NCBI GenBank assembly: GCA_038087875.1
Contig: CM075988.1
Location: 2,418,001 to 2,482,000, forward strand
From: Malacoraja senta
Lineage: Eukaryota
Reading direction: 5' to 3'
DNA length: 64,000 nt
Positions 1 to 64,000 of this stretch are shown in pieces. The first letter of the stretch is position 1. The number at the start of each line of letters is the position of its first letter. A program made the translations under genes and the position numbers. Below the pieces are notes generated by a model, which saw only the letters and a list, made by a program, of their open reading frames with translations, was not told the DNA's origin and made no database searches.

Positions 1-929
1 ATTATTGGCAGGTATTAGGGGTGCCTCTTGATCACTACTGTCTGAGTTGTCGTCTGACAAGTCACTGATTTCCATTTTACTCACTCCTGTGGCTAGTTTC
101 TTCTTGGTCACGCCTGCTTTTCCATTCTGAACTTTGGGAGGTGGTACAGCACTGTACGAACCTTGTGCTTTGACTTTCGCAGGAGATTCATCTGAACTGT
201 CAGACTCTTCACTGCTTAAACTTTCATCTTCCATTCTGGCACCTCGTTGCTTCGCACTTCCAGCTACTAAGCTCGTAAGTTGTGGTATAATTTCAGTTAA
301 CCACTTCTCTGCGTTTTTCATGAAACCATTGAATATCTTCTTCTTGTCTTCATCCCACTGGGTGTGTCTTCTGCGTTCTTCCCGAGACGGCTCTGAACTC
401 AGCAATACATCTTGTTTCTTGCCAACCTCCTGGCAGAGGTTCCATAGTTGGCTCATATTAGATTTCACTAGACCAGAAGAGATAAGACTCCTCCTGGCAG
501 GTAAACCAGATCACTTCCACCTGACGTGGTCTGCATTTATAGAATTATTACAAGTATAGGGTGCAAAAGTACTTTAAAAAAACCTGAGGTCAGGTAAGGG
601 GGGATGAAAGCTGGAGAGTTGGTATATCCCATTTGCGTGATGCTTACAACAAAGTATTTGTTTTTCTCTTTTCCCTCTTTCTCTTTTTTCTTCTTTTTTA
701 GGGTCTATTTCTTAACTTTAAAAAAAAAAAATCTTTCTTATAGGGTCTTTGTTCTTTTTTGTTGTCACGTTTTTTACTCACTTTTTTCCTTCACTTTCTC
801 CTTTCTCTCAATCTCATCCTTTCCCTTTATTAGTGTAAAAAATAAACGGAGTACATTAATTGTAATAAGATATATGTGACGAGTACTAATGTAATTGGTT
901 GTAATGTAATGTACTTCTTATAAATTAAA

Positions 930-993
<64 letters not shown>

Positions 994-1330
994 TTTCACC
1001 TTGATCACGTTCTGTTCTGAGACCATTAGTTTCATCTGTTTCTCAATTAATCTGGTAACCTGTTTCCATAATTCATTTTTCTCTTTCTCGGTTTTTCTCA
1101 AGTATGTGTTTTATCTGTTTCTTCTCGATACACGAGTTCTCTGTAGCTATCTATGGATTCGTTAACTTGTTCCCATATCGAGTTTTCCTCTTTCTCTGTT
1201 TCTTTAAGTTGTCTAAGCTGGTCTTTCTTCACCACCACGTGGTTCATCTGGCGTGGCACTTTCTTCACCTTCTGATTCCATAATTTTAAAGAGGTCTTGG
1301 CAAGTCGCCAAGTATTTAAATTAATCGAAT
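1..1330 (-). pseudogene. Disrupted ORF running off the left edge; tentatively BEL/Pao LTR-retrotransposon gag N-terminal region
   Basis: Manual translation: 468->1 has no stop (VKSNMSQLWNLCQEVGKKQDVLLSSEPSREERRRHTQWDEDKKKIFNGFMKNAEKWLTEIIPQL...). Removing the L1 at 469-985 joins it in frame to ...TEKEKNELWKQVTRLIEKQMKLMVSEQNVIK. One frameshift near 1110. Family call is a recalled resemblance only. Confidence 0.4.
469..985 (+). mobile_element. 5'-truncated L1-clade LINE 3' end (ORF2 C-terminus, T-rich 3'UTR, poly(A)/(TA)n tail)
   Basis: 14-bp target-site duplication ATATTAGATTTCAC at 455-468 and 986-999. EEIRLLLAGKPDHFHLTWSAFIELLQV* resembles fish L1 ORF2 termini. A-run then (TA)n at about 927-989. 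Confidence 0.7.
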
Positions 1331-1747
1331 AGAGTGTTCTGCTGGTAGCTCTGGCTTTGTTTTGTCAACATTTCCATCAAAATCATAACATACAGATAAT
1401 GTAGAGAACATCTCTCCAACATCCATGGACTAAAAGATGACGATAATTCAAATGGAATGCACTTATCAAAAGATTCAAAACAATCCACGGTCGGTCTGGC
1501 TGGAATCTCCATACAGACTGGAAAAACACTTCTGAGAAATTAAAGCATGCAGCTTCAAATTCAAAGAAAAACAATCGATTTTTTACTCACAAATCCTGTG
1601 ATGTCTTCAGATAAGTCTCGATGCTGTCAATAGACCTCAAGTCCTCCTCTGGCCGAGATCTATTATGTTCAGTTCCTCCTGGAACCAGTCTCCTCTGGCT
1701 AAGCCTCTCCGAGATCTTAGCCAAATCTTCTGTGACGGAGGTCTCTT

Positions 1748-1884
1748 TTCGACTTAATCTTCTGTCCCACTCTCTGGGACTGGTATTTAACCTCTCTGCC
1801 GGAGGTTCCCTTCGACTTAATCTTCTGACCCACTCTCTGGGACTGGTATTTAACCCCCCTGCCGGAGGTTACCTTCGACTTAAT
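1748..1884. repeat. 63-bp tandem repeat, about 2.2 copies
   Basis: TTCGACTTAAT recurs at 1748, 1811 and 1874 (period 63 bp = 21 codons). Confidence 0.9.
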
Positions 1885-2439
1885 GCAGCGGCAGATTTTC
1901 ATATCTTTCGAGAAATCAACTCGAGCCGCTAAATGGATGAGAAGGGACAAGGGGAATATCTTTGATACGCATGCGTGCTTATTCACAGAGACCTTCAGAA
2001 CTTCTTCACCAACCTTCTCCATGGTGGCTCCAAACTACACTAACTATCAAACTTCTGCGCAAGCATCTTAGCTCCAAACACGCTCAAAAACACAAATCCC
2101 ACCCACAATATAACAGGCAGTCTAAAATTTAAAGGCACATGCCATCATCAATGACATGCAAAACAGGCCAGATGGCCACTACAGCAGTTTTGAGCCTTTA
2201 TCCACTTGTTTATTAGACAGAGGATAAAAATCATCTAAAATCAAACTCAAAAAGAATAAAACTATGCTTCCATGTTCATCTACATATTTGTAGAAAATCT
2301 AAAAGACATCTTCTTAGACAGTCCCTTGGGATGGGGGATGACTTCAAGAGCCAATAGTGTGTAATTGGCATGTGTACTGACAACAGAACAATGAAATTCT
2401 CGCAGTACAGTATCACAGTTGGTTCTACAACACCTCCCC

Positions 2440-2815
2440 CACTTCCCCCAACAACCTTTTCCCTGTGCCTTACCTGGTTGCGCATCTATTTCTCTCTTTC
2501 CCCTTCTGCCCCTTCCTTTCCACCTATGTTTCTTTCTCTGGCATTACATTTTGTGCCTCTTATCTCCTTATCTCACACTTTTTGTCTTTGTTCAATCATC
2601 TGCCAGTCCAAAATCCCCCTTGCCTGTACCTACCTGTCACCACCTATCCCTTGTCAAACTTTGTCCTGGCCTCACTTCGCTTCCAACGCACCTGCCCCCT
2701 CCCCTCCCCCCTTCCCTCCCCTCCCCACTACAATCCGTCTCAAGAAGGGTTCCGACCCGAACGTGGCCTATCCATGTTGCTTGACCTGCTTAGTTACTCC
2801 AGCACTTTGTGCCTT
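2440..2815 (+). mobile_element. Penelope-derived non-autonomous short element with degenerate hammerhead core
   Basis: Pyrimidine-rich body ending CTCAAGAAGGGTTCCGACCCGAACGTG...GTTACTCCAGCAC, the same terminal module that follows the GIY-YIG fragment at 5585-6190. Confidence 0.5.
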
Positions 2816-2899
2816 AATTTGAGTCTGAACCTGATTATGAGGGAAGTAACTACAATGACTATAGGGACTCTAGTACTACCTGCTGCTCTTCTTGATGGT

Positions 2900-2973
2900 T
2901 ATATATATATATCTATCTCTCTATATCTCTCTATATCTATCTCTCTCTCTCTCTCTCTATATATCTATATCTA

Positions 2974-3039
<66 letters not shown>

Positions 3040-3076
3040 CCCCTCCCTCTCCCCTTCTCCCTCTCTCGCTCTTGCT

Positions 3077-3123
<47 letters not shown>

Positions 3124-3200
3124 TCATTCTCTCCCTCTCTCCCTCTGTCCCTCTCTCCCTCTCTCCCTCTCTCCCTCTGTCCCTCCCCCTCCCCCTCTCT
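2900..3200. repeat. (TA)n/(CT)n microsatellite and CT-rich low complexity
   Basis: Seen directly; it explains the SLSL/ERER pseudo-ORFs. Confidence 0.97.
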
Positions 3201-4257
3201 CCCTGAAGATGATGCTCCAACTCTCAAGACCGCAGGTGCCCTCATGATCTACTGGTCTCTGAATTAGCCCAAGCATTCTTTGAAAACATCTACTTGTTTT
3301 CCTAAGCAAGGTTCCAAATACGATGCTGCATAATTTAGTTGACAGCGCCATTTCAGCTCACAGTCTGTTTAACTTACATTACAGGTGGCCCTTGTACTGG
3401 CCTCTGAAGTATAACTGTGTGTCACATAGTCTAATGCATCTTCTGTGAACTGAAGAGTGACATTCTGATGATTTGATTCAATCTAACGCTGTTGACTTGA
3501 TTAAAGAACGTGTTGGTTCTCTAAAGCCTGTCGTTTCCAACAGATGTTCTATTAAAAGCCATCGCCACGATGCCCCTGTGATTGCCCCGACTGAAATCTG
3601 CAGTGATGAGGAACCTCCAATCATGTTGCCATTGTGACAGCATGGTTGCAAGTTAGATCGATGCTTGGCCTTCAAACGTTATGCTGAGTTGGCTCTATGC
3701 TGTAGGAGCATTTTACACTGCTAATGCGTACAAAAACGGGAGGATGTACAACTTCCTTTCTCATTAAAGAGATATTCATATGGGAATTAAGAGGGGAAAT
3801 AAGTACCAAATCTTCAGACATAGCGCTTTTCATTCAATGAAAGCTCTGTGTTCCTAGTTTGCATTTCTTGGTGATGGGGATTGGGCATTTTAGGCATGGG
3901 GAGAAACCTGATCTTTTTCTACAAACAAAACACACAAACCTGGAGGAACCCAGGGGGTCAGGATGAAGAAGGATCTTGGCACAAAACCTCATCTGTCCAT
4001 AACCCCCCTCCCCCACTGCCTGACCCGCTGAGCTCCTCCAACACTGTTTTTGCTCAAGGTTCACAGTTTCTTGTGTCTGAATTTTCTACTTAATTAAGAA
4101 GTGTGATATGATTTAGCTGTATCTTATCTGGTTGTGTGTGGAATACTGCTTGGAGTGAGTGACCTTTCATACGTCGTGCATATGGACTGCAACAGTTCAT
4201 AACCATCATACCCATTCACAGGCATGATCTGATCTGATGCAGGTAGAGCTTAAGAAC

Positions 4258-4555
4258 ATTTAGTTTAGAGATACAGTGCGGAAACAGGCCCTTCAGCCCA
4301 CCGAGTCTGTATTGACCAGCGATCACCCCGTACACTTGTACTGTTATACACACTAGGGACAATTTACAATATTTACCGAAGTTATTAACCTACAACTCTG
4401 TACATCTTTGGAATGTGGGGGAAACTGGAACACTCAGGGAAAACCCATGCGGTCACGGGGAATACGTACAAGCTCCGTACAGGCAGTACCCATAGTCATA
4501 ATTGAACCCGGGTCTCTGGCGTACTAACACAACAACTCTCCCGCTGCACCTCTGT
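4258..4555 (-). mobile_element. tRNA-derived V-SINE (HE1-like) with CR1-type tail
   Basis: Minus strand has a B-box-like GGGTTCAAT, a V-domain-like GTACGTATTCCCCGTGACCGCATGGGTTTTCC and the tail GGCCTGTTTCCGCACTGTATCTCTAAACTAAA. Confidence 0.75.
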
Positions 4556-5584
4556 GTTATTTAGTATTAGGGAGCTGTTCACTCCTTGTACAGTGCTGAT
4601 GGTAATTCACTATCCCCGTCCTCTATGCTTTGGGATTCCTAAAGTACCCCAAACTCTTGGACTTTTTGTCAGATTGTTCGTTTTTGGAAGGCGTGTAATC
4701 TGATTCTGCGGCTAGAACATGTAGACAGAATTGTCCACGTGTCAATGCTTGCATGTGCTTCTTTTTCCTTATCTAAAGATGAGCCATTAATAACACCAAG
4801 CAAAGTTGCAGGTTTACACAGAAACGGAGTGGGCATTTTTTCAACCAAGTTTGAGGTTTGATGAGGTACCTACTGTGCCCTAGTAAATGCATAGTAGTGC
4901 AATTGAAAGTAGATATCTGAGAGGAATGTTGGCTATGATTAACCTTATGCCTTAATTGGGGTGGCACTGACAGGGTATGAAAATATGTTATACAGCTGAA
5001 AACCTGTGGGTGTTATGCAATGATATTCTCTCTCTGGACATTTCTCCCTTCTCCCTAGCCCTGGAAGGATATATCATGCTGTTGCTTGCTTGCACTGACA
5101 CGTGCTCTGACAGATGCCCTGTCTTTTAGCATAGATATGGGAATGTTCGATCTGTAAATAGCTTAGATTTGGTGCCCAGCTCTCTCCACGTATTTCTGTG
5201 ATCTGTTTAAAAGAGAGGGTGTCCACAGTGCATTCAAAGGTGATTTCCCCCCTTAAGAATGCTTATAATGGATGACCATGAAGTCTGGGAATCTCAGATG
5301 GTTTAAAGTCTTCAGTTGTGAAGTCAGCGTGGAGATACAAGGCCTCTGTAAATATAGTGCTGGCACATGGTGATTCATATGATTAATTTATGTTAAATTT
5401 AAAAAAATGTAAGAGAAAAATCAGAAAATGCTGGAAAAATTCAGTAGCTCAGGCAGCACCCGTGGAAAGACAAATAGTTCATGTCTCGCAGGATGCCAAG
5501 AACTTCATTTGGCCAGGCAACACCACCAGGACAACAGGCCTTAATGGCCAGCTGCACTTAAAGCAACTTGGACTTTGAAAATGG

Positions 5585-6190
5585 TGCCAACACTTGGTTC
5601 ACTTGCACCTCCTCCAACCTCATTTACTGTATCCTTGGTTCAAGATGTGGACTCCTTTTCATTGGCGAGACCAAACGTAGACTGAGCGATTGTTTCGCTG
5701 AACACCTTCGTTCAGTCCGCCTGGACCTACCTGATCTCCCGGTTGCTAAACACTCCAATTCCCCTTCCTATGCCCACACCAACCCTTCTGTCCTAGACCT
5801 CTTCCATTGTCAGAGAGAGACTAAACGCAAATTGGAGGAACAGCATCTCATATTTTGCTTGGGCAGCTTACAACCCAAGAGTAGGAATATTGATTTCTCT
5901 AACTTCAAGTAACGCCTGTATTCCCTTTCTCTCCATACCTCCCCTACCCAAGTCACACCAGGTTTTCGTTCTCACCTCGCAAACCGCTAACAAAGGCCTG
6001 TTTCCTTTATCATTGTTACTTTTTTGCATATCTTTCATTCATTTGTTCCATATCTCTCTACTTCATCGTCTATATCTCTCATTTTCCTTTCCCTCGACTT
6101 TCAGTCTGAAGAAGGGTCTCGACCCAAAACATCACCAGAGATGCTGCCTGTCCCGCTGACTTACTCCATCATTTTGTGTCTATCTTCGAC
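5585..6190 (+). mobile_element. Penelope-like element fragment (GIY-YIG endonuclease plus terminal module)
   Basis: ORF 5568-5912 FTCTSSNLIYCI..SRCGLLFIGETKRRL..FAEHLRSV...RKLEEQHLIF.LGSLQP is a typical PLE GIY-YIG. Hammerhead-like CTGAAGAAGGGTCTCGACCC at 6106. Confidence 0.85.
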
Positions 6191-9059
6191 TCTTGTATGT
6201 TATCTCGGTGGACTATTTCTATGCACTTTGTGCTTAATTTGGGATTGTGCTTATGTATAGTGATAATTTTCTGAACTGTATGCAATAAAAAGAATTTCTC
6301 GAGAAAAGGGTCTCGACCTGAAACGTAATCCATTCCTTCTCTCCAGAGATGCTGCTTGTCCTGCTGAGTTACTCCAGCTTTTTGGGTTTACGGTTTAAAC
6401 CAGCATCTGCAGTTCCTTACACACAGAAAAGATTCACTGATTTGTGTGCAGGGTTGTCTTGATCTGAAGTGGGGGATTGGTTAGCGTTAACACAGTTATA
6501 ATTATCAATTTCAATTGTTAATAATATGTTAATGTTGCTGTTAGAATTCATGTTATAAATTTTAATTTACTGCGCGACCCAATGAAAGGAAACGTTTGGT
6601 TAGTCTTATTGCAGCTAACTTCCCAAGTAGCTCTTCATCTCTCTGGATTACAGCTCGGAGGTCCCTATGGAGTATAATAGATGATGGCTTTGCTGCCTGA
6701 GTTGGAAGGAAGAAAGAGCAGAATTTTAGCAGCAAAGTTGCAAACCTGATATGTACTTTCTAACCCCACGGGTGAAATGCATCACTGATGTTGAACTAGC
6801 CCAGCGGCAATAACCCTCTGCAGGCCCCCCTTTCAAATTACTCATTGGGTTTCTGAGTTGGTGAATGTCTGGAGTTTCAGGCAATTCATTTACTGTGATT
6901 AGCACACCTTGTGCCATTTAGATTGTGGAGTAGTTGTACAGTTATTCTGAAAGGGTTAATAAGCTTCAATATGCTTGAAGCCTCATGTCTTGTGCCTGTA
7001 GTAGACTCACATGAAGACTGACACAGCTTAATTCAAACTGCCTTTCATTTTCTGCCCACGTTGTCTCAACTAGTTTTTGTATTTCTGAAGTGCACTTCAG
7101 GGTAACCTTTAAAACTGGACTTTAAGCTTGGAGCTAGCTTATTGTTTTGAAATGCTTGTTGGTCTTTGTTGAATTTCACTTTAAATAGAGAATTGCTGCG
7201 GGAGGTCAATGCCATGTGCAATTTGTACATGGAGGGGGAGGAGAAGGGGCAGTCAACTAGCATGAAATCCATTACCGGAAGCTGAAGACCAGCTTATATA
7301 AGCCCCATGTATGGCTCAATTGAATTAATTCCTATTCCAGTAAAAAAAATGAAGAAGAATGAATTAGAATAAAACTATCAGGACTCAGCAAACCTCTGCC
7401 TTTATGGTTCAAAAGGAATTATGTTTTCTGACTAAATCTCAACATGAGTTTCCACACACAATCGATCTCAACAGTGCTGCATAGCTGCTCAGAACCCAAG
7501 CCTCGTTTTTATTTAATGAGCAAATGTCATGTTTTGGATAAAGACTCTTATGCGAACCGCTCATGTCCCCACTGAGTTCTTTGAGCATTGAAATGTCTGG
7601 CAGGCAAATCATTGCTGCACATACTCCAGTGTTGCTCTTGGCTGTTGCTGAGCTCCATGCTGTCGTTCCCCGTCCTATGGGACTGTTGCTATTACAGAGC
7701 AGCTGCCTTAGCTAAGCAAATTGAGCATGAAACGGGCAGCGCAGAGCCGGGTTAACGGGGAGCTCAGCCGTGGGTTGTAAGTCATCCGGATGAACATCAT
7801 GAAGGTTGCTCGATGCAGGCGATGGATTTTTACACTGATCTTTTGCCTTTCGTACTAGCATGTGGAGGATGAATCTTTTACTTATTCTACTGTTCTACCT
7901 TTTAGTTTGTGCCTGGACATAACCCAGAGCTGCTAGACCTCTGCTGGTCTGTATATTGTGAGAAAGACATTGTTAGTAAAGGGTAAGTGCAAGGGTGCAG
8001 TGGGATTCTCCCTCTTGATAGGGAGCTGCTTGATGCATGTTGAGCTTTGATCATTCACAGCTTTATTTAGAGATCCTTTTGTTAACTAATAAATGCACAT
8101 CGTCAGAACAGACACTTGACATGATCCATGAGATTTTCCTCCTAACTAAAACCCCGTGTTTCACAACAGTCATCCAGCCATTATTGTAGTCCTTCACAGT
8201 TTTTAACGCAAAGAGCATGTCCTTCTCTTCGCAAAACTCGTTGTAGGGTGAAAGTGAAAGCATGAATATATGATTTTTGTTAAGATTTGTAAATTCCAAC
8301 TTTACTCTGGGTCAGAATTGTAAAAGCCAACAAGATTTGTGAGGGTAAATGACTCTGATGACTTTTAACGGTGCTGTGTGGATTTTATTTGGAGAGGCTG
8401 TGTGTGTGTGTTTAATCGGAAAACTAAAAAATAGCAGCCCTTTAGATTGAACCTGTGTGAAGTTAGCTTTCTGAATTGCATTTCAATTCAAACGAATATT
8501 GTGTCTGGTTGAAATTAATAGACAGATGAGAGGCCTGATTAATCAGCTGAGTTATGACAATACCGATCGTTCTAAGATGTTAACTCCCACCTCTACTGTA
8601 CTCTCCCCTGCTTTAGTCACTACTTCTTTTCCCACCTCCATTCTGTCCTATTTCCCCTGCCCCCTCCCGCATCCTACTTTATTGATGCCCATCCACTTTC
8701 TCTAATGTACTTTCAGATGCAGAGCACTTTGGAGTCAGCAGTATCTGTTAGGCAGCCATGCATTATTTACTGAATTGTTTCTGTTGACCTCATTTTTCTT
8801 TATATTTCTCTTCCTTCCAACCCATCTCCCCGTTCTATTTTTTGCCATTATATAGCTGGTGCTGACAGAGGAACAGAGTGATGTGAGTAGGAATGGTGCT
8901 GACACCAAAGACCTTGTGTTTCTGGTTCAGGTCTCCTGTCAGGTAAGGTTGCATTGACTGCTCATTATTGTTTTAACAATATTAATGTGTATCAATCTGC
9001 ATTAATGTGTCCCATGTAATATGATGGAGTACTTGTGAAGGAAGATGATTTAGAGCGAC

Positions 9060-9410
9060 CCAAGGAACTGTAGACGCTGGTTTACTAAAACAGATGCAAA
9101 GCGCTGGAGTAACTCGGCAGATCAGGCAGCATCTCAGGGGAACATGGATAGGTGACTTTTCGGGACAGGAACCTTCTTCAGACTGATTGTGGTGGTGGGG
9201 GAGATGGAAAGCTGGAAGGGAGATGGCGGCTGGACAAAGCCTGGCGAGTGATGGTGGATACAGGTGCATCTGGTTTTAGGTTGGTAGCTGGTTGAAAAAA
9301 GGACAGAGATGAAGAGACAGGTGTGAAGTAAGGATAGAAGAGATGCAAACCATGAAGCCAGAGGAAGGAACATTGGAGGAAGGGAGAAATGGGTGCAAAT
9401 CCAGGTGGGT
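9060..9410 (-). mobile_element. Penelope-derived short element
   Basis: Minus strand reads CAGTCTGAAGAAGGTTCCTGTCCCGAAAAGTCACC followed by the GAGTTACTCCAGC module. Confidence 0.6.
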
Positions 9411-10878
9411 AACTCAATGTGAAAGTCAGAAAAGTATTTTAGTTTCTACTGAACAGTGTTAAATCTGTGGACTACACCATTGATCAGCTGGCTTCATGAA
9501 GTGATTGGTCCTGTCGAGAAATCAAGTTTTCTAATCACTGGCATTGAGGATGTTTCATTTTGTATTCAGATAGTCTTCACCTACCCTGTTGGTGTTCCCT
9601 GTTGATGTCTGCACACTGACCTATATATAGTACAGTCTTGTATTGATTAAAAGTTGGACCACGCATGGAATACTATGGTCTTATAAAAAGAATATAAAGA
9701 CATCAGAAAAGAGGGCAAGAATGATTTACAAGGAAATATTAAAACTGAGAGGCAGGACTAATCAAGACCATAAGACATAGGAACTGAATTAGGCCTATTG
9801 AGCCTTCCCCACCATTCAATCATGGTTGATCTATACTTCCCTTTCAACTGCATTCGCCTACCTTCTTCTTGTAACCTTTAACGCCTTTACTAATCAAGAA
9901 CCAATCAATCTGCACTTTTTAAATATTTTTAAAATATCTTGGCCTCCACCACCACTGAAAACAAAGAGGGACTATCGAGACTCTAATGAGTACTTTGTAA
10001 CTTTGCCGGGCCATATACTCTGCGTGCTTTGTGTATTGTATGCAAAAACAAAGAATTTCACTGTACCTCGGTACATGTGACAATAAAGTATCATTGAATC
10101 ATTGAGAACTTTTTTCCCCGGGTGGGAAAAGGGATCCATGGGAATCTTTCCTGGATTAAAGCGTGGCTTTAATCTGAAAGAGGCAAAGTGTACAGGAGAT
10201 GTGCAGGGCAGGTTTTTGTACTCGGACCATAGTGAGTGCCTGGGGCGTGCTGCCAGGAGCAGTGGTGGAAGCAGATACAAGAGTGGTGTTTAAAAATCTT
10301 TTTGCTGGGCACATGGGTAAGCAGGAACATGATGGGGCATGAATCACACGCAGGGAGGATTGAATAAGCTGAGGCAGCATTTGGAACATTATGTGCTGTT
10401 CATGTCGCACCATTATAGGGGGGAGCTAGGCACCATGTTCAGCACAGACATTATGGGGCAAAGAACCAGTTCTTGTGCTCTACTTTTATTTTACATGTAA
10501 TACAAGACTAGCAAGGTGGGGCGGTGCAGTCTGATAGGCGTTTCCATTGTTGCAGAGAGTCCAAAACTGAAAAAAGCCTCCAGCATTCAGCCTATGAAGC
10601 AGCACGGGTGACAAGAGAAACGGCTAACAATTCCGAACAGGCTTCTTTCCTGAGCCTACTTCTTTCCAGTAATTTCTATTTTTTATTTTGAATTACCAAC
10701 AGTTGAGTATTTTTGCTTTCGTTCCTAGTCATGAATATGATAACAATTTAGGAGGATTGCCTTCAAGAAAAGTGTGGAAAATGGCATTTGCCATCATCTA
10801 GAGCACAGATATATTCTATGAAAATGGTGAATTATGAAGATGAAAGGAATGGATGCCAATGATGTTGGGATTAGAATA

Positions 10879-13280
10879 CAGTGCCCTCCATAATGTTTGG
10901 GACAAAGACCCGTCATTTATTTATTTGCCTCTGTACTCCACAATTTGAGATTTGTAATAGAAAAAAAAAATCACATGTGGTTAAAGTGCACATTGTCAGA
11001 TATTAATTAAGGCCATATTTATACAGTTTGGTTTCACCATGTAAAATTACAGCAGTGTTTTTACATAGTCCCCCCATAATATTTGTGCCACAGCAATGTA
11101 ATGGAAATGAAAGTAGTCATGTTTAGTATTTTGTTGCATATCCTTTGCATGCAATGACTGCTTGAAGTCTGCGATTCATGAACATCACCAGTTGCTGGGT
11201 GTCTTCTCTGGTGATGCTCTGCCAGGCCTGTATTGCAGCCATCTGTACCTCATGCTTGTTTTGGGGGCTACTCCCCTTCAGTTTTCTCTTCCGCATATAA
11301 AAGGCATGCTCAGTTGGGTTCAGATCGGGTGATTGACTTGGCCACTCAAGAATTGACCATTTATTAGCTTTGAAAAACTCCTTTGTTACTTTAGCAGTAT
11401 GTTTGGGATCATTGTCTTGCTGTAGAATGAACCGCCGGCCAATGAGTTTGAATTGAATTGAATTGAATTAGATTTTATTAATCCCCTTATTCAGGGGAAA
11501 TTCAGATGTCCTTGCAGCACACTAATAAAATACAACATAGTATTAAAAAGAAGTTCAACACCAAAACATCCCCCCACAGTGGTTCCCACTGTGGGGGAAG
11601 GCACAAAGTCCAGTCCCCATCCTCTTGTCCACCCAGAGTCGGGCCCACTGAGGCCTCCACAGTCGCCGCCACGGCGCCCGATGTTCTCGCCGGGTGATGG
11701 TACTCCGGCGTCGGGAGAACCCCCAGCGGCTTGGGGTACCAGGAACGACCACCTTCCCACCGAAGACCGCGGCTTCCAAGCCAACAGACCGCGCCGGACG
11801 GAGCTCCACACACTGGCAATCTCAGCGAGAGATCCCAGGCTCCGGGATGTACCGTTCAGCGTCGCAGATGGCCGCTCCACAGAACCGCTGCTGCACGATG
11901 TTCTCATCGGCGGTCCCAGCATACTGGAGTTCCAGCGCGGCGACCCAGGAAAGGCATCGCCCGCTCCACGAGAGCGCTCCAGCGCTGCACCGCCGCCAAA
12001 GCCGATGTTCTGCGCCGCCGCCAAAGCCGATGTTCTAACCAGGTCCCCTCAGGGAAACGTCGCTCCAGGACCCGCTGGTAGGCCGCTGCTCGGAGGAAGG
12101 CAACCCCTCCGACCAGATAGGGACTCGAAAAGCAGTTTCCCCCTTCCCCCCCCACCACCCCCCACACATAAAAAGTGTGGCATTTTTGGGAGTGGGAGTT
12201 TTGAGGCATTTGTTTGAACTTGAGCAGATAGGATGTGTCTATACATTTCAGAATCCATTATGTTACTACCATCAGCAGTTGTATCATCAATGAAGACAAG
12301 TGAGCCAGTACCTTCAGCAGCCATACATGCCCAGGCCATAACACCCCCGCCACCGTGTTTCACAGATGAACTGGTATGCTTTGGATCTTAGGCAGTTCCT
12401 TCTCTCCTCCATACTTTGCTCTTGCCATCACTCTGATATAAGTTAATATTCATCTCATCTGTCCACAAGACCTTTTTCCAGAACTGTGATTGCTCGTTTA
12501 AGTACATCTTGACAAACTGTGACCTGGCCATCCTATTTTTGCAGCTAACCAGTGGTTTGCATCTTGCAGTGTAGCCTCTGTATTTATTTTCATGAAGTCT
12601 TCTGCGGACAGTGGTCATTGACAAATCCACACATGACTCCTGAAGAGTGTTTCTGATCTGTCGGACAGGTGTTTGGGGATTTTTCTTCATTATAGAGAGA
12701 ATTCTTCTGTCATCAGCTGTGGAGGTCTTCCTTGGCTTACCAATCCCTTTGCGATTAGTAAGCTCACCAGTGCTCTCTTTCTTCTTAATGATGTTCCAAA
12801 CTGTTGATTTTGGTTTCAGGTTTGGCTGATGTCTCTTAACAGTTTTATTCTTGTTTCTCAGTCGCATAATGGCTTCTTTGACTTTCATTGGCACAGCTTT
12901 GGTTCTCATGTTGATAAACAGCAATCAAAGTTTCCAAAGGTGATGGAAAGACTGGAGGAAAGACTGGGCGCTGAGAGCTCTCTTATACCTGCATTAAGGA
13001 GGCAATTAAACACACCTGAGCAATTACAAACACCTGTGAAGCCATGTGTCCCAAACTTTATGATGCCCTGAAATGGGGGATTATTGGGGGAAATATGTAT
13101 AAACACAGTTGTAATTTCTACATGGTGAAACCAAAATTTATAAAAATGGCCTTTAATAAAATCTGACAAGGCGCACTTTAACCACATCTGATTTTTTCCA
13201 TTACAAATCTCAAATTTTGGAACACTAGAGGCAAATAAATAAATGATGGGTCTTTGTCCCAAACATTATGGAGGGCACTG
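10879..13280 (-). mobile_element. Tc1/mariner IR/DR DNA transposon, decayed transposase, interrupted by a retroelement
   Basis: TA target duplication. Long inverted repeats starting CAGTGCCCTCCATAATGTTTGGGACAAAGACCC. Transposase pieces 12924-12388 (HTH, KVLWTDE) and KHGGGGVMAWAC. Confidence 0.95.
11450..12195 (-). mobile_element. Non-autonomous internally deleted LINE derivative (copy A), inserted in Tc1
   Basis: (AATTC)n tail and AATAAA on minus strand, GC-rich body, GAGTTT duplicated at both ends, perfect 12-bp hairpin at 11571-11597. Confidence 0.65.
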
Positions 13281-13422
13281 TAGGTGTGTTCTTGATTATC
13301 AGCATACGTGGGTGAGAGGGCCTGTTTCTGTGCTTTTGGACTCTATATATAGGATGGGTTGCACAGAGTGTTAAAATACTGGGATGTTTCTGTGCTGCGT
13401 GGTGTAGTAGTTCCACTAGTAG

Positions 13423-14466
13423 TAGCAATGTTACAAAATTTTGAGATTAAAAAAATCAAGTCTGTAATTTATCCCATCAGATAAAGCATAAAAAGACGTT
13501 TAATTTGACACCTAATTCATTTTCATATCTTAAGTATTAAAAAAGTTATGGCCATTTTCATACCCTGAAATTAGCATCTTGTTCCCTATTGCTTTTCCAT
13601 TGACTTAACACAAAAGCTGTGATCGAGGACAGTCAAAAGCCCATAACTTTCTTAAAAATTAAGAGCACTGAAAGAAAATTTCAGTTATTATAGATTGAAG
13701 CATTCTGAAACAAATATGAAACAATCTTACTTAGATGACATGAAATTAAAGCATATAATTAGTTAGTTACCTAATTGTAGCTAATTACAAAATTCAATTA
13801 TTAGATCTAAACATCTATCAATTTCTTAAGAATAGATTAAAAATTTTAAATAGCCCAAGTGTCCAAATAACATTCACACAAGAATTCACAATATAACATA
13901 ATTTTAAATCTCATTGTCATGGATTTATAGGCCAAATGGAAGGAATTTAATGTTTAATACCTGTAAATGAATGGCCATTTAAATAATCTTGTGAGTGGGT
14001 TTTTCTGGAACGCAATCATTTGGAACGTTGCGGTTGCGGTGAATTTAAACCCGTATCGGCATGAAAAATACTGCCGGTTCGTTTGGGGAAAAAAATCACC
14101 GTTTCGCATGTTTAAATGTGAATTAAAGGCATCTTAAGGAGCACTTTTATACATAAAATAAACGGCTTTCGTTTACCTGTCCCGTGCGTGAAATCTGTCC
14201 CCGTTGTCGGCGTTGACGGCTTTAGAAGCTGATTTTAAAATTGCTCCAGTGCTGAAATTGTCGGGCGAATAAAAAAAAAAAAATACACAGAACGCCCGTC
14301 GGAACGATTCTTCAGCAAAATCTTGCACTCCAACGAAATATAATCCAGGACAAGGTAGGAGAAACCCGCATTTTAACCCCGCCCCCCCCTCAAAGGCGCC
14401 AAAATCGCGTACACGGCCAGTGGCAGAATTGCAGCGCCGCTGAAGGTAAGTATTGTAACATACCTC
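13423..14466. mobile_element. Non-autonomous TIR DNA transposon, hAT-like
   Basis: Imperfect TIRs TAGCAATGTTACAAAA / TATTGTAACATACCT. CTAGTAG(T) is duplicated on both flanks. A second inverted copy lies at 22668-23460. Confidence 0.7.
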
Positions 14467-15164
14467 CTAGTAGTCCCCCTTAATCTGACTTTATTTCTCA
14501 CTCCCAGTGTTTAACTACCTTTCCACCCTCTTTCACTATTTCTGTTCCTCTCTGTATTGAATACATTTCAATATAACAAACACATGAGGGTGTTTAATAA
14601 TTGCAATCACATGTGGGTGTCATAAGTCGGCAAAAAGCAGTAGAACAATGCTTAATTCTGATCTTATCTGATTTTCTAACGGAAAGTTAGGTATTATGAT
14701 TCTTAAAATGAATTTTTTAACTTCCTCAGGATCTTTTAAACCATATCTTTGATTGGAAATTTTAGTCAAGCGTATAATTCTCCCTTTGCTATTCACAGTA
14801 CCCTAAGTATAGATGAAATAATTGAATGGCAACCAAGTTGAAAAGGGACCAGTGAATAGAGCTGATATATTTACATCTTGGGTCAAGATGGTTCCAGTAT
14901 TAAATGTTTTTGAAGCAGCCTGTAATCAATACTCAACAGGGGGGGACCATAAGCCATAGACAAATATTTCATGTAATATGTGTCAAACCATACCTTTACA
15001 CCTGGATGAGTTTTGAATCTTGTGCTTCCAGTACCAGGTGACCGTAGCTCATCTCTCCTCAATGCCATGGATTCAGGTTTTATTAGAGTGTGGTAGGACT
15101 AAAGAACTTTGACCTGATCCTTTGACCATGAGGTTTCATGGCTTTGTCTGTTGCATGCTTTGTT

Positions 15165-15722
15165 TGATGGTTCACCTGCACCTCCTCCAACCTTATCTAC
15201 TATATCCGCTGTTCCAGGTGTGCACTCTTTTATCGCCGAGAACAAGCACAGGCTCGGCGAACGTTTCGCTGAACACCTCTCCTCAGTTCGCCTAGGTTTA
15301 CGTGATCTCCGGTTGCTAAACACGTTAACCCCCCCTCCAATTCCCACACTGACCTTTCTGTCCTGTCAGAGTGAGGCCCAATGCAAATTGGAGAAACAGC
15401 GCTTCATATTTTGTTTTGGCAGTTTACAACCCAGCGGTGTGAATATGGTATGAATGTTGATTTCAGCAGTATGAATATTGATTTGACTAACTTCATGTAA
15501 CCCTTGCTTTCCCTCTCTCCCCGTCCCTCCCCCATCCTAGTTCTCCGACTAGTTTCATTGTCCTCCTGATTAAATGTTACTGATTGCATGCCTCGTTGTC
15601 ACCTTCCCCATATCTAACAATGAATCATTCTACATTTTTCCTTGATCATCGTCCCCTTTGATCTGTGTTTTCACACCTTTCCCTTCCATGGTGTAAAGCA
15701 GCATCTGCAGTTCCTTCCTACA
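15165..15722 (+). mobile_element. Penelope-like GIY-YIG fragment
   Basis: FIAENKHRLGERFAEHLSSVRL...KLEKQRFIFCFGSLQPSG, homologous to 5585-5912. Confidence 0.75.
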
Positions 15723-16054
15723 CACTTGGTCACGTAGACACTTGCAGCTTGACTCAGTGTGCAGCTGGTTGTCAGTAAGCCTGGTGCAGCTCCCAGCTTG
15801 GCTTTCTGTGCCACTCACTGAACCAGGGCAGGCCATGTGTTACAGATCTTGATCGTGTATATTTCCGCTGTTGCTGATTGATTGCTGCTGCTGCCCAGTG
15901 GTGATTTGTTCTCAGTCTATCCATTTTAGCTTGAATGTAGTGAAATGTCCTCAAGGTGACGATAGCACGTTGCCTCCACGTGGACTGTACGGTGGTCGCT
16001 CCCACCCGCTGTGTCTCGGCTGATGAGTCTGCAACAGGTAGCTAGGTGAGAATT

Positions 16055-16580
16055 TCATAAGTTCTAGGAGCAGAATTAGGCCATTCGGCACATCAAGTAA
16101 ACATTCAATCATGGCTGATCTATCTATACCAGCCGTCTGTGGCAATGCATTCCACAGATTCAGCACCCTCTGACTAAAGAAATTCCTCCTCATCTCCTTT
16201 CTAAGGGTAGGTCCATTTATTCTGAGGTTAAGGCCTCTGATCCACTAGTGGAAATATCCTCTCCACATTTACTCTATCCAGGCCTTTCACTATTTGGTAC
16301 ATTTCAATGAGGCTGCCCTCTCATCCTTCTAAACTCCAGCGAGTACAGACCCAGTGGATTCAAACGCTCACCATATGTTAACCCAATCATTCCGCGGATC
16401 GTTCACGTAAACTTCCTCTGGATCCTCTCCAACGCCAACACATCCTTCATCTGATGGGGCCCAAAACTGCTCACAATACACTAAATGCAGTCTGACCAGT
16501 AAAGCCTCATTATAAAGCCTTAACATTACACCCCTGTGTTTTTATTCTAGCCCTCTAGAAATAAATGCTAGCAATGCATT
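16055..16580 (-). mobile_element. CR1 LINE 3' fragment
   Basis: MRRNFFSQRVLNLWNALPQ plus CR1 3' tail. Confidence 0.8.
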
Positions 16581-16886
16581 TAGGTAGGCTGCTAATCTGC
16601 GCCTACGGCCCCTCCGACCACCACCAATCACTCACACACATTCACACACATTCACACACATTCACACGCAGGTAGGTTCCTCACTTCCTGCCATGGATCC
16701 AGTCTAGCACCTATGTTCCTCAGTTAATGGTGGTGTTGCCAAGCTACTGGGTAATATACACTGAAGTTGCCATGCCAAGCACAATGTTTGCCCGTGTCAC
16801 TGCAAGTGTCTCTTATATTTTTCAACGTGGAGGAGCTGCGATTCATCAACTGAAGGAGGACGGAAAGTACTAATGAGTGGTACGGT

Positions 16887-17222
16887 AATAATAATAATAA
16901 TGGATGGGATTTATATAGCGCCTTTCTAATACTCAAGGCGCTTTACATCGCATTATTCATTCACTCCTCAGTCACACTCGGTGGTGGTGAGCTACTTCTG
17001 TAGCCACAGCTGCCCTGGGGCAGACTGACGGAAGCGTGGCTGCTAATCTGCGCCTACCACCACCAATCACTCACACACATTCACACACATTCACACGCAG
17101 GCAAAGGTGGGTGAAGTGTCTTGCCCAAGGACACAACGACAGTATGCACTCCAAGCGGGATTCGAACCGGCTACCTTCCGGTTGCCAGCCGAACACTTAG
17201 CCCATTGCGCCATCTGTCGTCC
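16887..17222 (-). mobile_element. Apparently complete tRNA-derived CORE-type SINE with L2-like tail
   Basis: Minus strand: A box TGGCGCAATGG, B box GGTTCGAATCC, CORE-like GTGTCCTTGGGCAAGACACTT, tail GTAAAGCGCCTTGAG...AAAGGCGCTATATAAAT then (ATT)n. Confidence 0.8.
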
Positions 17223-17769
17223 TGATAGCATGAGTCGACACTCCACACTTGTCCTGGTTTCCCATTCCTGGAATTAGATGGCAGGTAAAGCAAAGCCTCA
17301 GTTGGTGGATTGCTGAATCATTGCCCCTGAGCCACCTTGACAGAGCATGAGGTTGGGACACAGCCTTGCATTTAGTTCAGTTTATTGTCACTTGTACTGA
17401 GGTACAGTACAGCTACATTACAAGGTACAGCTTGTTTTGTTAATGTGGTCATAGCCAGACATGTTTGAGAATAAACTTAAATCATTGTATTAAAAATTAA
17501 CATTAAGTAAATTAAAGCAATAATAGATAAAAACAAAATAATGTAAAAAGGCAACAGAAAACTTCATATTTTCTTTCTAATCTCCATTTTGAGATTCTTA
17601 TTCAAGTAAAATGTGATTCTGATCTAGTGCAAGTGATGGTGAACAAAGGCTTCTTTGGTTAAACGGTACGTTATTGTGGTGGGGGAGTTGAGGGAATGTG
17701 GAAGGTGTCGCACATCGGTCGATGGCGTGCTTATCTTTGAAACCCCCAGATAGTAGAATCTGGGCTAAC

Positions 17770-18270
17770 TGAGAGGGTCCAGAGGAGGTTTACAAGAATG
17801 ATCCCAGGACTGAGTAGGTCCACCAATGTTGAGCGTTTGTCAGCACTGGCCTGTACCTGCTGGAGTTTAGAAAAATGAGGGGGGGACTTCATTGAAATGT
17901 ACAGAATAGTGAAAAGCTTGGACAGAGTGGATGTGGAAAGGATGTTTCCACTAGTGAGAGAGTCAAGGACTAAAGGTCATAGCCTCAGAATTCAAGGATG
18001 TTTTTTTAGGAAGGAGATGAGGAGAAATTTCTTCAGTCAGAGGGTGGTGAAACTGGAATTATTTGCCACAGAAGGCTATGGAGCCAAGTCAGTGGATATT
18101 TTTAAGGCAGAGATAGATAGATTCTTGATTAGTACAGGTGTCAAAGATTATGGGGAGAAGACAGGAGAATAGGGTTAGGAGAGAGAGATAGATCAGCCAC
18201 GAATGAATGGCGGAGTAGACTTGATGGACCGAATGGCCTAATTCTACTCCTATCACTTATGACCTCATGA
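17770..18270 (+). mobile_element. CR1 LINE 3' fragment
   Basis: ORF 17897-18172 (LDRVDVERMFP...RTKGHSLRI...RRNFFSQRVV) and CR1 tail. Confidence 0.85.
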
Positions 18271-18575
18271 ACTTCATCCCTTTTACTCTTTCTGGTCACC
18301 ATGAAGATTTCCAAATTCTTTCCCTTACTTAGGCCATTCCATGAGTGCTCCAGTTCACTTGAAGCAATCGATTCTATCGGATTGTTTTAGTCCGAAAATG
18401 AATGTAAATTGAAACAATGTAAGAAGCAAAGATAATATGAAGCAATTACAAATCCTCATTGACAATAAATTGAAATGTTGAACTGATGATCAGTGGCACT
18501 GGGGAAATGAATTAGAAGGTTGGGTTGCATTAAACAGTCATTATTAAACTAACAAAGTAATCTTACTGCTTTATA

Positions 18576-21500
18576 CAGTGGCTTGCAAAAGTATTCATAC
18601 CCCTTGAACTTTTCCACATTTTGTCACGTTACAACCACAAACGTAAATGTATTTTATTGGGATTTTATGTGATAGACCAACACAAAGTGGTGCATAATTG
18701 TGAAGTGGAAGGAAAATGATACATGGTTTTCAAATTTTTTTACAAATAAAAAACTGAAAAGTGTCGCGTGCAAAAGTATTCAGCCCCCTTTACTCTGATA
18801 CCCCTAAATAAAATCCAGTGCAACCAATTGCCTTCAGAAGTCACCTAATTAGTAAATAGAGTCCACTTGTGTGTAATCTAATCTCAGTATAAATACAGCT
18901 GTTCTGTGAAGGCCTCAGAGGTTTGTTAGAGAACATTAGTGAACAAACAGCATCATGAAGCCCAAGGAACAGGTCAGGGAAAAAGTTGTGGAAAAGTTTA
19001 AAGCAGGGTTAGATTATAAAAAAAATATCCCAAGCTTTGAACATCTCACGGAGCACTGTTCAATCCATCATCCGAAAATGGAAAGAGTATGGCACAACTG
19101 CAAACCTACCAAGACATGGCCGTCCACCTAAACTGACAGGCCGGGCAAGGAGAGCATTGATCAGAGAAGCAGCCAAGAGGCCCATGGTAACTGGAGGAGC
19201 TGCAGAGATCCACAGCTCAGGTGGGAAAATCTGTCCACAGGACAACTATTAGTCGTGCACTCCACAAATCGGGCCTTTATGGAAGAGTGGCAAGAATAAT
19301 TGTATAAGGGGTAAGAGCGTTGTAAAAACAAGCCTGAAGGCTTTGTGTCTCAATGCAAGGAGCATTCGTAATAAGGTGGATGAGTTGAACGTGCAGATAG
19401 CAATTAATGATTATGATATAGTTGGGATCATGGAGACATGGCTACAGGGTGACCAAGGCTGGGAGCTGAACATCCAGGGATATTCAATATTCAGGAGGGA
19501 TAGAGAGAAAGGAAAAGGAGGTGGGGTAGCGTTGCTGGTTAGAGAGGAGATTAACGCAGTGGAAAGGAAGGACATTAGCTTGGAGGATGTGGAATCGGTA
19601 TGGGTAGAGCTGCGATACACTAAGGGGCAGAAAACGCTGGTGGGTGTTGTGTACAGGCCACCTAGCAGTAGTAGTGAAGTTGGGGATGGCATCAAACAGG
19701 AAATTAGAAATGCGTGCAACAAAGGCAAAACAGTTATAATGGGTGACTTCAATCTACATATAGATTGGGTGAATCAAATTGGCAGGGGTGCTGAGGAAGA
19801 GGATTTCTTGGAATGTATGCGGGATAGTTATCTAAACCAACATGTAGAGGAACCAACGAGAGAGCAGGCTATTCTAGACTGGGTATTGAGTAATGAGGAA
19901 GGGTTAGTTAGCAGTCTTGTTGTGCGTGCCCCCTTGGGCAAGAGTGACCATAATATGGTTGAGTTCTTCATTAGGATGGAGAGTGACATTGTTAATTCAG
20001 GAACAACGGTTCTGAACTTAAAGAAAGGTAACTTTGAGGGTATGAGACGTGAATTGGCCAAGATTGACTGGCAATTAGTTCTAAAAGGGTTGACGGTGGA
20101 TATGCAATGGAACGCATTTAAAGACTGCATGGATGAACTACAAAAATTGTTCATCCCAGTTGGGCAAAAGAATAAATCAGGGAAGGTAGTGCATCCGTGG
20201 ATAACTAGGGAAATCAGGGATAGTATCAAAGCAAAAGATGATGCGTACAAATTAGCCAGCAAAGGCAGCATACCAGAGGACTGGGAGAAATTCAGAGACC
20301 AGCAGAAGAGGACAAAGGGCTTAATTAGGAAAGGGAAAATAGATTATGAAAGGAAACTGGCAGGGAACATAAAAACTGACTGCAAAAGTTTTTATAGATA
20401 TGTGAAGAGAAAGAGATTAGGTAAAACAAATGTAGGTCCCTTGCAGTCAGAAACAGGTGAATTGATCATGGGGAACAAGGATATGGCGGACCAATTGAAT
20501 AACTACTTTGGTTCCGTTTTCACTAAGGAAGACATAAATAATCTGCCGGAAATAGCAGGGGGCCGCGGGTCAAAGGAGATGGAGGAACTGAGTGAAATCC
20601 AGGTTAGTCGGGAAGTGGTGTTGGGTAAATTGAATGGATTAAAGGCCGATAAATCACCAGGGCCAGATAGGCTGCATCCCAGAGTACTTAAGGAAGTAGC
20701 TCCAGAAATAGTGGATGCATTAGTGATAATTTTTCAAAACTCTTTAGATTCTGGAGTAGTTCCTGAGGATTGGAGGGTAGCAAACGTAACCCCACTTTTT
20801 AAGAAGGGAGGTAGAGAGAAAACGGGGAATTACAGACCAGTTAGTCTAACATCGGTAGTGGGGAAACTGCTAGAGTCACTTATTAAAGATGGGATAGCAG
20901 CACATTTGGAAAGTGGTGAATTCATTGGACAAAGTTAGCATGGATTTACGAAAGGTAAATCATGTCTGACGAATCTTATAGATTTTTTCGAGGATGTAAC
21001 TAGTAGAGTGGATAGGGGAGAACCAGTGGATGTGTTGTATCTGGACTTTCAGAAGGCTTTCGACAAGGTACCACATAAGAGATTAGTATACAAACTTAAA
21101 GCACACGGTATTGGGGGTTCAGTATTGATGTGGATAGAGAACTGGCTGGCAAACAGGAAGCAAAGAGTAGGAGTAAATGGGTCCTTTTCACAATGGCAGG
21201 CAGTGACTAGTGGGGTACCGCAAGGCTCAGTGCTGGGACCCCAGCTATTTACAATTTATATTAATGACCTGGATAAGGGAATTGAAGGCAACATCTCCAA
21301 GTTTGCGGATGACACTAAGCTGGGGGACAGTGTTAGCTGTGAGGAGGATGCTAGGAGACTGCAAGGTGACTTGGATAGGCTGGGTGAGTGGGCAAATGTT
21401 TGGCAGATGCAGTATAATGTGGATAAATGTGAGGTTATCCACTTTGGTGGCAAAAACAGGAAAGCAGACTATTATCTAAATGGTGGCCGATTAGGAAATG

Positions 21501-22467
21501 GGGAGATGCAGCGAGACCTGGGTGTCATGGTACACCAGTCATTGAAAGTAGGCATGTAGGTGCAGCAAGCAGTGAAGAAAGCGAATGGTATGTTAGCTTT
21601 CATAGCAAAAGGATTTGAGTATAGGAGCAGGGAGGTTCTACTGCAGTTGTACAGGGTCTTGGTGAGACCACACCTGGAGTATTGCGTACAGTTTTGGTCT
21701 CCAATTCTGAGGAAGGACATTATAGCCATAGAGGGAGTGCAGAGAAGGTTCACCAGACTGATTCCTGGGATGTCAGGACTTTCATATGAAGAAAGACTGG
21801 ATAGACTTGGCTTATACTCGCTAGAATTTAGGAGATTGAGAGGGAATCTTATAGAAACGTACAAAATTCTTATGGGGTTGGACAGGCTAGATGCAGGAAG
21901 ATTGTTCCCGATGTTGGGGAAGTCCAGGACAAGGGGTCACAGCTTAAGGATAAGGGGGAAATCCTTTAAGACCGAGATGAGGAAAAACTTTTTCACACAG
22001 AGAGTGGTGAATCTCTGGAACTCTCTGCCACAGAGGGTAGTTGAGGCCAGTTCATTGGCTATATTTAAGAGGGAGTTAGATGTGGCCCTTGTGGCTAAGG
22101 GGATCAGGGGGTATGGAGAGAAGGCAGGTACGGGATACTGAGTTGGATGATCAGCCATGATCGTATTGAATGGCGGTGCAGGCTCGAAGGGCCGAATGGC
22201 CTACTCCTGCACCTATTTTCTATGTATCTATGTAAGAAGAAAGCCATTGTTGAAAAAAAGCCATAAGAAGTCCCGTTTGCAGTTTGCCACAAGCCATGTG
22301 GGGGACACAGCAAACATGTGGAGGAAGGTGCTCTGGTCAGATGAGACCAAAATTGAAGTTTTTGGCCTAAATGCAAAACTCTATGTGTGGCGGAAACCTA
22401 ACACTGCACATCACCCTGAACACACCATCCCCACTGTGAAACATGGTGGTGGCAGCATCATGCTGTG
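18576..22467 (+). mobile_element. Passport/PPTN-like Tc1 transposon, split by a CR1 and cut off by an assembly gap
   Basis: TA|CAGTGGCTTGCAAAAGTATTCA terminus with inner direct repeat at about 18769. Transposase IIRKWKEYGTTANLPRHGRPPKL...GLYGRVA[CR1]RRKPLL...KVLWSDETK...KHGGGSIML. Confidence 0.88.
19297..22233 (+). mobile_element. CR1 (HER1-like) LINE with near-complete ORF2 (APE endonuclease + RT) and two in-frame nonsense codons
   Basis: ORFs 19343-20938, 21008-21559 and 21560-22141 share one frame. Motifs CLNARS, ETW, GDFN, SDH, PQGSVLGP, KFADD. Target duplication AAGAA at 19292-19296 and 22234-22238. Confidence 0.97.
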
Positions 22468-22667
22468 NNNNNNNNNNNNNNNNNNNNNNNNNNNNNNNNN
22501 NNNNNNNNNNNNNNNNNNNNNNNNNNNNNNNNNNNNNNNNNNNNNNNNNNNNNNNNNNNNNNNNNNNNNNNNNNNNNNNNNNNNNNNNNNNNNNNNNNNN
22601 NNNNNNNNNNNNNNNNNNNNNNNNNNNNNNNNNNNNNNNNNNNNNNNNNNNNNNNNNNNNNNNNNNN
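22468..22667. other. Assembly gap (200 N)
   Basis: Run of N. Confidence 1.
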
Positions 22668-23460
22668 CAACGCCGATAACGGGGACGGATTTCACACGCG
22701 GGACAGGTAAACGAAAGTGGTTTCTTTAAATGTATAAAAGTGCTTCTTAAGAAGCCTTTAATTCACATTTTTTCATGCGACACGGTGATTTTATTCCCCG
22801 AATTAACGGCAGTATTTTTCATGCCAATACGGGGTTAAATTCACCGCAAATTAACGTTCCAAAAGATCGCGTTCCAGAAATCCTCACTCACAAGATGATT
22901 TAAATCCCCATTAATTTACAGTTATTAAACATTCAATTCCTTCCATTTGGCCTGTAAATTCATGAAAATGAGATTTAAAAATTATGTTATATTGTGAATT
23001 ATTGTGTGAATGTTATTTGGACACTTAGGCTATTTAAAAATGTTAATCTATTCTTAAGAAATTGATAGATGTTTAGATCTAGTAATTGAATTTTGTAATT
23101 AGCTACAATTAGGTAACTAACTAATTATATGCTTTACTTTCATGTCTTCTAAGTAAGATTGTTTCATATTTGTTTCAGAATGCTTCAATCTATAATAACT
23201 GAAAATGTCTTTCAGTTATCTTAATTTTTAAGAAAGTTATGGGCTTTTAACTGTCCTCGATCACAGCTTTTGTGTTAAGTCAATGGAAAACCAATAGGGA
23301 ACAAGATGCTAATTTCCGAGTATGAAAATGGCCATAACTTCTTTAATACTGAAGATATGAAAGTGAATTATGTGTCAAATTAAACTTCTTTTTATGCTTT
23401 AGCTGATGGGATAAATTGCAGACTTTATTTTTTAAATCTCAAAATTTTGTAACATTGCTA
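22668..23460. mobile_element. Second, inverted copy of the 13423-14466 hAT-like element, truncated by the gap
   Basis: Reverse-complement similarity throughout; ends TTTTGTAACATTGCTA. Confidence 0.8.
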
Positions 23461-23519
23461 CCTTATGCCACTGGAATCTTGACTTTCTGACTCAGACTAC
23501 ACTCAGTAAGGATAGGAGG

Positions 23520-24915
23520 CAACACCGCCACAATTCTCAACACCAATCCCCACAAGGATGTGTTCTCAGTCCCCGACTATACATTCACGATTGTCCAGTC
23601 AAATTAGTCTCTTACTACATCTACGTTTGCAAATGACACCATTGCTGGATCATGAACAATGATGAGACGGAGTGCAGGAAGGAGATAGAGAACTAAGTAA
23701 TGTGGTGTCAGGACAGCAACCTCTCTTTCAATGTCAGCAAGATGAATGAGCAAGTTATTGACTTCAGGAAGCGTGGTGGAGTATAAACGTTCATCAGCAT
23801 CTATGTGACAAAGTGAAAAGGGTTGATAGCTTTACATTCCTTGGTATTAATATTACCAATGATCTGTCGTGGACCAAACATATCGATGTGACAGCGAAGA
23901 AAGTACACCTCTACTTTCTTAGCAGACTGAGTAAATATGGCAGGTGGACACAAAATGCTGGCGTAACTCAGAGGGTGAGGCAGCATTTCTGGAGAGAAGG
24001 AATAGGCGACATTTTGGGTCGAGACCCTTCTTCAGACTGATGTCACGAGGGGGCTGGACAAAGATAGAATGTAGTCGGAGACAGTAAGACTAGTGGGAGA
24101 ACTAGGATGGGGAAGGGGATGGAGAGAGAAAGCAAGGGCTATCTGAAGTTAGAGAGGTCAATGTTCATACCACTGTGGTGTAAACTACCCAGGCAAAATA
24201 TGAGGTGCTGTTCCTCCAATTTGTGCTGGGCCTCACTCTGACAATGGAGTTGCCCTGGACAGAAAGGTCAGATTGGGAATGGGAGGGGGTGTTGAAGTGC
24301 TGAGCCACCGGGAGATCACCGGGTGTAAATGTGGCATGTCTCCAATGACTCTTACGGCATTCTAGAAAGCATAATGTCGGGTTGCGTCACAACTTGGTTT
24401 GAGAACAGCTCTGCCCAAAGCTGCAAGAAATTGCAGAGTTGTGGATGTAGCCTAGACGATCAGACGGGCCGGACACCCCATCATTGACTCCATCTACACT
24501 TCAATCTGGCTTAGAAAAGCAGCCAACTTAATCAAAGTCCTGTCACATCCCGGTCATTTCCTTCCCTCCATGCATTTATCGAGCAGATGATGCAGAAACT
24601 TGAAAGCTTGCACCATCAGACTCAGGAACAGCTTCTTCCTCTCTAATCAGGCATCTCACCGTCTTTTCATCAGCGGGGTAGTGTCCAATTCACCTCTTTC
24701 CCATTGAGGACGTTGGGATTTTTCTATGGAGCGGTTGTGCTTCAATGCTGAGAACTATATTCTGCTCTCTATGTCTTTCCCTTTGCTCTTCCTATTATAC
24801 GAGTTTAACATGATTGTACTTATGTATGGTATTTTCTGATCTGATTAGATAGCATGCAGTACAAAGCACTGTACCTTGGCACATGTGACAATATAGACTT
24901 AACCTGAAACCTAAA
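23520..24915 (+). mobile_element. Decayed Rex/Babar-like LINE RT 3' part with a nested Penelope fragment (about 23940-24320, minus)
   Basis: PQGCVLSP and FANDT remnants, VDSFTFLGINITNDLSWTKHI, tail GGCACATGTGACAAT. The nested piece matches the GIY-YIG/terminal module. Confidence 0.65.
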
Positions 24916-26362
24916 TCAACCTTGCAATGCATAAATTGGCTGCTGCAATTTACAACAGTGACAGCACTACAACAGTACTTTGTTTGCTGTAAAGTGTGTT
25001 AGAAATTCCAGAGCTGTATTATATTAAAGTGTTTAAGAAGGAACTGCAGATGCTGGAAAATCGAAGGTAGACAAAAGTGCTTGAGAAACTCAGCGGGTGA
25101 GGCAGCATCTATGGAGCGAAGGAAATAGGCAAAGTTTCGGGCCAAAACCCTTCTTCAGACTCTTCAGACTATATTAAAGTATTGTTTTCATATTTGAGTT
25201 ATATAGTTGGTGTGTCAACAATACCAGTATCGGGCAGTTTTGCCCGTGTAGTTGTGCAGACGACAAATGACAAATGAAGATAGGCAGTGAATGAATTAAA
25301 AACACATTCACCCACATTGAAACAATTTAACTTTTAGCCATTTTAGATCTGGGAGATCCAATTCAAGAAAGCAAACCAAAACGATCAATAATTGGATCAC
25401 AGCAGTCCATTCATCAGATAGATCCTGACAGAACAAAAGGATTACAGACTATGCACAAATGCTGAGCTTGCATTCACCATGTGAATGCAGTTTGCAGTCA
25501 GAACATTAGCCACAAAGCCCCGCCTGATTATTTCAGCAATCGGACAATAGTTTATTCAGAGTTTAACGTTCCAACAGGAAAAGTATTTTTTGTTCTCCCT
25601 TCAACTTTCAGCCGGTTCATATTACTTATCTTCACACTTGCTTTGTCTGCCTCACCTGTCACATCATGATGCCTCTAATGGGGTAGGTAATTCCTGCAGA
25701 CATCCTGAAACCACACAGGCTGGAACTTGGACATAAGGTAACATCATTGTGGCGTCTGGTATGCATTTCTACACCGTGCAGGTGTTCCTTGCATTACAGC
25801 TGTTGAGGTTACGGAGATGTGCCCTAATAGAATTCATAAATCACCACTCAAAAATGTGAGGTATGGAATAGAATTTGCTCTCATGGAATTTGTGTGGAAA
25901 AAAAAAAAAAAAGTAACCGATTGAACACAAAATGTATATATTTTTTTCAACAGGAGTTTCTTGACTTTGTGCTTGACTTGAGGTGGCAAGGCATTATGTA
26001 AAATCCGGAAACAGACCATTTTGTAGGAACACTGCAGGGGCTGCCTGTGCCAGGTTTGCTTTTGGAACTCTACACAAGGTGGTGACAACCTCAGTTTTGG
26101 CTTAACATACCTGATCTCGTGGGTTTATTAATGTCAGTTAGTGGTAAATGGAATTAAATGACTCTTGAGTATTGAGAAGTTTGCCTTGACAATCTCGCTG
26201 ATGTATTTGAATGTTCAGGCATTGCTGCTGGATTGTTAGACACAGAGATGAGCTGCCCGTTTCCAGAATGGTGGCAGGAGAGGTGAAAATGATGGAATGC
26301 AATCTGGGTCATTGTGTTCTGACCAAGGGATCTAAGCTCCATTTCCTCGTTCTTCCTCTATA

Positions 26363-26735
26363 TCTATCTATCTATCTATATACTTTTAAAACTCTGTGTG
26401 TGTGTGTCATTTTGCCTTCGAAACGTATCTCCTCGAAAACCAGACGCAAAAACGCGGAGATGTTTACATATTTCGGTAGGGATTTAACTTATGATTTCAG
26501 AAATCCACTCCTCTCTAAATTTGGTCAAATATTTCCCCAGATTTTGAATAAAATTGTTCACGCAACTCATTTAAAAAAAAAATAATCGGCGCTTGCCAGC
26601 TGCTGAGGTCACAATGCCCACATGCCCACCAATCGAGTGCGAGGGGGTAGTTAGTGTGTGTGACGCCACATGCCCCCCCCCCCTCGCAACCGCGCGTTGG
26701 GGGGGACAGACCCAACGGGTCTGCAATTGGTCTAG
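26363..26735 (+). mobile_element. Non-autonomous Helitron
   Basis: 5' A|TC start in a TCTATA-rich tract (exact start ambiguous), 3' hairpin CAGACCC-AAC-GGGTCTG at 26707-26723, then CTAG|T. No target duplication. Confidence 0.8.
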
Positions 26736-27064
26736 TATGATTATAAAATTGTGGTTTTTAAATGTATTTTGATTTTCGCTAAAATTCTTGTGAATTTTTC
26801 ATTTATCTGCAGTTTGTGGTCAGATATTCCGAGCAATGGCCTGAATAAAAAATACTTTCCCTCGTCCTCGATTTATTCTTTTGATTCCCACTCCATCACA
26901 GGATTTTTCCAAATAGCAACCAGCTAAATGCAACTATTGTATCTGCTTCCACCACCATTATCCCTGGCAGTGGATTCCAGACACTCACCATCCTCTGTGT
27001 GAAAAAAACTTCCCCACACATCTTTTGTAAAATTTGCCCATCTCAGTTTTTCTTTAAGGGATGT

Positions 27065-27557
27065 TGCAGCGTAGGTTTACAAGGTTAATTCCCGGGATGG
27101 CGCGACTGTCATATGCTGAGAGAATGGAGCAGCTGGGCTTGTACACTGGAGTTTAGAAGGATGAGAGGGTATCTCATTGAAAAATATAAGATTGTTAAGG
27201 GCTTGGACACACTAGTGGCAGGAAACATGTTCCCGATGTTGGGGGAGTCCAGAACCAGGGGCCACAGTTTAAGATAAGGAGTAAGCTATTTAGAACGGAG
27301 ACGAGGAAACACTTTTTCTCACAGAGAGTGGTGAGTCTGGAATTCTCTGCCTCAGAGGGCGGTGGTGGCAGGTTCTCTGGATGCTTTCAAGAGAGAGCTA
27401 GATAGGGCTCTTAAAAATAGCGGAGTCAGGGGATATGGGGAGAAGGCAGGAACGGGGCACTGATTGGGGATGATCAGCCATGATCACATAGAATGGCTGG
27501 CTTGAAGGGCCAAATGGCCTGCTCCTGCACCTATTGTCTATTATCTATTGTCTATTG
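27065..27557 (+). mobile_element. CR1 LINE 3' fragment
   Basis: Homologous to 21740-22230; (CTATTGT)n tail. Confidence 0.85.
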
Positions 27558-27896
27558 CTTCACAGGGTGAGCCAGGATTTAATTGTGCCTCCCTCATTGC
27601 CCTTGAGAAGTTGCTGTTAAGTTACGTACTTGAACCTTGAGGTGTGGATATACCCACAATGCTGTAAGGGTGAGCTTTCCCTGTAAGGGAGGGATTTTGA
27701 CCCAGTGATGATGAAGGAACGACAATAAATAGTCCTTGGCATAGTCTCTTTGCTCTTTATTCAAAGGAATGAAGGCTTGAGCAGTGAATGTAAAGCTTAG
27801 CTCATCGCTTTCTCCTTCAAAGCAGGGTGTCATCAGCATCCACATGAAAATTCAGATTTCAAGTGACATCCACATGTAGTGTGTAGATGAGGGCTG

Positions 27897-27982
27897 GTGC
27901 AAAGTCACTTGACTTCTTTCCTGCCTCTAAAATTATTCAAAAATAATTTTAGAGGCAGCAAAGAAGTCAAGTGACTTTGCAC
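27897..27982. repeat. Near-perfect inverted repeat (41-bp arms, 4-nt loop)
   Basis: 27897-27937 is the reverse complement of 27942-27982 with one mismatch. Confidence 0.95.
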
Positions 27983-28052
27983 TAGACAATTCTGCCCTAA
28001 ATTTCTTCTAGAATTTTCCCCTAGGTTCGTGTACTAAAACTGCTTATCCCCC

Positions 28053-28648
28053 TTTGCCGTCATTTACGCGACAGGCTGGTAGTGACTGACGCGCGACGGT
28101 CGCGCGTGTCATCATGCGTCCGCACAGCTGTCTGGAGCGCGTGATGTCATTTGAAGATAGGCACAAAATGCTGGAGTAACTCAGCGGGAGCGGCAGCATC
28201 TCTGGAGAGAAGGAATGGATGATGCTTCGGGTTGAGACTGTTCTTCAGTCTGAAGGGTCTCCAGAGATGCTGCCGGTCCCACTGAGTTACTCCTGCATTT
28301 TGTGTCTATCATCAATCGTCTTGGCCCCGTTCTGGGAGTAGGACTGGGGGCGGATCCGGATCCACAATGGCTGTGAGCCCCAGGCCGAGCTCGGCGATCG
28401 TTTGCCTGCTTCTGCTGCTGTTGGAATGTGAGACGTTGCGCCGCGCCAGAGTCTTGGGCCCGTCCCACTTTGGCCGTCAGTTACGCGACAGGCCGGTGGC
28501 GCGCAAAGATTTAGTGCAGGACGAAGTCCACGCTCCTCCACACCACTCCACACTCCTCCACACCACTCCATGCGCCCGCCCCGCGCTACCCACACGCTAG
28601 CAGGTCGCGTAAATGGCACGCGAATGACGGCCAGGTGGGACAGGCCCT
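28053..28648. mobile_element. PIF/Harbinger-like MITE(s) with a nested palindromic Penelope-derived piece (about 28155-28310)
   Basis: GGGCCCGTCCCACT at 28457 and GTGGGACAGGCCCT at the right end; related termini at 46853-47580. Confidence 0.55.
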
Positions 28649-28649
28649 T

Positions 28650-31600
28650 TACTATTCGAGGATCAGACTGGAATGTCAAGATTGTCCTTGGCTCCTTTGC
28701 TGTAGTCCCAATTAACATCAATTCTATATCTCCTTCATTTAACTTCAAAGCAGGCATGAATTCATGGGCATCTTTAGCTTTAAGACTGATTTTATTTGAT
28801 TAACTATCTCCACCATTTCTTCCATTCTCTAAGTCTATGGGGCTAGCCGTCCAGTATCCTCCACAATTGTAAACACAAACATACCTTTTCTGCCAGCTTC
28901 TTGTAATTCTGCTCCTAATCTCCTACCTAAAGTTTTAGTCTGCCCCTAATAAATAATTTCAGCTGGGCTCAGTCTAGATTTCCCTGCAGGCGTGACACGC
29001 ATCTGAAACAAAGCTATGGGAAGTAATTTGATCCAACCAATTCCTGGCTCCGCCTTCAATTTAGTTTTCAGGGTCTGATTTGCCCTTTCTACAAGTCCAG
29101 CAGCCTGTGATCAATAAACACAGTATAATTGCTGCTGAATGCCCAGCTGTTCACAGAACTCTTTATTAATTTACCCAATAAAATGTGGAACATTGTCTGA
29201 ACTAAATCGAATAGGGATACCAAATCTGGGGACAATTTCTCTCATTAACACCTTGATAACAGTAGCCGCTTTGTTATCAAGTGTTAGATAGGCCTCGACC
29301 CACCTGCTGAATCCACTATTACGAGTACATATCTGTATCCCTAGCATTTTTCTAGCTCGATATAATCCATCCGTCAAATTTCAAAAGGACCCATGGGCAA
29401 AGGTGTCTTCCCGTCTTCACAACCCGCTCCTTTTCTGGGAAATAAGGCAACAGCTACTCACTTTCTGGGTCAAAGTTTGTAATCTTGGATGCCACCAAGT
29501 AGATAAGAGAGCATCTCCAATTGCTCTCATACCGCAATGAGTCGCAAAATGCATACACACCACAACCCAAACTACAAGAGGATCAGTCATACAAGTCTGC
29601 CCTGCCGGAGTAATCCATAACCCCGTCAGTGGCGGCGTGCCTTGCAGCTGCGGCTCGCCTGCAGTCCGTTTGTCTTTTCTTTTTTTGTTTTCTTTTGTCC
29701 CGTTGTTGCGGTTTGTTTTGGTTTATTTTAGTTGTGTATGTGTGGGGGGGTGGGAGAAGCATGTTTTTTGGCTCTTCCTTCAGGGGGGATGCGACATTTC
29801 TTGCCGTATCCCCTGTCTCCGTCTCCGTCTGCGCTGAGGCCTAATCGCGGAGCTGGCGGCCTCCAACTGGGACCGACCTCGGGGCTCGGGAGGCAGAGCC
29901 AGCCGGGACTTGCCAGCGCGGGGCTGGCCGACTTCGGGACTGTGGTGGCGTTGTGACCCAACTTCCGACCCGACTTCGGAGCCTCAGAGGCTCGGCGAGG
30001 GCCAGTGGACGACATCGTCGGGAGCTCGCAGGTCACAGGTTGGTGACCTGTTTTTCCGTAGCTCCCGCAACAACAGCTGCGTCCGCTGGACTGGAGGGCG
30101 GCAGCTTCGGCAGCTTCGACCGCCCTGGGCCGCGGAGTTTGAACCGGCCCGTTCGGATTCAGCCGCGGGACTTACTTACCATCACCCGGCGGGGTCACAA
30201 CATCGGAGGCCTGGATCGCCTCAGCGCAGAGGGAGAGCAAGGAGGGAAGAGACATGGATTTTGGGACTTTTTGCCTTCCATCACAGTGAGGAGGTGCCTG
30301 GTGGACTCACTGTGGTGGATGTTAAACTGTGTTGAGTGTGTGTTTTTGTTATTTATTCTATGTTATGACTGCAGGCTAAACCATTTTGTTGCACTGAAAA
30401 GTGCAATGACAATAAATTGAATAAAAATCAAATAAAAATCAAAACAGTCTATTGTGTACCCAAGCTGTTTCCATAGTTTTACATCCCCTTCAGAAGCCTC
30501 TTCCTGCAACTGAATAATTTCCTGGATGGTTGGCATTGGCTTTTCCGAGGGAGACTTGTTACTTAAACCTTTAGTCTGCCTCATTTTTGGCACCACCATC
30601 TTACGTTCCCGGGATACTTCCTTTCCTGCTTGATCAGCACAACGATTACCAATGTCTGTCGGGATCTGTCCTCTTGTGTGTGCATTACACTTCATTACTG
30701 AAATTTGTCTGGCTAGAATCAGGGCCTTTAATAAATCTGTCACCAATTGCATATTAGATATTTGAGTTCCTGCCGAGGTTAGGAATCCTCTATTCCTCCA
30801 TAGTTGCCCGAAATCATGTACTACTCTGAATGCATATCTAGAATCTGTATATATGTTCACCCTTATAATGTTCACAATAATGCAAGCCCTAATTAATGCA
30901 AACAATTCAGCCTGTTGTGCTGAATAGGGTGACTCAAAGGCAGCTGCTTCTACATTGTTCCCATCTTGATCTATAATAGCATACCCAGACAATTTCTCAC
31001 CCCAGGGTTCAATGGATGTACTCCCATCTACGTACAACGTCATGTCAGGGTCCTCTATAGGAGCGTCTCTTAAATCCTCCCCTACAGATGTCTCCTCGAT
31101 TATAAACAAACAGTCATGTCCGGCCTCTGACTGCTCCTCTGGTGAAACTAGAAAAGATGCCGGACTAATTGTTGTACAATGTTTAAATTGGAGTTTTGGA
31201 TTGTTCAATAAGTAAATTTCATATTTATTTTGACGAGCCATTGTTAGGTGCTCAGTTTGGAGCTGTCCTAACAAGGCTGCCACAGAATGGGAACTGTATA
31301 CTACTATCTCCTGCACTAAGGTCATATTTGCAGCAGACTGTAAACTATTATAAATGGCGGTCAGGATCTGGGTGCATAATGGGTGTTCCCTTGCTACTGG
31401 ATCAAGTTTGGATGAATAATAAGCCACCGGTCTGTGCCCGTGGTTTTGGGTGAGGACCGCAGTCGAGTACTCAGAATAGTACAGTAGAGTTGGAAGGGTC
31501 TGTCACAGAGTGGTCTTCCTAGTGCTGGGGCCTGCATTAATGATCTCTTCAGATTTCAAACGCCTCCTGAGCCTCTTGGATAATTGGAATTTACCCTCCA

Positions 31601-32620
31601 AACTAGGGATAGGGTGTCAATTCTTTGGTATCTAGTGCAATATTAGGGATCTTGGGTCTTCAGTAATTCACCATACTATGAATTGTCTCATTTGTTTTGC
31701 TACTTTAGGAATAGGAAATTCACAAATTGGTTCGAGTCTGCTCTTTTCTAAACTTCTTTCTGTAGCCGAAATTATCACTCCTAAAAATGTCACTCTTTGT
31801 TGAGCCATCAATACCTTGGACTGAGAGACCACATATCCTAAATTTGCCAGATGATTCAATAATTGAGCAGTGTCCTCACGATTACTTTGCTCATCTATAC
31901 TAGCTACCAACAAATCATCCACGTATTGTACTACAGTGGAGTTTCTTTTAAAACGCAAAGTGCTTAACTGTTCTTGAAGACATTGAGAAAACAAGGTAGT
32001 TGAATGAATGAATCCCTGAGGTAGTCTTGTCCACGTATATTGTTGTCCCCTGTAAGTAAAGGCAAATAAATAGAGGCTGTTCTTATGTAGAGGTAATGAG
32101 AAGAAGGCATGTTGCAGGTCTACAATGGAAAAGATTCTTGCTTCTGCTGGAATTAGAGCTAGGATATGAGCAGGGTTTGGCACCAGAGTATGGAGCGGTT
32201 CCACAACTGCATTAATTGATCTTAAATCTTGGACTATCCTGTACTGGCCCTCTTTTCCTGCTTTTGGCACTGCAAGGATTGGTGTGTTGCAAATAGACTG
32301 GCACTTCACTAAGATGTCTTATTCCAGCAATCCCCGAATTAACTTGTCTATGCTGGGAATGGCCTGTTGTTTCAATGGGTACTGTTGTATCGAAGGCAGT
32401 GTCACCGCTTTCTGGAGAGCTACTTGGATGGGATCAATGCGAACACATCCTACCTGAGCTGCATTTTCTGCCCACACTTGCAGGTCCACATACTCACATA
32501 CCTTACTCCCCAGATGGAACCCAGCAGTTCCCACCCTTGCTTCCCTTAGCATCCTCAGAACGATCCCATCAGGTGCCACTATAATGCGCTTCAATATATC
32601 TAACACTTCCTCCTTCTTCA
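28650..32620 (-). mobile_element. pol: Degraded class I (epsilon-like) endogenous retrovirus: RT, tether, RNase H, integrase and an env-like fragment
   Basis: RT 32309-31668 (YRIVQDLRSIN, DLQHAFF, WTRLPQGF, QYVDDLL). Tether AYYSSKLDPVA. RNase H LYVDGS, SAQQAELFAL, IYTDSRYAF. Integrase HFATHCG, FSRWVEAY, IVPRFGIP..SSDN, LSPAEII. Several frameshifts and deletions; no gag or adjacent LTR. Confidence 0.93.
29627..30444 (+). mobile_element. Non-autonomous internally deleted LINE derivative (copy B), inserted between RNase H and integrase
   Basis: 5' GTGGCGGCG...GCAGTCCGT, hairpin 30277-30319, CAATAAA then A-rich repeat tail, CAGT at both junctions. Closely similar to 62440-63245. Confidence 0.75.
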
Positions 32621-33060
32621 TATGCTCTGAAGTAGCCCTCTCTTAACCTGCCAGCCTCCATGTCCTTCTCCCGGTGAATGCCAAGAAGTACTCATTTAGA
32701 GACTTGCTCAAATCTTCTGGCTTCACACATGGATTATCTCTTTGTTCCCTCACGGAACCTATTCATTCTGCAGCTGCTGTCTTGATTCTAATATACTTAA
32801 CATTTTAGGATTCTCCTTAATCCTACTTGCTAAACTAATTTTTTGACCCCCTTTTTCCTCATCTAATTTCTTTACTTCTATCCTGTATACCCTATAAAGC
32901 TCCAAGGATTCGCGTAATACCAATTTCCGATATGTGACATGCACTTAGCAAGCCTTCAATATTGTTAACCAAAGTTCCCCAAGCTTTCTATCTGTGCATC
33001 TCTTACACTTTTGACGAGATTTCCACCAATCTGCTTACCACCCAATTTACCATCTTGTGT
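32620..33060 (-). mobile_element. Old CR1 ORF2 fragment
   Basis: LASRIKENPK and NEYF remnants of the CR1 linker region. Confidence 0.55.
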
Positions 33061-35684
33061 GGGTGATTCTTCAGTAAGTATCTACTTTGGTGTCCCACTA
33101 CTTTGATGCTGTATATAAGGAAAATCTGTAATTCTATCCCATTCGTTCTTTTTCTATATTGTTAATAAACATAATCCTCATAAATAAGGATTAAACCCTA
33201 AATGAATAAAGTGTTGTTGGGTTTTTTTCCCCCCCGATGTTCGATGCCCCCCCAAAACCGCATGTGCCGATGATAACTAGTAAAATTTCAAGTCGGTATA
33301 TTTATTTAATGGGGATCTATCTGAAATTAAAATACTTTTAAACGGTAGGTATAAATAATTAAAATATTTATCAACCTTAAAAGAATTCCTCTATTCTTGA
33401 TAAAATTATAAATCTTAACTTTTTTTCAAAAAATTCTTCTCCCGATGATTGGAGTCATTTACCATCACGCCGTTGTTGAGCCGTCCCGCATGGCTATAAA
33501 TAGAATAGATGCGAACTTCCGGCCTCAAAAGACCGCGGAATTCAAAAGTCCCCTACCTTGTGAATTTCTCCTGATTCGCAGGATGCGAAGCGTGTGAAAA
33601 CTCAGTTTTCTGCTCCATAGCAGGTATGTACCTTTATTCGGCGTCATCTCCGAACGTTGCTGCACTCTTAGAAACATTTTTAAAGATCGTTCTTTTTTGA
33701 TTTGTTCTGGAGAACAAATTGTGCCATGTGCCATTCGGGAAAAGATATGGCCAGGCATGACCTTCCAGCGAGGCCATCCTGGACCCCAGCCTCAACCCCA
33801 GCCCTAACCCTAACCCCAGCCCTAACCCCAGCCCAAAAGATAGTTTTAGTCATCTCCATCACGTGACGCTCCCAAACTTGATCATCTCCACCATGCTGAG
33901 TCATATCCGTCACACGAGTATTTTATGCTCATTACGTGTAAAATAATACAATAAATAATTGATAAATGAACCGTATGCTTCTGCCTATTCATCTGAAATT
34001 AATATTGTTTTAGAGGAAGTTGGTGAAAAGTTATGTGAAGGTTACCATTCTTGCTGAAAATCACCACTTTTTGGGGTAGTAAACTACGAAGGTTTAAAAT
34101 CAATGCGTTAGACTGAAAAAGTTTTTTTTGGGTGGTTTATTTGAGAAAGATACTATAATTTGAAAGACTGCGACAACAATTTGATTTTATATTCTTAAAT
34201 CAGTTATATTTTGCAGTGTTGTTCATCATAAAAATATGACGGATATGACAATGCAATGGGCAACCTGGAAAAAGAAGAGGAAAGAAAAAATAAATTAAAT
34301 TCTCTAAGAGATTGCGCCAAACATATTTTTCCCACAGTAGAGATGTTCATCTATGTGAAACAACATTCAAAGTTGCAAAAACTTAAGTTTTATTTTCGGG
34401 TTTCCAGAAACTTAAAAGTAGACACTTACTGAAGAATCACCTGTGTATGAACATATGAATTAGGATCAGAAGTAGGCCACGCCAGGTGATCTGAGCTAAT
34501 CTGATTGTAACTTAAGCTACTTACACCCTATGGCTACTTTCTTCTTTTCTATATCTTCAATCTCTCTTTACCATCCCTTGAATTTATCCAACCACACCCT
34601 CTTTCCTTTTTTTACGCCAACCAATTAAGATTCCGAGCTGGAATCCCTCTAATTAATTTGGACAACGGCACAATTGTTGAGATGCTGCACCATTAGAAAT
34701 GTATGAGCAAATAAGGTTGAATTATAAACCTAAATACACATTACAAATGCCTGTCTAGCTTATCCTTCAACATAATTTTTCTTTGTTCATCTGCAAGGTA
34801 TGGTGTTGGCATGGCTGGCATTTATAATCTATGCCTACTTATCCCAATATGATTGGTTTGAGGTTATTCCAGAGACAAGTCGACGAGACCAGTGGGTTTG
34901 GAGATGACACTGGATAAGGATGGCAGATTTTCTCCTTTGAAGGACATCAGTGAAGACAATCATGAAACAACCTGACGTGTTTTTCCAACAATTTGTTGTT
35001 TCATGGTTATCTTTATTATTACGCTTTCTTATTCCAGGTTCCATTCACTCTTTGATCTTGAATTCTCTGACGACCACAATAGGATTCAATCTCACTTTCC
35101 AAGGTAAAACATCTTAGTCTATCAAAATTGCTCTTCAAGTTATAAATCTCCAATCACATTATTGACTAACTGATTGATAGTCAGCTCATTTGTCAGCATC
35201 TTTTCTTGGTTTTGAGGAAGGGTTTGGTCCTGGATTCATCGATCTACATTCTCATAGCAACTGCTGTCTAAGCTGCTCTTCTTGTTTGAATATCACCATT
35301 GTTATTTGAGATGCTTGTATGACTCAGAAATTAAGTTTGTTTCGTAGGGAGAGGGAAGTTAGAATGAAGAGAGTTATTGTATATATGGATGGAAAATGTA
35401 TATATGTCTTACTGAAAATAACGTTGAAACCTGATACAATTACTGGTTCTGGATTCTGTTGGACCAGATAATGTAAAATATAATGTTTCATCGTGTTCAT
35501 AATGAGACAAGAGGACATAGCCACTGGAAGTGGTTAAATTGAAAACTGATAGCAGGAATAATAATTCATTGAGTGAGTGAGCATCTTATGGTGCAGGCCT
35601 GTCTGGAGAAACAGTCTAAACAGATGGTATTGATCTTTTCAAATGTATTCTTCATAGAATTTTCAAGAAAAACAACATAACAGT

Positions 35685-36180
35685 GGGTGGCACGGTGGCG
35701 CAGCAGTAGAGTTGCTGCCTCACAGCACCAGAAACTGTCTGTGTGGAGTGTGTATGTTCTTCCCGTGACCGCATGGGTTTTCTCTCGGTGCTCCAGTTTT
35801 CTCTCACACTCCAAAGACGCACAGGTTTGTAGTTTAATTGGCTTCGGTAAAATTGTCCATAGTGTGTAGGATAGTGCTAGTGGATGATGATTGGTGGTTG
35901 GCGCAAACTCTGTGGGTCGCAGTTTCCGTTTCCAAGCTGAATCTCTAAACTAAACTAAACATTATGGTGGTTCCATGGTAGAGTTGCTGCCTGATGGCAC
36001 CAGAAAGCCGGATTCAATCCTGACTGACTCCTGCATGGAGTTGTACTTTGTCCCTGTGACCTGGTGGGTTTTCTCAGGGTGTTCCGGTCTCCTCCCACAC
36101 TCCAAAGATGTACAGGTTTGTAGGTTAATTGGCTTAGGTAAAAATTATAAATTGTCTCTAGTGTGTAGCATGGTGCTAGT
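35685..36180 (+). mobile_element. Two tandem V-SINE (HE1-like) copies
   Basis: GGCACGGTGGCGCAGC head, V-domain GTGTGGAG...CCCGTGACC, tail TCTCTAAACTAAACTAAA. Second copy is truncated near 36180. Confidence 0.75.
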
Positions 36181-36660
36181 GTAATGCCGGTTCTAATCTT
36201 ACCCCCCTAGTCTGGTTCAGTCAAACACCGAATACGAAGCACTGGTAATCAACTCTCTTTATTATCCAACACCAATACAATAAATAAATAGTCCAAAACT
36301 GCGGGTCAGATCCTTTTCTCTACTCGTTCAATCCCTTCAGCCTCGTGTGACTAGAACAACTCCAGAAGATCAGCACACTCCCATGCCACCACCATGAGTA
36401 CATAGGATCATGAGAGAAAGGGACTGAGCACACAATCCTGAGGAACACCAGTGTTTAGGGTCGGGGTGGAAGAAATGTTATGACCAATTCTAACCAACTG
36501 AGGTTTGCCGGTCAGGAAGTAGGAAGGCCAAAAGCCAGGGTTCAAGGTCAGAGGTTTACGAAGAGTTTCTTTGTTACTATGGTGTTCAAGGCTGAGCTGT
36601 AGTCAATGAGTACCATCCTGACACAGCTGTTTTTTTCCCGGTGAAAGTGATCAAAGTGAC
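36180..36660 (-). mobile_element. Possible solo or partial LTR
   Basis: Begins TGTAAT exactly where the SINE is cut; AATAAA on the minus strand near 36258-36263. Other terminus and target duplication not found. Confidence 0.3.
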
Positions 36661-36661
36661 C

Positions 36662-37230
36662 CAGTTGTACAGGGTCTTGGTGAGACCACACCTGGAGTAT
36701 TGCATACAGTTTTGGTCTCCTAATCTGAGGAAAGACATTCTTGCCATAGAGGGAGTACAGAGAAGGTTCACCAAACTGATTCCTGGGATGGCAGGACTTT
36801 CATATGAATAAAGACTGGATAGACTCGGCTTGTACTCGCTAGAATTTAGAAGTTTGAGGGGGGATCTTATAGAAACTTACAAAATTCTTAAGGGGTTGGA
36901 CAGGCTAGATGCAGGAAGATTGTTCCCGATGTTGGGGAAGTCCAGAACAAGGGGTCACAGTTTAAGGATAAGGGGGAACATTTTTCACACACAGAGTGGT
37001 GAATCTCTGGAATTCTCTGCCACAGAAGGTAGTTGAGGCCAGTTCATTGGCTATATTTAAAAGGGAGTTAGATGTGGCCCTTGTGGCTAAGGGGATCAGG
37101 GGGTATGGAGAGAAGGCAGGTACGGGATACTGAGTTGGATGATCAGCCATGATCATATTGAATGGCGGTGCAGGCTCGAAAGGCCGAATGGCCTACTCCT
37201 GCACCTATTTTCTATGTTTCTATGTTTCTA
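36662..37230 (+). mobile_element. CR1 3' fragment, same young subfamily as 19297-22233
   Basis: Near-identical to 21643-22230; (TTTCTATG)n tail. Confidence 0.92.
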
Positions 37231-38526
37231 TCATGAGCAAGTGAAATGGTGTCTTCCTGGTGACCTATATTTCCAGTATGTGAATTGAAAGGGGTCAAGA
37301 TTATCCTTGGAAGCTTGTCTCTTGGAAGCTTGGAGTGTATCCATGGTTTCTGGGCAGGAAAGATCCTATTTTTCTTTGTCAGAACGCATTTGTCAACACA
37401 TGTATTGATAAAACCAGTGATAATGACCATTTAGACTGGTCTAAATTCCAGTCCGTCCACTCAAGGCAGTCCCGATGGAGATCCTCGGCTTTCTCAGACC
37501 ACAGCTGTAATCTTTTCCTTGGTGCTCTGTGCTTCAGTCGCTGGCTGCAAGCTGGCTAAATTGAATTTCCTCAGTAATTGAAAGGGACAGCATTTTATTC
37601 CAGGTCAGGGGAATTGAGCTAAGTCAGTCACATCAGTGCACCAAGAAATAGACCAAGAAGCAAACTTACGTGAGAATTCCATAGTCCATTTAAGAAAAAA
37701 TATGATAACGCTGGAGAGAGTGCAGAGGAGAATCACCCAAGATGTTGCTGAGGCTGGTGTGTTTCAAATTAGGAAAGATTGGAGAGGCTGGGTCTGTTCT
37801 CTTTGGAGCTGAGGTGGTTAAGAGGGACATGGTTGAAGTATATTAAAATTATGAGGGATATAAATAGAGAAAAATGTAGGAAACTTGTCCCCAAATTAGA
37901 TAGAGATAAAACTAGAGAACATAGATTTCAGGGAAGGGATTTGATCTGAATGGACCTTCTTCACCTGAGTGATGAGTACCTGAGATGCACTTCTGGAGAG
38001 AGTGGAGGAAGCAGTCTCCTACAGCACCTGTCTATGCAAGCACTAGAATTGCCTTTGCATTGATGTCTATGGAGTTAAGACAGTTGACGTTGTCATGGTG
38101 GACAGAATGGTCAATGATGGCCTACCTACAACAATCCACTACACCTACCTCACCTGTGGCAACATTTGCTCCCTGTGTTCACTCGCTGCCCTCACCATTT
38201 ACTGCCCTGTGAAATATTTCCATTTTGTCAAAGAATCGATCCACATAGATCACGTTTAGAGAGCAAAGAGCATCATCCTGTTCCAATTATTCTTGTGATT
38301 CGTTATATTATAATAGGGAGATCAGTAGCTAACGTTCTGCAACTTTATCATAAAATTCCCCAATTTGCCATTCTGCTATTTTGGATGAACTTGACGCTTT
38401 GTAACCTAGTTATTCCTTGAAGCTTTATTTTGTAATGTGTATGTAATTAATCTATCCCAATAAAAAAATGAATGTATTAGTCCATGCGATAACTGCATTC
38501 CTTAATTTGGTGTTCATAAGTAAAAA

Positions 38527-38843
38527 TTTAGTTTAGTTTAGAGATACAGCATGGAAACGGGCCCTTTGGCCCACCAGGTCCGCGCTGACCTACAATCCCC
38601 GCATATTAACACTATCCTACACTCACTAGGGACAATTTTTACATTAACCAAGCCAATTAACCTCCAAACGTATACGTCTTTGGTGTGGGAAGAAACCAAA
38701 GCTTTCGGAGAAAACCCACGCAGGTCACGGGGAGAACGTACAAACTCCGAACAGACAGCACCCGTAGTTGGGATCGAACCCGGGTCTCCGGTACTGCATT
38801 TGCTGTAAGGCAGCAACTCAACCGCTGCGCTACCGTGCCGCCC
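38527..38843 (-). mobile_element. V-SINE (HE1-like), near complete
   Basis: Minus strand GGGCGGCACGGTAGCGCAGCGG, GGGTTCGATCCC B box, V-domain, CR1-type tail. Confidence 0.85.
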
Positions 38844-39084
38844 TTTGTTTGAAGTATTTTGTAAATAACTGCAGTGCCAGCACGGATTCATCTGGAATAT
38901 CACTGTTGAACGTCCCAGTAATTCCCCTAACCTCTCCTCTCTGTTTGCTCTTGTACAGCTAGTTTGTCATTCACTCTCTCACCTCACTTAACCTTTTTTT
39001 GAGAGTGTAGTACCTGATTACAGTGTTTGTTGTTTCTGAATAATTTGCCCTTGCATCTTGAGAAGTTTTACTAGTGTGTTTGAC

Positions 39085-39965
39085 AATTCAATTCAATTCA
39101 ATTTTCAATTCAATTTATTTGTCTTTTTTGACAAATTTGTCATTTGGACCCCTTGAGGTCCAAACGAAATGTCGTTTCTGCAGCCATACAATACAAAACG
39201 AAGAAGACCCGAGACACAACACAATTTACACATACATCCATCACAGCGCTGTGATGGAAGGCAAAAAAACGTATCTCTCCACTGCACTCCCCCCCCCCGA
39301 TGTCAGAGTCAAAGTCAAAGCCCCCGGCGGGCGATGGTGATTGTCCCGCAGCCATTAAAGCCACGCCGGGTGATGCAAGGTCGCGCACCGGGTCTTGGTA
39401 TTAGAGCCCCGGCACGCGCCCGCAAAGTTCGGCGGCCATTCCAAGCCGCGCGGGGGGATAAAGCCCCGCTCCAGGTGCTCTTCAACCCCGCAACTCGGGC
39501 GGGAGAAGTCGCCGCTGCGGAAGCCCCGAAAAGCGGTCTCCCACCAGGGACCCGCGGGCTTACGGTGTTGCCGTCCGCCAGACCCGCGGTTGTAGCCTCC
39601 GAATCTCCGGCGGTCGGGTAGCAGCAGCGATTGTCTCCACCACAGCTCCACCCGCTCCGGACTCGGCCAGCCCCGCGACGGTGAGTAGTCCGCAGCTCCA
39701 CGGGAGTCCCAGGTCGTTCCTGCTGGAGGCCGCTCCACGTTGCCCAGCCCCAACGACAACGGAGACCCGACAAAGAAAAGGTCGGGTCTCCCATGCAGCG
39801 GAAAGATTTCAAAGTTTCCCCCCCCCACCCCCACCCCCACCCCCCCACACACATACCCCGACAAAAAAAATAATAAAAAACTACATAAAAACGAGACAAA
39901 AATAATAAAAAGACAGACGGACTGCAGAGGCCGCTGCAGACGAAAGTCGCGCCGCCCACCGGATT
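39085..39965 (-). mobile_element. Non-autonomous internally deleted LINE derivative (copy C, divergent subfamily)
   Basis: 5' GGTGGGCGGCGC...CTGCAGTCCGTCTGTCTTTT, perfect 22-bp palindrome at 39237-39258, AATAAA and (TTGAA)n tail. Confidence 0.7.
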
Positions 39966-40924
39966 GTTGTAAGATAGCGGGAGTAACGTTCTGAACATTC
40001 TCTGGATTTTGGGGTGCCGAATTGGCAGATTTTCAAGACTTGGATTGAATTTTCATTAATACCTCAACGTTCTTTCAATTCATTCTTTTTGGATGCTACA
40101 GAGTACAATAATAAATTTGCCAATAAACCAGGTAAGTTGAAAAGAACTAAGGGCCTAGTTAGGAGGGGAGTGCAGGAACTGAGAACCTGGTGAGTTGGAG
40201 GGGAATGTGGAAATCTGAACTGCAGTGAGTGAGATTGGGGAACAGGAACTGAGGCCCAGGTGAGTGTGAAGGGAGCGTGGGATTCCGGTCCAGGATTGCT
40301 AAAGAGGTCAATACAGCTAGAGCCCTAGTGTGTGAAAAGGGAGTTCAGCAAACATCAGCTGGTGGGCCAGGTGCCGAACTGACATTTCCTAATAGTCAAG
40401 AGAGCAGACATCGGAATTGTAGTTTCTTATTCACTGGCCAGGGGTTAAGGATCACAAAACAGCAGAAGCTGGAATCTTTTTGGAACTGCTGCCTGATCTG
40501 TTGAGTAACTTTAGCACTATCCATTGATGAAGATTAATTGCTTTGAAACATTAGCTCTGTTCTTTCTCCATGGAATACTTCCTGACCTGCTGAGCATTTC
40601 TGGTATTTTCCCTTCTAAGGCTGCAGATTTTATCTTTTATGTTTGATTAGCTTATTACATATCTCTTTCATTTAAAATGTCTCTATATCTTTGATGTCAG
40701 CCAGTTCAGAGCTGCCAACTCTCACGCATTGAGCATGAGATACACGCATTTCACTCAGTTCTCATGCTGATCACAAATTTCTCACACTCTGTAGTGAGAA
40801 ATTCTGTGATCAACGAGAATTTCAAAACTAATATCAACTGCTTGTGTGCGCGTCTGTTGACAAGACAGCAGCATTCTTATTTTCTGTTATTCTCACTTGA
40901 CCAAACCGTCACACACCTCCAAAC

Positions 40925-42280
40925 CATGCCATATAACCATCTAACCATATAATAATTACAGCACGGAAACAGGCCATCTCGGCCCTTCTAGTGCCGAACA
41001 CTTACTCTCACCTAGTCCTATCTACCTGCACTCAGACCATAACCCTCCATTCCTTTCCCTTCCATATATCTATCCAATTTATTTTTAAATGATAAAATCG
41101 AACCTGCCTCCACCACTTCCACTGGAAGCTCATTCCACACAGCTACAACTCTCTGAGTAAAGAAGTTCCCCCTCATGTTACCCCTAAACTTTTGTCCCTT
41201 AATTCTCAAATCATGTCCTCTTGTTTGAATCTTCCCTACTCCCAATGGAAAAAGCTTATACACGTCAACTCTGTCTATCCCTCTCATAATTTTAAAGACC
41301 TCTATCAAGTCCCCACTTAACCTTCTGCGCTCCAAAGAATAAAGACCTAACCTGTTCAACCTTTCTCTGTAACTTAGGTGCTGAAACCCAGGCAACATTC
41401 TAGTAAATCTCCTCTGTACTCTCTCTATTTTGTTGACATCTTTCCTATAATTTGGCGACCAAAATTGTACACCATACTCCAGAATTGGCCTCACCAATGC
41501 CTTGTACAATTTTAACATTACATCCCAACTTCTATACTCAATGCTCTGATTTATAAAGGCCAGCACACCAAAAGCTTTCTTTACCACCCTATCTACATGA
41601 GATTACACCTTCAGGGAACTATGCACAGTTGCCCCTGTCCCACTTAGGAAACCTGAACGGAAACCTCTGGAGACTTTGCGCCACATCCAAGGTTTCCGTG
41701 CGGTTCCCGGAGGTTTTTGTCAGTCTCCCTAATGGTTGAAAGTGGTTTCCGCTTCTTCTATGCTCCGGCGATTATTTCAAAAAATTCTAAACCGGCTTTG
41801 ACTAAAAATAGGTTGCCGTTTTAAAAATCGGTAATTTTTTAGTTGAAGCCGGTTGCGATGCTAGTTGAAGGTGGTTGCCGGAGGTTGCAGGTAGTGCAAG
41901 GTAAGACCTTTTTTTCACCCAGTTTTATTCCACCAGGGAGGTCTTACCTTCCACTACCTGCAACCTCCAGCAACCACCTTCAACTAGCATCGCAACCGGC
42001 TTCAAATACCGATTTTTAAAACGGCAACCTATTTTTAGTCGCGGCCGGTTTTGAATTTTTTGAAATAATCACCGGAACATAGAAGAAGCGGAAACCACTT
42101 TCGACCATTAGGGAGACGGACAAAAACCTCCGGGAACCGCACGGAAACCTTGGGTGGGGCGCAAAGTCTCCAGAGGTTTCCGTTCAGATTTCCTAAGTGG
42201 GACAGGGGCGTTATTCCTAGATCCCTCTGTTCAACTGCATTCCTCAATTCGCTACCATTTACCATGTACCATTTACCATT
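40925..42280 (-). mobile_element. CR1 3' fragment (second subfamily), interrupted by a MITE
   Basis: ORF 41587-41018 (LYKALVRPILEYGVQFWSP...FFTQRVVAVWNELP), continuing at 42210-42280. ACCAT at both ends. Confidence 0.92.
41631..42209. mobile_element. Almost fully palindromic PIF/Harbinger-like MITE
   Basis: TIR GCCCCTGTCCCACTTAGGAAA / TTTCCTAAGTGGGACAGGGGC with long imperfect arms. 3-bp duplication GTT at 41628-41630 and 42210-42212; removing it restores the CR1. Confidence 0.88.
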
Positions 42281-42702
42281 GCACTGCCCCCATGCAAATT
42301 AACATTGAAAGATACGGACTGGGCAGTGAATGACATGCAGTGTCACCCAGCGCAGCAAGTAAGGCCATGTCCTGCTCCCGGCGGCAGTCAGAATTTAAGG
42401 ATTTGCGGGAAGCGGCTGGCATGAGCGAGGCCAGCGAGCGGCAGGAGAGAGGTACATGGGCCGCGGAACCGGTGGGGGGGGGGGGGGGCTGCAGCCTCCC
42501 TACTTTTTTGGCTAGACATGTTTCAATGTCTCCGGCTTTGGACAAGGCACTGCTGTGCTCTGAGCAACCTGGTCGTGGCTGTTGGAGAGCCAGGGCGGAG
42601 GGAGGGATGAAAGCAGAAGCAGTGGTGGGGGCAAATGCGGACGGGGAGCTAGGGCTGGCGAGTGTTTGCCGGGCTGGCGAGTCGCTCGCTGCAGCTCCGG
42701 CC

Positions 42703-42856
42703 ATGGAGCAGCCTCATTGCCAGCGTTCCGAGCCTTCGGAGACATCAGAAGTATTGCGCCGCTGCCATGAGAGTCTGTGCCGAATTCGCCCAGGTGACCG
42801 GCATGGACCAGGCTGCGGCTCGGTGCGTCCTGGAGGACAACCAGTGGCTGCTGGAA
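42703..42856 (+). pseudogene. TDP2: TDP2 exon-1-like fragment (N-terminal UBA-like domain), apparently frameshifted and orphaned
   Basis: CAEFAQVTGMDQAAARCVLEDNQWLLE aligns with recalled vertebrate TDP2 CVEFASVASCDAAVAQCFLAENDWEME and ends at GAA|GTAAGT. The strong-Kozak ATG at 42703 is out of frame; an in-frame ATG exists at 42767. No later TDP2 exons recognised. Confidence 0.6.
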
Positions 42857-45479
42857 GTAAGTACCAAGTAGAAGTGGTGGAAGATAGTGGCCTTCAAATG
42901 GGGGCGGTTGGCGAAAGCATCCTGCTTGTCTGCTAGATTTTCACTTACTGTAACTGCAGGAACAATGTTCCCGATGTTGGGGGAGTTCAGAATCAGGGGT
43001 CACAGTTTAAGAATAAGGGGTAGGCCATTTAGGACTGAGATGAGGACAAACTTTCTTCACCCAGAGAGTTGTGAATCTGTGCAATTCTCTGCCACAGAAG
43101 GCAGTGGAGGCCAATTCACTGGATGCTTTCAAGAGAGAGTTACATTTAGGTCTTGTGGCTAGCGAAATCAAGGGTTATGGGGAAATAACAGGAAAGAGGT
43201 GATTTTAGATGAACAACCATGATCATATTGAATGGTAGTGCTGGCTTGAAGGGCCGAATGGCCTACTCCTGCTATTTTCTATGTTTCTATGCTTGAGTAT
43301 ATGGCAATAAGACTCGACCACTTGATTTTGAAGCATTCATGCATGGTGGAGGTATAATGTAGTCATAAAGTGATACAGTGTGAAAACAAGCCCTTCGGCC
43401 CAACTTGACCACACCCGCCAACATGTCCCCGCTACATTACCTGCTTTTGGTCCATATCCCTCCAAACCTGTCTGATCCATGTATCAGTCTAACTGTTTCT
43501 TAAATGTTGGGATAGTCCCTGCCTCAACTACCTCCTCTGGCAGCTTGTTCCATACACCCACCACCCTTTGTGTGGAAAAAGTTACCCCTTAAAAGGTTAC
43601 CTTAAAAATACTTCAAACAAAAACCATTGAAATCAAACTTCTACAATGCACTAAAACATGATTTTAATACATCAAATTTCAAAAAGTCCCTACCAAACTT
43701 GGTTGCTCCACTGCCTTGCCGGGTACCCCTAAGGCCAGTGATCAGTGATCGCTCAGCCCTCCCACTTTCAAAAACGCTCTGCGGCCCCTGGTTCAGACGG
43801 AGGGCACTGCCAGATGTGAGTGGGGAACTGAGGTCAGTTGTCCATGATGCCTGGATCCCAATGCTCAGCGCTTCGTGTTTCGGAGTTGGCTAGTGTTATT
43901 GATTTGTAATTAGACTGATTTGTAATTAGTTGACAAAACCTTAATTTATTAATCCGGAATATCCAGGGGGATGTGATAAGTGTAATATTAAAATGACATG
44001 CAAGGTGTCAGGCTGTCTGTCACAACATATAGCCCCGAGAACCCATTATTTCCTTCAGTTAAATATTGGGAAGGTAACACTATTGTCATTTGCCACTCAA
44101 CTATTATGTTTGTTTACCTCACTGACTATTTCTAAACCCCCGCCCCCCCCCCCCAAATCCTTTGACAGGTTGAATAGAAATGTCCCCAATCTCGTTGTTT
44201 TATTAATTGAACATGTAGACGAACATCCTCAAGGAATGTAATCAGATGGAAACTGATTCAGATGCGATGTTTAAGAGTTTGTTCAAAGAAGGGGCATATT
44301 TTAAAGGAGTGACAGAGATACTTGCAGGGGAATGTGTAAGGAGGTTATTATTTGTCTTTAGTTTTAGCTTGAACCAGGACATCTGAAGATTCAAAGTTTA
44401 ATATAGTAATTGTGCTGATACTGATTCCAACCAACAAATTAATGAATATCATCCATTCTGGAGGTTTTATTTTTCTGATGCCATTTAAACTTCACTTGGA
44501 TTTCAATCACTTCAATGTAAAAGTAATTGGGAATGGGGAGCATTGGAACAAAATTTTGCCCTCAGTACATATTAACTGTAATATAATAATGTATGCATGT
44601 TGGTAGGTACAATCAAAACAAAGATCTTTTTTTATCATTGTTGTGTTTTGAATAATACAGAAAATATTATGTACTCTCAAGATCACATTAAATAGAATAT
44701 TATTCCTTAAATATATATTGTTATTGGACTTTGCATTTCCGAAAAGTCCCAGCTGAGAGGAAGACAGCAAAATACTGAAAATATTGGGGTGAAAATGACT
44801 TCAGGACAGTTTGTTAGGAAAATGAAGGAAATGGTAACAGAATACATACAGCTGAGTGAGTATAATTTTATGGATGAGAAATTGTGTTCAACCAATTGAT
44901 GACTTATTTGCCAAAGTAACTAGCATGTTGGATAACAAAGAAGCCAATGGATGTAGCAAATATTGTTATACAAAATTTGGTCCGTGAACAGCCCCATAAA
45001 AGATTACCGTATTAGATAAGCACCTGTGAACTTGAACGGTTAAGTCCAGGGGGTCAGATATGGGGCTTTATCTGTGGCCCAGATATATTGTCAGTACAGA
45101 GGGGCTAGGTGCAAGGCCAAGTGTGCATCCAGTGTCAAGGTCTGGAATGGTACTAGGTGTGCAGTCAAAGCTGGGACAATGGGAGTGTTCAGCACTGGGA
45201 ACCTAAGCAGGTAAGCAGCTATGATCAGGATAGAATAGGGGGCCAGGTTTAAGGCTGGACTTAGGGTTAGGAATGAGAGAAGGTATGTAACTGGAGTCAG
45301 GGTCAGCAGCAGTACCAGGTGTGCAGTGAGACCCAGGTTGGTCAACATGGGCCAAGTGCTTGATTATAATCTGATTTCCATACATGAATACACTAAGATC
45401 ATTCATGTGCTGCACCTGTTGATCAGAGCCTGGCTCTACTGTGGAATGTAATCAGGAATGTAATTTAGCCTAACCTTAT

Positions 45480-45704
45480 AGCTAATCCAATTTAAAGCAT
45501 AAATATTGCATTGAAGTGTAAGTTAAAAGACTCGCTACAGAATGCACCAGATTGCACAATTTTAAGCTGAAAATGCACAAGTTCTGCACCATGGGAGGGG
45601 ACACACCCCCCCTCCCACACCCTCCCCAATCCATCGGTCGCTACACTCCCTCAGGTCTCTCGCAATTTATCACTCCCGACGCTCACCCAATGTTGGCAGC
45701 CCTG
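45480..45704. mobile_element. hAT-like right terminus
   Basis: Ends GTTGGCAGCCCTG, a 12/13 inverted match to the terminus at 40707. Confidence 0.5.
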
Positions 45705-46852
45705 CAGTAACATACTCAGCCAGTAACATACATTACCACCATCGGTGGTCATATCTCATATGCTTTTAAAAAAAATATTCATATATTTTCTGTTTTGTTC
45801 CCTATTTTTGTGCCTGTGTTGCTGAGATGAAGTGATTACAGATCCTTAGCTTCTAGTTTTATACAGCTCTGATTAGGCCTGTAAATGTTGTAGATTGTTT
45901 GCCTTTTTGCCAATCTGTGGATAAGCTAACACGGCTGTTGAAATGATGAATGAGATAACTAGTAGCAGTTATTGTTGGAACTAAGTCATGGGGATACATG
46001 ATGATAAGGAATTAGAAATGTGCCGTCTGGCAGGTTTTTTTGCTAGGCTCATCCGTAAAGCTCGTCTTGTCTGCTGCTTCTGCATTGAGGTATATTGTAT
46101 TTTTCTGCTTTATCACTGAGTGCCGTTATATCCCTCTGGATTGGTCAGAAGTAATTCTCTCTTTCCTTTGCAATCCTCAGTAGAACCATTCTGGAGATGT
46201 TAAAGTAAGAATAGGCATAAATTGAAATTTGAGGAAATTGCTCGCTATTAAAAGGGGTTAGTGGGAATAGTCATATTGTTTTAAAAAAACAAAACTGGAA
46301 ACACTCATCTGTGGGAAGAGAAACAGAACTGAGGAAGAATCCTCGACCTGTTAGCTCCAGTGTTAGAACATGGCTAGTTTGAATGTACCTGTGGTCCTGG
46401 ATGGTCTCTATAGTTAAAGGGTAGAATTTGAGTTGAACTGAAGGCATTTGCTAAAGAAGGACATGGCTGTCAAAATATGTTATGGTGAAAGCTTATCAAA
46501 GACTAGTGGGTAAGATAAACTGCAAAATGAACAAGACAAAAGAGACAGATGGAAATTCTGTGGACAGCAGAAGAGGACTTCAAGGTTGGATGAATGAAAT
46601 AGTGAATGAAAGTTTAAAATAATTGCATCTAATAGAAATCTGAAATTAATACAAAATATGCTGGAAACACTCAACAGGTCAGGATGCATCTGTGGGAAGA
46701 GAAATAGTTACCGCTTCTGTCCGATTCCCTTTGTCAGTCTTGGACCTGAAATGTTAACTATTTCTCCTTCCACTAATACAGACTGACCCGACATTATTTG
46801 CTTAAGACTTCAAATAACCTACTTTAAATTTTGCTAAAATTGGCAGCACTAA

Positions 46853-47580
46853 AGGGCCTGTCCCACTATGGCGACCTAATTTGCGACTTGAGTTTGCGCT
46901 CGCCACAAACTCTTAGCATGGTCGACACATGGTCCTAGGAGGTCACTGTAACTCTCCTTCATGCTCGAGAGAAGTTCCCGCATAATCGCGGCCTCAGTTT
47001 GGTCGAGGAAAAATTTTCAACATGCTGAAAATTTTTCCACGAGTAAAAATTGGTCAGTATGGTTCTTTTGAACTCGTAGTGCTGTGGTAGTGGGGTCGCC
47101 ATGTAGTTATAGGTAGCTGTAGGCAATCTCCTTTGCTGACCGGGCATTTTAATTGGCTCATTGGGTGGAACAAACGTAAGCACGAGTTTTCAGAACCAAG
47201 GAAAACCGACCGGTAATGTTAAATGCCCGCTAAACTTTATTAAAAGTTGTCTGGCTTCTTAAAAGTGTCTCCCCCCCTTCTCCCCCCCCCCCCCCCCCCC
47301 GGCTCTTTTAAAGGACTTACCGTACACTGTGCCAGCCGTCTTTTACCTTCCTGTTCATCGCGGCTATCACCTTGGCTTTGCACCATGTGAATTTCAGACA
47401 GCGCTCCCCCGGCTTTCCCTGGCCCCCGCCTTTGCGATGCGTTTGTGTGTGTGTGCGGTCGGTCGATCCAGCTCGTGGTTTCATCGCTGACAGTTGATCC
47501 AGCTCGCGGTTTTTCAGCCGAGTGCCCCCGAGCTTGGTCGACGACAGTTGCTGAAAAGACGCGGCAGTGGGACAGGCCCT
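46853..47580. mobile_element. PIF/Harbinger-like MITE
   Basis: 15-bp TIR AGGGCCTGTCCCACT / AGTGGGACAGGCCCT in a TAA/TTA-like context. Confidence 0.8.
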
Positions 47581-50199
47581 TATCTTGATGGATCCATTTG
47601 CACTCTGCCTATTCAGAGAAGATAGTAAAAGAAAAAAATCATATACATCCTAATGCCTGAAAGGCAGTTGGAAAATGCATTATCTCCCTGGACATCGATG
47701 AGAGCTGGAGAAAGCACCCAACATTTACAATACACTAGGACACTGATTCTTAGTTTTGCCTGTACTCAATAAATCAATTATAATGCGTGTTAAACTAAAA
47801 TAGTTACTACAAAAAGGTCCAGATCAATGCTTCATCAAATTCTGTCCTTTTTGAAATGCAAATATAATTTTCTATTCTGTGAGATTCTCGGGTAATGCAT
47901 CTCTTCTGGATCAGTGATTGAGCAAACTCCTCTCTGCCAAAACTGCTCTTTAAGCCATTACGTGAGTCAGGCAAGGCAATGGCCTCTTCTATCAGATTAA
48001 TGGTGTCCCCAGGGATCCGTGCTGGGGCCTCAACCTTTATAAATCACTTGGATGTAACAATTGCAGGTTGTAAATCTCAGTTATTGACGACATTAAGTAA
48101 GGTAACATGATGCGGAAATCAATTAAACTTTTGTATTTAGTTTGGGAAACGCCTTAATAATTTAACTAGATATCTAAGACATCAATGCGAATTATTTGAA
48201 GTTTTTAGTTATTTAAAAAATGAACAGGCAGAGACGACGCAGTACTTGGGCAATGTGCAAACTAAAAATTGGACCTATTGATGTTACTGCACAAATTGAT
48301 GTAACCTCTCATACGCTCAAGGCTTGTGATTCCTTTAACATAAAGAAAGGGAGGTGAAGGGAGATGAAAGAGTAAGGGAAGAATTCTAGAAGAATGGAAC
48401 ATAAGGTTTAAATTATTGCTGGACCATTCAGGGGTGAAGTCAAGGAGTATTTCTTCTCACAAATAGTGATAGAAATCTAGAATTATATTACTTGAAATGT
48501 TGGTGCACAGTGTCAATTGAAAACATCAGGAGTAATAGTTTTGTCGGCCAAGGCACTCGGATTGACAGATTTAGAAGCATAGAAACAATGAAAATAGGTG
48601 CAGGAGTAGGCCATTCGGCCCTTCGAGCCTGCACCGCCATTCAATATGATCATGGCTGATCATCCAACTCAGTATCCTGTACCTGCCTTCTCTCCATACC
48701 CCCTGATCCAATTGTACTTCAGCCCCACTCTCCTGTGGAACGGAGAGGATCAGTTGGAGGACCAACCTGTTTACAACTCGGCCTGGCCAGGGTGGTCATT
48801 CACAGTGCTAGGTAGTGAGCCTCCCTACCTCTGTCTGCAATCTCTATCACTCCGTCCCATTTTATCCCTCCCTGTCCCGTTTTCAACCCCCCTGACACGC
48901 CCTGCCCATCCTGTCCCACTCTGTCTCTTGTGTCCCACTGTTTCACTCTGTTCCCCCACCCCCATCCTGCTCTCGCAGACCATCAATTACCCGTTCACTC
49001 GAGTTCTCATTGACTACCAACACAATGCCAAAAAAAAGGTAACACCCGGATTAAATCCACATAGTCACAGGGACAATGTGCAAACTCCACACAGTCAGCA
49101 GTCGAGGTCAATATTGAACCGGGTCTCTGGAATTGTGAGGCAGCAGTGCTATGATGCATCGGCTCTCTGTGGGTGGATTAGGGTGCATAGAGGGACGGGG
49201 AGGGGGGGGGGAGAGCGGGGCAGATTACCTGAAATGAGAGAATTCTTGCTGTTCATGCTGTCGGGTTGTAGATGCCTGAGAATAGTCATAGCTGAAGGGT
49301 GGGCATCTTGATGAAGCCAGTGTCTTGCAGGGAAACTTTACACATACATGGCTGCTTTGCTTTATTTCACAACCACCAATAATTCTGCTTCCCTAGTGTT
49401 GTAGTCCTGTGTTTTCACCAGCGCAAAGTCTGAGCTAATTGGGGTGGGTTTGGGATCTGGGAACCATGTACCTTTGTTATTAGTATGGCATATTTCCATA
49501 GTGAGTAATGGGGAAAAAGCTGCGTTTGGTGCTGTGAGACTGTGTGAGCTCTTAAAGAGGACGTGTTACAAGCGGGAAGAGTGTGACGTCATGGATTAAT
49601 TACATTGATACCTCCTGGGCAATAAACCCAATAAACCAGAATTTAGTGCTCCACGATTTAACAGTGTTGCAGTCTTGCCAGCAACTGATAAAGCTGCCAA
49701 TCTAGCTCACAGAAGTCACCTCACTGGGATATGCAGGGTTATGGTTTATTATGATAGTACAGTAGGACAATTGTGAGGCAGAAGGTTTCTGCTTCAAGTA
49801 CATCCTGATGGGGCCATGATGAACTTTAGAGGCTGTAAAAGATTGAAGGTCTGTGTCATTCAGAATGACCAGCATCAGTGGGAATGGTGGGGGTTGCATA
49901 TACTGGTTGTGTGGTTGTTTTATTTTGTGCATTGTGATGCTGAAATCGAAATTTCTCCCACTCCCCCTAACTGCAAAGGTGTCTATGTATGTACTAGCTT
50001 CATCAGATTGAACTGTGGGCCAGGCTTTATTGGGGCTGAGGAATTTAATAATAAATGTGTGGCTGTGGCTCTGCATATTTTTCTGTTTATGTAACTGATT
50101 TGGGAGTGAGCAAGTGTGGATAATTTCTCTGGTGAAAGTTTCTGCCTCAGCTTCTCCAGCAATGCACACATTTCACCACAGTGTGGATGTGAATGAGAA

Positions 50200-51919
50200 C
50201 CATAGAAACATAGAAACATAGAAAATAGGTGCAGGAGTAGGCCATTTGGCCCTTCGAGCCTGCACCGCCATTCAATATGATCACGGCTGATCATCCAACT
50301 CAGTATCCTGTACCTGCCTTCTCTCCATACCCCCTGATCCTTTTAGCCACAAGGGCCACATCTAACTCCCTCTTAAATATAGCCAATGAACTGGCCTCAA
50401 CTACCTTCTGTGGCAGAGAATTCCACAGATTCACCACTCTCTGTTTGAAAAATTATTTTCTCATCTCGGTCCTAAACGACTTCCCCCTTATCCTTAAACT
50501 GTGACCCCTTGTTCTGGACTTCCCCAACATCGGGAACAATCTTCCTGCATCTAGCCTGTCCAACCCCTTAAGAATTTTGTAAGTTTCTATAAGATCCCCC
50601 CTCAATCTTCTAAATTCTAGCGAGTACAAGCCGAGTCTATCCAGTCTTTCTTCATATGAAAGTCCTGCCATCCCAGGAATCAGTCTGGTGAACCTTCTCT
50701 GTACTCCCTCTATGGCAAGAATGTCTTTCCTCAGATTAGGAGACCAAAACTGTACGCAACACTCCAGGTGTGGCCTCACCAAGACCCTGTACAACTGCAG
50801 TAGAACCTCCCTGCTCTTATACTCAAATCCTTTTGCTATGAATGCTAACATACCATTCGCTTTCTTCACTGCCTGCTGCACCTGCATGCCTACTTTCAAT
50901 GACTGGTGTACCATGACACCAAGGTCTCGTCTCGTTGCATCTCCCCTTTTCCTAATCGGCCACCATTCAGATAATAGTCTACGTTCCTGTTTTTGCCACC
51001 AAAGTGGATAACCTCACATTTATCCACATTATACTGCATCTGCCATGCATTTGCCCACTCACCCAACCTATCTAAGTCACCTTGCAGCCTCCTAGCATCC
51101 TCCTCACAGCTAACACTGCCCCCCAGCTTCGTGTCATCCGCAAACTTGGTGATGTTGCATTCATTTCCCTCATCCAGATCATTAATATATATTGTAAATA
51201 GCTGGGGTCCCAGCACTGAGCCTTGCGGTACCCCACTAGTCACTGCCCGCCTTTCTGAAAATGACCTGTTTACTCCTACTCTTTGCTTCCTGCCTGCCAG
51301 CCAGTTCTCTATCCACATCAATACTGAACCCCCAATACCGTGTGCTTTAAGTTTGCATACTAATCTCTTATGTGGGACCTTGTCGAAAGCCTTCTGAAAG
51401 TCCAGATATAACACATTCACTGGTTCTCCCTTATCCACTCTACTAGTTACATCCTCGAAAAATTCTATCAGGTTCATCAAACATGATTTACCTTTCATAA
51501 ATCCATGCTGACTTTGTCCAATGATTTCACTACTTTCCAAATGTGCTGCTATCCCATCTTTAATAACTGACTCTAGCATTTTTCCCACTACCGATGTTAG
51601 ACTAACTGGTCTGTAGTTTCCAGTTTTCTCTCTCCCTCCCTTTTTAAAAAGTGGGATTGCATTAGCTACCCTCCAATCCTCAGGTACTACTACAGAATCT
51701 AAAGAGTTTTGAAAAATTATCACTAATGCATCCACTATTTCTGGGGCTACTTCCTTAAGTACTCTGGGATGCAGCCTATCGGGCCCTGGGGATTTATCGG
51801 CCTTTAATCCATTCAATTTACCTAACACCACTTCCCGGCTAACCTGGATTTCACTCAGTTCCTCCATCTCATTTGACCCCCGGTCCCCTGCTATTTCCGG
51901 CAGATTATTTATGTCTTCC
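50200..51919 (-). mobile_element. CR1 LINE RT and 3' end, truncated by the gap
   Basis: ORFs 51867-50896 and 50914-50453 are highly similar to the 19297-22233 copy. A 5-bp GTCTC duplication near 50924-50933 shifts the frame. Confidence 0.96.
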
Positions 51920-52119
51920 NNNNNNNNNNNNNNNNNNNNNNNNNNNNNNNNNNNNNNNNNNNNNNNNNNNNNNNNNNNNNNNNNNNNNNNNNNNNNNNNN
52001 NNNNNNNNNNNNNNNNNNNNNNNNNNNNNNNNNNNNNNNNNNNNNNNNNNNNNNNNNNNNNNNNNNNNNNNNNNNNNNNNNNNNNNNNNNNNNNNNNNNN
52101 NNNNNNNNNNNNNNNNNNN
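51920..52119. other. Assembly gap (200 N)
   Basis: Run of N. Confidence 1.
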
Positions 52120-53709
52120 GACGGTGTCAATTTTATGGGCCGAATGGCCTAATTCTGCTCCTACAACTTATGAACTTTTGAGAACCACAGGAAGGAAACT
52201 GGTGGTGAGGAGGGGAGTAGATGGAGCATTGACCTTCTGTCTGAAGCGTTGTTCTGCTGGTGAACTGGGGAGAAATGCTCCTTACTGGGTTTCCACATCT
52301 ATTTCTGTTCATTTAGGGACAGGAGACTTCTTTAAATGAGAGCTCAATTCATCTGAGCCACAGCCTCCAATCTTTGCATACACCTCCACTGGACATAGTG
52401 CATGATTTGCTCACTTGCAGGAAAAGACAGTCATGTGGTACTCAGAATTCCCTTGTTATGTGTTGAGGTTCGTGATGCATGGTGTCACAAGGAAGGGTAA
52501 TGTTGGTTACATTGGGAAAATTAGTATGGCTGCCATTAAACAGGTGTCAGACCATGTGACCATTCAGAATGATTTGCTTGTGGGTTTTGCTACTGATTTC
52601 TGCTGCTACCCACATTATGAGTTGATTTGCACAGTGTTCCATCCTGCTCATGGTTCTGGCAACGTTGCTGCTGATTCCATTGAATCTGTGGATAGAGTGG
52701 AGATGTGTTCAAGTTTTATAGTGAACTTCCTTTGCTCCTAACTTTGACCCCTTTTTTTGTGTCAATTTTGTGCCTTTTTCCCCTTTGATGTCTTGCGATA
52801 CATATTGAGTCCAAATATGATTCCATGGCATATTTGTTATATGGCTCAGATCGCAAATGTTCGTCATTGAACTAAGTCTGTGAGTGTTCACAGCTGACTA
52901 TGGGAGATGAGCTGGATCCCAATGTCAGGGAAGAGTTCCAGAAGCCAACTGGTAATTTCGTGCAGCAACTGAGTTTGATTTATCTATCCAAAACTCCCAG
53001 TTGCTGAAACAGTGTACGGTTTTCTTCCCAACCAGTGGAGTCAGTCCCCTGTGCGCTGGGAATCATATCTGGGCGTTCTATTTGGCTTTACTGACTGGTG
53101 GAATTCTGTCCCTGTTCAGCAGCTACCAAGAAAACTTGCAGAAATAACTTAGACGGTGATTGAGGCTACTGATTTCTTATGACCATGATTAACACCTTTT
53201 ACTACTTTTTGTTTCATAATATCCTTGTAAAAACCTGTCAATAGCCGTCTTCTAAGTTCACTTTGTCCTAGGATTTGCAGCTTGGCGGAGATTGTTCCAG
53301 ATTCCTTTGCCAACAATTCCTGATTTCTCTTCATGTGTCAAGTATTCCATACCTTTCATTTAATGTTTTTTCTAAATACATACTTTATGGCTGAGAACTC
53401 CGGAGGAAGAAATCCTTGAAACAATCTTATTTAAAGAGACAATATAACCATTAAACATTTAAAACAATATTTGGAGACTTGTGTTTAAGACTTCAAAATA
53501 TTACCTCTTAACAATAACAAGACTGTGAAGAGCTCTGCATTCTCCAGCCATTTATCAGTGAATATTTTTCACAGATGGGCCTGTTATAATGAACTGGCAC
53601 ATTTTATTGGTTGGGGGGAGGGGAAACTTTGCTAGACGTTTCATCAAAGACTGCCTTAGGTCCTCTTTTTAACATTTATATAGTATAATAATTTGACCGA
53701 ATGTTAATT

Positions 53710-53737
53710 CTGAAGAAGGGTTTCGGCCCGAAACGTT
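53710..53737 (+). ncRNA. Minimal hammerhead ribozyme core in a Penelope-derived element (about 53705-53800)
   Basis: CUGAAGA-A-GGG(UUUCGG)CCC-GAAAC-GUU with palindromic AACGUU helix III. Confidence 0.55.
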
Positions 53738-54069
53738 ACCTATTTCCTTCGCTCCATAGATGCTGCTGCACCCGCTGAGTTTCTCCAGCATTTTTGTGTA
53801 CCGTTAATTCAGCAGGAGTGGGTTTGAAGTTCATACTCGGCTATATATTCCTACTCTCCCTATCACCTCATTTCAAATGTGCTGGCATATTCTGTAAGTC
53901 AGTCCTGAGAGTCCCTTGTGTTACACAATTATGTGGCTCCTCACCTATAATCCCTGCATCCCACCTCCCCCTGCTGCCTATGCATTAATTGTGGAGAAAA
54001 TTCTAGTAATAGCCTAATAAATGACGCAGACCCAAGAAATTGCAGATGCTGGAATCTTACGCAGAAAGA

Positions 54070-54325
54070 GATTAGAGATATTCCTTTATTTGTCATTCAG
54101 ACCTTTCGGTCTGAACGAAACTTTGTTGCCTGCAGTCATACATATAATAATAAATAACAAAACACACAATAAACACAAATTAACATCCACCACAGTGAGT
54201 TCACCAGGCACCTCCTCACTGTGATGGAGGCAAAAGTCTTAAAGTCTCTGTCTCGTCCCGCTTTGTTCTTCCTCTGCGCTGAGGCGATCCAGGCTTCTGA
54301 TGTTGTGACCCCGCCGGGTGATGGT
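54070..54325 (-). mobile_element. 5'-truncated internally deleted LINE derivative (copy D)
   Basis: Matches 62460-62700; hairpin arms at 54186-54199 and 54215-54228. Confidence 0.7.
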
Positions 54326-55599
54326 AAACAACATGCTAGAGGAATTCAACAAGTCAGGCAGCATCTGGGGACAGAATGGATAGGTGACATATTGGGTTGG
54401 AACCCTTCTTCAGTCTTCAGATATAAAAAGGACCAGAGAGGCACGTTTTTCCACACAAGGTGTAGTGGGTTTATGGAACAAGCTGTGGATATAGATGGAG
54501 AGGCAGGTATAATTATGTTTTAAAGTAGATAGAAGCAAAGTGCTGAAGTAACTCAGCAGGTCGGGCAACATCTCTGGAGAAAAGGAGTAGGTGGCGTTTT
54601 GGGTTGAGACCCTTCTTCCGGGTATTTGGATAGGTACAGGGAATAGAAAGGTTTAGCATGGCAGCGGCAGATAGAAGAAAAGAATGATGCCGTTGAGCGA
54701 GCTAATGTCTCACCTCCCGTGCCCTTGGAGGCTTTTGGGTATTCCGTGGTCAGCTGATGGAGGCGCCCTGGGACAAGAAGGGTGAGTGGTGGCCTTCTGA
54801 CACGAGGATCTGCGGAAGCATCGGTTGAGGGCACAACACATCGCCAGGCCAGGACGACCCATGTAAATCAAACCCAGTGCCGTCACCAGGACAACATGCC
54901 TTTATGGCCAAGATAGGACAAACATTTTTGAACAACTCTGAGCTAGAAGGGTACAATAATGGTGCTGGAACCGTGGTGACTCTTGGGCATACTGCCCCAG
55001 TATAATCTTCTATTTTACATTCTTGTACTTGTATGATTGTACCTGGGATTGTTTGTGAAATGAATGCAAAAAATAATTTCAGTGTACCTAGGTTACGGTA
55101 CATGTGACAATAAAGTACCATTGAACCATTGAGAGTGACATGGGCAAAATGCAGGCAAATGGCACAAGCTCAGGGAGACTTGGTTGTGATGGATTAGTTA
55201 GGTTGAGGGGCTTGTTTCCATGATTCAATCAAGAAAAACGATCTGACTAAATTCCTGTTTGAAAAGTCCTAAGCTTGTTCTCAAGGTTGAGAACTGCCCC
55301 GAATGTCTGGGTGTCCGTTCCTGCAGTAATTGTGACTAAGTACAAGTAGAATCAGAGTCGTGATTCTCCAGCATCATCTGGAGAATGTCAGCAAGACTTT
55401 ACACCACTGTTCATCCCATATGAAGTTGAGTGACAACAGTGTGACACATCTGATGGCACCTGTCACTCAACGTATCAGACTTCGAGCGGATCCACATGAG
55501 TCCTGGACCTATTCGTGTGCGAACAGCTAAATGCCACTGATCTTCTTGGGAATTGGCAGCAAGATTCAACTGATAAAAATAATCAGAATTTAAAAAATA

Positions 55600-55790
55600 A
55601 TACTTGAGGGATAAATATTGACGTTGAGAGCTCCCTATTCATTTTTGTAATATTGCCACGGGGCTTTTACATCCGCTTGAGAGGCAGCTGGGTCCTCGGC
55701 TTAATGAGTACTTGGCTTAATTCAAAGAGAGAAACTCTCCAACATGAATATTATAGGTAACTCAGCCAAGGTGCTGTGTTTGAATCATTT
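55600..55790 (-). mobile_element. Ancient Deu-domain SINE relic (SacSINE1/AmnSINE-like)
   Basis: TGCCACGGGGCTTTTACATCCGCTTGAGAGGCAGCTGGGTCCTCGGCTTAATG resembles the recalled Deu core. Confidence 0.5.
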
Positions 55791-56130
55791 GAAAAGAAAA
55801 TAACTTCAGACCAGGGGGAGTCGTTGCAATGAGTTGAGACAGGATTGATGTTGATGGAGGCAGTGGGGTCCGTTGTGCATTGATCAGAAGGGAAAGTGGA
55901 AGGTGAGAGTGGTCAAGTGAGAACCATAATAACAGCCTGTGAAAAACTCTGCAGATGTGTAAAAGGGAAAATATTAGCAGTGGTAATGTGGGTCCCTGAA
56001 GAGTGAGACATTATTTTGGGAAATAAGTAAATAGCAAAGGAATTCAACAAATATTTTATGCTGAAGGTAGACACAAAATGCTGGTGTAACTCAGCGGGAC
56101 AGGCAGCATCCCTGGAGAGAAGGAATGGGT

Positions 56131-56158
56131 GACGTTTCGGGTGGAGACCCTTCTTCAG
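56131..56158 (-). ncRNA. Minimal hammerhead ribozyme core in a Penelope-derived element (about 56065-56390)
   Basis: Minus strand CUGAAGA-A-GGGU(CUCC)ACCC-GAAAC-GUC: all core nucleotides, 4-bp helix II, GUC cleavage triplet. Confidence 0.6.
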
Positions 56159-57104
56159 ACTAGTCAGAGGAAAGGGAAACGAGAGATATAGACGATGATG
56201 TAGAGAGATAAAGAACAATGAATGAAAGATATTTAAGAAAGTAACGATGATAAAGGAAACAGCCATTGTTAGCAGGTACACAAAAATGCTGGAGAAACTC
56301 AGCGGGTGCAGCAGCATCTATGGAGCGAAGGAAATAGGCAACGTTTCGGGCCAGGGGAGTGGGTGGGACAGAGATAAAATGTAGTCGGAGACTACACACA
56401 AATATTTGATGCCAGTCTTCACCGAAAAAGACAGAAATCCTCCTGTGGAGGAGTGTATGTCTGAATATTCATAGGAATGTAATGAAAAGGACAAAGTGGT
56501 TAAAATATTCATTTTTGGCGCAATGAATGATTCTAAGAGGCAATGAATCCTGAAAAGTTAATGACCTACATTTCCAAGAGATGCCTATGCGAAGAATTAG
56601 TTATATTTTCTAACATGCTGTAGATTCTGGAACAAATTAGAAAGGAGCAAATTGTCACCTCACGATTTAAAAAGGGAGTGGAAGAGAAACTTGGAAATAG
56701 AACAGCAGTTAGCTTGAAATCAATAGGAGGGAAATGCTGGAATATATTCTTAAGGAAGTGCAAATGGGATACTTGGAAAACAAAATAAGAACTGGGCAGA
56801 GTTATTGTGGTTTTATGAATGGGCATTTTGGCATTTTTTAGGATTTTTGCAGAAGCAAACAGTGTATTTGGACTTCCGGAAGGCCTTTGTTAAAGCGCAA
56901 CGTGAGATTATTGAGCAAAATGAGAGAATATTGTGTTGAGGATTATATGCTAGCAAACTAGTTTGTGGATTAAATAATGGCCAAGAAGTAGAGTAAGAGT
57001 AAATGGGTAATTTTCACGTTGGTGTGTTGAGACCAGTGGGGTATTGCAGGGATCGGTGTAGGGCCTCAGCTGTTAATAATCTATGTCAATGATTTTAATT
57101 AATT

Positions 57105-57645
57105 GACTATTGTAATTGTAAGTAATTTATTAGCCAAGTATGGAAACCTACAAGGAATTTGATTTGCCAACAGTCATACAAAAAAAGCAACAACATACAT
57201 AACCACATAAAAATTAAACATAGACTTAAACAGCCACCACAACAGCGTGTGATAATCCCCAGGACACACAGCATAAGCAGAGACCCACAGCCATCAGTTC
57301 AATGCCCGGGCCACACACACGCTCCATCACCGTGATGTGACCAGAGTTGTAATGACCGCTGTCACTCTCTCTGCAGTCCCTGTCCCCCCGAAAAGTCAGA
57401 AAGCCGTCCACACTCGCACTAGACGGATGTCCTCATGGAGCCTTGTCCCCACAAAACACTGAGATCACTGCACTCACGGCACTCCCTCCTAGTCCTCACC
57501 AGTGCAGGCAGCACGTCCATCTTGTTTCTTCGCCGACCTCACATTCCCCACTGTGATGGAAGGCAAAACTTATACCTTCTTTCCTCCTTTTCTCCCGCGG
57601 TCGGGGTAATCGAAACTTCTGCAGTCGGGGCGATCGAAGCTCCCC
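57105..57645 (-). mobile_element. Internally deleted Rex/Babar-like LINE derivative retaining part of the APE domain (copy F)
   Basis: LPSITVGNVRS...NKMDVLPALVRTRRECREC...DGFLTFRGDRDCRES...GHITVMERVCGPGIELMAVGL...SHAVVVAV joined directly to a 3' tail with AATAAA and (TTACAA)n. Confidence 0.7.
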
Positions 57646-57649
57646 AGCA

Positions 57650-58778
57650 GTCGCTGGTTTGTGATAGCGCTACGATTTTTCACCAGTTCACTCACCGTTC
57701 TCCTGTGCTACGAGTGCGCCAAGTTTCGTTCCGATCGGTTGAATGTCGTAAAAGTTAGCGAGGTTTGAAAATCTTTAAAACCGCGCATGAGCAGATCGAT
57801 CTCTTCTGCCAGTCGGCACAGTGCGGATTCGTCTCTTTCTGTCACTCCCCGGGATGGTCCTCCCCTTCCTGCGCCATCACATCTTTACTGGAGCTGAGGA
57901 TGGCTGGCGGAGGTTTCCAACCAGACTTTCGGAGGGACCCGAAGCAGCCCCGCCCCAAGCAATAGCCCCATCCCGCCCCAAGACACAGCCCCCCCCCCCC
58001 AAAACTGCAGTCACACACCAAGCAGCAGACTAGCCCCAAGCAGCAGCCCAGCATCGGAGACCCTACCCAGCCCAGCCCGGAGTCGGAGATGTCGCCGATG
58101 TCGCCAAATAGAAAGTGGAGACTCTGATCCCGGCGGAGGAGAACGGCCAGCACCCGCTGTGAGTCCCCATCGCACTGCCAATTCCATCCATTACTTCTCT
58201 GGTCCCCCTCGCTGGCTCCTCCCCCCCTCCCCTGTGATGCCCCCCTCCCCCATGGCTCTTCCCCGTCTTTTCTCCGAGCTCACTCCCCCCCTACCCAAAC
58301 ACCCCTCCCCCACTCAACCCCTCCTCCCCCACACCCCCCCTGACGCACACCCCCCCAGCCCACACATCCCCCCCTACAAACACACAACACCCCGCCCACA
58401 CACACACCCCTCCCAGACACACACACCCCCACCCAGACACACACACACACTCCCACATCCCTCCTCCCCCTACCACACTCCTCCCACCCACATACACACC
58501 TCCCCCACACACCTCCACCACTCACCATACACCCCCCTCCCCCACACCATCCTCTGTCCCCTACACCTCCCCGTCCACACAGACCCCTCCTCCCCTCCCA
58601 CCCCACACCCCCCCGCCATGCACCCCACTTTCCTCCCCTCCCACACATGAAGAGGAGGGGGAGAGAGTGCTCGGGGATGAGGGGAAATGAGCCGCAGTTA
58701 GAGGCTATGGGTGAGTGGTGGAATATTGCGTTGGGAGAACGGGTGAGTGACCCAATGGGTCCCACTTAGTCTATCTAG
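57650..58778 (+). mobile_element. Non-autonomous Helitron with GC-rich cargo and a C/A-rich tract
   Basis: 3' hairpin GACCC-AAT-GGGTC at 58749-58761 then CTAG|T, matching the 26735 terminus. 5' end not resolved. Confidence 0.65.
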
Positions 58779-60146
58779 TGTGTAATATATCCCAAGGTTT
58801 GCTAATAATATAAAGCTAGCTGGCACTTTGAACTGTGAGAAGTATGCAGAGGCTTTGGGGGATATAAACAGGCTAAGTAAATGGACAAAGACATCTTGAA
58901 GGAATATATAAGAAAAAAATACAATGTTATACACTTTGGTGGAAAAAAAATAGAAATGTAAAATATATTTTAAATCGTGAGAGATTAATGGTTTTTAATG
59001 TTCAGAGGCGATCTGTGTCCTGGTCCACAGATTACTGATGCTCAGTCACTGAATATATTGGATTTTTAGAAATGAGGGAACTGAGGTATACGAGGTGAGT
59101 GCAGGAAACTGGCACTGTAAAAGATCACCCATGTTTCTGAGTTGGGGAGTGTGATTGAGGCACTCTATAAATGCCGTTTCTTGAGGGAGCACATCCTCTT
59201 GAGCTTTGTCTGCATTCAAATTCTCTCCCATGGACCCACTGTCAAATATTGAACAATTTTCCATTTAAACGTTACTCTCCAAACAATTTTGTCATTGATC
59301 CTAATTCCATCTAATTAATGTTAAACAGTTGTGCTAAAGATGGGAAATTCTTCACGTGAAGGATCCAACAGGATGAATGTTCGTCTCCTGTGTGTCAGGT
59401 GACCCTGGCTGTGTCCTTCAGCGGCCCAGATTTAGCAAACGTTGTCACGAGTCTGAGTATAAAGTGGAACTCTTCCCTTGCAAACCAAGTCCTGCCCTTT
59501 TACTGGAGGCACCACCAGCTTTTGAGCTTAGCATGCACTCTAGGTATTCGATGCTCACATCACTGGGCAGATCTGCTCAAGCTTCACTGCTGTGCTCGGG
59601 TTGCTTTTTTCGCATTTGTTTGTGACAGGCTCTTCATCCCAAGTGGTCCATGCCTCAGCTCAGCTACTCCCATATCCTTCAAATCCTTTCCTATCCATGT
59701 ACCTGTCCAAATATCTTTTAAATGTTTAGTTTAGTTTATTGTCACGTGTACCGAGGTACAGTGAAACGCTTTTCTTGCGTGCCAACCAAGTCAACAATGC
59801 ATGATTACAATCGATCCATTTACAGTGTATAGATACATAATAACGTTTAGTGCAATGTAAAGCCAGCAAAGTCCGATCAAGGATAGTCCGAGGGTTATTA
59901 AAGAGGCAGATAGTAGTTCATCACTGCTCTCTGGTTGTGGTAGGAGGGTTCAGTTGCCTAATACAGCTGGGAAGAATCTGGTGGTGCGCTTTCACACTTC
60001 TATACCTTTTCATTATAGCATTATACCAGCATCAACTACTTCCTCCGGCAGCTCGTTCCAATTACCTTGCACCCTCTCTAGTTCTTTATTCCCAAAACCT
60101 GAGAAAAAGACTCTGCATTCATCCTATCTATTTCAACAAGAATTTA

Positions 60147-62215
60147 CAGTGCCCTCCATAATATTTGGGACAAAGACCCATCATTTATTTATTTGCCTCT
60201 GTACTCAACAATTTGAGATTTGTAATAGAAAAAAAAAACTGTGGTTAAAGTGCTCATTGTCAGATTTTAATAAAGGCCATTTTTATACATTTTGGTTTCA
60301 CCATGTACAAATTACAGCAGTGTTTATACAGGATGCCCCCATTTCAGGGCACCATAATGTTTGGAACACAGCATTGTCATGTAAATGAAAGTAGTCATGT
60401 TTAGTATTTTGTTGCATATCCTTTGCATGCAATGACTGATTGAAGTCTGCGATTCATGGACATCACCAGTTGCTGGAAGTCCTCTCTGGTGGTGCTCTGC
60501 CAGGCCTGTATTGCAGCCATCTTTAGCTTATGCTTGTTTTGGGGGCTAGTCCCCTTCTCTTCAGCATATAAAAGTCATGCTCAATTGGGTGCAGATCGGG
60601 TGATTGACTTGGCCTATCAAGAATTGACCATTTTTTAGCTTCGAAAAACTCCTTTGTTGCTTTAGCAGTATGTTTAGGATGTTTAGGATCATTGTCTTGC
60701 TGTAGAACAAGTTAGGTCTTTATTCTTTGGAGCGCAGAAGGTTAAGAGGGGACTTGATAGAGGTCTTTAAAATTATGAGCGGGTTAGACAGAGTGGACGT
60801 GGATAAGCTTTTCCCATTGAGAGTAGGGAAGATTCAAACAAGGGGACATGACTTGAGAATTAAGGGACAGAAGTTTAGGGGTAACATTAGGGGGAACTTC
60901 TTTACTCAGAGAGTGGTAGCTGTGTGGAATGAGCTTCCAGTGGAAGTGGTGGAGGCAGGTTCGATTTTATCCTTTAAAAATAGATTGGATGGGTATATGG
61001 ACGGGAAAGGAATGGAGGGTTATGGTCTGAGTGCAGGTAGATGGGACTAGGGGGAAGTAATTAATTTTTAAAAAAAGTGTTCGACACGGACTTGAAGGGC
61101 CGAGATGGCCTGTTTCCGTGCTGTTATGGTTATATGGTAGAATGAACTGCCGGCCAATGAGTTTTGAGGCATTTGTTTGAACTTGATCAGATAGGGTGTG
61201 TCTATACACTTCAGAATTCATTATGCTACTACCATCAGCAGTTGTAACATCAATGAAGATAAGTGAGCCAGTTCCTTCAGCAGCCATACATGCACAGGCC
61301 AAAACACCCACACCACCGTGTTTCACAAATGAGGTGGTATGCTTTGGATCTTGGGCAGTTCCTTCTCTCCTCAATACTTTGCTCTTGCCATCACTCTGAA
61401 ATAAGTTAATCTTCGTCTCATCTGTCCATAAGACCTTTTTCCAGAACTGTGGGTACGCTTTTAAGTACTTCTTGGCAAACTGTAACCGGGCCATCCTATT
61501 TTTGCAGCTAACCAGTGGTTTGCATCTTGCAGTGTAGCCTCTGTATTTCTGTTCATGAAGTCTTCTGCGGACAGTGATCATTGACAAATCCACACCTGAA
61601 TAGTGTTTCTGATCTGTCGAACAGGTGTTTGGGGGATTTTTCTTTATTATAGAGCAAATTTTTCTGTCATCAGCTGCAGAGGTCTTCCTTGGCCTGCCAG
61701 TCCCTTTGCGATTAGTAAGATCACTAGTGCTCTCTTTCTTTTTAATGATGTTCCACACAGTTGATTTTGGTAAGCCTAAGGTTTGACTGATGTCTAACAG
61801 TTTTATTCTTGTTTCTCATAATGGCTTCTTTGACTTACATTGGTACAACTTTGGTCCTCATGTTGATAAACAGCAATAAATGTTTCCAAAGGTGAAGGAA
61901 AGACTGGAGGAAAGACTAGGTGCTGAGAGCTCTCTGATACCTGCATTAAAGAGGCATTTAAGCACACCTGAGCGATTACAAACACCTGTGAAGCCATGTG
62001 TCTCAAACATTATGGTGCCCTGAAATGAGGGGACTATGTATAAACACAGCTGCAATTTCTACATGGTGAAACCAAAATGTATAAAAATGACATTTAATAA
62101 AATGTGACAATGTGCACTTTAACCACATGTGATTTTTTTCAATTACAAATCTCAAATTGTGGAGTACAGATAAATAAATTATGGGTCTTTGTCTCAAACA
62201 TTATGGAGGGCACTG
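60147..62215 (-). mobile_element. Second copy of the IR/DR Tc1 family, interrupted by a CR1 and itself nested in an older CR1 (about 59620-62325)
   Basis: TA duplication, same TIRs as 10879-13280, transposase ORF from 61758 (KVLWTDETK, KHGG). Confidence 0.95.
60708..61136 (+). mobile_element. CR1 3' fragment inserted in the Tc1 transposase
   Basis: GTAGAA duplicated at 60702-60707 and 61137-61142; same subfamily as 40925-42280. Confidence 0.92.
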
Positions 62216-62439
62216 TATATACCTCTATACAATTCCCCTTCATGATACTGCACTCCAAGGAATAAAGTCCTCACCTGCCCTATAATTCAGGCCCCTGAGT
62301 CCGGATAACTTTCTCGTAAATCCTGGGGCGGAAAGCAGTGATTTTTCTCTTGAAATCTGCTTCTGGTGGATGAAACATTTCCTTTTATAATCCTGGATCA
62401 TTTTTCAAAAAAAGTTCACTTGTTAAATGCACCATATAA

Positions 62440-63245
62440 GTAAAGTAAAGTAAAGTATCCTTTATTGTCATTCAGACATTTCAGTCTGAACGAAATTGTA
62501 TACCTTGCAGTCATAACATAGAATAAAATAACAAAATACACACTTAACACAGTTGAACATCCACCACAGTGAGATTACCTGGCACCTCCTCACTGTAATG
62601 GAAGGCAAAAGTCTCAAAGTCCTTATCTCTTCCTTCCTTGTTCTCCCTCTGCGTTGAGGCGAACCAGGCTTCCGATGTTGGGACCCCGCCGGGTGATGGT
62701 AAGTCCAGCGGCCGCATCCGAGCTCCGCGAACGGGCTGGTTCAAACTCCGCGGCCCGGGGCGGTCGAAGCTGCCACCCTCCAGTCCAGCGGACGAAGCTG
62801 TCGTTGCGGGAGCTCCGGAGAACCGGTCACCAACCTGGGACCTGCGAGCTCCCGACGATGTCGTCCACTGGGCCCGCGGCCGAGCCTCCGAGGCTCCGAA
62901 GTCGGGTCGCCGCCGCAGCAACGCCACCACAGCCCCGAAGTCGGCCAGCCTCGCGTTGGAAAGTCCTGGCTCTGCCTCCGGAGCCTCGAGGTCGGTCCTA
63001 GTTGGAGGCTGCCAGCTCCGCCATTAGGCCTCAGCGCAGACGGAGACGGTGACGGGGGATACGACAAGAAAAGGCCGCATCCCCCCGAAGGAGGAGACTA
63101 AAAACAGTTTCTCTCACCCCCCCACACATACACAACTAAAATAAACGAAATAAACTAAACAACAGGACAAATGAAAACAAAAATAGAAAAGACAGACGGA
63201 CTGCAGGTGAGCCGCAGCTGCTTGGGCAGCGCCACCACTTCCGGA
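62440..63245 (-). mobile_element. Full-length internally deleted LINE derivative (copy E)
   Basis: 5' CCGGAAGTGGTGGCGCTG...CTGCAGTCCGTCTG, hairpin at 62560-62602, CAATAAA and (TACTT)n tail. Confidence 0.75.
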
Positions 63246-64000
63246 ATGACATGACCACTGGGGCAATAGGTAGTCTTGGGGACTGGTGGCTGTGGATAGA
63301 GCTTGCACGAGTAGGTACAATTCATATGAGGAAACAGTAATCGGACAGTCACTATGAATCGCTTCACAGAATTGCGGAGCTCCCGTTCAAAAGGTTCAAA
63401 GCCAATGGTGCCGGGTATGTGGTGTCGGCTGCTGCTGAATTTGTTGACCTTAAGCAGTATCCCCTAACTACATGTGATGCATCAGTCTGCAACCCCCAGA
63501 TACCTGTTCACAGTAAACAAGTCAATGAAAGAGTGGAGCATGATGAGTCATGAGCCAAATAAACTGTCTCTTCCACAATCTCTAAGTGAGCAGAGGGAGG
63601 ATGAGACAGAAGTCTGACTGCCTGGTAAGAGGAGGAGTTGAGGTGTTGAACATCAAGCAGCATACGTCAGGACTCTGTTTTATGGTAAAGGTGCAATTGC
63701 ATCTCGGGTGCATAGAGGTGAAGATTCATACTCCTCCCAAAGTTCTCTGTGAGGTTCCATATGCTGCAAGATAAACTGCAAGATGAAGTTGTACTTGAAA
63801 CCCACTGCGAGCAGCAGCTGAACGTTTAGGCAAAGGGGTTAAAGTAAGGACCACATTTAATTTCAATATTCCGTGATTTTGATTGCCAAATATTGGCTCT
63901 TGTTCTTTTAATTTGAGTCCATTTAATTCCAGGATTACTTTCACACCTGCCAGTGTCTTTTATAAACCACCTGAATTTTAGGTTTCATACCATGATGTTG

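Follow-up and report, generated by a model that had tools for sequence, protein, structure and literature searches.

The stretch at 40707-45704 of the window (the whole 64-kb stretch of DNA analysed here) is probably one copy of a high-copy, non-autonomous, hAT-like Pack-TIR that carries exon 1 of TDP2, a DNA-repair gene. Uptake of the TDP2 piece, as DNA, likely happened in an ancestor of skates, and the element then likely spread to hundreds or thousands of sites. This outer element measured 4,998 bp, or 3,657 bp minus the young insertions. Its features are listed in Table 1.

Table 1. Features of the TDP2-carrying element and its immediate flanks (window positions).
Position	Strand	Feature	Evidence or remark
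40702..40706	.	Left copy of a putative 5-bp target duplication, CAGTT (right CAGTA; 4/5)	Flank comparison
40707..40928	+	Outer left arm; TIR 40707-40719, 12/13 to right TIR	Inverted-pair test; P0003 joint
40929..42269	-	Nested 5'-truncated CR1 LINE, (CCATATAA)n tail 40929-40952; probably a later insertion
41631..42209	.	Palindromic MITE, 579 bp, within CR1	Arms identical over their first 21 bp; flanking GTT duplication
42270..42454	+	Family-internal GC-rich segment, multicopy	No match to the upstream part of the TDP2-like gene model
42455..42550	+	Inner left terminus-like arm; adjoins start of TDP2 homology	Inside the amplified unit
42551..42856	+	Captured 5' region of TDP2 with coding exon 1 (UBA domain)	Pfam, protein and contig comparison
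42857..42954	+	Splice donor GTAAGT with the beginning of the unspliced intron	7-bp loss behind 42867 compared with sister copies
42955..43291	+	CR1 3' fragment, probably family cargo
43439..43591	-	Second CR1 3' fragment	X11 record 10 spans 43275-43490
43590..43790	+	Inner right terminus-like arm, left limit approximate	Inside the amplified unit
43791..45440	+	AT-rich intron-like multicopy cargo, right limit approximate	No transposase
45441..45704	+	Outer right arm with TIR 45692-45704, where the high-copy repeat ends; left limit approximate	Depth
45705..45709	.	Right copy of the putative 5-bp target duplication	Flank comparison

The identity of the cargo was obtained from protein comparisons. 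The translation of 42773-42856 matched the Pfam family UBA_4 (E 2.5e-05) and was identical to the TDP2 of Leucoraja erinacea at 25 of 28 amino acids, and the other frame, at 42703-42780, gave a 50% match to the first 28 residues of the same protein. For the exon of a sister copy, the top PDB match was the UBA domain of TDP2 (E 5.4e-05), and p47 reached only E 0.27. The candidates p47, ARIH and TAP-C were rejected as parents, their matches being much weaker than those of TDP2. In addition, the protein atlas gave generic UBA-like clusters at no more than 0.85, mere leads. The ATG at 42607 was aligned with the ORF starts of sister copies and that at 42703 with the annotated start of L. erinacea TDP2. 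The exon had a GC content of 0.65 and a CpG o/e of 0.72. The earlier note had read here a UBA-like stretch ending at GTAAGT and had assigned it to TDP2 exon 1, and both readings were in agreement with these results.

The limits of the captured piece were defined on both sides. Homology to the TDP2-like model of Amblyraja radiata began at 42551; the 29 residues that precede it in the model had no match within 42270-42550. The segment 42421-42445 was considered as native TDP2 upstream sequence and rejected (score 16.1 against a null mean of 16.5). On the right, the exon ended in GAA followed directly by GTAAGT, with the donor at 42857. Skate TDP2 proteins proceed into RALNSYF exactly at this boundary (42856/42857), and in the ORFs of sister copies translation ran past it into the intron sequence of the window. 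A tblastn search with full-length TDP2 across the 64 kb found no TDP2 exon beyond exon 1 (next match, E 0.77). The 21 kb downstream of the exon that were examined contain a 200-N gap (51920-52119, 9 kb downstream); this gap aside, the catalytic EEP-domain exons expected after a functional TDP2 exon 1 were absent there, as the earlier note had reported. The cargo is thus exon 1 of TDP2 together with the 5' region and the splice donor. It was taken at the DNA level and is not a retrocopy, because the donor and the start of the intron are kept and exon 2 is missing.

Part of 42300-43000 was present in 20 of 23 sequencing runs, none of which held half of its words. The runs with word shares of 0.28-0.33 carried nine organism codes. 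Contig depth was mapped on 42215-46200 at 85% likeness in four runs, to which the evidence is confined. Three of them, X1, X2 and X11, were DNA-type runs from three organisms, related fish and likely skates; X15 was guessed to be RNA and classed "probably DNA", its coverage included intron-like parts, and no conclusion on expression was drawn from it. The unique flank beyond 45806, used as a control for spurious contig placement, had a depth of 22.7 in X1 and 29-34 in X11, with almost none in X2 and X15. Over the four bins of 42348-42879 the depth was 35,124-430,702 in X1, 12,168-127,021 in X2, and 16,780-154,041 in X11. The exon-to-flank ratio, limited to X1 and X11 because X2 barely covers the flank, was 560-19,000, and 18-612 after division by 31, the worst-case inflation by contig overlap. 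Moreover, one difference at 42579 was carried by 46, 71 and 68 distinct contigs in the three DNA runs. Summed contig depth is not a copy number, and therefore the order of magnitude alone was taken, an estimate of at least about a hundred copies and plausibly thousands. The alignment search for full copies with flanks gave 594 pattern matches in metagenome contigs and 558 in viral contigs, of which none was confirmed, and the DNA-pattern search returned 14 metagenome loci, none resembling the window.

The edges of the repeat were determined separately. Depth remained high up to the bin 45673-45805 and was single-copy at 45739, which places the right edge between 45673 and 45739. This junction is real, because X1 record 8 bridges it (45534-46200) with one difference in 667 bases. 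In X11, a contig at the depth of single-copy DNA seems to stop some 24 bases within the element, and a shared, old insertion is therefore suggested. Since the depth mapping began at 42215, the left edge rests on the contig ORF P0003: its residues 1-17 match 40794-40844 and its residues from 19 on match from 42574 on, so that the inner left arm is absent and the outer left arm stands in its place. The left-arm match had a DNA-profile score of 47.0, reached by 0 of 300 resamples. The outer ends were CAGRGCTGCCAAC-type inverted ends, CA...TG, and the second, outer terminal pair proposed by the earlier note does exist. Taken unconditioned, inverted pairs of this quality were at chance level (12/13 in 60% of 200 resampled regions); with both edges fixed by independent data, the outer pair was reached in 4 of 1000 resamples. 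As in the earlier note, an 8-bp target duplication was found at neither pair (1/8 outer, 2/8 inner). The 5-bp match of the outer flanks comes from one copy, and a near-match of length 5-9 occurred in 2.5% of random flank pairs. The amplified, mobile unit is very probably the outer element rather than 42455-43790, because the repeat passes the inner termini and stops at 45704 and because P0003 joins the outer arm to TDP2.

Several other sequences were nested in the element. Loose contig ends were found at 42269 in X2 and X11, and the reading frame of the long CR1 resumes across the MITE. The two CR1 pieces of the earlier note were recovered; the joint of the first, 42921-42965, was found in one X2 contig of depth 291. 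A weak, old trace of CR1 reverse transcriptase was present at 44941-45012. The segment 44160-44335 was considered as a second captured exon; RhoGAP12 matched at E 0.57 and the next frame gave nothing below E 1.1, and the match was taken as chance. No transposase of any kind, which in a hAT element would have the dimerisation domain PF05699, was found in 78 of 122 frame segments of the window copy, the rest being mostly in the CR1s or the MITE, and no autonomous partner was found. Rfam gave no match across 40400-47200. The window as a whole is repeat-rich, with about 32% matching elsewhere within it, including CR1, Tc1 and a retrovirus-like remnant. Its best protein matches came from the skates Leucoraja erinacea, Amblyraja radiata and Rhinoraja longicauda, which points to a skate as its source.

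The same exon was found in four contig ORFs, P0001, P0003, P0008 and P0009, the only match in a representative sequence library being P0008. Three of the four were open from the ATG through the UBA domain into the intron; these ORFs were found because they are open. In the window, the peptides MEQPHC... and AEFAQVTG... are offset, as the earlier note had observed, by a 2-bp loss. Each of the four runs had contigs with TC restored behind 42773 (7, 5, 13 and 3, making up the smaller part of the depth there), and seven further bases were restored behind 42867 in three of the four. Both losses therefore belong to the window copy or its subfamily, and the 2-bp loss may be an assembly error. The window exon differed from the majority of the other rows at 14 residues, and for 5 of these the 8 other rows were unanimous. 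Decay of CpG is partly supported, because single CpG transitions explain 3 of these 14 amino-acid changes. X1 differed from the window at 206 places of the mapped stretch, with T>C (42) and A>G (35) the commonest changes, and the divergence was roughly 6%, to which the CR1 parts contribute. With its two small deletions, nested CR1 and MITE, the window copy appears to be old and inactive.

Three other explanations were weighed. The earlier note had taken the inner pair 42455/43790 as the mobile package, and it is very improbable that this smaller element moves and merely landed inside another repeat here. The pair exists, at 12/15, the TDP2 homology starts 96 bases inside its left end, and it was the best 37-base inverted match of the search zones (24/37, reached by 1.5-4% of resamples with the length chosen post hoc, and by 5% in the anchored test). 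However, the 12/15 match was at chance level (74-100% of resamples), and no TSD accompanied the pair at any length of 2-12. Depth was alike across 42455 (40,890/11,726/17,116 at 42333 against 32,853/10,120/14,707 at 42579), and X11 record 9, a diverged copy, crosses this point (42404-42577). Depth was about 1.2-1.3e5 at 43730 and 0.5-2.1e5 at 43850, and in X1 it was 1.1-4.5e5 in the bins of 43811-45539, past the right end; at neither inner end did it fall to the level of the flank. P0003, which has the outer left arm instead of the inner one, points in the same direction. An inner inverted match of 14/15 was rejected as a G-run against a C-run. The similarity of the inner-right and outer-right arms (score 32) was not significant, 5.6% of 500 resamples scoring as high. 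Joints linking the inner region to the outer right (43445-45437, 43622-44649, 43758-45484, 43775-45484 and 43694-45607) skip 0.9-2.0 kb; they are among the 15 joints listed out of 757, and most of their sides have 21-29 bases at 85% likeness, which makes them singly unreliable. Such long joints fit internal-deletion subfamilies. The inner pair is marginal, and may belong to an older capturing element that is now a passenger.

It is likewise very improbable that the multicopy repeat spread otherwise, as a Helitron, the core of a segmental duplication, a satellite or through an RNA intermediate, with coincidental inverted ends. Helitrons end in 5' TC and 3' CTRR and have no TIRs. The outer element has neither a clean TSD nor a transposase, and bat Helitrons are described in PMC4224331 as amplifying first exons to about a thousand copies. 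Against this, the repeat edge falls on the 12/13 inverted pair, the CA...TG ends with inverted repeats are unlike those of a Helitron, the 64-kb window holds a single copy of the repeat and no tandem array, the intron and donor are kept, and poly(A) is found at neither end. A third very improbable reading is that the window holds the true TDP2 exon 1 with a long first intron, or else the parent locus of the family. In this reading an assembly error accounts for the 2-bp loss, and flanking transposon ends once mobilised a composite. The donor at the true exon boundary, the GC- and CpG-rich exon and the chance that the 2-bp loss is indeed such an error favour it, and later exons could sit inside the 200-N gap or further off than 21 kb. 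However, an intact frame and a single copy are expected of a functional TDP2, and these are contradicted by the 2-bp loss and the high multiplicity. The short linker before the UBA helix is common to the window and the four contig ORFs, whereas the TDP2 of three skates has a different, mostly longer form. In a tree of about 85 residues, the true TDP2 genes stood apart from the window and the ORF copies, with a weak UFBoot of 80. The 14 residues off the majority, the second loss of 7 bp and the lack of exon 2 or any later exon within 21 kb also speak against a parent locus, and 2.8 kb downstream the repeat stops at a TIR. In mammals, TDP2 is syntenic with ACOT13/KIAA0319. Among 442 of the 480 filtered stop-free segments of the window, none had a host-gene Pfam domain above cut-off, and the domains passing or nearing the cut-offs were solely transposon and retroviral. 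The single-copy, real gene that the earlier note had set against capture is therefore not what multiplicity, downstream sequence and linker describe.

The Pack-TIR reading can be put into a sequence of steps. The TDP2 5' end would have been taken up as DNA close to the transcription start, either through template switching or through gap repair. A smaller element with ends at 42455 and 43790 may have captured it first and then been swallowed by the outer element, an order of events to which we give somewhat under an even chance. Mobilisation would have been in trans, by a partner transposase that rather probably belonged to the hAT superfamily and was possibly of the 5-bp-TSD type. Elements of the cut-and-paste kind multiply when transposition is coupled to replication and when the gaps are repaired, and incomplete products give internal deletions, as in Ac/Ds-type elements. 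Incomplete gap repair could thus have produced the internal-deletion subfamilies. Later, a CR1 would have split the left part of the element, and the MITE would then have split the CR1.

At present the family is most likely an inert repeat that holds ATG-UBA-donor cassettes in latent reserve. Skate genomes would contain thousands of such cassettes derived from TDP2, and it is conceivable, though unlikely, that some copies are used. If so, captured exons could become new first exons of host genes, whose products would thereby gain the ubiquitin-binding UBA domain, or the copies could yield UBA-only microproteins or small-RNA sources acting on TDP2-dependent repair. If the reading is true, this would be by far the largest animal Pack-TIR family known. 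A TIR element that carried a coding exon and its splice donor across several skate genomes would represent plant-like Pack behaviour in a vertebrate. The thousands of natural replicates would allow one to ask if amplification is favoured by GC-rich first-exon cargo and if UBA exons of this portable kind are exonised. In practice, the repeat is a trap in skates for the annotation of TDP2, for probe design and for read mapping.

The hAT appearance of the outer ends is a putative resemblance to the termini of such elements. Canonical hAT elements (Ac/Buster/Tip) have an 8-bp TSD, and the present element is not classed as one because that duplication is lacking; thus the hAT-type claim of the earlier note stood as a resemblance, without an 8-bp TSD or a transposase. 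TIRs of the hAT superfamily are short, 5-27 bp (PMC3517528, PMC6004678, PMC9004415), and the outer TIR of 13 bp, with 12 matching, lies within this range. It starts CAG-G, like the hAT MITE Mar (PMC3517528), and the length minus young insertions is hAT-like, under 4 kb. In PMC9004415, hAT5 elements with 5-bp TSDs are reported in fish; the outer flanks matched at 4/5 in one copy.

The animal Pack-TIRs of Tan et al. (PMC8277862) are likewise non-autonomous TIR elements with an internal 5' fragment of a host gene. By the definition given there, the window element holds in its interior a non-TE sequence whose parent gene can be named (TDP2), placed between both ends of one TIR element with 100-5000 bp inside and captured at the DNA level, with the donor and intron start kept. 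The definition also asks for a parent locus that lacks the TIR element and is the best unique hit, and the parent was compared here through its proteins. Its multicopy class would show several copies with distinct TSDs; many copies were observed here, with the flanks read at one of them. In that paper, 370 Pack-TIRs are listed in 100 animal genomes, 208 of them hAT; only four were multicopy, those being GC-rich. The statement of the earlier note that such capture is rarely reported in vertebrates has to be qualified by these numbers. Pack-hAT-N8_XT, with the CAPSL 5' UTR, had three copies in Xenopus tropicalis; the elephant shark had no Pack-TIRs, and skate and TDP2 were absent from the text and supplements searched (PMC8277862). 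Compared with these elements, the cargo in the window is a coding exon with its donor, in an estimated 10^2-10^3 or more copies, and the family is common to several species and probably has deletion subfamilies.

Mass amplification of first exons is known so far from bat Helitrons. HelibatN3 and others carry NUBPL sequence, from the promoter through the first exon into intron 1, in a thousand copies (PMC4224331). Those elements are rolling-circle and without TIRs, whereas the element described here has inverted ends and occurs in cartilaginous fish. Plant Pack-MULEs and the Drosophila Ssk-FB4 likewise spread captured gene pieces as TIR elements by transposition; they belong to the Mutator superfamily, with long TIRs and TSDs of 9-10 bp, in contrast with the 13-bp TIRs and the lack of such a TSD here (PMC8277862). 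Mainly in the open-access literature, searches for TDP2, skate or elasmobranch transposon capture and for Pack-type elements found no print record of a TDP2-carrying skate repeat, and nothing relevant to the TIR motif was among the matches listed; an unnamed consensus may already be in Repbase or Dfam. The animal Pack-TIRs known before are almost all single-copy, and what would be new here is a Pack-TIR of very high copy number with coding, spliceable cargo in a vertebrate.

The 2-bp and 7-bp losses in the window copy of the TDP2 exon region amount to 9 in total; therefore, a 200-codon frame crosses the captured exon. It ended in the frame and at the stop of the sister-copy ORFs, the contig ORFs with the same TDP2 exon, but the UBA helices were scrambled within it. 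This frame is probably a coincidence. The acceptor-like site and the peptide behind it were located within the multicopy cargo of the element, and the likeness of the peptide to RhoGAP12 was weak. The combination probably arose by chance; if real, it would represent a second exon downstream of the TDP2 donor.

Features located in the window
Feature	Position	Strand	Details
200-codon frame	42334-42936	+	through the exon
Poly-C and AG acceptor-like site, then RhoGAP12-like peptide	44140-44340	+	E 0.57
MITE	41631-42209		579 bp, nearly complete palindrome, inside CR1
Direct repeat	45705-45731		11 bp, right flank
Retrovirus-like pol remnant	about 28900-32700	-	broken; RT, RNase H, integrase matches
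Short hairpin-like inverted repeat	46677-46788		arms 41 nt, 76%
Short hairpin-like inverted repeat	46998-47047		arms 25 nt, 84%, no spacer
Tc1/mariner transposase remnants	10876-13282, 22151-23461, 60142-62220		several, related
GC-rich repeats, another family	29628-30416, 39499-39956, 54082-54425, 62458-63239

The CpG-rich MITE possessed arms of 206 nt at 94% and 70 nt at 96%, and the 3-bp duplication of GTT at the insertion suggests the PIF/Harbinger type. A motif resembling its end was also observed at 46845-46877. The sequence TCAGCCAGT lay directly beside the left end of the element and again on its right side, at a distance of 11 bp; the target site may involve more than a plain duplication. 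Both hairpin-like repeats were located 1 kb downstream of the element, and the RT, RNase H and integrase matches of the pol remnant fell in separate frames.

In addition, the A. radiata protein XP_032895808.1 (P0011) was a second TDP2-like gene model, with the full catalytic domain and no UBA. Skates may possess a TDP2 duplicate in addition to the exon-only family.
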